Positions 1 to 64,000 of a stretch of 64,000 nt of DNA are shown piece by piece. The position numbers and the translations under genes are program-made. This DNA comes from the human T2T-CHM13v2.0 reference genome, Homo sapiens, in assembly GCF_009914755.1 (NCBI RefSeq), contig NC_060939.1; one strand, given 5' to 3'. Under the pieces are notes generated by a model. It was not told the origin of the DNA and did no database searches. It saw only the letters and a list, made by a program, of their open reading frames with translations. Position 1 is the stretch's first letter; each line of letters opens with the position of its first letter.

Positions 1-1954
1 TTCCATACACACTGATGAGAAAAATAAGTTTACTAGGAATAAAGCAGGGTCCAGAAGTATGAAAGTATTTATTTGAATGGTATCATTCCCCACCTCAGGG
101 AGGGTATCTGTCATGCAGGATTGGTCTGGATAAGTAAGCTAAGGGTTGAAGTGAGTTCAAAAGAGCTGAACCAGGCTGGAAACACAAACGCAAGCTGTGA
201 ACATCACCTGGAGGAGCTCAAAGCACTTCAGTTCTGGTTCTTTCTCTAGACTTTAGAAGAACAAAGGTCACGAAATTTATTATTGGCAAGACTATAAATG
301 TCTAATAAAAATTACTTGATTATGAGCTTTTTTTTTAAATTTCAGGTTTTACACAAATACCTAAGCAGAGAGTCTTAGATTTTTTCTTACTTTGAACATA
401 CTCCCCCATTTTCCTGGCAATATATTTCCATGTTTCTTCAAAAAGCCATTCAAGAGTACTTTAAGTAACAGTTTTAAACCTCCCCCTGTTAAGAAAATAT
501 ATAAAATTGCTTAAGAGAAATGAGATCGCTTTCTGGCTCCTGTAACAATTGGGGATGATGTTTAACAGCAGAAACCCAGTGGGAGTGCTCAGTCTAAATT
601 CTGCACAGCCATGTCAACAACCAAATTCCTAAGAATTTCTTCCTCATTGTCCCAGTGAGGCCGCAGCAGGATCAGCTACTGGCTGGGCTTTTTGGACACC
701 ACCCACCCCCGGCAATTTACAGCTAGCAAAGAGCTGTAGATGGAGTGACAGCTGCCCATGCCAACACAGTCACACAGGACAGGGCAGCTTTCCTACACCT
801 GACTGGGCCTCAGCCTCATGGACAGGAGTGACATTACAGAACGTGCAAGGTCTCCAAACAGCCCTTCTCCTCCAGGTCACATTGTCACCTTTTTTGCTTG
901 TGCCAAAGTCCTTCCCAGATGTCTATGCAACGGAAGTAAAATTTATACTCGTGGAGCCTTAAAATGCTGACATTCCATGTTTACAGGGATTGTTTACTCA
1001 GAAAATTAATCAGTTACGGTTTTAAATTTTAATTAAATAATGTTTTCCGGTGTTATTGCAAAACAGGCAAAAGCCCATAAAATGTATGTTTGACTGCTGT
1101 TGTGTGTTGTCTTTGGATCAAGGCACAGTCTTGAGATCAATCATGCATGATATTTTTGTGAACTTTTAACAGGACAAACTTTCACATAAATTTGGTTCAT
1201 TAAAATATGTCCATCAAAATAAAAGTCATTCTGAGAAACTCTCTGGAATTTCCTTTTTCTTTCTAATCGGCAACAAATGATTTTGTACTTGTCCTGTAAA
1301 TAAAAATATGGGAGGGAGGTAAGCAGACACTCAGTTGTGCAATAGACTGCTCTTTGCCAATGAACCAGAAGTAACTTCATAGGAAGTTATCCATTCCACT
1401 CACATATTGGTCAAGAGAGAATTATTGGTTCAGTGAACATTGGCATGGTGAAAATATTTTGGTTCCAGATGGTGATGTGTGCGAGGCATATTCTTAAGCT
1501 TTCTCGCATATTTTTCCATTTTATTTCTTCTTTACCTTGTTTTATTTATCTGATTATAAAACAAATATGTGATTCTGATACAAACAAGGAGAAAACTACA
1601 TGAATTAAGAGATTTAATAACCTCCCTCTTAATAAATATGATTAACACATCTCTATTTTTGTCAGTGCATCTACTAACATCATTTATGTATTTATTTGCA
1701 TAAAACTGTTACAAATGCCAAATAGCTCACCAAATGTGCATAATCTTTGTCCACGGAGGCTCAAAATCTAGTCCTAAAACTACTGATAATAGTTACTATA
1801 ATATCTCAAGTTAAAAGAATATATACTAGCCAGGAAAATTTGCAAAATCTTAAAACCAAATTGATTTATCACAGAATATTTACCAGTATAAAAAGTATAA
1901 TATTACATCTGTTTTATGTTATATATTGCTTAATGACTCTATTTTTAATTTAGT

Positions 1955-2294
<340 letters not shown>

Positions 2295-2419
2295 CTTTTT
2301 AAGGATTTCGCAGTGTATCCTAGAGCTCTTCTAAGGGCAGTACACATAGCACAACGTCATTCCTTTTCAATATAACCTATAATACCATTGGATGAGTCCT
2401 CTAGTCATGTCTCTACCTT

Positions 2420-2720
2420 TTGAAAAACAAATCTTTTCACATTGGCTACTGAGTCATTTGGACATGACCCTGGCAGTCTTTTATAATCTCCTTGATATCT
2501 GGTATAACAATATGTTCTAACACCATTTTGTATATTTCCTATGCCAGTCATGTAATCAGCCATTTCTCACATTGAAAAATAAATCTTTTCACATTGGCTG
2601 CTGAGTCATTTGAACATAACCTTGGCAGTCTTTCATAGTCTCTTTGATATCTGGTATAACCATATGTTCTAACATCATCTTGTATATTTCCTACTCCAGT
2701 TGTGTAATCAGCCGTTTCTC
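2420..2720. repeat. Two-copy tandem duplication, period 152 bp, within an old L1MC-like 3' UTR fragment
   Basis: TTGAAAAA(C/T)AAATCTTTTCACATTGGCT(A/G)CTGAGTCATTTG...TGTAATCAGCC(A/G)TTTCTC starts at 2420 and again at 2572. Confidence 0.92.
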
Positions 2721-4648
2721 CAAGATGAGCTGGTTCCTTCTAGTAGGGAATTGTACTAAGAGACTGCAATCTGGGAGCTAGGAGTGCTCATTGTTACTGG
2801 GTTGATCATTGTGTCTGTTTAGTGGAAAAATTAATAAAATGTTTTGTTTATAGGATAAAATACATTAGGAGTTCTTATTAATACTTCCTATTCAAATTCA
2901 GGACTATGAGATTATTAGTGAACCTCGTGTACTCTGTTTCACACCAAGACTTGTGATTTTTAAGATCAGTAAGGATGACAGGATTAGAATATCACTTACT
3001 TGTTCTCTTTATTCCACATTACCCCCTAGATCTGTCTCAAAACAGTAATATTAACATGACCACCAAAAATATGATTAGTACTAACAGTTAACATCTTTTT
3101 GTAATGCGGTCCTTTTTGTCCTTAAGTTGTTCTCTAGAGGTGTGTGCAAATTTTGTATTTTAACAAAAATATATTCTTACTGGATTATTACGTAATCTGG
3201 CAATATGTATTAAGCTTCTTCTAAAAAGACCTCCATATCCATTAATCCAGGAATTATACTTCTAAAACTTTAAAGCAACAATAAAAAAATCTGGACAAAA
3301 CTTTATTTTCAACAAAAATTTCCTATTTATTAGAGGGAAAAAATAGATGTAGCCTTCTGTCCAAAAATACAAAAGTACTTAATTAAATTGTAATGATTCA
3401 TCCCTTAGAATATTATGCATGTGTTACAAATAAGTGAGAATAAATAACCAATAGAACAAAATGATGTAAGCATTTTTGTAGAAGAGGAAGAAAAGCAGCA
3501 GAAGAATGACAAATGTAAAGATATGAAAATCCCCAAATTACCACTGGAGAGCACTAAAGAACAATCTGAGAATGTTAGACGAAGCCAGGGAGGGGCAGGG
3601 ATAGGGGTGGGGAGGATCAGGGGAGCTGCGGCTACCCATTCAAACATAATGGGCTAAGGTCTGAGCTAGTTGAAGATGTCTAAGCGATAAAATATTTTTC
3701 TTTTTAAATTTTAAACTTTTTATTGAGAAGTAATTTCGAATGCACAGAAAAGTTAGAAGAATTAATACAAAGAACACCCATATACCCTTTAGCCACACTG
3801 CCCATTCTTTACATTGTATATTATGTTTATCCCATTTGCTCTTTTTCTTTGTCCATGTTTGTGTATGTAGGTATATCTCTATATGTACCCATTCACAAAA
3901 TATATATTTTATTTTTTTTCTGAACCATTTGAAGGTAAGTTACATACTTTATGGTGAATAACCTCTAAGTTGCTTGGTGTGTTTTTCTTAAGAATGGAGA
4001 TATTATATCTAACTATAGTATAGTTATCAAATTCAGTAAATTTTACACTGTTTATTTTATTTAATCAATTATCCATATTCAAATTTTTTCAATTGACCTT
4101 ATTAATATTACTTATAACATGTTTTCCCTTCAGTGCAGGATCCAGATAAAGGTCAGGTATTGCATCGATCTGCCGGAGCTCTTCATATTCCTTTAATCTG
4201 TAAATTCCGTTATCTTGTGTATTGTATGCCATTAACATTTTGAAAAATACAGTCTTTGCCCTTTTTGATAGAAAGGGCCTCATTTTGGATTTTTCTGATG
4301 TTCCGTTATGATTATATTCAGGTTAGATATTTTAGGACAGCAGTATGTAAGAGATGTGCTTTCTCATGGTATCACATCTGAGGAAACCAATATCCATTTG
4401 TTCCCCATTGGTAATATTAGTTTACATTATCTGTTCAACCAGCTATTTGATTTCTCCACTTTAAAATTATTCTATATATAGTCAACTTAAAGTAGTCTGT
4501 GGGGAGCCATTTTAAAAATCAGGTAAATATTCTGATCCTTAACAAAATGTTACCTCTGATTTAGCAACAATTGATTGTCCTTGACTGATTTACTTTTTAC
4601 TATAAGAATTGCTAAATACTGATGTGCCAACCCCAGCTCTCTCTCTCT

Positions 4649-4780
4649 ATATATATATTTTTTTAATATATATATATTTTATATATATATTAGATATATA
4701 TATTATATATATATAATATATATATCTAATATATATATAAAATATATATATAATATATATATTATATATATATATATATT
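4649..4780. repeat. (TA)n-rich tract containing an 86-bp perfect palindrome (4667-4752)
   Basis: Checked base by base: pairing about the 4709/4710 centre, including G4693:C4726. Confidence 0.92.
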
Positions 4781-4781
4781 C

Positions 4782-5102
4782 TTTTTTTTGAGATGGGATC
4801 TTGATCTGTCACCCAGGATGGAGTGCTATGGCACAATCTTGGCTCACCGTAGCCTCCACCTCCCGGGCTCAAGCCATCCTCCCACCTCAGCCTCCCGAGT
4901 AGTTGAGAGCACAGGCACACGCCACCATGCCCAGCTAGTTTTTTTTTTTTGTTTTTGTTTTTTTTTTTTTTTTGTATTTTTGGTAGAGAAGGGATTTCAC
5001 CATGTTGCTGAGACTGGTCTCAAACTCCTGAGCTCAAGTGATCCACCTGCCTTGGCCTCCCAAAGTGCTGGGATTACAGCATGTGAGCCACCATGCCCAG
5101 CC
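4782..5102 (-). mobile_element. Alu SINE, AluJb-like
   Basis: GAGATGGGATCTTGATCTGTCACCCAGG...CTCCCGGGCTCAAGCCATCCTCCCACCTCAGCC...CCCAAAGTGCTGGGATTACAG...CCCAGCC. Confidence 0.93.
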
Positions 5103-5391
5103 TCTTTCTATATATTTACCAATTAACAATTACTATTCTGCTGAACACATATCCCTCTCATCTGTGCTGTTTATTTGACAATTTATTATATGTATGAACT
5201 CATAAATCCTGATTTTTCAATGGCACATCATTTGTTCCTATACTTTATTATTTTAGATGCTGCAAGTGTTTTATATTTTACTAGGGGGAAACCACATCAA
5301 GTTGGCTTCAGTGTCCTTGTGATGTATCTGCAGTTGTTCTTTCCTTAAATACTTTTATTTACTTTTAAACATAAAAAAAAGTTCTAGGCTC

Positions 5392-6095
<704 letters not shown>

Positions 6096-6479
6096 TTAAG
6101 TGAGGCATTGGAGGCCAAGGTATCAGAGGTAGGTATGCTAGTTGTTACTGAAATGTCTTTGTTGCGTGTGAGCTATGAACTCTTGGTACTAACAACCTGA
6201 CACTCCCTACCAAAACAAAGATCCACATTGAGAAGAAACTGTCAGAAATATCTCCCTAATTGGACAAGGATGGTAGATATAAACCATCAAATAAATTGTC
6301 AGATTAAAACTGTGGAAAAGAACAGGGGAGGCAAACTTTTCAGAAGAGGCACATAATCTTATTACTTTATAGAAACAATAAAAGTGGTCTTTCTAGAACT
6401 ATGAAGCTGAGTAAATTATGCATATGCAGACCTAGTATCCAAAAATTAAAGATAAACTAGGTGTCTAAAACTTGAGCAA

Positions 6480-7040
6480 TAGAAAATGGTGGCTTTCACA
6501 TTCATAGATGTTGCTTATAAATTAAAGAAAATAAAGAAAAGATTGTCCCTAGAGACCACAAAAAAATTCTAGAAAGATATATTCACAAAGCAGATAAACG
6601 CTGATGTTTTAAAATGAGCTAAAAGGAGTAAACAAATTAGGAAAATCGTAGATGCTATGATACAACAATAAAAATTAAAATTAGATAAATTCAGAGATGA
6701 GGTGATCTGAGAAAAAGATTTAAAAAGAGGTGACAGAAAAAAAAAATTGAAAAGGAAAAACAAATGTCAAAGAATTAGTAATTTTGAAAACACAAGAACA
6801 ATTAAACATAACAAATAAGAACTTAAAAGAAGTATAAGATGAAGAAGGATGAAAAAGAAAAAAATTAAGTTCAAAAAGATGTAAAGAGAGAAATACAAAG
6901 GATTTGAAACAAAAAGAAAGTAGGCTAAGAAAATCTAACATACATATAATAGGAGTCTTGAAATAAAAAAACCCAAAAATGCAAAAAAATTCAAAAAACT
7001 GGAATTCAAGAAAATGACCTAAATAAAAGATTGCATATTA
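6480..7040 (+). mobile_element. Ancient L1/HAL1 ORF1-like remnant
   Basis: Very A-rich coding-like strand with an ATCTAACATACATATAATAGGAGTCTTG motif typical of L1/HAL1 ORF1. No intact frame. Confidence 0.45.
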
Positions 7041-7404
7041 ATATTTATATACATGTAATATAAATGATATATATCAATATCAATATTTATTTATAAAATA
7101 TTTTTATATATTACATATGAATATTTATTTATAAAAGGAATTAACAGCTATGACTATTGATGGTATCTTGTATGGGTACACAGTTCCCAGATTCTTTTTA
7201 CCATAAAGTACCTACTTTTTCATTACTTCAAATCATAAGGTCCCAACATCAGGTAGGAAAAATAAATCATGCACAATTTGAGGTCATAGGGAGGATGCCA
7301 GGAATTTAGTGAAAAATTGGGAGGGTGATTAAGAGCTGAGGTTCAGTAGCTGAGAAAAAATTTTCTGAGGAAGGAGTAAAGAGTCATTAGACATGAATAA
7401 CTAA

Positions 7405-7548
7405 ATATGGGATCTTGGCAAATATCTAGCTTCTTTGAATCTAAAAAAGCATAGTTTTCTTATGAAACTGAGATTCAAATGTTAACACATTTTGTCTATT
7501 TAATAGGATTGTTATGATGACCAAACTAGTTAATAAGTGTGAAGGTGT
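7405..7548 (+). mobile_element. MIR fragment
   Basis: ATCTTGGCAAATATCTAGCTTCTTTGAATC...ATAGGATTGTTATGATGACCAAA resembles the MIR core and 3' part. Confidence 0.45.
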
Positions 7549-7577
7549 TTTTTTTTTTTAATCATTTGTTTGGTTTA

Positions 7578-8090
<513 letters not shown>

Positions 8091-9265
8091 AATGTGAAGG
8101 TGTTTTCACAAATATAAAAAAGCAAAAATTGCATTTTTGTTCTAATTGCTAATTGTTATTCTTTTCATAACTCAAACAAAGATGTCTTTAAAAAGATATA
8201 TGAAAATTCTACTTCTAAATAAAAAATAGATATGATATCTGGCTCCCTCTTCCAAGACCAATCCAATAAAAATTTTTAGAGGAAGAATAACTAGAGAGAA
8301 ATAGTGAAATTATATTCTCAGATAGCAGAGTACTGTTTTGAAATGGTGTGTATGAGGAATCTGATTGCTTTGCCATCCCCAGGTAGGAAGCATCCTGGCA
8401 TAGCTATGACATATTGAAATAGGAATGGTAGTTCTGGAATTCTGATATCGTTCTTCTGTCATTGCCTTGGAACAAAATATGTCTACTGCCACATTTGTGG
8501 TAGCTCTGGGGGATGTCCTCAAGAGTTATATATTAGCTCAGCCTTGAACATAGCTGGGAAAAATGAGACAGAGGGAATAACTAACTCCAAGTAGTAGGTT
8601 GTTTATACCATCCATCAAATACCCCTGGGCTAAAGAAACAATTTGAGATTATAATCTACAATTTCATTTACCTTTCCCAAAAAAGGATAAAGTCTTGCCT
8701 AAGCAGTTGGTTGTGGGAAGTGATATGATTGAGTGGTTCCTGGAGCCAGTCTTTATTCCATCACTTTTTGCTACTTTTCTTCTCCCCATTCTTCCAGTGA
8801 CTTTATTGGGGCTGACTCACAATTGGGCCTGACTTTACACATTATGTATTACCTGACAGAGTATTTGATATTTCTAGGGGAAAATAGGCTCAAATGTTAA
8901 AATAACAAGACATTTGAGGACCCAGTCTTTTTCAAATGAATATCAACTGAATGATGTATTTCATTAGAGGTAGATAAATAGGGAAAAAATTTAAAAGCAG
9001 ATTAACACAATAAATGTACAAGAAAATATTAGCAATATGGGGCTAAAATATTCAAATAAGCAGAAACATTAAAAATGAAAAAATAATAGTTTTGATAAAT
9101 AATTCAATAGACAGAATAAATGAGAAGAATGATATATGAAGTAAAAATGATAAAATATCTAGAAAGAAATTTGTTGATAATAAAACAAAATAAAGCTAGA
9201 GAAAAAACAAAACAAAAACTAAGATGTGTTTACCACAAACCAGAAGTAAAAAGACTTTATCATAT

Positions 9266-9462
9266 TGCATTAGTCTGTTTTACACTGCCATAAAGACATA
9301 CCCAAGACTTGGTAATTTATAAAGAAAATAGGTTTAATCGACTTACAGTTCCACATGGCTCCCCAGCCATGTGGAACTGTGAGTCCAATAAACGTCATTC
9401 TTTTGTAAATTGCCCAGTCTCCGGTATGTCTTTAATCAGCAGCATGAAAACAAACTAATACA
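9266..9462. mobile_element. Two THE1 LTR 3' ends fused in inverted orientation (fold-back)
   Basis: 9266-9360 is an antisense LTR end (TGCATTAGTC...CAGTTCCACATGGCT). 9361-9462 is a sense LTR end (CCCCAGCCATGTGGAACTGTGAGTCC...ACTAATACA). Confidence 0.88.
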
Positions 9463-10952
9463 GATTATTAATCTATTTTCAGATGAATAGTTTGCAAATA
9501 TCTTTTTTCCATTCTGTGAGTTTTCTCAATTTGTTTTCTTTGCTGTGCAGAAGATTTTTAGTTTGATGTAATCCCAATTGTCTATTTTTGCTTTGATTGC
9601 CTGTGCTTTTGAAGTCTTACACAAAATATCTCTACCCAGACCAATGTCCTGGAACATTTCTCCAATGTTTTCTTTGAGTAGTTTCAAAATTTCAGGTCTT
9701 AGATTTAAGTCTTTAATCTATTTAAATTTTTTTTTGTGTATGGTGAGATACAGGGGTCTAGTTTCATTCCTCTACATATAATTACCCAGTTTTCTCAGCA
9801 CTATTTATTGAAAAGACTGTTCTTTTCTCATTGTATGCTCTTGGCACCTTTGTTGAAAATGAGTTGGTTGTAAATGTGTGCATTTATATCAGGCTTCTCT
9901 ATTTTATTCCATTGCTCTATGTGTCCATTGTTATGATAGTACCATGCTGTTTTGGTTGCCAGCACTTTGTAGTAAGTTTTTTTCGCTTGTTTTTTTTTTT
10001 TGTTTGTTTTGTTTTTTTTTTTTTTGAGATGGAGTTTCGCTCTGTCACCCAGGCTGGAGTGCAGTGGCACGATCTCGGCTCACTGCCTGGGTTCACGCCA
10101 TCTCCTGCCTCAGCCTCCCGAGTAGGTGGGATTACAGGCACCCGCCGCCACACCCGGCTAATTCTTTTGTATTTTTTAGTAGAGACGGGGTTTCACCATG
10201 TTAGCCAGGATGGTCTCGATCTCCTGACCTCGTGATCCGCCCACCTCAGCCTCCCAAAGTGCTGGGATTACAGGTGCCAGCCACCGCTCCCAGCCTGCAG
10301 TAAGTTTTGAATTCAGGTAATGTGATGCCTCCAGTTTTGTTCTTTTTGCTCAGGATTGCTTTGACCCTTTGTGGTCTTTTGTGGTTCCATATAAATATTA
10401 GATTCTTTTTTTTCCATTTCTGTGAAGAATGCCATTGGCATTTTGAGAGCGATTGCATTGAATTTGTCAATTGCTCTGAGTAGTATCATCATTTTAACAA
10501 TAGTAAGTGTTCCAATCCATAATCATGGAATATCTTTCAATTTTTTGTGTGTATACACTTCCATTTCTTTCACCAGAGTTTCATATTTTTTTAATGTAGA
10601 TCTTTCACTTTCATTGAATTTACTTCTAGGTATTTTGTATTTTCATAGCTATTGTAAATGAAATAGCTTTCTTGATTTCTTTTTCAGATTGTTCACTGTT
10701 GGCATATATAAATGCTACTGATTTTTGTATGTTGATTTTGCATTCTTTACTTTAGGAATTCACATCAGTTTTAACAGCTTTTTGGTGAAGTCTTTAGGAT
10801 TTTCTAAGTATAAGATCACATTGCCTACCAATAAGGCTAATTTGATCTATTCCTTTCCAATTTGGATACCCTTTCATTCTATTGCTTAATCGTTCTGGCC
10901 AGGACTTCCAGTATTATGTTGAAAAATAGTGGTGAAAGTAGGCATCCTTGTT
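9463..10952 (-). mobile_element. L1 (L1MA/L1PB-like) ORF2 fragment, interrupted by AluY
   Basis: Antisense L1 ORF2: TTTGCTGTGCAGAAG, GTGATGCCTCCAGTTTTGTTCTTTTTGCTCAGGATTGC. Minus-strand ORF pieces [23 protein letters not shown] and KTAWYYH..IEQWNKIE are ORF2p motifs. Confidence 0.9.
9982..10295 (-). mobile_element. Alu SINE, AluY with a small internal deletion
   Basis: GGGTTCACGCCA and GTTAGCCAGGATGGTCTCGATCTCCTGACCTCGTGATCC. TSD TG(T/C)AGTAAGTTTT. About 13 nt are missing after CTCACTGC. Confidence 0.92.
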
Positions 10953-10974
10953 GGAAAAATGGGATGGAAATTAT

Positions 10975-12318
10975 GTTTAATTGAATTTAAAGCTCATGCT
11001 TCAAAGTACACCATCAGGAAAGTAAAAATATAATCCAGTAAATGTGAGAAAATATTGGTAAGTTATATATCTAATAAGGACTTGTAGCTAGAATATAATA
11101 GAACTCCTACAACTCAATTAAAAAAAAAACTCCAAAGACCCCAAAATGGGCAAAGGATCTACATTGACATTTCTCTTTAAAAAGTTACATAAGAATCAGT
11201 CGGGCGTGGTGGCTCACGCCTGTAATCCCAGCACTTTGGGAGGCCGAGGCGGGCGGATCACCTGAGGTTGGGAGTTCGAGACCAGACTGACCAACATGGA
11301 GAAACCCTGTCTCTACTAAAAACTACAAAATTAGCCGGGCATGGTGGCACATGCCTGTAATACCAGCTATTCAGGAGGCTGAGGCAGGAGAATCGCTTGA
11401 ACCCGGGAGGAGAGGCTGCAGTGAGCCGAGATGGCACCATTGCACTCCAGCCTGGGCAACAAGAGTGAAACTCCCTCTCAAAAAAAAAAAAATAGTTACA
11501 CAAGAGTCAATTAGGATATAAACAATGATTAATATCATTAGGGAACAGCAAATCAAAACTACAGTGAAACATCATTTACAAACACAGAATGGATATAATT
11601 ATAAAAGCAGAAAACAGCAAGTGTTGGTGAGGATGTGGAGAAATCAAAACCTGCACACATAGCTGGTGGGAATATAAAATGGCACAGCCATTTTGGAAAA
11701 CAGTCTGGGGGTTTCTTACAAAATTGAACTTAGAATTAACACATGTCCCAGCAATTCTAATCTTAGATACATATCCAAGAAAAATTAAAATATATGTGTA
11801 CACAAAATATTATACAGAAATATAAATAGCATTACTCATAATAGCCAATAATAGCCAATAATATTTGTGTAAACAACCCAAATATTAATCAATGAATGAT
11901 TGGATTAACAAAGTATCGTATATCTAAACAATAGAATATCATTCAACTATTAAAAGAAATGAAGTATTGACACACAGTGTGATATAAATGAATCTGAAAA
12001 AAATGAAGTATGTTAGGTAAAAAAAAGCCAAAAATGAAATACTACAAATGGTATAATTCCATGTGTATAAAATGTCGCCAAATGACAAATCTGTCAAAAT
12101 AAGTAGTATACAAGTGGTTGTCTAGTGCTTGGGGGTGACAGAGAATAGGCATTGACAGCTATTGAGAATAGGGTTTTGGGGGCTATGAAAATATTCTAAA
12201 ATTACATTATGATGATAGTTGTACAACTCTGTGAATGTACTAAAAACTATTGAATTATGAGCTTTAAGTGGGTAAGTTGTATGGTTTATGAACTATATCT
12301 CAATAAACCTGTTATAAA
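10975..12318 (+). mobile_element. L1MB/L1ME-like 3' end, interrupted by AluSp
   Basis: AAGTGTTGGTGAGGATGTGGAGAAATC...GCTGGTGGGAATATAAAATGG, ending GAACTATATCTCAATAAACCTG. Confidence 0.8.
11198..11493 (+). mobile_element. Alu SINE, AluSp
   Basis: Sp diagnostics TGACCAACATGGAGAAACCC, GAGGTTGGGAGTTCGAG and GGGCAACAAGAGTGAAACTCC. Degenerate TSD AGTTACA(T/C)AAGA(A/G)TCA. Confidence 0.93.
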
Positions 12319-12929
12319 ACAGGTGTACAAATATTACCAACTATCTGCTAGCAACTTAGAAAACTGAGATAAATGGACATATCTCTAGTAAAATGTGACT
12401 TATAGTTAATTCATGAAGTAATAATAAAGCTTAATTAGTCCCATGGTTTTTAAAGAAACTAAATAGTGATTTAAAATTTTCTCACAAGAAAACTCCAGAC
12501 CTCGTCTACTTCAAAGTTGAGATCTACAAAAGCTTTAAAAATAAAAGGATTGTGGTCCAATTTATTCTGAGTTCAGCATAAGCTTGTTACCAAACCCAAA
12601 AATGTTATAGAAAGACAAAAAAACTGTAGAACCACACTTGTTAATAAATATAGATATGAAAATTCTAAATATAAAAATTTTAAATTAAGTCCAACTCTGG
12701 AGAAAAGATAATACAGCAAAACCAAATTGGATGTATCCTATATATTAAGAATTACTCAACATTAGAAAATTCACTAATGTGATTCTTTTAATATGTTACC
12801 GTTACTGTAATGTATTTTTTAATATGTTACCATGTTACCACACATTAACACTTAATATATTACCACAGTAAGATATTAAAAGAAAAAATCTGTAAACAAA
12901 TAAAGCATTTGATAACATTTAACATAATT

Positions 12930-13088
12930 TCTTTTTTAAAATAATTTCAATGTTTATTTTAGATATGAGGGTACGTGTAAGTTTTGTTACATGGGCATAT
13001 TGGGTTTGGAGTACAGATCCCATCACCCAGGTAATGAGCGTATTACCCACAGGTAGTTTATCAACCCTTACCCAACTCCTTCCCTCCT
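12930..13088 (-). mobile_element. L1PA15/16-like extreme 3' end
   Basis: TTATTTTAGATATGAGGGTACGTG...TTGTTACATGGG...GATCCCATCACCCAGGTAATGAGC. Confidence 0.7.
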
Positions 13089-15046
13089 TGATATGGTTTG
13101 GGTCTGTGTCCCCATCAAATTTCATGTCAAATTGTGGTCCCCAATGTTGGAGGTGGGGCCTGGTGGCAGGTGGTTCTATCCTATGAGTGGATTTCTTGTG
13201 AATGGTTTGGCACCATGGTCCTGGAGCTGTTCTCATGATAGTGAGTGAGTTCTCATGAGACTTGGTTGTTTAAAAGTGTGCAGCACCTACCCCTTAGTCT
13301 CTCTTGCTCCTGCTCCCATCATGTGAGGCACTTCACTCCCCTTTCAACTTTCACCAAGATTGGATGCTTCCTGAAGCCTCTCCCAAAGCAGAAGATGCTA
13401 TGCTTCCTGTACAGCCTGTGGAAACATGAGTCAATTAAGCCTCTTTTGTTTATAAATTACTCAGTCTCAGGTATTCCTTGGCAGCAGTGTGAGAACAAAC
13501 TGATACCAAAAAATAGTACTAGGAGTAGGATATTGATATAAAGATACCTAAAAATGTGGAAGCGGTTTTGGAATTGGGTAACAGGCACAGGCTGAAAGAA
13601 TATGAAGGTCTCAGAAGAAGGCAGGAAGATGAAGGAAAGTTTGGAACATCTTAGAGACTGGCTAAATGGTTCTGATCAAAATGCTGATAGAAATGTGCAC
13701 AGTGAAATCCAGGCTGAGAAGGTCTCATATGGAAATGAGGAACTTATTTGGAACTAGAAAAAGAGTCACTTTTGTTATGCCTTAGCAAAGAACTAGGCTG
13801 TATTGTGTTCCTGCCCTAGGGATATGTAGAACTTTAAAATTGAGAATGATGATTTAGGGTATCTGGCAGAATAAATTTATAAGCAGCAACATGTTCAAGA
13901 CGTGGACTGGCTGCTTCTAATAACCTATGTTCATATGCATGAGCAAATGGCATAAACTTGGAACTTATATTTAAAGGGAAAGCAGAATATAAAAGTTTGT
14001 AAAATTTGAAGAGTGGCCATGTGGTGAAAAAGAAAAGTCCATTTTCAGGGTAGGAATTCAAGCAGGCTGCAGAAATTTGCAAAAGTAAAAAGGAACCAAT
14101 TGCTAATAGCCAAGACAATAGGGAAAAGACCTCCAAGGCATTTCAGAGATTTTCAAGGCAGCCCCTTCCATCACAGGCTTGGAAGCCTAGGAGGACTGAA
14201 TAGTTTCATGGGCCAGGCCCTTTGTCCCACTGCCCTTCACAGCCTTTGGACACTGGTCCCTGCATCCCAGCCATTCCAGTTTTAGCCATGGCCCAAAGGA
14301 GCCCAAGTACAGTTCGGGTCACTGCTTCAAAGGGTGCAAGCCATAAGCCTTGGTGGCTTCCATGTGGTGTTAGGGCTGCAGGTACACAAAGTGCAAAAGT
14401 TGAGGCTTGGGAGCCTCTGACTAGATTTCAGAGGAGGTATGAAAAAGCCTAGAATCCCAGGCAGAAGTCTGCTGCAGGGGTGGAGCCCTCATGAAGAACC
14501 TCTACTAGGGCAATGTGGAGGGGAAATGTGGGGTTGGAGCCCTGACAGAGTCCCCACTGGGGTACTGCCTAGTGGAGCTGTGAGAAGAGGGTCACTGTCC
14601 TCAAGCCCCGAGAATGGTAGATCCACAAACAGCTTGCACCTTATGCCTGGAAAAGCTGCAGGCACTCAATGCCAGCACTTGAAAGCAGCCATGGGGTCTG
14701 AAACCTGCAAAGCCACAGGAGCAGAGCTGTCCGAGGCCTAAGAAGCCCACCTCTTGCATCAGTGTGCCCTAGATGTGTGACATGGAGTCAAAAGAGTTTA
14801 TTTTGAAGTTTAAGATTTAATTACTGCTCTGCTGAATTTCTGACTTGCACAGGGCCTCTAGCCCCTTTCTTTTGGCCAATTTCTCCCTTTTGGAATGAAA
14901 TTATTTACTCAATGCCTATACCCACATTCTTGAAAGTAACTAACTTGTTTATGATTTTCCAGGCTCATAGGGAGAAGGCACTACCCTTATCTCAGATGAG
15001 ACTTTGAACTTTGTAATTTTAAGTTAATGCTGAAAATAGTTATGAC
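13089..15046 (+). mobile_element. MSTA-like MaLR: 5' LTR (13089-~13507) plus internal region, 3' LTR absent
   Basis: TGATATGGTTTGGGTCTGTGTCCCC start and ATTAAGCCTCTTTTGTTTATAAATTAC near the LTR end. The internal region (AAAATGTGGAAGCGGTTTTGGAATTGGGTAACAGGC...) stops just before the PPT. Confidence 0.88.
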
Positions 15047-16125
15047 CTTTTTAACAATAGTGATTCTTCCTATCCATGAGCATAGAATATTTTTCTATTT
15101 ATTTGTGTTGTCTCTGATTTGTTTTTGCAGTATTTTATGTTTCTCCTTGTAGAGCTCTTTTACCTCCTTTGTTAGCTGTATTCCTATTTCCATTTTTTTG
15201 TGGCTATTGTAAATGAGATTAGGTTTTTGATTTGACTCTCAGCTTGAATATTGCTGAGGTATAGAAATACTGATTTTGGAACATTGATTTTGTATCTTAA
15301 AACTTTACTGAAGTTGTTTATCAGTCCTAGGAGCCTTTTGGCAGAGTATTCAGGGTTTTCTAGGTATAGAATTGTATCACCATCAAAGAGAGATAATTTT
15401 ATTTCTTCTTTTCTATTTGGATGTCTTTTGTTTCTTTCTCTTGGCTGATTGCTGTGGCTAGGACTTCAAGTACTACACTGAATAGGGGTGATGAGAGTGG
15501 GCATTCTTATCTTATTTAAGTTCTCAACAGGAATGGCTCCAGCTTTTGACCATTCCATAAGATGATGGGTTTGGGTTTGTCATAGATGGCTCTTACCATT
15601 TTGAGGTATGTTCCTTCACTGCCTAGTCTGTTGAGAATTTTTCATCATAAAGGGATATTGGATTGTACCAAAAGCTTTTTTCCATGTTCATTGGGATGAT
15701 CATATGGTTTTTGCTTTTAATTCTGTTTATATGGAAAATCACATTTACTGGTTGCATATGTTGAAACAGCCTTGCAGCCCAGGAATAATACTTGATCATG
15801 GTGTATGAACTTTTTGATGCGCTGCTGGATTCAGTTTGCTAGAATTTTGTTAAGAATTGTTCATCAGGGCTGTTTGCCTGAAGTGTGTGTATGTGTGTGT
15901 GTGTCTGTGTGTGTGTGTGTGTCTATTCCTGATTTTGGTGTCAGGCTGATGCTAGCTTCACAGAATGAGTTAGGAAGGAGTCCCTCCACTTCAATTTTTT
16001 GGAATAGTTCCAGTAGGATTGGTACCAGTTCTTTGTATATTTGATGGAATTCAGCTGTGAACCATCTAGTCCAGGGCTTTTTTTGGTTGGCAGGTTTTTT
16101 ATTACCAAGTAAATTTTTTATGACT
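15047..16125 (-). mobile_element. L1 (old L1PA/L1PB) ORF2 fragment with an internal (GT)n at ~15883-15922
   Basis: GATTCTTCCTATCCATGAGCATAG...GCTGCTGGATTCAGTTTGCTAG...GAGTTAGGAAGGAGTCCCTCC. Confidence 0.88.
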
Positions 16126-16134
16126 TCTTATTGG

Positions 16135-16603
16135 TATGGTTAGGATGGCTATTATTAAAAAGTCAAATAATAACAAATGTTGGCAAAGGCTACAGAGAAA
16201 AGTGAATGCTTATACACTGTTGGTGGGAATGTAAATTAGTTCAGCCATGGTGGAGAGTAGTTTGGAGATTTCTCAAAAAACTAAAAACAGCAAGTATTTA
16301 ACCCAGCAATCCCAATACTGGGTAATATACAAAAGAAAACATTGTTCTACCAAAAAGACACATATACTCCTACATTAATTGTGATGCTATTCATAATGGC
16401 TAAGACATGGAGTCAACCTAGGAGCCCCAAAATGGTGAACTGGATAAAGAACACATGGTGCATATACACCATGGAGCACTATGCAGCCACAAAAAAAGAA
16501 CAAAATATGTCTTTTGCAGCAACATGGATGCAGTTGGAGGCCATAATCCTAAGAGAATTAATATAGAAACAGAAAACCAAATACTGCATGTTCTCACTTA
16601 TAA
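16135..16603 (+). mobile_element. L1 ORF2 C-terminal fragment (sense)
   Basis: GGATGGCTATTATTAAAAAGTCA...CACTGTTGGTGGGAATGTAAATTAG. ORF 16342-16566 reads WCIYTMEHYAATKK..MSFAATWMQLEAIIL, the ORF2p C-terminus. Confidence 0.88.
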
Positions 16604-16680
16604 GGTTGCAGTGAGCTGAGATCATGCCATTGCATTCCAGCCTGGGTGACAAGACTGAAAAAAATTTAAAAAAAACAAAC
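16604..16680 (+). mobile_element. Alu 3'-terminal fragment
   Basis: GGTTGCAGTGAGCTGAGATCATGCCATTGCATTCCAGCCTGGGTGACAAGA plus an A tail. Confidence 0.85.
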
Positions 16681-19182
16681 ATATAACTAAACCACTTTGT
16701 CAAGTATTGAGCCTATTTGTAAAACTAAATGTTTTCTTATTGTTTTATAAACTTGATAAATTATTGAACCTGAAAAAGAAATGACAGGACCAAGCATTAA
16801 AAGTCCCACATCTTAAAACTATAACATGTTTTTCCTATTAAATAAACTGACAAAGGTACTGAGTTGGTCTTATGAAAGCCAGTCTTCCTTGTGTTTTCTG
16901 TATATATTTCCTTATTTATTGCTCCCTGTATTTAAAGCATTTAAACCCTGCTTTTCCTTGCTTCTTCTCTCTTATTAATTCCTCTCCATTGCATTCTTCC
17001 TCTAAGCTGTTTGTGCTTCTGCCGATAGACCAACTTTGAAGAGTTAGTTTTCCCATTATGATTATGACTTGCAAGATTATTATTTTCTTGTTTCTTTGCC
17101 TTATTTTATTGGTCGTTGGACAATTAGGTAATGTGCAAAAGAAACAGTAATGATATCACTGGGTATACTGGACCATATATTTCCTTTGTCTAACCCAGAG
17201 GTTTTCCTAGTTTTTCAGTTACTTTCATTGATGGTAGCCTTAAGGATAGAAATGTCACCTTTAAAAATATCTCAAGGATCTAAACTGAATTCACTTTGAA
17301 ACTTTATTACTGGACACGCACAAGCATGTCAAGTCCTCAATTAATAGATGAAATATTATCCCCTTTTGCAGCCTTAAATGTCTTCCAAAGCATTTCATGG
17401 ACATGCAAAATAGTTGGTTGATATTTTGGGGACTATACCTGGAAGTAATTGAGTGCACTGGCTAAGAGTATTTTTTGTGCTAATTAAATATTCCAAATTT
17501 CTATGAAGATTATTGTCACCTATTTAATGGCTCATTGAGTTTACAGTCTATGCAAGTTCTCTTTCATCAGTAGTGTTAGGACATCCATTCTGGAAACGAC
17601 AAATTAGAGAGCAAGCTAAAAAGATAAAAGACCTTCTGAAGATTATTTACATTTCAAATTTTTGACATGGACCATTCTGTTCATTGATGAGATAAAGAAT
17701 CTGGCCAGCTTGGAAGATTAATTTCCTTCAAAGAGTTCACTTACACTTATTTTACAAAAGTAAGGCATTGAAACTTGTGCTAAAGAATGATTTTGTCCAT
17801 TTAAATGGATCTGTGCAGAAAATTTAATACCTTTCATACACTTGGTAAATCTTATCTTTAATAGAAATTTTTATTGCATATACTAAAAATAGTTGAAACA
17901 TGGACTCATAAATAAAGTTTAACATTTCTGGTATGAAAGAGAATGAGAAAGTTCACATTAGAAGTTGAGCATGCAAATAATTCATGAGTTCATTCAACAA
18001 ATTATGATTAAGCAATGGCTATATGCTAGGGATTATATTGCACCATAAGTATACATTGGAGAATAAAATGGGGATTAAAAAAACTTATTTTTGCTTGAGT
18101 ACAGTTGGAAATATAAATAATAAATAAACATGTATATAATAATGACTCTTGAAAAGTGTATGAAAAACTACTGACACAATACCATAAAGGAAGAGCAGAG
18201 GTAGATGAATGGTAAAGACATTTAAGCTGAGATACAATGGAAATAAAGACTGAGCCAGGCAAAAATTGAAGGAAAGTTCAGTGGAAATGGCTGTCCTCCC
18301 ACATGACAGAATAAAGATTCCAATCCAGATTTTCAGACCCCAAATTCAATGCCTTATTTCCCCCATTTACCCATATTACTTGGACTGTATTTTTTGCCTT
18401 AAATAATAAAGACATAGTAATCTAGATACCTTAGCCTCTAAAGTTTATGGTTAATGTTTATGGTTAAACATAAAAATACAAAGAAGTCATTTTTAAATAC
18501 CAGCTCTATCTTTTTTTTCTTTTAGTAATCCATCCAGATTCAGTGCTAGGACATGGCTCTATGCAGCCAAGACTGCAGAATTGCATGGGGTCATACTTTT
18601 AGACTGACATGAGTGGTCAAGGCAGCTGAACAACCAATTTAGTTGATTTTGGTTTAATAACTTGACCGGTCACTGGACTGAATTGACCAGAAGGCAATGG
18701 CAAACAGAGTGAGTTATCTTTTTCTAGAAGATGCAAGCTATGCGTTGGAAGCTGATATTAACTATTTCAGATTGCATGGGTAGCTTCTGCTACTGAAGTG
18801 ACAATACATTTTGAATCAACTTTATATGAAGAATATGATAATTTCAGAGAGAGAAAGGCAATATCTGTGTTTTTACACCTGCACCCCTTGGACCTCTTTG
18901 GTTGTAAATGGTAAAAATTAACCCTGATTAAATGAAGCAAAACAGAAATTCATAAAAGGATATTAAATCGTTCATATTAGGGATGATATGAGAATTGGGA
19001 AAGAGACAAAAACATAGGATACCTAGTAACTAATCAGTGCTGTATTCACATTGTGGGGACCTGATTGGATCAGGCTAGATTCTGAGTAGTTTGGTTACAG
19101 TGTTTCAGGGGCAGAGAGAGAGAGAGAAACTGTATGTTTCTGTTACTACTATTACTACTGCTACTACTACTACCCACTATAT

Positions 19183-19390
19183 TAGTAAATGACATTTAGT
19201 GAGATCTTACTCTCTAGTGGTAAGCATGTTATGTGCCCACACAACCTGGCAATTAGTAACATGAGTATCTCCATTTAACATAAGAGGAAACCACAGCTTG
19301 AAGAGATTAACCTTTCACAAGGCCACATGGTTAGCAGGTGGCAGAATCAGAAATGTGGTCTATACAGAGTCAAAGCTGTGTTCTTAATGT
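19183..19390 (-). mobile_element. MIR
   Basis: ATCTCCATTTAACATAAGAGGAAACCACAGC...CAAGGCCACATGGTTAGCAGGTGGCAGAATCAG is the antisense MIR core. Confidence 0.7.
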
Positions 19391-20964
19391 CTATTCTAAA
19401 TAGTTCATCCAGTCAACTTAAAATAAGAAGATGGCTGGTTAGTTAATGGCATTGAAGGAAAAGTAGCCAGTAGGAGAGTTAGTTGGGCTTTTTTGTTTGT
19501 TTGTTTTCATTTTTCTCCAGGTCATTTCACTTTTTTTAGGCCTCCTACGGCCTGTGTCAATCTATGCCTATGATTCAAAATCCAATGCATGTGGTTTTCA
19601 ATTTTCAATGAAATCATACCATGTACGACTAAATACAGTAAGTAACTGACCATAGGAAAAGGAGCAAAAGTTTTCCAAGAGTTGTTTTTAAAGTATCAGT
19701 GAAACTCAGTTAAGACTATGCCGCATACTGGTTATGTGTTGAAAGAAGCAGAATACTTTTCTTGCTGTGTAAAAATTATAAACACAATTTTAGAAGTAAA
19801 AGCCCTCTAAAAGACATTTTTCTTTCCATAATGTTGCCAACTCCAACATCTAGCCCTTGAAATGAGAAACACAAGTTTACTGATGACTGAATTCTGGAAA
19901 GAAAAACAGTGAAGAGGGAAATTAAAAATGGTAAATTTAATATTAGATTCTTCTCACTGTAGTAATTATAAATCAATCTTCTACTACTTATATTTAGCTT
20001 CTGGTGCAGACAGAAAGTGAAAAAGCAAAATGTTTCTCACTATAAATTAATTATCTAGCAAAAATCCAAAAGGTTCAGTGTAATGGATAGGCAGAACACG
20101 AATACATTGACTTCCTCGAAGGTAAAATACATAGACAGTCCCTCTTGTTTTTGTTTTTGTTTTTTCCAAAATAGACCATTCAGTAAGTAGGACATGACTG
20201 ATATAAAGGATATATGCAGTTACTCGTTACATTTGTTTAAAAATGTTGCTTCCATTTACCACCAATTGACGGCCCAAATTAAGATGGAAGAAGCTTACCT
20301 CTAAAATGAAAGTTATTTACATTTGTTATGTCTCACTCAAAATAAATACATACCTTCTGTCTGTGTAAAATGCAAACTAAAATCATTTAAATGAGGAAAG
20401 AAGTAGAAGTGCTGCAAATAATGTTTTGAAAAGTTCTCTGGGAAGTGGTCACAGCCTCTTGAGAACACTTTGAACCAGAGTTAAAATAAATGAGTGTGCT
20501 GTAACCTCACACAGACTCCTAATCAGATGGTCTTTGTTCTGCAGCTCATATTTTAACTAGAAGTTCGTTTCCAATACCTGTGCATATTTTTCTATTCATA
20601 TGTAAATTGCGTTAAAGTTGTTATTCTTTCTTCCCCAAATTCTGCTTTTAAAGTAATAATAAAATTTATGAAACAGTAATGTGAGAGGTGGGTGCTTGTG
20701 GACACTTGAGTATTCTGGCATTTGTACCAAGCCCACAGGGGCCATCTTGAAGGAGAAGCTTGTGTCTCTCCTTCCCTTAGGGATCTATCTGAACATTAAG
20801 AGGTTATCACTAGTGCCGTTATGGGCTTTAGATGTTTCCACTGATATGACATTTGGATTTCAATGGCAGTTTTATGGCTCTCTTTATAGCTGTGATCAGA
20901 GCGGAGGTGGTGTGTCCATGGTTGCACTGCCTATCAGGCTAGGGACAGTTGTCTGTTGGTCCGA

Positions 20965-21075
20965 ATGGGCTGGGAACCACACACCCTGGTTCTGCTCCTG
21001 GCTTTGCCAGTCACCTGCTGGATGCCACTGAGTAAGTCACATAAGATTACAGGGACCTCCCTTTCTTCTGTGCGC
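20965..21075 (+). mobile_element. Highly diverged MIR/CORE-SINE fragment
   Basis: CCCTGGTTCTGCTCCTGGCTTTGCCAGTCACCTGCTGG...GAGTAAGTCACATAA resembles the CORE domain. Confidence 0.45.
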
Positions 21076-21679
21076 AGACTAATTGCCTGTGGCAAATGTT
21101 GCCTGCAAATTTCAAGGGCAATTGAGTCCTGTGTGCTTCCCCACTTGGCTTCTCTTTTTTCTTCTCCTTCTTTTTTTCCTCTCTCTTTTTTTAAGGCCAT
21201 GAGTTGCCAATTTTATGTGCAATTGAGTTGTGCATACCCCAAGCTAAGTAGGGCACCTCAATTGCACTTTAAAACCATCAATTATAAACATATCTACGAT
21301 ATCTGTTATCTGATGTCTTCAGGGAGTAACGCAATTCTGCTTTGATGGAGTCATTTTACACAGCTGCTTCTTCCTATTTTTACAAGAGGGCTGCAGTTAT
21401 TAGTTTAACCAAAACAGGACATTTCATTCTTGTGTGCCTTGATTTTTCAATCTGTCAAAGGATAAAGAAATAAGCCACATTTATGAGTGTCTCCAGTTGT
21501 TAAAGAAGGAGAAGGGTTAAGATGCAATTTCAAATGTATAAATATAGGATATTTGCAGCTCTTGCTTAGAATGTGCCCCGAGTTGCATTTGCTATTTAAA
21601 ATGATATCTTATAAATATATTTATTAGAGAACTAAATCAACTGCTTTCTTTCAGGGAGGGAGTTTTGTGTTAAGAGGGT

Positions 21680-21890
21680 CACCTGGGTTCAGACAATTAT
21701 ACATTTGAGTATCAGCTTTGTTAACTAACAACTGCGATTTTGAGAAAGTCACTTTTCCCTCTGCCTCAGTTTCCTTTCATGGAGGAAAGTTACTTTGCCC
21801 TACACCTTAGTCTCTCAAATGGGGGAAAAAAATACTTACCTTGTAGAATTGTTATGTAGATGAAATTGGATACATGAAAAACCCAGCCTC
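21680..21890 (+). mobile_element. MIR
   Basis: GAAAGTCACTTTTCCCTCTGCCTCAGTTTCC...ACTTACCTTGTAGAATTGTTATGTAGATGAAAT. Confidence 0.65.
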
Positions 21891-22111
21891 TCTCAGGAGT
21901 TCAGAAAACAGTGACAGTCAATGTCCACGATTGCTCAGAAGTTCTCATTTGGGGAAGATCATGTACTTAGAACCATTGAATAAATACTAGAAGTACTCAA
22001 GGAAATTAACTAGGTTATCTAACACTAGGTTGATCAATAAAACAAATGTACATTTCAACTTTTCAACCATATATTGGGCTCACGTAGGCAGAGTTGGTGG
22101 TTTTCATGCCG

Positions 22112-22300
22112 TGTTGCAAGAAGTCAAGGACCTCAAACAGAGGGACCGGCTGAAGAACCTACCGACATGTGATGTCTCCTCCGGACGCCCAGCTTTAAAC
22201 TTTCTCTCTTTTGTACTCTGTCCCTTTATTTCTCAAGCTGGCCGACTCTTAAGGAAAATAGAAAAGAACCTGCGTGAATATCGGGGCAAGTTCCCCAATA
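22112..22300 (+). mobile_element. MER11 (HERV-K HML-8) solo LTR with a large internal deletion
   Basis: The 5' end TGTTGCAAGAAGTCAAGGACC...GAGGGACCGGCTGAAG joins the 3' end CCGACATGTGATGTCTCC...GAAAATAGAAAAGAACC...CCCCAATA. 6-bp TSD ATGCCG/ACGCCG. Confidence 0.85.
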
Positions 22301-24364
22301 ACGCCGGTTGCTTTTCCTTTCCTTACCAGCACTCTTGCCCTGTTAGAAATCCACAGGGGTGGATGATAATCCTTCCACTGACCGTGGCAAAGATTCCTCC
22401 ATTAGCGCTCTGTGGAGTCCATCTGTCTATTTCCTTTCCGGCATTGCCTCATTCCTTCTTCAGTAGCTTCCTTACTCGTATACTTTATATCATTTGCGTA
22501 GTGTGAAATTTAACAAGTGATGTTAGAGATAATAAATCCCACAACTGCTATTTCTGTTTGAAAACCATGACACAGTGTGGTGAAAGCGCCAAATAGTCTG
22601 GGGTTTGTTCTTGTTTGCAGGGCTTTTTCTTCGCATATTTTACTGTCAGTTTCTTGACATTTTTGTCAGCTCAGGACTGGAGGGCATAGGTGCTGGCGGC
22701 AGGTCTGACCACATTTTTATTCTCCGTTGCATTTTCAGAGACTACGAAAAAATAAAATAAAAACTGGGGGTGGGAAGGGGGAGTGAGGAAGAATGAGGAA
22801 GAGAGGTGACCGAGTCAAAGGCAGAGCAGGACAGGGGTGAGGCTGTGAAAGTCAGAATGTGTAGCTTTTCACTCCGCAGGCGCTCACCAGGGAAGGTGCT
22901 CCAGGCACCCCTACCCCCACCCCACCTCCAAACCCTGAGACACAAACGCCAAGAGATTTGCTATGAAAGACATGCCATTTTCTCATTTCCTCATTATGAA
23001 AGGCAGGTAGAAGGCAAATATTTGAATCTGTTTGCAGGCTAATTTTTTTTTCTGACTAACTGCGTTTCCGAGCTATGGAGAAAGTGCACAAAACAGCTAT
23101 TGTTTTTCCTGGAACATCACCTTTGGCTCTCATCAACTCTTATGGTTTTCTGCACTTTACAAGTGGGAGCTTTTTCTCTCTTTTTTTTTTTTAATATTTT
23201 ATTGGTAGAAAAAATGTACGAGACCCCCAATGCCACGACCTTCAGGAAGTGTTCATGTAGGTGGCGTCTTTTGTCATCTCCTCCCAGCATTTGCAAACAA
23301 AGAGAAAAAAGTGAACACATTGTCATGAGCATGTATTCAGCTTAACTAGCATAATAACAACTTAAATAGCATAACAGCGACAATAACAACTGTATTACAG
23401 TACAGAAAACCATCCTCCTAAGGAAGACTTGTGATAATTTATTTTAATTTCCCTAAGAATGTATTACCCAAACTGTCCATGAAGGAATAAAAAAAGTTTT
23501 CTTATTAAATAAGTTATGATAACACACATTCCCAAATTTAATCTAAAACTGAGTCCTTTTTTTCCATCAGAATATTTATTAATATGAAAAGGGGCTACAG
23601 TTTCAATACCAATAGTACACAGTTTAAGAAGCAGAGTTCTAATAGTTTAAATTTTTACCTTTCTGAGCACATTGTTTTACTAAACAATTGTTTATTATTA
23701 AAGCTTTTACTTAGTGAATTTGGCTACTTACTTTCATTGCAAAGGAAGTTCAAGTGTTTGACACTTCAGGGAAGGTCAAAAATTAATTTTTAAACCATTC
23801 CTAAAATATGCTGATGTTCGCTTCGATGTTAGAACAAAACAAAATATTTATTAGGGCTTAAAAAATAGCTTAAAAATAGAGCTTAAAAAAAGAGAGATAA
23901 TATAGAGATATAAAAATATAAATACATATAAAATATATGATAAAGAATGTAAATACAAAAGTACATAAAATAAATTTAATAACCTATGTACATAACCCAA
24001 TGATATTAAAATATAAACAAATTAAGATATGAACATAGAAGAGCCAAACAGAAAAAATATCTTGGTGAACATCTGCAGATACATCAGTAATGTAAACTGC
24101 TATCAGGAGAATTATTAGGTCAATAATTTCCTACTTTAACACATTCGATAGAGGTCACCAACTGCCTTCCAAGCAGGACACATTGATTTATACTTGCACA
24201 AAAGTATTTTTAGATATATATGATTCTTTTTTGTTAATTTGCCCTTTCATGTTTTTTCTTCATTTCTTTATTGGGCTCTAGATGAATTTAGTTGGTCTTT
24301 TAAAATGATTGTATCAAGTTTATAAATTAATTTGAGAAAATTGACATCATTATTGTATGGCTGC

Positions 24365-24455
24365 GTAGAGTTAAGTAGTTGGAACAGAGACCATATGATC
24401 TGCAAAGGCTAAAATATTTCCCACCTGGCCCTTTACTGAAATGCTGACTCCTGCT
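24365..24455. mobile_element. MER58 (hAT-Charlie) fragment
   Basis: AGAGTTAAGTAGTTGGAACAGAGACCATATGATCTGCAAAGGCTAAAATATTT...TGGCCCTTTAC. Confidence 0.7.
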
Positions 24456-24459
24456 TTAG

Positions 24460-25230
24460 ATCATTTGTTTTTCTTCATTGTCTTTTCAAAATTTATTTTC
24501 ATAAGGAAAAATTATCATTAATTTTATAAATTATCTTGTTTTAATAATTTCTGATGACTCCCCCGAGATTTCTAGGTATATAAGATATTACATGAAAATA
24601 ATTATAATTTAACTTTTATATTCTCATTATTTGTATGTTTACTTCTTTCATTGTCTAGGTCTATTGATATTTACATCCTTTACATATATATCTCTTTATA
24701 TATATTATACCTATTTAATTTATTCCTATTTTATTAAAATACATTTTAATCAAAATGGATGTTGAATGTAGTCAAATGTTTTCCCCCATCCATTGAGCTA
24801 GTCATATATGATGTTCTGTTTTGACCTTTAGACTGTAGTGCATTTTATGAATAGATATCCAAATAGATATTTGGATCCCTGGGGGTGAACTCTACTTGGT
24901 TAGAATATTTTATTCTTTCAATACGCAGCTGAATTTTTGGGGTAGTATTTTGTTAACATCTCACATCCATAGTCAAAAGCAAAATGTGTCTATATTTTTC
25001 TAGTTTTGTTGTTTGTAAATTTAGGATGTTAATGTTATGTGAGGCTGAGAAAAAGAATTTGTCTGTTTCCTTTTTTTACCATGCTCTGGATTAATTAAGA
25101 GTATTACAATTGTTTTTTCTTGAATGATTAAAAGTATGTACCTGTGAATACATTTGAACATTTTCGTTTACTGGCTATTATTATTTTAATACATCTGTCA
25201 ATTTAATTCATTGCTAATGGGCAAAATGTT
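24460..25230 (-). mobile_element. Ancient L1 (L1ME/L1M5) ORF2 fragment
   Basis: TTCTAGGTATATAAGAT, AATGGATGTTGAATG..TCAAATG and CCATGCTCTGGA resemble degenerate antisense L1. Confidence 0.5.
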
Positions 25231-25530
25231 TCTGTATTTGTAGAAAAAATACAGTGTCTCAAATTTATATTAAAACTCATCTAGTTTATTCAGAGTGACA
25301 AATTTATTTTCATGGAATAAAATATTTAGAAAATACTTTTTTCTCAGATTGTTAAGGATTAAAAAAATAGCTTTCATGCATCCTGGATGATACTATTTGT
25401 TATACTTCAAGAAAATGAGGATGGCTACCAAAAAGGAAGGGATACAATCAAAAAAAACGGTGGAAACATCCCTAGAAGTTTTACTGTAAATAATGTGCAG
25501 AATCATAGCTGCCTGAAAACAGCAACTGGA

Positions 25531-25660
25531 AGCCAGACATGGTAACGCACCACTGTAGTCCTGCTACTCTGAAAGATGAAGTGGGAAGATCACTTGAGCC
25601 CAGGAGTTCTAGTCCAGCCTGGGCAACGTAGAGAGACCCCCATCTCAAATAAAAGAGAAA
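25531..25660 (+). mobile_element. FLAM (free left Alu monomer)
   Basis: AGCCAGACATGGT...GATCACTTGAGCCCAGGAGTTC..CCAGCCTGGGCAACGTAGAGAGACCCCATCTCAAA, a single monomer. Confidence 0.85.
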
Positions 25661-26425
25661 GCATCTGGCCAAAAATAAAAAAGGAAGTCCGTGGATTTCT
25701 GGGGAAAAAAAACCACACAGAATTAAGAAATACAAACAGTACCAAAATAGAAGTTATAAAGGAGAAGGTGAAGAAGAGGTAAAAAGATATCATGAAAGAA
25801 GGCATCTTTCAAAAAAAAAATTAAAAGGCAATTACTTAAAAATAATGAACTAGACTATGGGATAGTTATGAAGCACACCTTAAAATATCATAATTGTGAT
25901 CATGTTATTCAAAAGGAGTTTAAGCAAAGAGAATAAGTTCAACCTAGAAATTAGGGGCATTTGTCTTTGGAAGGGCATCATTATACTGAGTCAGTGGAAA
26001 AAAATGTGACTCTAGCACCTTTTGGTTCTGAAATGGACAGTATTTATATACTCATAATGTGTACTAAGTTTTCAAATTTTTCAATCAGCCTACAGACAAA
26101 CAAGAATGATTTAGATGTAGTCTGAAAGTGATTTATCTGTGTTTACTTGTGAAAGGAGACAGGAGTGAGGTTGTTGGAGAGGAACATAGAAAGGAAAGTC
26201 AGCAGCTTCCATATCCCATCTTATACAGAAGGGAACAAAAAGATGCCTTAGGAAATAATGAAACATGAAGTAGACTTTTAAGGATGTCATTTAAAATTAC
26301 AAAACAACAATGAAAGATCTAAAAATAGTGATTCAATGTATCTGTCGAAAGTTGTTGGGGTGGGGAAATGGGATATTTTACATAGGTTATATCTTCTTTT
26401 CTAGTACGAGTAAATTATTAATGTT

Positions 26426-28662
26426 GGATATGGTTTGGCTGGGTCTCCACCCAAATTTCCTCTTGAATTGTGGTTCCCATAATCCCCACGTGTTGTAGAA
26501 GGAGCCTGGTGGGAGGTAACTGAATCACAGTGGCAATTTCCCTCATGCTGTTCTCATAATAGCAAGTTCTCACGAGTTTTCATGATTTTATAAGGGACTT
26601 CCCCCTTTGCTCAGTTCTCATTCTTCTCTATTCTGCCACCATGTGAAAAAGGACATGTTTGCTCCCACTACGATTGTAGGTTTCCCAAGGCCATATTAAA
26701 CTGTGAGTCAGTTAAACCTCTTTCCTTTATAAATTACCCAGTTTTTATGGGTAATTTAATGGACAGTTCATTATAGCAGCATGAGAATGGACAAATATAG
26801 TAAACTGGTGCTGGTAGAGAGAGGTGTTGCTATAAAGATATCCAAAAATGTGGAAGCAACTTTGGAACTGGGTAGCAGGCAGAGGTTGCAAGAGTTTGGA
26901 GGGCTCAGAAGAATGTAGGAAGATGTGGGAAAGTTTGTAACTTCTTAGAGACTTGTTGAATGATGGCCTTGATCAAAAACAATGAAGTCTAGGCTGAGGT
27001 GGTCTCAGATGAAGATGAGGAATTTGCTGGGAACTGGAATAAAGGTGACTCTTGCTATATTTTAGCTAAGAGACTGGTGGCATGTTGCCCCTGCTCTAGA
27101 GATCTGTAGAACTTTGAATTTGAGAGAGATTATTTAGGCTATAAGGTGGAAGAAATTTCTAAGTGGCAAAGTGTTCAAGAGGTGGCACGGGTGCTCTTGA
27201 AAGCATTCAGTTTTATGCATTCATCACAAACATAGGTTTGAAATTGGAACTTATGTTTAAAAGGGAAGTGGAGCATGAAAGCTTAGAAATTTTGCAGCCT
27301 GACAATGTGATAGAAAAGAAAAACCCATTTTCTGGAAAGAAAGTCAAGCTGGCTTTAGAAATTTGCTTAAGTAACAGGGAGCCAAATGTCAGTCACCAAG
27401 AAAATGGGGAACGTCTCCAGGGCATGCCAGAGACCTTCAGAGTAGCTCTTCCCATCACAAGCCCCGCAGCCTAGGAGAGAAAAATGGTTTCCTGGGCAGG
27501 GCCCAGGGCACACCTGCTCTATGCAGACTCAGGACATGGTGCCCTGCACCCCAGCTGCTTTAGCTCCAGCAGTCACTGAAAGGGGGCAAGGTACAGCTCG
27601 GGCCATTGATTTAGAAGGTGCGAGCCCCAAGACTTGGTGGCTAACACCTGGGGCCGGGCTTGCAGGTACACAGAAGTCAAGAACTGAGGCAGGGGAACCT
27701 CCGCCTAGATTTTAGAGGATGTATGGAAACGCCTGCCAGGAAGAAGTTTGCTGCAGGGACAAAGCCCTCATGGAGAACCTCTGGTAAGACAATGCGGAAG
27801 GGAAATGTGGGGCTGGAGCCCCCAGGCAGAGTCCACACTGCGGCACCACCTAGAGGAGCTGTGAGAAGAGGGCTACTATCCTCCAGACACAAGAATGGTA
27901 GATTCACTGACAGCCTGCACCTTGCACCTGCAAAAGCCACAGACAATCAATGTCAGCCCATTCAAGCAGCTAGGAGAGGGGCTGAACCCTGTAAAGCCAA
28001 AGCAGCAGAGTTGCCCAAGGCCATAGGAGCCCAACTCTTGCATCAGCATGACTTGGCTGTCAGACATGGAGTCAAAGGAGATTATTTTCGAGCTTTAAGA
28101 TTTGACTACCTACTGGATTTCAGACCTGCATGGGGCCTGTAACCCCTTCGTTTTAACCAATTTCTCCCATTTGAAGTGGGTGTATTAGCCCAATGCCTGT
28201 ACCCCCATTGTATGTAGGAAGTAACTAACTTGCTTTTGATTTTTCAGGCTCATAGGTGAAAAAAACTTGCCTTGTCTGAGATGAGACCTTTACTTGGACT
28301 TTTGCGTTAATGCTGGAATGAGTTGAGACTTTGTGGGACTGTTGGAAAGGCATGATTGTTTTTTGAAATGTGAGGACATGAAATATGGGAGGAGCCAGCG
28401 GTGGAATTATATAATTTGGCTATATCCCCACTCAAATATCATCTTGAATTGTAGTTCCCATAATCCCTGTGTGTCATGGGAGGAACCTGGTGGGAGGTAA
28501 TAGAATGATGGGGGAAGTTTCCCCCATGCTATTCTCATGATAGAAAGTTCTCGTGAGATCTGATGGTTTTAAAAAGGGCTTCTCCCTTTGCTTGATTCTC
28601 ATTCTTCTCTCTCTTGCAGCCATGTGAAGAGGGACATGTTTCCTTCCCCTATGATTGCAAGT
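26426..28662 (+). mobile_element. THE1C/THE1D-like MaLR: 5' LTR 26426-26799, internal 26800-28406, 3' LTR 28407-28662 truncated
   Basis: GGATATGGTTTGGCTG start, LTR end GAGAATGGACAAATATA, THE1-int and PPT-like GGGAGGAGCCAGCGGTGGAA. The second LTR stops at ATGATTGCAAGT, before its poly(A) signal. Confidence 0.9.
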
Positions 28663-31331
28663 CTTTGGATTTTGGAGGCAACACATTCTTCATTTGGGCG
28701 AGTTACTCCAGGCAATTTATCAAGTGACTCAAAGGGCTGCCAGTTTTGAGTGGGGCCCAGAATAGGAGAAGGCTCTGCAACAGGTCCAGGCTGCTACACA
28801 AGCTGCTCTGCCACTTGGGCCATATGACCCAGCAGATCCAATGGTGCTCGAGGTGTCAGTGGCAGATAGAAATGCCGTTTGGAGCATTTGGCAGCCTCCC
28901 ATAGATGAATCATGATGAAGGCCTCTAGGATTTTGGAGCAGGCCCTGCCATCTTCTGCAGATAACTACTCTCCTTTTGAGAGACAGCTCTTGGCCTGTTA
29001 CCGGGCTTTGGTAGAAACTGAATGTTTGACTATGAGTCATCAAGTCACCATATGACCTGAACAGTCTATCATCAACTGGGTGCTTTCTGACCCATCTAGC
29101 CATAAAGTTGGGAGTGCACAGCAGAATTCCACCACCGAATGGAAGTGGTATATACATGATCAGGCTTGAGCAGGTCCTGAAGGCACAAGTAAGTTACATG
29201 AGGAAGTGGCTCAAATCCCCATGGTCCCCACTCCTGTCAGCCTGCCTTTTCTCCCCCAGGCTGCACCCATGGCCTCATGGGGAGTTCCCTATGATCTGTT
29301 GACAGAGAAGGAGAAAACTAGGGCTCGGTTTAGAGATGGCTTTGCACGATATTCAGGCACCACCCTGAAGTGGACAGCTGCAGCACTACAGCCCCTTTCT
29401 AGGACATCCCTGAAGTGCTGAAGTGGCAGAGGGAAATCTTCCCAGTAGGCAGAACTTCAAGCAGTGCACCTAGTTGTGCATTTTGCTTGGAAGAAGAAAT
29501 GACCAGATGTGTGATTATATACTGATTCATGGGCTGTAGCCAACGGTTTGGCTGGATGGTCAGGGACTTGGAAGAAGTATGATGGGAAAATTGATGACAA
29601 AGAAATTTAGGGAACAGGTATGTGGACGGACCTCTCTGAGTGGTCAAAAACTGTGTAGATATTTGTGTCCTATGTGAGTGCTCACCAATGGGTGACCTCA
29701 GAAAAGGAAGATTTTAATACTCAAGTGGACAGGATGATTCATTTTGTGGACACCACTCAGCCCCTTTCCCCAGCCACCCTTGCCATCACCCAATGGGCCC
29801 ATGAGCAAAGTGGCCATGGTGGCAGGAATGGAGGTTATGCATGGGCTAAGCAACATGGACTTCCACTCAGCAAGGCCGACTTGACTACAGGCACCACTGA
29901 GTGTCCAATTTGCCAGCAGCAGAGACCAACACTGATCCCTCCATATGGCACCATCCTCAGGGTTGATCAGCAAGTTACTTGGTGGCAGGTTGAATATATT
30001 GGACCTTTTCCATCATCGAAAGGGCAATGGTGTGTCCTTATCAAATAGACACTTAGTCTGGATATGGGTTTGCCCATCCTGCATGCAATGCTTCTGCCAA
30101 GACTACTATCCATGAACTCACAGAATGCCTTATCCACCATCATGGTATTCCGCACAGCATTGACTCTGCCAAAGGCACTCACTTTACAGCTAAAGAAGTA
30201 TGGCAGTAGGCTCATACTCATGGAATTCACTGGTCTTACTATGGTCCCTATCATCCTGAAGCAGCTGGATTGATAGAATGGTGGAATGGCCTTTTGAAGT
30301 CACAATTACAACGCCAACTAGGTGACAATACTTTGCAGGGCTGGGGCAAAGTTCTCCAGAAGGCTGTGTATGCTCTGAATCTGCGTCCAATATATGGTAC
30401 TGTTTCTCCCATAGCTAGGATTCACAGGTCCAGGAACAAAGGGGTTGAAGAGAAAGTGGCACCACTCACCATCACCCCTAGTGACCCACTAGCAAAATTC
30501 TTGCTTCTTGTTCCCATGACATTATGTTCTGCTGGCCTAGAGGTCTTAGTTCCAGAGGAAGGAGTGCTGTCACCAGGAGACACAACAATGATCCATCAAA
30601 CTGGAAGTTAAGATTGCCACCTGGCCACTTTGGGCTTCTCTTACTTCTAAATCAACAGGCTAAGAAGGAAGTTACAGTGTTGTCTGGGGTGATTGACCCA
30701 GACCATCAAGATGAACTCAGTCTACCACTCCACAATTGAGGTAAGGAAGGGTATGTGTGGAATACGGGAGATCCCTTAGGGCATCTCTTAGTATTACCAT
30801 ACCCTGTGATTAAGGTATACAGGAAACTACAACAACCCAATTCAAGCAGGACTACAAATTGCCCAGACCTGCAGGCATGAAGATTTGCATCACTCCACCA
30901 GGTAAAAATCAAGATTTGCTGAGGTGCTTGCTGAAGGCAAAGGGAATACAGAATGAGTAGCAGAAGAAGGTAGTCATCAATACTAGCTACCACCATGTGA
31001 TCAGTTGCAGAAACAGGGACTGTAATTGTTGTATTTGGATTTCCTCCTTATTTTCTTAATATGTTTGTGCAGGTATACACTTGTATTAAGAAATGATTTC
31101 CATTTTATTTATTTTCTTTTTCCTTTATCATGTGACATAAGATTTGTTGACTTCACAACAGCATTTAAGTGTTGTTAACTTCATGTATTAGCATTTATGT
31201 TAAGAAATAGTACAGCTGTACAAAGGATAGCTGTATTATGTTAGGCATAATTATGATGTTATTATTCTTTATTTGAAGATTATGTATGATTTCAGGAGAT
31301 ATGTATGGGCTCAAGTTGACAAGGGTGGATT
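28663..31331 (+). pseudogene. HERV-L internal 3' half: degenerate pol (RT connection, RNase H, integrase) and dUTPase, no env
   Basis: ORF pieces WGVPYDLLTEKEKTRARFRDGFARY (RNase H entry), WAHEQSGHGG...CPICQQQRP (integrase HHCC), WWQVEYIGP, IEWWNGLLKSQL (integrase core) and WKLRLPPGHFGLL..VTVLSGVIDPD (dUTPase after IN, the ERV-L order). Many stops and frameshifts. Confidence 0.92.
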
Positions 31332-31880
31332 TGTGATGGTTAATATTGAGTGTCAAGCTGATTGGATTGAAGGATGCAAAGTATTGTTACTGGGTGTGTC
31401 TGTGAGGGTTTTGCCAAAGGAGATTAACATATGAGTCAGTTGACTGAGAGAGGTAGACTCACCCTCAATCTGGGTGGGCACCATCTAATCAGCTGTCAGT
31501 ATGGCCAGAATAAAGCAGGTAGAAGAATGTGGAAGGACTTGACTTGCTGAGTCTTCTGGTCTTTGTCTTTCTCCTGTGATAGATGCTTCCTGTTTTTGAA
31601 TATTGGACTCCAAGTTCTTCAGCTTTTGGACTCATAGACTTACAGCAGTGGTTTTCCAGAGACTCTCAGGCCTTTGGCCATAGATTGAGGGCTGTGCTTT
31701 CAGTTTCCCTACTTTTGAGGTTTTGGGACTTGGACTGGCTTCTTTGCTCCTCAGCTTGTAGATGGTCTATTGCAGAACTTCACCTTGTGATCATTTGAGT
31801 AAACACTCCTTAATAAATTCCTCTTTATATATATATCTATCCTATTAATTCTGTCTTACTAGAGAACCCTGACTAATACA
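31332..31880 (+). mobile_element. MLT2A (HERV-L) 3' LTR
   Basis: TGTGATGGTTAATATTGAGTGTCAA..TGATTGGATTGAAGGATGCAAAG start, AATAAA at 31812, end AGAGAACCCTGACTAATACA. Confidence 0.92.
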
Positions 31881-31981
31881 ATGTTAAAAACTGGCAAGCC
31901 AAATATTTCTGTGACTACCCATTGGAGTTATGAAGTGTAGCAAATGAAGAATTAAGAACAGGAAATAATAAAAATGGCTGC

Positions 31982-34600
31982 TGATACGGTTTGACTGTGT
32001 CCCCAGCCAAATCTCATCTTGAATTGTAACTCCCACAATTCCCATGTGTCATGGGAGGAACCCAGTGGGAGGTCATTAAATTATGGGGGCAGGTCTTTGC
32101 TGCATTGTTCTTGTGATAGGGAATTAGTCTCATAAGATGTGATGGTTTTAAAAATGGGAGTTTCCCTGCACAAGCTCTCTCTTTGCCTGCTGCCATCCAT
32201 GTAAGATGTGACTTGCTTCTTCATGCGTTCCACCATGATTGTGAGGCCTCCCCAGCCATGTGAAACTGTAAGTCCATTAAACCTCTTTGTTTTATAAATT
32301 GCCCAGTCTCGGATATGTCTTTATCAACAGTATGAAAATGAACCAATACAGTAAATTGGTACCGGGGTGGGGCACTGCTGAAAAGATACAAAAAATATGG
32401 AAATGACTTTGGAACTGGGTAACAGGCAGAGGTTGGAACGGTTTGGAGAGCTCAGAAGAAGACAGGAAAATGTGGGAAAGTTTGGAACTCCCTAGAGACT
32501 TGTTGAATTGTTTAGACCAAAATGCTGATAATTATATGGACAATGAAATCCAGGCTGAGGTGGTCTCAGCTGGAGATGAGGAACTTGTTGGGAACTGGAG
32601 TAAAGGTGACATTTGTTATGTTTTAGCAGAGACTGGTGGCATTTTGCCCCTGCCCTAGAGATCTGTAAAACTTTGAACTTGAAAGAAATGATTTAGGGTA
32701 TCTGATGGAAGAAATTTCTAAGCAGTTAAGCATTCACGATATGACTTAGGTGCTCTTAAAGGCATTCAGTTTTTTTCTTTTTGTTTTGTTTTGTTTGTTT
32801 GCTTTTTGAGACAGAGTTTTGCTCTGTTGCCCAGGCTGGAGTGCAGTGGTGTAATCTTGGCTCACTGCAGCCTCTGCCTCCTGGGTTCCAGTGATTCTCC
32901 TCCCTCAGCCTCCTGAGTAGCTGGGACTACAGGCACACACCACCACACCCGGCTAGTTTTTGTATTTTTAGTAGAGACAGGGTTTCACCACGTTGGCAGG
33001 GATAGTCTCGATTTTCCGACTTTGTGATCTGCCTGCCTCAGCCTCCCAAAGTGCTGGGATTACAGGCATGAGCCACTGTGCCCAGACAAAGGCATTCAGT
33101 TTTAAAAGGGAAACAGAGCATAAAAGTTTGGGAAACTTGCATCCTGACAATATGATAGGAAAAAAAATCCCATTTTCCGAGGAGAAATTCAAGCCAGCTG
33201 CAGAAATTTGCATAAGTAATGAGGAACCTAATATTAATCACCAAGACAATGGGGAAAATGTTTCCAGGGCATGTCAGAGACCCTTGTAGCAGTCCCTTCC
33301 ACAGAGGGCCAGAGGTTTAGAAGGAAAAATTGGTTTTGTGGGCCAGGCCCAGGGTCCCTCTGTTTTGTGCCGTCTAAGGACTTGGTGCCCTGCATCCCAG
33401 TCGCTCCAGCTGTGACTAAAAGGGACCAAGTCAGAGGCTCAAGCTGTTGTTTCAAAGGGTGGAAGCCCCAAGCCTTAGCAGCTTCCATTTAGTGTTGAAC
33501 TTGCAGGTGCACAGAAGTCAAGAATTGAGGTCTGGGAATCTCTGCTTCGATTTCAGAAGGTTTATGAAAATGTCTGGATGCCCAGGCAGAAGTGTGCTGC
33601 AGGGACAGAGCCCTCATGGAGAACCTTTCCTAGGGCAGTGCAAAAGGGAAATGTGGGGTTGGAGCCCCCATACAGAGTCCCTAATGAGGTACCACCTAGT
33701 GGAGCTGTGAAAAGAGGGCCACCATCCTCCAGACCCCAGAATGGTAGATCCACTGACAGCTTGCACCATGTGTTTCACTCAACACCAGCCCATGAAAGCA
33801 GCCAGGAGGGAGGCTGTACCCTGCAGTGCCACAGGGGCAGAGCTGCCCATGACCATGGGATCCCACCTCTTGCATCAGCATGACATGGATGTGAGGCATA
33901 GAGTCAGAGACGATCATTTTGGAGCTTTAAGACTTGGCTGCCCTTCTGGATTTCAGACTTTCATAGGGCCTGTAGCCCCTTTGTTTTGGCCCATTTCTCC
34001 CACTGGGAACGGCTGTATTTACCCAATGCCTGTACTCCCATTGTATCTATGAAGTAACTAGCTTCCTTTTGATTTTACAGGCTCATAGGTGGAAGGGACT
34101 TGCCTTGTCTCAGATGAGACATTGGACTGTAGACTTTTGAATTAATGCTGAAATGAGTTAAGACTTTGGGGGACTTTTGGGAAGACATGATTGGTTTTGA
34201 AATATGAGGACATAAGATTTGGGCAGGGCCAGGGGTGGAATGATATGGTTTGGCTGTGTTCCCCACCCCCGAAATCTCATCTTGAATTCACATGTGTTGT
34301 GGGAGGGACCTGGTGGGAGGTGATTGAATCATGGGGCCTAGTCTTTCCCATGCTGTTTATGTGATAGTGAATAGGTCTCATGTGATCTGATGATTTTATA
34401 AAGAGGAGTTCCCCTGTACAAGCTCTCTCTCTTTGCCTGTTGACATCCATGTAAGACGTGACTTGCTCTTCCTTGCCTTCTGCCATGATTGTGAGGTCTC
34501 TCCAGCCATGTGGAACTGTAAGTCCATTAAACTTCTGTCTTTTATAAACTGTCCAGTCTCGTGTATGTCTTTATCAGAAGCACGAAAATGGACTAGTACA
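31982..34600 (+). mobile_element. Full-length THE1A/B-like MaLR (LTRs 31982-32350 and 34241-34600)
   Basis: TGATACGG...CCAATACA, internal region, then TGATATGG...ACTAGTACA. Perfect 5-bp TSD GCTGC at 31977-31981 and 34601-34605. Confidence 0.94.
32774..33087 (-). mobile_element. Alu SINE, AluSc-like, nested in THE1-int
   Basis: Antisense dimer. 16-bp TSD AAAGGCATTCAGTTTT at 32758-32773 and 33088-33103. Confidence 0.93.
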
Positions 34601-35221
34601 GCTGCCTTAGGAAAGGAGGACTCTGGGTAGGATAAATTACTTTTGAAGAGTATAATTCCTTCCATTTTAGTTGGTATTTTTTTCTACCAGGTTTATATTT
34701 TATAGCTGTAGTAGTGTGTATATGTATGATAATTATGAAATTTGTATCCAGATAATGATCTTTTAAGACTTTTTTTCCAAGAACAACAAATCTACAGATA
34801 GGGACAATTCTTTGAAATCTAAAAAATATCTAGATTATCTTGAAGACAATCTTCAGGCAAAAAATCTACACTGTCATGCAGCTTTCTAAAACTTATGCAG
34901 TTATCCTTATAAAATTGATTTTCTCATTGATATTTTGGTTTCATTTACGCAACTTCATTCAAAGCATCTGAAAATTTATTCAATGAAGCTTACCATACTG
35001 AATACAGTGTTGAATATATCTTGCCCCATAACACTTTGAGATATATGACCTAAATTAGGTGAGTCTTCTTAAAGGAAATATAAGGGCTGGTATATTTTGC
35101 TTCTCTTGAGGAACTGACAGCATATTTCTTAGGAAAAACCAAACGCAACTCATTTAGACAAGTGATTTCCAGACTTAACTGACCATGAGATTCATCTGAT
35201 GTAAAAAGCACACACATATTG

Positions 35222-35575
35222 TGTACTAGTCTGTTTTGTGCCCTTATAACAGAATAATCCAGACTAAGTAATGTATAATGAACAGAAATTTATTTGGCTC
35301 ACTTCTGGAGGCTGGGAAGTCTAAGATTGAGGTTCCACATCTTGTGAGGGCCTTCCTGTTGAGTCATAACCTGGTGGAAGTCATCATGTGGCAAGAGAGA
35401 GGGCTACAGAGAGCAAGAGGAAACTCACTCCTGAGATATCAACATTAATCCATTCATGAGGCTGAAGCCCTCATGATCTAAACACCCCCCACTAGGCCAC
35501 ACCTGCCAGTATCATTACATTGGGAACTAAGTTTCCAACACAAGAATTTTGGGAGACACAGTCTAACAACAGCAG
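35222..35575 (-). mobile_element. MaLR solo LTR (MLT1A/MSTC-like), probably inserted in a MER5 remnant
   Basis: TGTACTAGTCTG...AACAGAAATTTATTTGGCTCAC..TGGAGGCTGGGAAGTCTAAGAT...CATTAATCCATTCATGAGG...TTTCCAACAC...ACAGCA. Confidence 0.78.
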
Positions 35576-37446
35576 CTGTCTCCTGAAGAGTTTGATTGAG
35601 TTGGTCCATGTAGAAACCCAGGAATCTCATTACTTAAGTCCTCCTAGAAATTCTGAGGCATATTCAGGTTGAGAGCTGTTAACTCTGCTGATCTTGTTTC
35701 TTTTTTCCTGGCCAATATGGAACTTGGGACAAAATTAACTCTGCTGCTTTAATACATATTTATGACTCCACAAGCCCTGTGTTGTTTCCCCTTGACCTCG
35801 CTCTTTTAGTTTCACTTGGATACATTCTGCTCTTGATTTCAGAAAAAATAAAGAGATAAATAATTGCATAAAATTTATGAACTTTCTAAACAGGTGGCTT
35901 GTATGCAATTTGTTTTAATTACTTCTGAATTTTTTTTTTAAATGTACTCTATTAAGTTCCTGTCTGAGATGCAGGGACTTAGTAGCTGATCTTACATGTT
36001 TCAACAGGACTGTAAAGAAGACCTATGTTGTGGATATGGCATGTTGGCTATATCCCCAAGGACAGCAGTCTTTGAGAGTGAGTTCATTCACCAAGAAATA
36101 TATTTGTGTTGTGTACACCTTGCAAAGAACAAAAACCTTAATAACATGGAAGAGAGGTAGAGTTCTCCTGACAGGATATTCAGTGAGAATTGCATTGAGG
36201 GTAAGAGCGCTTAGAGTCTTATGGTTAGTACGTTGCTAAGATGCTCTGAGTGGAGGGAAAAACTTAAGTTTTGGACTTTTCTGTGGTATCTGCGGTATTT
36301 TGGACAATTTTTTAAAATGCAGGTGTTGAGAGGTTACATGTCATGAAATTCTCACTTTGGAGGACTCTCAAAAGCCAGGTACCAAAAAATTCAGGAAGTG
36401 ACTGGAAGGAGTTACGTCCCCTAAGGCTAGCCCTGGCTTCAGAATTCTTCCTCCCTTGATCTTCAAACACAAGCTCCTTCTAATTAGCATGTTTACAAGA
36501 CATAAGGAAGAACAGAACTGGTTATCAAGAATTCACCTTGATGTAGGATTATCTAACCCACAAGGGTGGCTGGTGTTTTTTTGTTGTTTTGTTTTTTGTT
36601 TTCTATCTTAAAAGGCATTGGAAGTAGGAGGTAAGATGGGGGTGGCTAGGACATTTTCAAGTCCTGAAAGAAGCTGTGTGGCAAGTCAACTGGGGCAATG
36701 CGAGCTATTCTGGAATCACCAATCTTCAACTGGACATCAGAGGATGGCTACTGAATTTGAATGATGACTCAAGTCTTCTGCAGTCCATTAGCTATAAGAC
36801 CCTCAGGCAGGTGTCTTCTGAAATATGAAGAGAAAATTAAGCATGAAAAGTTTGTTGCATGTCTTGTTTGTGTTATAACTCAGCTTGAGACAAAGTGAGT
36901 TTTGTGGAGTCTTACCCTCTCTTCCCTAGTGAGCTTGGAATTGGATATTAAAGGAAAAAACAAAGAGATATTTGTCTTAGAGCTTAGAGCACTGAACAAA
37001 ACAGAGTGTGTGTGGGGGGGCAGTTAACTCTTTTGTGCTTCAAGGTAGCTGTTGCTATGCATTTTATATACACATACATGCTCATAGAAAGCAGCAAAAA
37101 CATAATATTCATAATAAAGTGTATGGGGAAATTGACTTTATGTATATATTGTACCCAGTAGTATAGTTAGAAAAAAAAAAATAACGAGTTCATGTTTTGG
37201 CCACTTCAATAAGAAATGCTTTCTTTCTATGTAGCTCAAGGTAACAAGATCCAGATGAAAAGAAATGACACCACTCAGAGCAAAATAGCATTTATTTCTC
37301 ACTGTCTCTAGTAATGTGTGAGGGAGGAAGCAGGGGGCCTCTTTCTGACCAAATTATATAATTACTGAAAGTGTCAATGGTAGAGGAATTCTGGAGAGCC
37401 TTATGCATTTAGGAATATTTCTAAAAATTCTAATTTAAAAAAATAG

Positions 37447-37510
37447 GAAGAAGAAGAAGAAGAAGAAGAAGAAGAAGAAGAAGAAGAAGAAGAAGAAGAA
37501 AAAGAAGAAG
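37447..37510 (+). repeat. (GAA)18 microsatellite followed by AAA(GAA)2
   Basis: Uninterrupted GAA from 37447 to 37500. Confidence 0.97.
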
Positions 37511-37833
37511 CAGCAGAAATTGTGAAACAAATAAGCTGTTATATCACCAAAATCCCTCCCCTCACCTCCACTTTTTTCATACACACCCAAATGAGAAAAA
37601 AGTAATTTAAAGTATCCTCTAATGTTTGACATACTAAAAGCTAAGAAACTCCAAGATAATTTAGATAAATCAAATATTTTCTTCCTTTCATTTCCCAGAT
37701 CTGTGATTTATAAGCAAGACCTATGTGCTTTATCCATTGTGAACCCTCCTCATCCTCATTCAATCTTGGAGACCAGCATTTTCAGAAACAAATAATCCTT
37801 AAAAAAATAAGAAGCCAGAGAGGGATGAGTAAG

Positions 37834-37835
<2 letters not shown>

Positions 37836-37873
<38 letters not shown>
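37836..37873 (+). repeat. (GT)19 microsatellite
   Basis: Read directly from the sequence. Confidence 0.97.
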
Positions 37874-37874
<1 letters not shown>

Positions 37875-38753
37875 TTTCACATCTATGAGCAAAAGCAGCT
37901 TTCTACAACAAAAAGCAATGCAATCTTGTTGCCTTGAATTGCCATAGGGGGAAATCATCTTTTTCCCCCAAGGAGAAATTTTTAGTCACTCATCCAGTGC
38001 AATAAATGACAGTTTTTCTGTCAATGTAGGGTTTTTTTTTAACTTCTCACACAAAAAGCCTAAAGCTTGGATATTTGTAGGAATGGCCTTCTCTTCCCTT
38101 CCCCTGCAAAATTGCCCTGCTCCTCACCCCATTTAACTATGAGAATGTTAAAGACAATTACATGAACTTTATATCTGATGGCAAGATATCATATTTATTT
38201 TTTATTGTCAAGAAGAGTCTTTTGGTACTTTTTTCTTTTGCACCCTTAGGCCCTGTGAGAATATCCAGGTATGGGCATTCTGAGGAACCATAACTGACAT
38301 CCTCCTTTTTTGTTTTTGTTTTTGTTTTGTTTTCTACCACTTTCTCAATGAGGACAAGTCCAGGGTTATGATATACATATGTCATCACACATGTATATTA
38401 CATATACATATGATATACATATGTCCCCACATGTCACCTTTAGACTTTAGCAGTTATTGCCAAAGCAGGTTGATTGTTCTTCATCAGATCAGTAACACTG
38501 AATATTAATTGACATTCATGGTATATAAAAGTTCTGATTTGTTTTGTCTATGTCCATTAACAAGGTCTTGTTCAATAATGAGAGCTTCCATTTATTGGCA
38601 ACTTGCCCTGTGCCTGGCATTGTACTCATATCCTTCATACATTTCCCATGTAATATTTTCAACAATGTGCAAAGAATGGTGGTTGTCCATATTTTGTAGA
38701 GTAATTGCCATTAAATTTTGAATAGCAGTTTCAGCCATAATATGCATAAGAAG

Positions 38754-39253
38754 AGTATTCAGTTTCCACTGCTGCTGTAACAAATAACCATAACTGTAGT
38801 AACTTAAACCAACCCCCAGTTGTTACCTCAATCCTGTAGACCAAAAATCTGGCCAGGGCTCCTCTGGGTTCTCTGCTCAGGTTGAAATAAGATGAAAATC
38901 TTGTTTCTGGGTTCTCATCTTGTTTCTGGCTGGGTTCTCATCAGGAGCTGAAGGTCTTCTTCCAAGCTTATTAAGATTTTTGGCAGAATTCAATTTATTG
39001 TGGCTGTAGGGACTCATGGGGACTTCTTTAAAGAGAGCAGGAGAGTATCTGCTGTCACTCAACTCAGTCAACTGATTAGGGACCTTAATTACATTTGGAA
39101 AAATCTCTTTTGCTTTATAAGGAAACATAATCACTGAAATTATATTCTATCATATTCACTGTTTCTACTCCCAATCAATTGGGAGAAGATTATAATGAGC
39201 ACATACACCAGAAAATGAGGATTTGGGGGTTCATCATAGAATTCTACCTACAC
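38754..39253 (-). mobile_element. MLT1 (D/E/F-like) MaLR solo LTR
   Basis: TTTCCACTGCTGCTGTAACAAATAACCA...TTTGGCAGAATTCAATT..TGTGGCTGTAGG...CCTTAATTACAT...TAGAATTCTACCTACACA. Confidence 0.75.
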
Positions 39254-40081
39254 AAAGGGGGTTGCCATTTTTCCCCATTGGCAACCATATGGACATTTCC
39301 TAGAAACACTGCAAATAGTTTTATTTTTAAAAAAATATTTAATAGTGTGAAATTAAATTTTGAAAAAAATTAAAATGTTTAGCTTTATTAAGAACATTTT
39401 ATTTATTTTTATCTTGATATTCATTCATGCTCATTTGGATCTTATTTTTTAGATACTTTAAAAATTAGCTATGGAGTATCTAAAAAATAATTTTAGTGGT
39501 TTGATGTTTTTTACATTTCCTGATTGACATTTACTCATGGGAGAGGCTGTGCACATGGATCTCAAGTGTCCCTACACATAACTTCTGAGTGTGTCAAACC
39601 ATAAGGCCTAACTGCCCTCCCTCTGAGTGATCCTATAGCTAGAAACATAACCAATTCAGTTGATTAAGGTCTCCACAACATGAGTATCCTGCAACTGCTT
39701 ACTTCTTAAGACTGAGGCTATTTTGGATCTTTTCATATAGTCTGCCATTTGAATATCTCTCAAATAAATTAGAAAGTAACAGACTCATCTAATTTAATAA
39801 ATGGGAAAAGACTTGAACAGTCACTTCACAAGTGAGCCATGATGCCGTTTATGCATCTTAAACTGGGGATATGCTATGGTTAACTAAGAAAACTAACTTC
39901 ACAGCAACAAACTCCACTAATTTGGGACTCATCAAAATGTAGATCAGGAATGCTAACATGTGACAGTGCCAACACCTGCTGAGGCTTCAGTCTTCTGAGG
40001 AGTTGGTGAGTTATCTAATGTACAATGTAGAAGAACAGACAGGTACTAGTTAACTTGAAGATGCATCACTTCATCTCATCA

Positions 40082-40285
<204 letters not shown>

Positions 40286-40289
40286 TTAG

Positions 40290-40712
40290 TGATATAGTTT
40301 GGGTAGTTGTCACTTCCAGAACTCATGTTCACATCTGCTCTCCAATGTTAGTGGTGGAGCCTAGTGGAAAGTGTTCTGGCTTTAAGACAGAGCACTCATG
40401 AATGGCTTGGTGCCATTATGGCAGTAGAGTGAGTTCTTGCTCTGTTAGTCCCCAGGAGAAATGACAGTTAAAAAGAATGTGGAACCTCCCTCCCCTCTCT
40501 CTTTCTTCCTCTCTTGCCATGTAATCTCTGCACATGCTGGCTCCCTTTTCCCTTTCACTATGAGTGGAAGTAACCCATGGCCCTCACCAGAAGTAGATGC
40601 TGGTGCCATGCTTCTTGCATAGCTTGCAAGAACAGTGAGCCAAATTAACCTCTTTTCGTTAGTTTCTCTAACACCAGTGTCAGATGTTCCCTTATAGCAA
40701 TACAAATGGCTA
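40290..40712 (+). mobile_element. MSTB-like solo LTR
   Basis: TGATATAGTTTGG...CTCATGAATGGCTTGGTGCC...CCCTCACCAGAAGTAGATGCTGGTGCCATGCTTCTTG...TTATAGCAATACAAATGG. Confidence 0.82.
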
Positions 40713-42604
40713 TCAAAATTTACAGATGAATCCAGAGAAACATATGACTATTTTATTTGTTTATGTATGTCATATTCCACAAACTTGATAAAATAACTTG
40801 GTCCTCTATGAACTAGTTATACCTGTGAAATTATACCATAAAGCAAAGAAGCAAAATAACATGACAAAATGAGCTAACTAGTAGAGTTCTAAAGAGCTAA
40901 ATTAAGCAGTAATAAACAAAAAATTAAATAAAATTAGTTTCAAAAATTAGTTTTTCCTGTCTTCCATTGGAATTTCAGTTGCTTTTCTCTATGCCACTTA
41001 AATATTTTTGCTTTTATGATAATACTTTTCCCTGAGTAATAAAATGCTGGTAAGTTTGAGTCTTACTGGCAAATATGTTTGCAGCAATTCACACAGATCA
41101 TAGTTTGAGGAACATAAAGCAAAGTCAACTGCAAATGAAAATTTCACGTCTCAAACTTCTTGCACAAACATACACAATCACCATGGGGTTAAAAATATAT
41201 TTCTTTTCTCACAAAGACAGCCACCCTCTTAATGTCCCATGCCCAATCAAGTTAAGAAATAAAGCCCTCTTGGGTAAATCATTGCTATGCTAATGAAATC
41301 CAGACAGGCAACTTGAAACTTGAAACAGAAAAAACAAAATTATCCAATGGAAATCATTCATTAGCAGTCCCTGGTTCATTGAAACTAACAAAATGTGGAA
41401 GAGACATGACCTGAATGTGTCACAGATGATAATGATCTTATGCCTATGCTGTACTTTCTATGCAGATGGATCCAAAACACTTTTCTGAGTTTCCTAAGGG
41501 GTGGGAAATAGACAGTTGACCATTGCCACAAATTAGTAACTTCTGGAATAACTAACAGTATAGGCTGACAACTAGATTCCATTATTACCCAAGAGTTTTA
41601 AGAAACTTAACAGGACTGTCTCACTGCAACCTAACCAAACCACTAGAGGAATTGAATAAAGAAAATACCCTAATACCAATTCATGTTCACACCAGACCTA
41701 ATGTTTGCCTTTAGAACCAATTATGGAAATAACTAACAATTCCTATTATCTCTAGTATGAACAATGTCTACTTGTTGCTGTTATTGTTGTTTTTATCTTT
41801 TAATCTCTTTCTAGAATTCTACTTAAAATAGTTAAATAACCTACCTCAGGGTGAATCAAGTAAGCAGTATCAATTGCATGCATTTTTCCATCTTGTATAA
41901 ATGCTGACCTGTAGCTGCTCCTATGCTGGCAGTACACACACACTTTATCACAGAATTGAGCTCAGTCAAGGGAGTACGTTTAGACAAGTTACTGAGGCAA
42001 TCTCACTCTCACCTCCGAAGAGAGAGAGGAGATATAAGAACTGGTTGCAGAGTTCAAAGGCAGTCTCGGTCAATTTTTCTTTTAATTGACTCCTGCATAC
42101 TACTGTCTTTGCCAGCTAGCATCAATCCAACCATCTTTTGAAAACATACACCAATTGCCCTCTGTAAATTAGTGCACACACTTTAGGTGGTGTCTGATGA
42201 GACTGTGTTAATTAGGTGCCCTGACCTTCCTTAGGGACAGGCAGGTGCCCTTTCTAAGTTAGGCCAATTGAGCAGTCTTTCCTTAAAAACTGTAAACAGT
42301 GAAACAAGACTGAGAATATTTGAGGTCATTTATTGCAGCACGGTTGCAAATCTGTTGAGTTTCTGGTACCAAAATCCTCTGGTGCTGCTCCAGTCTGCTA
42401 CTTTGCAAGTGTGATCCTTAGGTTTTTCTTTCTGTTCTGTAAGACTCTCCATACATTTCCAGTAAAAATCCTACTGACTTAAGTTTTTCAAAGTTAATGT
42501 TGCTTTCAATCAAAAACAAATCCAGTGTTCAAGTTCTATTTCTGCTACTCACAAAAATATAGCTAAAAATTTCATTTCAAACTTTCAATCCAAAGGCATT
42601 GGTT

Positions 42605-43505
42605 TTAAATAGATCTTTTATTGAAGTAAAACATATACAAAGAAAGTGCATAAATATAAACATATAGTTTGATGATATTTTACAAATAAACTTGCATATA
42701 CACCATTCAGAAGGTATCAAACTTCGTTTCTCAGAGTGTGATTCATTTACCAGTAGCCTTGGCATTGCCTAGGAGCTTGTTAAAAATGCAGAATCTTAGC
42801 TCCCACCCAGACCTATTGAATCAGAATCTGCATTTCAAAAAGATCTCGAAGGAGATCTATATGTAGACTGAATTTTGAGAAGTACAGATATAGAACATGA
42901 CCAACTCTCTAGAAATCTCCTTTATTAATCTACTCTGGTCATTACCTCTTCAAAAGTAGCCACTTTTTGATTAACCATGCCTTAGTTTTGCTATGTTATT
43001 GAACTTTCTATAAAAGGATTCATGTTATCTACTTTCTGCAGGTCTGGCTTCTTGTACTCAGTATTATGTTTAGAGATTCTTCCATGCTATTGCATGCAGA
43101 AGTTTGTTCTTCTTTTATTATTTTTAATTGCTGCATGAACATACCATGTTTCATCTATTTCACTGTTGGTAGATACTGGGATTCGTTCATTCAGGGACTG
43201 CTATGAATAATGCCGGTAGCATCATGGCCCTTAGAAGACATACTGATGTATTTCTATTGAGTAAACTTTTAAGATTAGAATTGTAAGGTCACAGATATGC
43301 ATGCATGTGTTCAGTCACAGTAGATAATGACAAAGAGTCTCCAAAGTAGTTGTACACATTTACAGTCCCACCATTGGAGTATGAAAATTATAGTTGTCCT
43401 AAACCATAACTAATAACTGACATTGTCAGACGTTGTTTGGCCAGCTAGATGTGTAGTTGACTAAGCCATTCTGGTGGTCGTATAGTGATATCACACAGTG
43501 ATTTT
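42605..43505 (-). mobile_element. L1ME/MB-like 3' end, with a continuation at ~50740-50900 and ~51385-51515
   Basis: CTTTTATTGAAGTAAAACATATACA...GTCTGGCTTCTTGTACTCAG...TCTCCAAAGTAGTTGTAC. Confidence 0.65.
42722..42888. mobile_element. MER5A-like DNA transposon
   Basis: TTTCTCAGAGTGTG...GGAGCTTGTTAAAAATGCAGAATCTTAG..CCCAGACCTATTGAATCAGAATCTGCATTT...TTTGAGAAG. Confidence 0.82.
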
Positions 43506-44371
43506 ATTTATTCCTTTATATATGGATAGAAATCATTGTGTGTACTTAGCATGTCCATGATGTTTTGAAGTACATATACATTATGGAATGGTTAAATGTA
43601 GTTAATTAACAAATGCCGTATCTCCTATAGTTATCAGTTTTATGGTGAGAGCACTTATCCACTCTTTGCATTTTTTATGAATACAACATATCACAATTAA
43701 CTATAGTCACCTTGCTATACAATAGATCCCTTAAATTTATTTTTATCTATCTCACTGAAATTACACATCTTTTAACCAATATCTACCCATAACCTTTCTC
43801 CTAACCACCCCAGGCTCTGGTAACCAGCATTCTACTTCTCTCTACTTCTATTACATTAAGTTTTTTTAGATTCCACAGATGAATGAGATTACATGTTATT
43901 GATCTTTCTGTGCCTTACTAATTTTAAGTAACATAATGCCCTATAGGTTCATCCATGTTGTTAATAGAAAATGACAGAATTTCCTTTTTTTGTGTGGCTG
44001 AATAGTATTGCATTGTGTATATATACCATATTTCATTATTCATTTATCCATTGATTCCATTTCTTGGCAATTGTTAATACTCCTGCAATAAACATTAGAG
44101 TGAAGACATCTTTTTATAGATAATTTTTAAAATAAGTCCTCAAAAGCATAGCCAAGAAAAGCAAAAATAGACAAATGAAATTGCATCAAACAAAAAAGAC
44201 TCTGCACAGCAAAAGAAAGTCAACAGAGAAAATAGACAATCTACATAATGATATGAAATATCTGCATATTTCTTATACATTGTATATATGTGATAAAGAG
44301 TTAATATCCAAATTATATTTAAAAACTCAATAGCAAGAAAAGCCTGGGATTAAAAATGGGGACAAGACCTG

Positions 44372-45312
44372 AACAGAATGGGAGAAAATTTTTGCAATCT
44401 ATCCATCTGACAAAGGGCTAATATCCAGAATCTACGAAGAACTTAAAGAAATTTACAAGAAAAAAACAAACAACCCTATCAGAAAGTGGGCGAAGGATAT
44501 GAAGAGACAGTTCTCAAAAGAAGACATTATGCAGCCCACAAACATATGGGAAAAAGCTCATCATCACTGGTCATTATAGAAATGAAAATCAAAACCACAA
44601 CAAGTTACCATCTCAGGCCAGTTAGAATGGTGATCATTAAAAAGTCAGGAAACAACAGATGGTGGAGAGGATGTGTAGAAATAGGAACGCTTTTACCCTG
44701 TTGGTTGGAGTGTAAATTAGTTCAACCATTGTGGAAGACAGTGTGGTGATTCCTCAAGGATCTAGAACCAGAAATACCATTTGACCCAGCAATCCCATTA
44801 CTGGGTATATACCCAAAGGATTATAAATCATTCTACTATAAAGTCACATGTACACTTATGTTTATTGTGGCACTGTTCACAATAGCAAAGACTTGGAACC
44901 AACCCAAATGTCCATAAATGATAGACTGGATAAAGAAAATGTGGCACATACACACCATGGAATACTATGCAGCCAAAAAATCATGAATTTCTGTCCTTTG
45001 TAGGGACATGGATGAAGCTGGAAACCATCATTCTTAGCAAACTAACACAGGAACAGAAAACCAAACAGCACATGTTCTCACTCATAAGTGGGAGTTGAGC
45101 AATGAGAACACATGGACACAGGGAGGGGAACATTACACACCCGGGCCTGTTGAGGGGTGGGGGCTAGGGGAGGGATAGCATTAGGAGAAATACATAATGT
45201 AAATGATGGATTGATGGGTGCAGCAAACCACCATGGCACATGTATACCTATGTAACAAACCTGCCTGTTCTGCACATGTATCCCAGAACGTAATGTATAA
45301 TAATAAAAAAAA
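44372..45312 (+). mobile_element. 5'-truncated L1PA (L1PA7/8-like)
   Basis: GAATGGGAGAAAATTTTTGCAATCTATCCATCTGACAAAGGGC through the 3' UTR GGGAGGGATAGCATTAGGAG...GCACATGTATCCCAGAAC and an A tail. Confidence 0.92.
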
Positions 45313-46675
45313 TTACCGCCCAGATCAAAGTCATAAACCTTTCCCACTAAGTTTTCTTCTACTTCTATTAGATCAAGTTTTTTAGATTCCACAGATGAAT
45401 GAGATTGCATTTTTTTCTAGTAGTTTCATAGTTTCAGGTCTTAGATTTATTCCTTTAATATGTTTTGAGTTGATTTTTGTATATGCTGACAGATAACAGT
45501 CTACTTTCATTATTTTGCATGTGAATATCCATTTATCAACACTATTTATAGAATAGTCTGCCCTTTCCCCATTTTGTGTTCTTGGTGCCTGCATCAAAAA
45601 TCAGTTAGCTGTAAATTTGTGGATTTATTTCTTAGCTCTCTATTTTGTTTCATTGGTGTATGTCTTTGTTTTTATGCCAGTACCATATTGTTTTGGTTAC
45701 TATAATTTTGTAGTGTATTTTAAAGTCAAATCATGTAATGCCTCCAGCTTTGTTCTTTTGGTTCAGGATTGCTTTGACTGCTTGGGGTCTTTTGTGGTTC
45801 CATACAAATTTTATTATTTTTTTTTCTATTTCCGAGAAGAATGTCATTGGTATTTTGATAATGATTGCATTGAATCTGTAGATTGCTTTAGGTATTATAT
45901 ACATTTTAACAATAGTAATTATTCCAATCAATGAACATAGGATATTGTTCTATTTATTTGTGTCTTTTTACATTTATTTTATAAGTGTTGTATAGCTTTC
46001 AGTGTAGATTTCTCTCACACCTTTGGTTAACTGCATTCCTACGTATTTTATTTTTACAGCTATTGTAAATGGAATTGTTTCATTGATTTCTTTTACAGAT
46101 AGTTTGCTATTAGTGTATAGAAACACGAGTGATTTTTTATGTTGATTTTGTGTCCTGCACTTGTACTGGATTTGTGTATTAGTTTTAATAGTTTTTTGAT
46201 GTAGTCTTTTGAGTTTTCTGTATAAAAGATCTTGTCATCTGCAACCAGGGACAATTTAACTTCTTGTTTTTCAATATGGATGTCTTTAACTTTTTTTTTT
46301 GCTTGATTACTGTTGCCAGGGCTTCTAGTAGTATGTTAAATGGAAGTTGTGAAAGTGAATTTGTTTGCCTTGTTCTAAATCTTAGAGGAAAAGTGTTCAG
46401 CTTTTCCCTGTTCAAGATAATGTTAGCTGTGAGTTTGTCATATATGGCCTTTATTATACTGAGATACATCTCTTTTATACTTAACGTGTTTCAAGTTTTT
46501 AACCATAAAATGATGTGGAATTTTGTTAAATGTTTTTTCTGCATCTATTGAAATGATTATGTGGCTTTTGTCCTTGTTTTTGTTAATGTGATGTATCCTG
46601 TTTATTCAATTGCCTATGTTATACCATCTTTGCATCCTAGAGATGAATCCCAGTTTATGATGGGGAAGGATTTCC

Positions 46676-46970
46676 TTTTTTTTTTTTTTGGCGGGCGGGG
46701 GGGACGGAGTCTTGCTCTGTCACTAGGTTGGAGTGCAGTGGCATGCTTACTGCAAACTTCACCTCCCGGTTTCAAGTGATTCTCCTGCCTCAGCCTCCCG
46801 AGCAGCTTCGACTACAGGTGCTCCATTACACCGAGCTAATTTTTGTATTTTTAGTAGAGATAGGGCTTCACCATGTTGGCCAGGATGGTCTTGATCTCTT
46901 GATCTCGTGATCCACCTGCCTTGGCCTCCCAAAGTGCTGGGATTACAGGTGTGAGCCACCGTGCCCGACC
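46676..46970 (-). mobile_element. Alu SINE, AluSc-like
   Basis: CTGTCACTAGG, GGCCAGGATGGTCTTGATCTCTTGA, CCCAAAGTGCTGGGATTACAGG. Confidence 0.9.
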
Positions 46971-47773
46971 TGGATCTTCTTAATGTGATTTATTTTGGTA
47001 ATATTTTGTTGAGGATTTTTTTAATCTATATTCAAAAAGGGTATTGGCATGTGTTTTCTTTCATGGTTGCATCCTTCTCTGGTTTTATTATCAGGGTAAT
47101 ATTGGCCTTGTAGAATGAATTTGGAAGTGTTCCCTCCTCCTTAATTTGTTTTAAGTGTTTGAGAAGAATTGGTATTTGTTCTTCTATAAATGTTTGTAGA
47201 ATTCAGAAATGAAGCCATGAGGTCCTAGGATTTTCTTTAATGGGAAATATTCTATTACTGATTCAATCTCCTTACTCGTTATTAATTTGTTCACATTTTC
47301 TATTTCCTTATAATTCAAAATTGATAGATTATGTGTGCCCAAGAATCTATCCATTTATTTGAGGTTATTCAATTTATTGGTGTATAATTGTTGATAATAG
47401 TCTCATAATTCTTTTTATTTCTACAGTTTCAGTTGTGATGTCTCCTTTTTGATCTCTGATTTTATTTGAATCTTCTCTCTTTTCCTTAGTATAGATAAAG
47501 ATTTGTCAATTTTGTTTATCTTTTCAAATAACCAACTTTTTTCTCAATCTTTTGTATTGTTTTGTTCACCTTTATTTACTTTATTTCCAGTCTGGTCTTA
47601 ATTATATCTTTTCTTCTTCTAATTTTTGGTTTAGTTTGCTCTTGTTTTTCTAGTTCTTTGAGGTGAAATGTTCAATTGTTTATTTGACATTTTTCTCCTT
47701 TTTGATAGGCATTTATTGCTATATAAATGTGTAGTTGAAAAGAATGTGTATTCTGGGGCTGTTGAATGAAACG

Positions 47774-47880
47774 TTCCTTTTTTTTTGGCGGGGGGGTGGA
47801 CGGAGTCTTGCCCTGTCACTAGGTTGGAGTGCAGTGGCATGCTTACTGCAAACTTATGCAAACTTACTGCAAACAGACCT
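47774..47880 (-). repeat. Local copy of the 46.7-kb Alu end plus micro-duplications
   Basis: Near-identical to 46672-46759, followed by ATGCAAACTT ACTGCAAAC. Confidence 0.88.
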
Positions 47881-50800
47881 AAATGTCTGTTAGGTCTGTC
47901 TGGTCTTGAGTACAGTTTAAATCGGATGTTTCTTTATTGATTTTCTGTCTGGGTGATCTGTTTATTGCTGAAAGGTGGGTGTTGAAATCCCCTACTATTA
48001 TTGTATTCTAGTCAGTTTTTCCACTTAGACCCATTAATATTTGGTTTGTATATGTACTTGTTTCAATGCTGGGTGCATATAAAATTCTTATGCCCTCTTG
48101 TTAAATTGACCCCTTTATTGTTAGATAATGATCTCCTTTGTCTTTTTTTACAGTTTTTGACTTGATGTCTATTTTATCTAATATAAGTAGAACTATTCCT
48201 GCTCTCTTTTGTTTTTCCTTTGCATGGAGTATGTCTTTCTATCCCTTCACTTTCAGTCTATGTGTTTTCTTAGCAATAAAGTGAGTCTCTTTTAGGCAGC
48301 CTATAGTTGGGTCTTTTATTGTTGACCATTCAGCCACTTCATATTTTTTAATTGGATAATTTAGTACATTTACATTCCAGGTAGTTATTGATAGGTAAGG
48401 ACTTAACTGCTGCCTTTTTGTTAATTGTTTTCTAGTTATATCTTAGATTCTATCTTTCTTTCCTATTGTCTTCCTTTATTTTCTTTAGCAATAAGTTTTG
48501 ATTCCTTGCTTTTTATTTTTAGTGTATCTATTATAGGTCTTTGCTCTGTTGTCAATCTTAGGTTATAAGAAACATCTCATAGTTTTAACAGGTTATAAGC
48601 TGATAACACTTAGCTTTGATCACAAAAAAACAAAACATTGTACTTTAGCTTCACTCCTCTCCCCTACATTTTGACATTTTGATGTCATAATTTACATCTT
48701 TTTATATTGCATGTACTTTCACAAATTATTGTAGTCATTATTTCAATAGTTTTAGCTTTTAACCTTCATACTAAAGCTATCATTACATACCACAATTAGA
48801 CTATTATATAATAGTATTTGGAATTTGACTATGTACTTACTTTTATCAGTGAGATTCATATATCCAGATGTTTTTGTTTTACTTATTAGCATTTTTTTTC
48901 TTTCAAATTGAAGAACTCCCTTTAGCACTTCTTGTTAGAAAGGTCTAAAGGTGACAAACTCCCTCAGCATTTGTCTAGAAAAGTCTTTATTCTCATTCAT
49001 TTATAAAGAATAGATTTGCTGGGTACAATATTATTAGTTGGTACTTTTTTCCCTTTAGCATTTAAAATATATTATTCTCTTTATTTCCTGATTTGTAAGG
49101 TTTCTGCTGAGATGTCTGCTGCTAGGCATGTTGGAGTTCCATTATATGTTATTTGCTTCTTTCCTCTTGCTACTTTTAGAATCCTCTCCTTAACTTTGAT
49201 CTTTGAAAATTTGGTTATAATATATATGGAGGTAGTCTTATTTGAATTGAATCTGATTGGTGACTTTTGATCTTCTTGTAGCTGGATGTTTACCTTTCTC
49301 CATGTTTGAAAAGTTTTTTGTTATTATTTCTTTAAATAACTTTTCTACCTCTTTCTCTCTCTTTAATCCTTCTTGAACACCAGTAACTCATATATTTCCT
49401 TTTTTAATGCTATCCCATCAATCCTGTCAAAGTTCTTTATTCCTTTTCATTATTTTTTCTTTATTCTTCCTTGTATGTGTATTTTCAAATAACCTAACCT
49501 GTCTTTGCATTCAGGTTCTTTATTTTGATAGATCAATTCTGCTGTTAATGCTTTCTATTGTATTTATTTATTATATTTTTCAGCTCTATAATATGTTTTA
49601 ATTTTTTTATTATTTTAATTTTTCTGTTAAATTAATTTTTCTGTTAAATATCTCTAATAAATTTCTAGGTTGTTCCTCTGTTTCTTCTTGAAGTTTACTG
49701 ACCTTCTTTAAAATAGAAATGTTGAATTCTTTGTCAGGCAGTACATTCTTCTCTGTCCCTTCAGGGTTAGTCACTGGCTTCATATTTTTTTCTTGTGATA
49801 TCATGTTTCCCTGTTTGTTCTTAATTCTTGTGGTCATATGTCACCTTCTTTAAGTGTCTTCACCTTAAAGAAATAGGTATTTATTATAGTCTTTTCAGTA
49901 TGGTTTTGTCTGAGAATGTTCTTCAACAGTAAGGTTATCAGAAATTCTAAGCAGACCGTTATAATTTCTAAGCCCAAGATTGCTGCAGTGTTAGTGGGTG
50001 CCCTAAGACCAGGACTACCACAGTCAATGTAGCCAGGATTGGAGTACCCTGAACTCCAGGACTGCTGCAGCACCTTGTAGGAATTCCATAGCCATCAAGG
50101 GACACCCAAAGCCCATGGTCAATGAGGCCTGCCTGTCTCTGAGGTTTATCCAGAACCTAAGACCACAGCAGTTGGCCATTGGTGATATAGTTCAAAACTT
50201 GAATGCATTTTGCTGGGGCTCACCTAGTACCAGGGCAGGTCTAGAGGCTCAGTCCATGAATACTGGTCTGGAGTCTGAGGCCATGGTTGGGTTTTTTGTG
50301 TTTTTGTTTTGTTTTGTTTTTTGTTTTTTTGCTGAGTTTTACTGTGGTGGGACTGGTATTGGGATCCAAGGCAATGTCCTATGCTTACTTTCCTTCCCAA
50401 GTTGAAAGCATCTCTCTCCATCCTCTGCCACCTAAGGTTAAAGGAAGGGTAAGTTGGGTAATGTAAAACTGTCCTTTTCACACTCTTCAGTGCATCTTTT
50501 CTCATTACTGTGCTATAACCAGGTACAGTGATCTCTCACATGGTTTCCTTCGCTCCTGGAAGGTATTTATGTGCATAGATAGTTGACCAAATCGATTTTT
50601 CTGCTTGGGTACAATCACCAGAGAACCTTATTCTGCCATCTTGCTCTACCCTCTGTCCCACCATTGTGTATTTTTTGTTTGTTTGTTTGCTTGTTTTTGA
50701 GATGGACCCTCACTCTGTTACCCAGGCTTGAGTGACATGGCTGTGGTTTTAATTTGTATCTCCCAATTGACTGAAGCTATTGATAACTTTCCATATGAAT

Positions 50801-50932
50801 TTGTCATTTGAATATCCTCTTCTGTGAAATGACTGTTTAAGTCTCTTGCCCAATTATTAAATTAGGTTAGTCTATCTTTTTCTTTTCAATTTTTAGAAAA
50901 TTTTTCTAAAGTGTAATTTAGACAATTTATCA

Positions 50933-51381
50933 TGACAAAGACTCTCTCTTTTGACCAAACTTACGTCAGCCTCCTTTGAGTCCTCTTTCTGTCTAGGCTC
51001 TGTCTTGAGGATCTGTCCTAAGACCTCTTAGTCCAGTTTTAGCAAAAATTCTCCTAAGTCAAGTATATAAATCCTCCACTTATTATATCTAATCAAATTC
51101 CTTATCTCCCACTCTCAATATCTTATCACCTGGCCTCCCTTCTGCAAAAATTCTGTCAACCCAGTTTAGTCAGAATTCCCTATCAGCTTTTATGTTTACT
51201 CCTAGAGTTTGTACATCTAGTGACACCCACCTTGGTCCTTAGCTATGAATTTTCTTTTTTCCTTGTATTAGAGTAAGCCCAATCTCTCACTCCTACTGCA
51301 AAACCTCATTGTGATAGTCCCTCTAGATAAAGTCTGCCTTACCATCTTTAACAAATGCTATAAATATCTTTTTCTTTAACA
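50933..51381 (+). mobile_element. MER31-like (ERV1) solo LTR
   Basis: TGACAAAGACTCTCTCTTTTGACCAAACTT start, ATAAAGTCTGCCTTACC, end TTTCTTTAACA. Confidence 0.78.
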
Positions 51382-52384
51382 GTCGAATATATGTTTTCCT
51401 AGATCTTCGCCCACTCTGTGGCTTGGCCTAAACAAAATTTTTTAAATTCGATAAAATTCACGTGTCAGTCATTTTCTTTATGTTTTATTGCTATTTATAT
51501 TCTCTTTACAAAGCAATGGCCAGTACAATTCCAATCTATTTTCCCTTTGTATAGTGGAAGATAGAGAAAATATGGAAGATAATAACTCCTCCAGTCTGGG
51601 AAGATAACATGCTTAGCTAAAAAGTATAATTTTTGCTTACATTGATATTACCGGTAAAAAGAATAAACTACATTTGTTGTAATCTCTAATGACAAAATGG
51701 TGATTCTTCATCCAGATACCTGTGATTCTAGAAATAATACAGAGCCAACCTGCCTAAATTATGAAACTACAAGTAAAATCTGCTATGTTTACATTGCAAA
51801 TGGTTTACCAAACCACGTGTTATGAGTTGAAAACAACTCTGGTTAGTGAAGACAAGAAGTTAATATTCATAGATTTCTAACTAGGAAGTTTCCTTCACTC
51901 ACATTATACTTAAACAATAAAATTAGGCAACTGCTGAAACAAAAGAATGAATGGCTAGTTTTACCTTTAAAATGTAGATTGGTACAATTACTAATCCAAG
52001 TAAACACATGGCACTGCTTGGATTAAAAAAAACTCATATTTTCAAATCTTTATTATGTACCTACAGTGTGTCAGACACACACACACACATACACACACTA
52101 AGCTACTGAGGTGATTATTCTTTCCTACAGACCTACAGACATGCCATCAGGAGTGTCTTCCATGACATGGGAGAGAAGAAGAAACACCATTCCTCCCATG
52201 AAGTCAGCAGAGGCAATGCTGAAAAATAATAATGCAGCGAAGACATTCTCACATCCTACAAGGAAAAACAAATTAAAGTGGAATGTTTTCTTTGCTCTAG
52301 TGTATATTGATTTTGAAAAGACATATTTTATTCGGAACAGCAGTATAGAAAATAGACACTCTCCATTAAACATCTTTTCATGGA

Positions 52385-52545
52385 AGACATTTTATATCAT
52401 GTTATTGAACTTAATTTGATGTCAAATAATTGAGATGGGTGGCGTTATTCCTATTTCACAGATGAGACAACTAGAGAGCAGAAAAAACTGAACAAACAAT
52501 ATGGCCTAAATCACACAGCTAGGAAGAGACCCCAGCCCCTGACTT
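52385..52545 (-). mobile_element. MIR
   Basis: TTATTCCTATTTCACAGATGAGACAACT...GGCCTAAATCACACAGCTAG. Confidence 0.62.
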
Positions 52546-53179
52546 GGAGAGTGTGACCTTCCCATTTCTCCACAATTTCTCTTCTAGTTGGGCTATTTTC
52601 TTCACTGGATTTAGATCTTTGCCTAAGAAGCTGAACACTCCACACCCACCATTGTCCACTCTTCCAGTAGAGCATTCCCATCAGCTTGTCCACCACAGCC
52701 ACTCAAGAACACTGAGAAGGACACAGATTCAGCAGAATTCAGAGCAGGGGCTGGTGTGACTAGGGAGCTGCAGAGAAAATCTTTCTGCAATTCCCTACGC
52801 AGTTGGTGGTGTGCCTGAGCATATTTCTTAGTTTTGCCCACTCTACCTTTAAGGTCTTAGCCTTGCTTTTAGGTTTCATCATTTGGTTTGCTTATGGAAA
52901 AATTTTCCATTACATTGCCTCTATTCAATCGGAATCTCCAGGACAAAACATTCTTTGTTCAATAAGGAATTAAATACAGACCATAAGAGCCTTTAAACTT
53001 TAGGAAGTCCTGGAACACTGGTTTTAATAATTATGTCCTGTGTGAATAATGAACACACCTGGACTACACCAGACCATATTTCATAAAGAGTCCTATTGTA
53101 GTTTCACTGTCTTTGTATAAAAATGAATCATAATCTGGAGCGTGAAATAGTGAGAGGAGGGGATTATGGCGGAAACGAC

Positions 53180-53365
53180 ACAGGCCCTGCCATCAGATCG
53201 CCACCTGTGTTCCGGGCATGCCTTGACTTGCTGATAAATCTCAGGCAAGTCACTCAAGGCACTTGAATCTCAGTTTTTGTTTCTCTGCAATGTGATAATG
53301 GTACTACAAGAATGTGTGGTGAGCAATAAAGATGATAAAGTTATAAAAATACTATGCTGGCATTT
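53180..53365 (+). mobile_element. MIR
   Basis: CAGGCAAGTCACTCAAGGCACTTGAATCTCAGTTT..TCTGCAATGTGATAATGGTAC. Confidence 0.6.
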
Positions 53366-53875
53366 ATCTTTTTAAAGACAAACTTCTGAGGTAAGCAACC
53401 ATAGTGTCAAGACACTATGCAAGCGGATTAAATCTTGTCCAGGAGCTTGTCCATCTCCATGTACAAATCAAGCAAAACAGGCAGCATGGAGAATCCAGAG
53501 AGTGAGTGAAAAATAGCTCAGGGGGACATGAGAGAAATGATATTTAGATGAGCAAGCAGTTAGGCTCATGTCAGAGCATGAAACCAAGTCAGTCCTGTGA
53601 GAGGATGGGGGAAGGCCGTGCAAGTTGCCAAACACAGAATTCAGGAAGTGGAACTGAAGTAAAAAGCCTAATTTGTTACCAGATTTAAACGTAAGGGCTG
53701 TGGGCTCCATAACCAAAGAGAAGCAGCATCCTCTCTCATACTGAACTGAGGAAAACAATCAGCACAGCCAGGGTTAGGACTGAAGAATTACCCCAGCAGC
53801 AAAGCAACAAAATGGAAGAATTGTGGAACCAAAAGCTGAATCTCTAGCTGCGTTCTCCTGGGTAATCCAGGGTTA

Positions 53876-53955
53876 TTAGGTTGGTGCGAAGGTGACTGCG
53901 GTTTTTGCCATTGAAAGTAATGGCAAATACAGCAATCACTTTTGCACCCATCTAA
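53876..53955. mobile_element. MADE1 (Hsmar1-derived MITE), complete 80 bp
   Basis: TTAGGTTGGTGC...TTTTTGCCATT GAAAGT AATGGCAAA...TTTTGCACCCATCTAA, with TA on both sides. Confidence 0.95.
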
Positions 53956-54009
53956 TAGTATAGTTCTCTTTTAAAATATTTTCAGAGACTTATCATGTAC
54001 TCGAGGATG

Positions 54010-54140
54010 TAGCCTTCTCCAAGTTAACCATGTTTAGTTTCTTTAATTTGGCCTCATCTTGTGGTTCTGAGTGGCCGTTATAGTTACATTCTTCTGGGCA
54101 TATTATAATTTATCAGTTTTCAATCTTTAAGTAAAGAAAT
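54010..54140 (-). mobile_element. L3/CR1 fragment
   Basis: TTCTCCAAGTTAACCATGTTTAGTTTCTTTAAT..CCTCAT...TCTTCTGG resembles the antisense L3 RT region. Confidence 0.4.
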
Positions 54141-56514
54141 GTGACCACTGTGCTATTCCTCTGTATTTCTGGAAGCTGTCCTTGGTAAAACTCTAAATTG
54201 CTTTGGCAAGAGGGGCAACTTAGATCAATCACAAGGTGTGCCCAGCCCACCCCCATCTGCTGTTAAGCTCTATCTCTGACCTGCATTTGTGCACTGGTTC
54301 ATCTGCAAATCTCAGCCTCAGACTTTTTGTGTACATCTAGAAAGCATAGTCTAAAATATTTTAAAAGATTTTCCTGTAAAGACGGAAAAAAACCCTCCTT
54401 TCCATTAGTATTTCTTGTGTCTAATCCATACAGTCAAGTTGCCAGATTTCTGACTAGGCTCATTAATTTACTTAATTATTAGATTTTATAAATAATTGAA
54501 CCCTCAATTTAAAAAGCCTCAGGGCATAGCTCAATAAAAACTTACATTAAAATATCAATGAGCAGCTGCAATAATAACAAAAATAAAACCTATCTGCATA
54601 AAACTGCTTACTTTGTCCATGACTTTGTCTGGACAGACCAATTTATAAGAACAAGTTTAGCCTCCTGTAATTAAATAAACTTGTCAGAGCTCCCCTAGGC
54701 CTGGCATGCATGGGTTTAATAGACATGTTTTCTGGTGACATGTATTGCCTCTAACATCTTAAAGTAAAAATTGGGAAAGTGCTGAGCCTTTTCTGGGGGG
54801 CACTGGTTTAGACATTGTGCCCCTTAGGGGTTAAGCCTAATAGCATCACAAGTCTTTCAGTAGGTCACATAATTTCTCATGACCATAATTTTCAAACTTT
54901 AAGATAAAGATATTGGAGTAGATTTTTTTCCATTTTTTTTCCATCTGAAAAATTATGAGTCTATGAGAAACAGCATCAATGAGTTAGTAATACCAACCAC
55001 TCAAAATTTTGTTGCTATTTTATATCTTGGATATTATGCACTGCAGCTGGCTATACAATTTGATTTCCAAACTTTAGAATCATGTCACCATTAGCAGTTT
55101 ATATTCATTTAGAATCCATGAGCCCGAAGTGATTTATGGAATTTTATGGAACACAGAGAAGATGTGATCCTTGCCGTTGATGTACTTACAGCAGAACTTT
55201 TGTTTTGCTGTATACTCAATTATAATAACAGACTCCTTTTCCATATGCAGAAATATCTCCCAGAAATAATTAGCTGCAGACACAAAACAATTAGGTGGTT
55301 GCAACCTCATAAAATGTGGTTGTTGGTTAATTGGCTCATATTCACATTATGATATTTGCATCTACCACCTTACTACCTGCAAAATTTTAGCTCACAAAAA
55401 TAGAAATGAGGTTTCAAAAATATGCCCTGGCAAGTGTAGTCTAAGTAGTCAGTATGACCTGAATTTTCTATGGACATTCTTAATAGCACTGAAAAATGTT
55501 CAAGCATATGGAAATGAAAAATGTTAATTTCTAGACTGCAAACTCTTTTTCAGGAAGAAATATAATAAATACCAAGGGCTTAGAGCAACACCCAGTCATC
55601 GCCTCAATTTTCCATCTAAACCTATTTTTCTCTGTGGGTTCATTGTCTCAGGACTTTTATACTTGAAGGCATTGGGTTGTACTTTCTTTTTAGTTTCTTG
55701 ACACCTTGCCTATGGTAGGGCCCATGCATGGTGAAAAGGCTACGCATCAGTAAAGCATATTTGTTTTGAGTAGATTTTTTCCCTTTTCATTCTAGTTTGA
55801 ACTAAATTCTTCATTTGCTATCAAAATATCTCACTACTATATATTAGAACTACTATATACTAACCACTTCTAATCTGAGAATCCAAAATACATTTTTCCC
55901 CTTTAATCTGCACTGCACAATTTGAAACCAGAATCCTGCCACTTAGGTTTAATTGATTAAGTTAACCAAACCAGCTCATTGATATATCCATTTAAATGCA
56001 AAAGGGCAAAAAGTGCACGGAAGGCTGAAATAGTTACAAAAGAGATAACTTGGTAAAGACTCTTATGGACTGGCATCTATCTCAGCCATGACTGGCATTA
56101 ACATTATTAACCCCACTTCTAGAATTCAAAATTACTCAGTATGGAAGTTCCCACATCAGAGAAAAATAAGGGGAAAAACTTAAACGTTTCCAGACATTTT
56201 CAGGTCTGGAATCAGTTCTGCCAAAGCAGGGAGCTTTGTCTGTTTATGAAAGAAGGGGTCTTCACAGCATCTTCCCAAACATTTTCCTCTGTGAAGACAG
56301 ACTGGTATTGGCTTCAAAACCCTTTGACTTGTTGCTTAAACTGCTGAGGCTGGTGTTTTCAACACCTATTTTTTCATCAAATCTTTGACTTTTAGCCATC
56401 GACTTTTGCCCGTTTTGATAACATCAGATGACAGCTGTGCCCTGTTGAGAATTGAAGCTGCTTAGCAGAAACCTGGGTAGCTTTAGTGCCTTGCTACACG
56501 AAGAAGTTCACTTC

Positions 56515-56670
56515 AAAGGATGAAGAGGAGGAGAAAATGTGTTAGGAGGAAAAGGTGGAAGGCAAAAGAGAGGAGAAAAGACAAGGAGAGGAGAAGGGAA
56601 GAAAGAGGAAAGGGGGCAAGAAGAGGGAGGGAGGGAAAGAGGAGTAGAGGGATGGTAAAGAAGAAAAAAT
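56515..56670 (+). repeat. Purine-rich (GA) low-complexity tract
   Basis: Nearly all A/G. Explains the spurious K/R/E-rich ORF. Confidence 0.85.
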
Positions 56671-57479
56671 ACCAAAGTGTGACTGTGGGATATGTCACCT
56701 GATTCAGCCAGTCTGAGTCTTGTTTTGTTTTGTTTTACTCAATCTAAATCCCTTATTCCGGTTTTCCCAAAGCAATGTTTTGGGTGATGGAGAGAAAAAG
56801 AAAAGAAAGAGAAAAAAAAGCAAAAAGCAAGATCTTTGAATATCAGAGAATGCCAATATGGCCTGAGCCAGATGCAGAGGGAAGAGATGAAAGCTCAGCT
56901 CAGATAGATATGCCACAGCTGGCGTTAAAAATGAATTTAGAGGAGGCTACCTGGGCAGCTGTCCTGGAACTCCAATACCAAGTTTCATTTACCCTTTACT
57001 GACCAGAGAACACTGCACTGGTGCAGAAAGAATGGTACTTTGAGACAGTAGCAGACATATTCCATGCTTCCTTAATTGCAAAGTCAAGATTCTTTAAACA
57101 TATTATGAAATAGACCTAAATTAGATAGACTCAGAGATTGCAATTAAAACATCTTTTGAGAGGTATGAGGAAAAGGGCTAAGATATTTGTTTGTGTAGTG
57201 TTAGAGAAGAAAAAAAGTTGAAAATCATTTCTCTTAATTATTTTTAGAAAATACAATAGCAGAAGCATCTTTGCCAAAGGGAGGGAATGTGTGTTTTGTG
57301 AATAGCTAAACTTTTAAAGGAGGTGGGATCTGGGTATCTCCTTTATTTCCAATTATAACTTTGTAATTTATTATTTATGGAAGTGTAATAACTTGGAAAA
57401 TCAGATCAATACATAAAGGTTAATAAAATTAAAATTAAATTCTAGTTTAGAATACTGACCACAGATATGTTTCTCCTCT

Positions 57480-59800
57480 ACTTTCTAAATATCCAATAAA
57501 TGATGGTAAAGGATAATAAAGAATATAAATACATATAAATCTACAAAACCCGGAACCACCAGAAAACCAGAGATTTTGCCACATTTCTGGAAGGAGAAAG
57601 TATATAGGAGAGTGTTGTCCTGTGAAGTCAACCAGGAAGACAGAGCTCAAAGTGAGGGTAGAGGGAACTAATGCGGGGAGGGGCTGCCAGGCTAGCTGGT
57701 GCCCTCCAGAGAGGTTCTAGTATTATACTGTGAGAAAGAGTAAGCCTGAAAGAGAGAGATTAAGTGAAGATCAACAATCAGGTAACCCCTCCATCCCAGC
57801 AAGCATGATTACTAGTAACCTGGTGTTTACTCCAGGTTTAAAAAAATATAAAAAAAAATTACATAGTCATTCTCTAAAGAAATTTAACTATCTACATGGA
57901 ATCTGGGAGCTGGAGAAGGTTTAGAATTACAGAAGAATGCCTTTCTTGTAGTATTTAGGGGTCTGTGTTCATGATCCTAAATCAAAGCCTATCCATCAAC
58001 AAAACTCACCTATATGCTCTGAGCCTCACACCAGATTTATTCATTCCTCATTCTTGAATAGGAACAGATACGTATCTCCAGAAAGTTGAGGAATATTTTC
58101 GCATGAATAGAAACAAAGACAGAAAACAAAAACAAACAAAAACAAAAAACATGAAGAATCAAATAGAATTAAAAACAAACAGGATTTTGAGAAAGCAGGT
58201 AAAAGAGAAAAACTCAAATTATTGTCCTTGGAGAAATGTAAGAAGATACTGTATTCGTCAAACAAGAACAGTCTACTATGAAAAATGAACTATTGGAGAA
58301 CCAGAAGAGTTTCTAGGAATTTAAGATATAATTTCAGGAAAAACAAAGAGGAGAAAAAATTGAAGAAATAACATATCTTTCAGAATGTGCAGCACAAAAT
58401 GTGAAAAGGCAAAATGTGAAAGAAAAGAAACAGAAGAGTTAACTCCAAAAGTTCAATGTCTAATTAATATTAGTATCATAAAGAAAGAACAGAACAAATG
58501 AGGTAGAAGACAGCTGTCAAATCAATAGAAAGAAAGATTGACTACACTGCACGCAGGAAGGCATGCAATTTCAACATGAAAATGCCTGGCAAGGGCCAAA
58601 GAAGAGTCATGAAAATGAAGTAAAATATTAATGTGAAATTACAGAACCCTAGATATTAAAAAGGAAGATCTGAAAAGTTACCAGAGTGGGGAAAATAGGT
58701 TATCTAAAGATATGGAAGGAGAAGGAGGAGGAGAAGGAGGATAAGGAGGAAGAGGAGGAGGGGGAGGAGAAAGAGGAGGAGAAATGAAAGGAAAAGAAAT
58801 AATAATTATTATTATGAAATGAAAAATCATGCTGACAACAGTAGAAGCAAATAAATTTGGCACAAGTTGAGACATTATTCTTAAATTTCACACTTGCAAG
58901 TGATGAAAGTTGCTGGAAACAAATCTTTTAAAGATCATTTTAAAAAGCAATATAGTAAGGGGTTGTATTATGGAGATGATGAATTTTCTCTTCCTGTTGA
59001 ATAAAAACTGTATTTCGTAAGTTGCAGTTTAGGATAAAATTACAGTGACATCATTCAATGCATTACAAAAAAATCTGTATCTGAACTATTAAAATAAAAA
59101 CACAAATGATTCTGAACACAGCCTTTGATGACTTCCCAGATGGTTCCAGAGAAGATGGCAGTGAATGTGGAGACTCTGAGAAGAATTATCCCATAGACAT
59201 AAGAAAGTAAGAAAATATTTCTAAGTTAATAGTATGTACATATTATATATGTTCCTACATTTTTACAGTACAAAATTACTAATTTAAATATAACAGGTAG
59301 CCAGTCAACTATTTTACAATGCATCATAAACATATATATTTAAGTTAGCCAATTACTCTATGAAAAACACTCTTCACTTGGAAAAATTATAGAATCTGCA
59401 ATGATTTTAGATGCAATAGAATCATGTTATTGATCTTCATAAAGTAAAAGTAATAGTAGAGCTGACAGAAGTTGAAAAGTAGATAGGGAAAAGAAGATGT
59501 AAAAGTAGAAAAATAAGATGTGAAGTTTCAGTTTTGTTAAATAGAACTACAAAAAGATGACTACAAGTAGAGTGCAAATGAAATTCTTACCTATCATAAT
59601 AGGAATTCAGTAGATAAATTTCAAGTTACTAAGTGAAGAAATAGAAATAGCATGTTAGTCAATAATTTGTAGGCAAAAACCTTTAGAATTTTAACAAAAA
59701 TGGACAGAAGTGATTGTTTCTCTGAGGAGAGAATGTATTTGGGGAATTGTGGTGTTACTCTTGAGTGTTCCTTATTAAAACTAACATAGTTTAAAATTCA
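57480..59800 (+). mobile_element. HAL1-like / ancient L1 remnant with a (GGA)n-rich patch at ~58715-58795
   Basis: CTATGAAAAATGAACTATTGGAGAACCAGAAGAGTTTCTAGGAATTTAAGATATAAT and the A-rich bias resemble the HAL1 ORF1 region. Confidence 0.5.
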
Positions 59801-59869
59801 TAGATTATATACAAATATACCAGGGCACTTAACCTTTATTATAGATGAGAATTTGGTGCTATTGATAGG

Positions 59870-59990
59870 CTTGGTTTATAGAGAGGAAATTGAAATTCAG
59901 AGAATTTAAATAACTGCTTGGGTTTCACAGCCTTTTCAGTAGGAGAAATGAAGCTTATAACCAGATCTTCCAAATGCCATGCTCTTTGGA
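59870..59990 (-). mobile_element. MIR fragment
   Basis: TTTATAGAGAGGAAATTGAAATTCAGAGAATTTAAATAACTGC...CACAGC. Confidence 0.55.
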
Positions 59991-60078
59991 AATCTCAAAA
60001 TAGGAGTAGATACTTAATAATATTTTTTCCAAAATGTTTCCCATCTCCTCTCATGAATGTATAGAATGCATTTTAATC

Positions 60079-60250
60079 CAGGTGTTGGCAAACTTTTTCC
60101 TTGTAAAGGCCAATTTTGTACTTTGTCAGCTATGTGGTCTTTGTAGAAATCACTCAACTCTCCCAATGTAGTGCAGCAGCAAGAAGACAATATGTAATTG
60201 GATAAGCATGGTCTGATTTGGCTTATAGGCTACAGTTTGCCAACTCTTGG
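60079..60250. mobile_element. MER58A DNA transposon
   Basis: Terminal inverted repeats CAGGTGTTGGCAAACT and AGTTTGCCAACTCTTG, internal ACTCAACTCT...TGTAGTGCA. Confidence 0.82.
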
Positions 60251-60363
60251 ATCAATAAATTAATTATTTCTCTCTTCTAATTTTCATTCTAGTTTCAATT
60301 TTGGGGGCAAAGATGGCTATGCAATATTTTCACTGAGCCTATTCTGTAATTTTCCTCTAACCC

Positions 60364-61993
60364 TGTATAAGTCCATTCTCACACTGCTGTAAAGAACTAC
60401 CTGAGAAACTGTGTAATTTATTTTTAAAAAAGAGGTTTAATCAGCTCACAGTTCTGCAGGCTGTCCAGGCTTCTGCTTCTGGGTAGACCTCAGGAAACTT
60501 ACAACCATGGTGGAAGGCAGAGGGGAGGCAAGCACATCTTCATATGGTGGAGAAGAGAGACAGAGAAGGGGGAAGTGCTACACCCTTTCAAATAACCAGT
60601 TCTCCTGAGAACTCTATCACAAGAACAGCAACGGGGAAGTCCACCCCCAGGATTCAATCACCTCCTACCAGGCCCCTCCTGCAACACTGAAAATTACAAT
60701 TCTATATGAGATTTGGTTGGGGACACATAGCCAAACTATATCATTCTGCCTCAGCCCCTCCCGAATCTCATGTCCCTCTCACATTTTCAAACACAATCAT
60801 GCCTTTCCAATGGTTGCTCCAAAGTCTTAACTCATTCCAGCATTAACTCGAAAGTCCAAGCCCAAAGTCTCAACTGAGACAAGTCCCTTCCACCTATGAG
60901 CCTGTGAAATAAAAGACAAGTTAGCTACTTCCAAGATACAATAGAAGTACAGGAATTTGGTAAATGCTGCCAATCCAAAAGGAAGAAATTGGCCAAAGCA
61001 AAAGGGCTCCAGGCCCCACAAGAGTCCAAAACCCAGCAGGGCAGTCATTAAATCTTAAAACTCCAAAATAATCTCCTTTGACTCCATGTCTCACATCCAG
61101 GACACACTGATTCAAGTGGTGAGCTCCCAAGGCCTTGGGGAGCTCCACCCCTGTGGCTCTGCAGGGCACAATCTCAGTGGCTGTTTTCATAGGCTGGTGT
61201 CGAGTGCCTGCAGCCTCTCCAGGTGCACAGTGCAAGCTGTCAGTGGATCTACCATTCTGAGGTTTGGAGAACAGTGGCCTTCTTCTCATAGCTTCACCAG
61301 GTGGTGCTCCAGTGGGGACTCTGTGTGGCTCCAACCTCATGTTTCCCTTTCACACTACCCTAGTAGAGGTTCTACATGAGGGCTCCACCCCTGAATCAGA
61401 CTTCTGCCTGGACTTCACTGTCTGTATCATTATTAGCATTTTGGTCACAACCATTCAACAAGTCTGTGGGAAGTTCCAAACTTTCCCTCATCTGTCTTCT
61501 TCTGAGCCCTTCAAACTGTTCCAATATTTGCCCATTACCCAGTTCCAAAGTTGCTTCCACATTTTCATGTATCTTTATAGCAATGCCCCTCTTCTTTGGT
61601 ACCAATTTTCTATATTAGTCTATTCTCACATTGCTATAAAAAACTAGCTAAGACTGAGTAATTTACTGGAAAAAGAAATTTGATTAGCTCATGGTTTCTG
61701 CAGGCTCTTCAGGCTTCTGCTTCTGGGGAGACCTCAGGAAACTTACAATCATGGCAAAAGGTGAAGGAGAAGCAAGTATGTCTTCACACAGCTGGCAAGA
61801 GGGAGTGAAAGAGTGGAGGGGGAAGTGCTACATACTTTCAAACAACCAGATCTTGTGAGAACTCTATCACAAGAACAGAAAGGGGGAAGTCTGGCCCCAT
61901 GATTCAGTCACCTCCCTCCAGGACCCTCCTACAACATCAAAGATTACAATTCTGTGTGAGATTTGGGTGGAGACACACAGCCAAACCATATCA
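60364..61993 (-). mobile_element. MSTA-like MaLR with two LTRs (60364-60743, 61611-61993) and an internally deleted body
   Basis: Two similar antisense LTRs ending CCAAAC(T/C)ATATCA. Perfect 5-bp TSD AACCC at 60359-60363 and 61994-61998. Confidence 0.92.
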
Positions 61994-63573
61994 AACCCCT
62001 TCCATTATTACATGCAAGAAAGTGAGACCACATAATAACACAGGTGTCCCTTCCACTTATAGCTCACTTTCTTCCCCATAACTTGGCTTTGCATCTCATA
62101 AACTCTGAAAATTACATATCATTTTTATTGGGGTGGATGGGTTCTCTTGCATATTACTTATTTAATTAGGCCAAATCAGAGTAAAAAGAATACATCATTA
62201 TTTTCAATGCTCAGAGTAATGGGGCAGTGTTATCCATCGGTCTAGGGACTCTGTGGTAATTAGTGAAGATCATGTAGGGTAGGTAATATCCAGGATGTGT
62301 GCATGAGACACAAATGGAGCCTAAAGCTAGAATTAGATCCAGGAAGGGGCTGTTCATTTGATTGTTTGACAAATAATGATTCATTTGAGATGACAGAATT
62401 GAGGCATTTGAAGAACCCAACATATAAGTAGATTCTTGAAATACCATCAAAATAAAGTAGAAAAAGATATCTATACTGTGACAATCAGTGAGCTGAAAAC
62501 TGAAGAACATCCTCTTCCTGCAGAAGAATCAGCTCTTTATTTTTCTATCCAGGTTCTCTATGCTAAGATTTAAATCTCTGAGATAGAGAATTCCATTGGT
62601 ATAGCCACGGCCCACACCTTGGGTAAAGAAGAATAGACACAGACTCTTCACCACTCTTGGACTCCATGCAGTAGGGCTAAGAATTTCTTCAAAGGAAAAT
62701 CAAGGTGCTACTACCAGACAAATAGAAAATAGATGGTGGACAGGCAAAAACAAATGATGTCTACTACAGTTTAGATGCACGGTATCAAATTTTTGAAAAG
62801 GTAAACATATGCTCATTCCGATAGTCTGTGTGTCTCCTTAGATAAAAATAAGCAGGCCATTGCTTTCTTGTCATGTAAAGAGACCTTTCTCCAAATATAA
62901 TCTTAATTTTCATCAATATCTTTCCTTTTTTCCTTTCTTTGTTCTATTCGTCATTCCTTTATTTTGCTTTCCTTTTTGCATTGAAATTTTCTTTCAAGTG
63001 TTCTTTTCTTAGTTTCTTTGATCTGATTGATAAAGTTTTTAATGCTATGGAACTCAAGGCTGTTACATGGAAAAAAGCGCATACTTTACAATGTCACCAC
63101 GGTCCAATCTGCTATTCCATATCTTTGTATTAAAGTGGAAAAACAGCTGACCTAACTCAGTCTTCTTTCCAAACAGAATTAAAGTCACATGCACATTGAA
63201 CTGAATATATATGTTCAAATTTTAGATAAAAATTATGAAGTTATAATAATGAATGTGTTACCTTTTAAAAGTTTGCACTAGAAAAAACTACTGACAACAT
63301 GGCACTTAGATATATAATAATTTGTGAAGGTCAGTAGAATGCATGTTTCTGCTCATATTTACCTCATTGGGATTGGTTCAGTTCCAGAGCTATAACCACA
63401 TAGTTTCAAGATATGAATGGAAACTAAATTTTCTAAATTTTTTTTCCTCTTGAAAAATGTTTGAAATCCAATTATTCAAATTTATTTGGATGAATTAGCT
63501 ACACTAAGAGATAGGTAGACCTGTTGCATTCTTCGAAGAAAAAAGTGCTGTATTCATACTTTTAAAAAACTTT

Positions 63574-63932
<359 letters not shown>

Positions 63933-64000
63933 TTAACATGTGTAAAGTGTGGGGTGCATGTGTGTGTCATTATTATTAACTTTGACAGAGACAAGTATCC

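What the first reader, a model, noticed from the sequence alone, without database searches (positions are those of the whole stretch)
26421..31885. THE1/HERV-L chimeric provirus with two different LTRs inside one 5-bp target-site duplication
Seen: ATGTT (26421-26425), THE1 5' LTR, THE1 internal, a THE1 3' LTR cut at ~28662, HERV-L pol/IN/dUTPase, a complete MLT2A LTR, then ATGTT (31881-31885). There is no HERV-L 5' half and no THE1 LTR remainder nearby. The two flanks appear to read on collinearly as one old L1 3' UTR, which I judged by eye. Established: ERV-L and MaLR make 5-bp TSDs (the neighbouring intact elements show GCTGC and AACCC). MaLRs lack pol and are thought to be mobilised in trans by ERV-L. 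Inference: the 5.45-kb unit integrated in one event, either by a reverse-transcriptase template switch between co-packaged HERV-L and THE1 RNAs or by concerted integration of two different cDNA ends. That would be a direct fossil of the helper/parasite relationship. Caveats: the first LTR base reads G rather than T, and a 5-mer match can arise by chance.
Basis: partly seen in the sequence, partly recalled or inferred. Interest (0 to 1): 0.82.

Follow-up and report, generated by a model that had tools for sequence, protein, structure and literature searches.

The report
THE1-like/HERV-L chimera sharing one target duplication
An old non-coding retroelement (THE1 type) is fused head-to-tail to the back half of its presumed helper virus HERV-L, and the pair is bracketed by one matching 5-base duplication, so the two may have entered the genome together, but this cannot be proven without other primate genomes.

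Summary
The anatomy is real. ATGTT (26421-26425) is followed by a complete THE1-type LTR, an internal region, the first 256 nt of the 3' LTR, and then, from 28664, HERV-L pol (RNase H, integrase, dUTPase). A 549-bp MLT2 LTR ends at 31880 and ATGTT follows again.

The junction is unique. 0 of 38 other HERV-L copies share it, and no second copy of the unit was found in the genome. Two random 5-mers from this window match with P about 0.0016. Both intact neighbouring MaLRs keep perfect 5-bp duplications.

The claim that the flanks are one collinear old L1 3' UTR is not supported by any test I could run. The decisive test, an empty or intermediate site in other primates, is not possible with these tools.

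An internal template switch alone gives two identical LTRs. I propose a route that fits, because the break lies in the presumed R region.

My reading:
- One aberrant integration of a chimeric cDNA: about 0.45.
- Two neighbouring insertions, one deletion and a chance 5-mer match: about 0.33.
- HERV-L DNA captured at a break in an existing THE1 LTR: about 0.15.

This is a moderately interesting single fossil that is cheap to test.

The parts
26421..26425 (+). Left copy of the putative 5-bp target-site duplication, ATGTT
   Evidence: Read. Frequency of ATGTT in the window is 0.0023.
26426..26799 (+). THE1-type (MaLR) 5' LTR, 374 nt. It starts GGATATGG (neighbours start TGATA(T/C)GG) and ends ...GGACAAATATA. 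A TATA-like TTTTATAAGGG lies at LTR 161-171 and ATTAAA at LTR 270-275.
   Evidence: The motif positions were read.
26800..28406 (+). MaLR internal region. No Pfam family was found. A PBS-like GTAAACTGGTGCTGG follows the LTR, and a purine tract ...GGTGGAA lies before the 3' LTR.
   Evidence: no family in 3 frames. (73-79% identity to three other MaLR internals in the window). (75-81% identity to genomic copies). (PBS-like motif).
28407..28662 (+). First 256 nt of the MaLR 3' LTR. It is cut 14 nt before the ATTAAA position, so the last ~118 nt of the LTR are missing.
   Evidence: 77-78% identity to 26426-26681, register 1981.
28662..28666 (+). Junction T-C-TTT. The THE1 LTR would continue TTCCC, while HERV-L copies read ...GGCCTA|TTTGG. 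This leaves 1-3 nt of T microhomology and one base (C, 28663) of unclear origin.
   Evidence: 0 of 38 other HERV-L copies carry the THE1 sequence upstream..
28664..31331 (+). HERV-L internal region, 3' part only, with many stops and frameshifts. RNase H is at about 29419-29733, integrase core at about 30045-30257 and dUTPase at about 30599-30826.
   Evidence: Pfam, stops as X. (82-86% identity to 39 genomic HERV-L copies from query 2239 onward).
31332..31880 (+). Complete MLT2-type 3' LTR, 549 nt, TGTGATGG...CTGACTAATACA. It carries an ~85-nt stretch (31635-31719) that most other copies lack.
   Evidence: The length is close to the 554-nt 'aba' MLT2 subfamily of PMC11319637 (passages read); that assignment is inference.
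31881..31885 (+). Right copy of the putative target-site duplication, ATGTT
   Evidence: Read. The LTR end was fixed by 20 other copies.

Best explanation
The 5.45-kb unit is the product of one integrase-mediated insertion of a chimeric DNA made from a THE1-type RNA and a HERV-L RNA inside one particle.

Proposed route (inferred, not shown):
1. Minus-strand DNA synthesis started normally on HERV-L RNA. It copied the HERV-L 3' LTR, dUTPase, integrase and RNase H.
2. In pol, at a short T run, synthesis jumped to the R region near the 3' end of a co-packaged THE1 RNA.
3. It then copied THE1 back to the RNA's 5' end.
4. The new 3' end of the minus strand (R of THE1) paired with the R part of the plus strand primed at the THE1 polypurine tract. 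It was extended over U3, which rebuilt a full THE1 5' LTR.

The finished DNA has a THE1 U3 end on the left and a HERV-L U5 end on the right. Both ends resemble each other in their terminal bases, so one ERV-L integrase could join them to a 5-bp staggered cut at ATGTT.

A variant with the same outcome is that two separate cDNAs in one pre-integration complex were joined end to end while their outer ends were integrated together.
For: Shown:
- Both outer ends are exact LTR termini flanked by the same 5-mer. The chance of a match is 0.0016-0.0023.
- 5 bp is the duplication length of both intact MaLR neighbours, 2 of 2 perfect.
- The junction is unique: 0 of 38 HERV-L copies share it, and no second locus does.
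- The two THE1 LTR copies share subfamily-specific stretches that the neighbour lacks. The MaLR half is therefore one element that is complete apart from the last ~118 nt.
- The termini are alike. MaLRs read TGATATGG.../...GGACT(A/T)ATACA, and the MLT2 LTR reads TGTGATGG.../...TGACTAATACA.
- The same PBS-like TTGGTACC motif sits 4-5 nt after the LTR in 3 of 3 HERV-L 5' LTR junctions seen and in 2 of 3 window MaLRs. In this element it is degraded.
- The break (LTR position 256) lies between a mapped THE1B transcript start and ATTAAA at LTR 270-275. The transcript start is the 5' RACE clone in Dataset S1 of PMC3836709, read, which I placed by eye at about LTR position 135. This puts the break in the presumed R region, as the route requires.

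From papers (passages read):
- THE1/MSTA/MSTB are simian-specific (PMC10735291).
- Most of the reclassified MLT2A2/MLT2B3-group LTRs (MLT2A2, MLT2B3, aba and their sub-groups) entered between the tarsier split and the simian ancestor (PMC11319637). If this LTR belongs to them, which is inferred only from its length, the two families overlapped in time.
- Chimeric LTR-flanked insertions made by microsimilarity template switching are documented (PMC5131818).
Against: - It is a single locus, and a 5-mer match is the only positive evidence that it was one event.
- The first LTR base is G, not T. Shifting the LTR start by one base breaks the match.
- Flank contiguity could not be shown.
- The window is rich in MaLRs: four in 64 kb, one of them only 96 nt downstream. 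That makes two independent insertions close together more likely than average.
- The LTR pair of this element (K2P 0.28) is more diverged than the neighbour's (0.21). The HERV-L half cannot be dated on its own, so equal age of the two halves is untested.
- 1-3 nt of microhomology fits end joining as well as template switching.
- The U3/R/U5 borders of THE1 are inferred, not measured on this copy.
Confidence: 0.45

Rival explanations
1. Two independent insertions and one deletion. A THE1-type element and a HERV-L provirus integrated separately, in the same orientation, a short distance apart. A later deletion with ends in the THE1 3' LTR and in HERV-L pol removed the rest of the LTR, the spacer, and the HERV-L 5' LTR, gag and front of pol. 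The surviving outer duplication copies, one from each element, are both ATGTT by coincidence.
For: - Deletions with 1-3 nt of microhomology are ordinary, and the junction has just that.
- The region is crowded with same-strand MaLRs: 13.1-15.0 kb, 26.4-28.7 kb and 32.0-34.6 kb on the + strand.
- ATGTT is a common 5-mer here, rank 54 of 1014.
- A whole-genome scan by many readers will meet such coincidences occasionally.
- No test could show that the flanks were once contiguous.
Against: - It needs a coincidence of about 0.002, or about 0.004 if the one-base ambiguity of the LTR start is allowed.
- It also needs both outer LTR ends to have stayed exact while the inner parts were lost.
Confidence: 0.33
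2. Capture at a break. A complete THE1-type element with its own ATGTT duplication was already in place. A double-strand break in its 3' LTR was then repaired by taking up a 5'-truncated HERV-L cDNA, or by copying an ectopic HERV-L. The left join was made by end joining at the T run. The right join was made by annealing of the ~10-nt terminus GACTAATACA that THE1 and MLT2 LTRs share, so the original THE1 right-hand duplication was kept.
For: - The last ~10 nt of MaLR and MLT2 LTRs are nearly the same in the copies read, so such a right-hand join would leave no trace.
- It explains the matching duplication, the loss of THE1 LTR positions 257-~364, and two different LTRs without any special reverse-transcription step.
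- Capture of retroelement cDNA at breaks is known from yeast (recalled from memory; not checked in a call).
Against: - It needs a break in just this LTR while HERV-L DNA was available.
- It needs the use of a very short homology exactly at the cDNA end.
- No HERV-L copy stands out as a donor: the best 39 are all 82-86% identical.
Confidence: 0.15
3. HERV-L integrated by its own integrase inside or next to the THE1 3' LTR, and two later deletions trimmed both sides to the present state.
For: Nested insertions of LTR elements are common. Mosaic chains through secondary integration are described in PMC4724089 (passages read).
Against: - It needs two deletions.
- One of them must end exactly at the MLT2 LTR terminus and exactly before ATGTT.
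- No remainder of the THE1 LTR follows the MLT2 LTR.
Confidence: 0.04

Closest known systems
LTR-mediated chimeric retrocopies made by microsimilarity-dependent template switching (Tan et al. 2016, PMC5131818; abstract and passages read)
   Same: A chimeric DNA is made in one particle from two co-packaged RNAs, has short similarity at the fusion point, is flanked by LTR sequence on both sides, and is inserted by integrase. Their filter even allowed a non-autonomous element paired with its helper (ORR1/MaLR with MERVL) as the two flanks.
   Different: There the captured RNA is a host mRNA, and two switches return to the same element, so both LTRs are of one kind. Here the partner is the presumed parasite of the helper, only one switch is seen, and the two LTRs differ. 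I could not see their Supplemental Table 8, which may list helper/parasite-flanked cases.
Mosaic or recombinant HERV proviruses (Vargiu et al. 2016, PMC4724089; abstract, passages and part of the supplements searched)
   Same: Proviral chains are built from two families, and MaLR pieces are often found in other HERV chains. Recombination and secondary integration are named as sources.
   Different: Those MaLR pieces sit mostly on class I or II backbones, are often antisense, and many were judged software artefacts. No THE1/HERV-L unit inside one duplication is described in the text I read. [quoted passage not shown]
Hybrid MLT2 LTR subfamily 'aba' (PMC11319637; passages read)
   Same: It shows that ERV-L lineage elements recombined. 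The 554-nt length is close to the 549-nt LTR here.
   Different: That is a hybrid within the LTR that went on to multiply more than 2000 times. The unit here is a hybrid between whole elements and has no second copy.
ETn/MusD and VL30/MLV helper-parasite recombinants in mouse (recalled from memory; not checked in any call)
   Same: A non-autonomous LTR element and its helper exchange sequence through co-packaging.
   Different: Those recombinants keep matching LTRs and can spread. No such recombinant is known to me for THE1 and HERV-L.

Membership tests
MaLR, THE1/MST type (left half) | Paired LTRs of about 350-375 nt, starting TGATATGG and ending ...AATACA | tested here: met
   The 5' LTR is 26426-26799. 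The 3' copy 28407-28662 is 77-78% identical. The ends were read. The first base is G, not T, and the 3' copy is incomplete.
MaLR, THE1/MST type (left half) | Short non-coding internal region similar to other MaLR internals, with no pol | tested here: met
   No Pfam family in 3 frames. 73-79% identity to 3 MaLR internals in the window and 75-81% to genomic copies.
MaLR, THE1/MST type (left half) | Assignment to a named subfamily (THE1A-D, MSTA...) by match to its consensus | not testable with these tools
   No Dfam or Repbase library is available, and I built no consensus. The low identity to the best copies and K2P 0.28 suggest an older member.
HERV-L (right half) | pol with RNase H, then integrase, then dUTPase after integrase | tested here: met
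   RNase_H E 8.5e-10 and rve E 1.7e-5. dUTPase E 0.0086. The last two are below Pfam's curated cut-offs, and the frame is broken many times.
HERV-L (right half) | DNA similarity to HERV-L proviruses and an MLT2 LTR with TG...CA ends | tested here: met
   39 copies at 82-86% identity from 28664 to the LTR. The LTR start and end are in register with 14 and 20 other copies.
Single-event chimeric integrant (one integration) | Identical target-site duplication of the family's length at the two outer LTR ends | tested here: met
   ATGTT on both sides. Chance is 0.0016-0.0023. 5 bp is the length in 2 of 2 neighbours.
Single-event chimeric integrant (one integration) | Flanks contiguous before insertion (empty site with one copy of the 5-mer) | not testable with these tools
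   No primate or outgroup genomes are available. The proxy, one old repeat spanning the site, found no support.
Single-event chimeric integrant (one integration) | The same chimera in every species that has anything at the site, with no intermediate | not testable with these tools
   No other primate genome is held.
Single-event chimeric integrant (one integration) | A junction compatible with template switching (short similarity; break inside a region present in the RNA) | tested here: inconclusive
   1-3 nt of T microhomology. The break at LTR position 256 lies between a THE1B RACE start, mapped by eye to about position 135, and ATTAAA at 270-275. This is equally compatible with end joining.

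The most novel reading that the evidence does not exclude
This locus is a physical fossil of a THE1-type RNA and a HERV-L RNA reverse-transcribed in the same particle and integrated as one DNA by one integrase, using a THE1 end on one side and a HERV-L end on the other. It would be the first direct evidence that primate MaLRs rode in ERV-L particles. It would also be a natural example of a provirus with two unlike LTRs inside one target duplication.
Probability: 0.45. Interest if true: 0.72.

Novelty: new variant of a known kind. Interest (0 to 1): 0.55.

Why it matters
That MaLRs, about 4% of the human genome according to PMC10735291, were moved by ERV-L proteins is widely stated. It rests on indirect signs: similar LTR ends, a similar primer site and overlapping activity.

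A unit made of both partners inside one duplication would show that their nucleic acids met in one reverse-transcription and integration complex. It would also show that the ERV-L integrase accepted a mixed pair of ends.

The claim can be settled quickly with existing primate assemblies. A genome-wide search for more such units could turn one anecdote into a rate. If the orthologs instead show two steps, the locus is an ordinary rearrangement.

Tried and rejected
- **Sibling copies:**
  - A 221-nt junction query gave 40 scored of 1509 candidates, and only the window itself crosses the junction.
  - The whole unit gave 40 scored of 26238 candidates, with only self covering both halves.
  - The 26-nt junction pattern with up to 3 mismatches gave one extra hit, on contig 2. 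It shares only those 25 nt and no THE1 or HERV-L sequence, so it is a chance match.
  - A sibling about 20% diverged could escape all three searches.
- **L1 flanks:** all of the following were negative:
  - genome search of both flanks;
  - Pfam six-frame scan;
  - tblastn with two natural L1 ORF2s;
  - nhmmer and relaxed blastn;
  - Smith-Waterman with shuffles, where the best result was z 4.7 for 26262-26349 against an L1 at 43959-43871, on mononucleotide shuffles only and not seen by nhmmer;
  - tblastn and tblastx against a tiny flank database.
  - The family PF08333, which I recalled as an L1 domain, is not in the Pfam copy.
- **Subfamily and age:** I built no consensus of either element, so subfamily names and divergence from a consensus are not given.
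- **THE1 transcript borders:** PMC3836709 and PMC12963367 gave no coordinates in the passages returned for my search terms. I used only the RACE clone in Dataset S1, placed by eye.
- **Prior description in print:** six searches of the open-access library returned no paper on a THE1/HERV-L unit within one duplication. Subscription papers and several supplements were not visible.
- **Rejected reading, plain internal minus-strand template switch:** it yields identical LTRs.
- **Rejected reading, re-transposed chimeric transcript:** it would give hybrid but identical LTRs.
Full report
**What is there.** The window is human chr15 (T2T). Reading 26000-32400 gives this order:
- ...TTATTA-ATGTT (26421-25);
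- an LTR that begins GGATATGGTTTGG at 26426;
- a non-coding internal region;
- a second copy of the LTR start at 28407;
- an abrupt change at 28662-28664 to sequence that continues for 2.7 kb;
- a 549-nt LTR (TGTGATGG...CTGACTAATACA) that ends at 31880;
- ATGTT again (31881-85).

The repeat finder pairs 26428-26681 with 28409-28662 at 78% over 254 ungapped nt, with spacing 1981. A MAFFT alignment gives 77% identity over 256 nt and K2P 0.28. The 5' LTR runs to 26799 (374 nt; its end was fixed). The 3' copy therefore holds LTR positions 1-256 and lacks the last ~118 nt. The two copies share stretches that the neighbouring MaLR lacks, so they belong to one element.

**Identity of the halves.**
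- The left half matches three other MaLR elements in the window and many genomic copies at 75-81%. It has no Pfam family.
- The right half matches 39 genomic HERV-L copies at 82-86%, all starting at query 2239, which is window position 28664.
- With stops read as X it carries, in this order, RNase H (E 8.5e-10), integrase core (E 1.7e-5) and dUTPase (E 0.0086). The last two are below Pfam's cut-offs.
- The LTR start and end are in register with 14 and 20 other copies, whose flanks differ.
- Most copies lack window 31635-31719. The 549-nt length is close to the 554-nt 'aba' MLT2 subfamily (PMC11319637, passages read). This assignment is an inference.
- Subfamily names could not be tested without a repeat library, and I built no consensus.

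**The junction.** Thirty-eight other HERV-L copies read ...CCTAGTGGGCCTA|TTTGGATTTTGG. Here the upstream part is replaced by ...GATTGCAAGT-C, so 0 of 38 share the junction. The THE1 LTR would have continued TTCCC. That leaves 1-3 nt of T microhomology and one base of unclear origin.

No other locus crosses the junction. The only extra pattern hit, on contig 2, is a chance 25-mer. A sibling about 20% diverged could have been missed.

**Is the duplication more than chance?** Two random 5-mers of this window match with P = 0.0016, and ATGTT has frequency 0.0023. Allowing the one-base ambiguity at the LTR start (G instead of T) roughly doubles this. Both intact MaLR neighbours keep perfect 5-bp duplications:
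- GCTGC at 31977-81 and 34601-05;
- AACCC at 60359-63 and 61994-98.

A true duplication of this age can therefore well be intact.

**The flank claim.** I found no support:
- Each flank hits only itself in the genome.
- There are no L1 domains in 6.4 kb to the left and 5.4 kb to the right.
- Natural L1 ORF2 queries find L1 remnants at 9.4-16.6, 43-48 and 50.8 kb, plus one E 0.97 hit near 39.2 kb, but none in 16.6-39 kb.
- nhmmer, relaxed blastn, shuffled Smith-Waterman, tblastn and tblastx against the window's L1 3' ends give nothing significant or consistent.

The flanks may still be a very old repeat below detection. Contiguity is simply untested.

**Mechanism.** In the standard reverse-transcription scheme both LTRs of a product are copied from the same U3 and the same R-U5. 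An internal template switch therefore cannot by itself give a THE1 LTR on one side and an MLT2 LTR on the other (established knowledge plus inference). A route that does give the observed order needs one non-homologous switch:
1. The minus strand started on HERV-L RNA jumps from pol into R near the 3' end of a co-packaged THE1 RNA.
2. It runs to that RNA's 5' end.
3. Its R end then pairs with the R part of the plus strand primed at the THE1 polypurine tract. It is extended over U3, which rebuilds a complete THE1 5' LTR.
4. The right end remains the normal HERV-L U5 end.

This requires the break to lie inside THE1 R. The break is at LTR position 256. A THE1B-HEY1 5' RACE clone (Dataset S1 of PMC3836709, read) begins, by my eye alignment, at about LTR position 135. 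ATTAAA lies at 270-275. The break is therefore in the presumed R region.

Joining of two finished cDNAs in one complex would give the same picture.

Both ends look like substrates of one integrase:
- MaLR and MLT2 LTRs share TG(T)GATGG... at one end and ...GAC(T)AATACA at the other.
- Both carry a TTGGTACC primer-site-like motif just inside the 5' LTR. It is seen in 3 of 3 HERV-L junctions and in 2 of 3 window MaLRs, and is degraded in this one.

Papers place THE1/MSTA/MSTB in simians only (PMC10735291). They place most insertions of the reclassified MLT2A2/MLT2B3-group LTRs between the tarsier split and the simian ancestor (PMC11319637). The families therefore probably overlapped, given that this LTR's place in that group is inferred only from its length.

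**Rivals.**
- (a) Two separate insertions followed by one deletion, with a chance 5-mer match. This is ordinary apart from the roughly 0.002-0.004 coincidence, and the MaLR-rich neighbourhood favours it.
- (b) A complete THE1 was already present. A break in its 3' LTR captured a truncated HERV-L DNA, and the right join was made through the shared ~10-nt terminus. This keeps the THE1 duplication and is invisible in the sequence.
- (c) A nested integration followed by two exact deletions, which is unlikely.

I put one chimeric integration at about 0.45, (a) at 0.33, (b) at 0.15 and (c) at 0.04. These odds rest on rough priors and are inference.

**What is known.**
- Chimeric LTR-flanked insertions made by template switching are described (PMC5131818).
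- Mosaic HERVs are common (PMC4724089).
- Six literature searches gave no description of a THE1/HERV-L unit inside one duplication.
- Subscription papers and key supplementary tables were not visible.

**Verdict.** It is a new variant of a known kind if true, and a simple ortholog comparison would decide it.

Noticed in passing
window 31982-34600 (+), duplications at 31977-31981 and 34601-34605: A second, complete MaLR (LTR pair 82% identical, K2P 0.21) lies only 96 nt downstream of the chimera, with a perfect GCTGC duplication. With the elements at 13.1-15.0 kb and 60.36-61.99 kb, the window holds four MaLRs in 64 kb.
   Followed up: partly
window 60364-61993 (-), duplications at 60359-60363 and 61994-61998: A short minus-strand MaLR (about 1.6 kb) has a perfect AACCC duplication, read as GGGTT on its own strand.
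   Followed up: partly
window 31635-31719: An ~85-nt stretch of the MLT2 LTR is absent from most of the 39 best HERV-L copies. It is present in one (L018, contig 5). The LTR may belong to the longer 'aba' type described in 2024.
   Followed up: partly
L004:1158, L031:568, L034:1381; window 26800-26820, 32351-32375, about 61600 (-): HERV-L and the MaLRs carry the same TTGGTACC... primer-binding-like motif 4-5 nt after the 5' LTR. This fits use of the same tRNA primer.
   Followed up: partly
window 9466-16602, 43338-48364, 50742-50858: L1 ORF2 remnants of several ages lie on both strands. One is interrupted by the MaLR at 13.1-15.0 kb.
   Followed up: no
window about 25520-25650: By eye, a short Alu-like fragment followed by an A-rich tract lies in the left flank. 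It was not tested.
   Followed up: no
window about 37430-37520 and nearby: A purine-rich simple repeat translates as runs of E/K/R. A CA/TG dinucleotide run lies a few hundred bases further on. Both were seen in the translations.
   Followed up: no
G000 contig 2, 13326688-13326713 (L055): A 26-mer matches the junction string with 3 mismatches in otherwise unrelated sequence. It is a chance match.
   Followed up: yes
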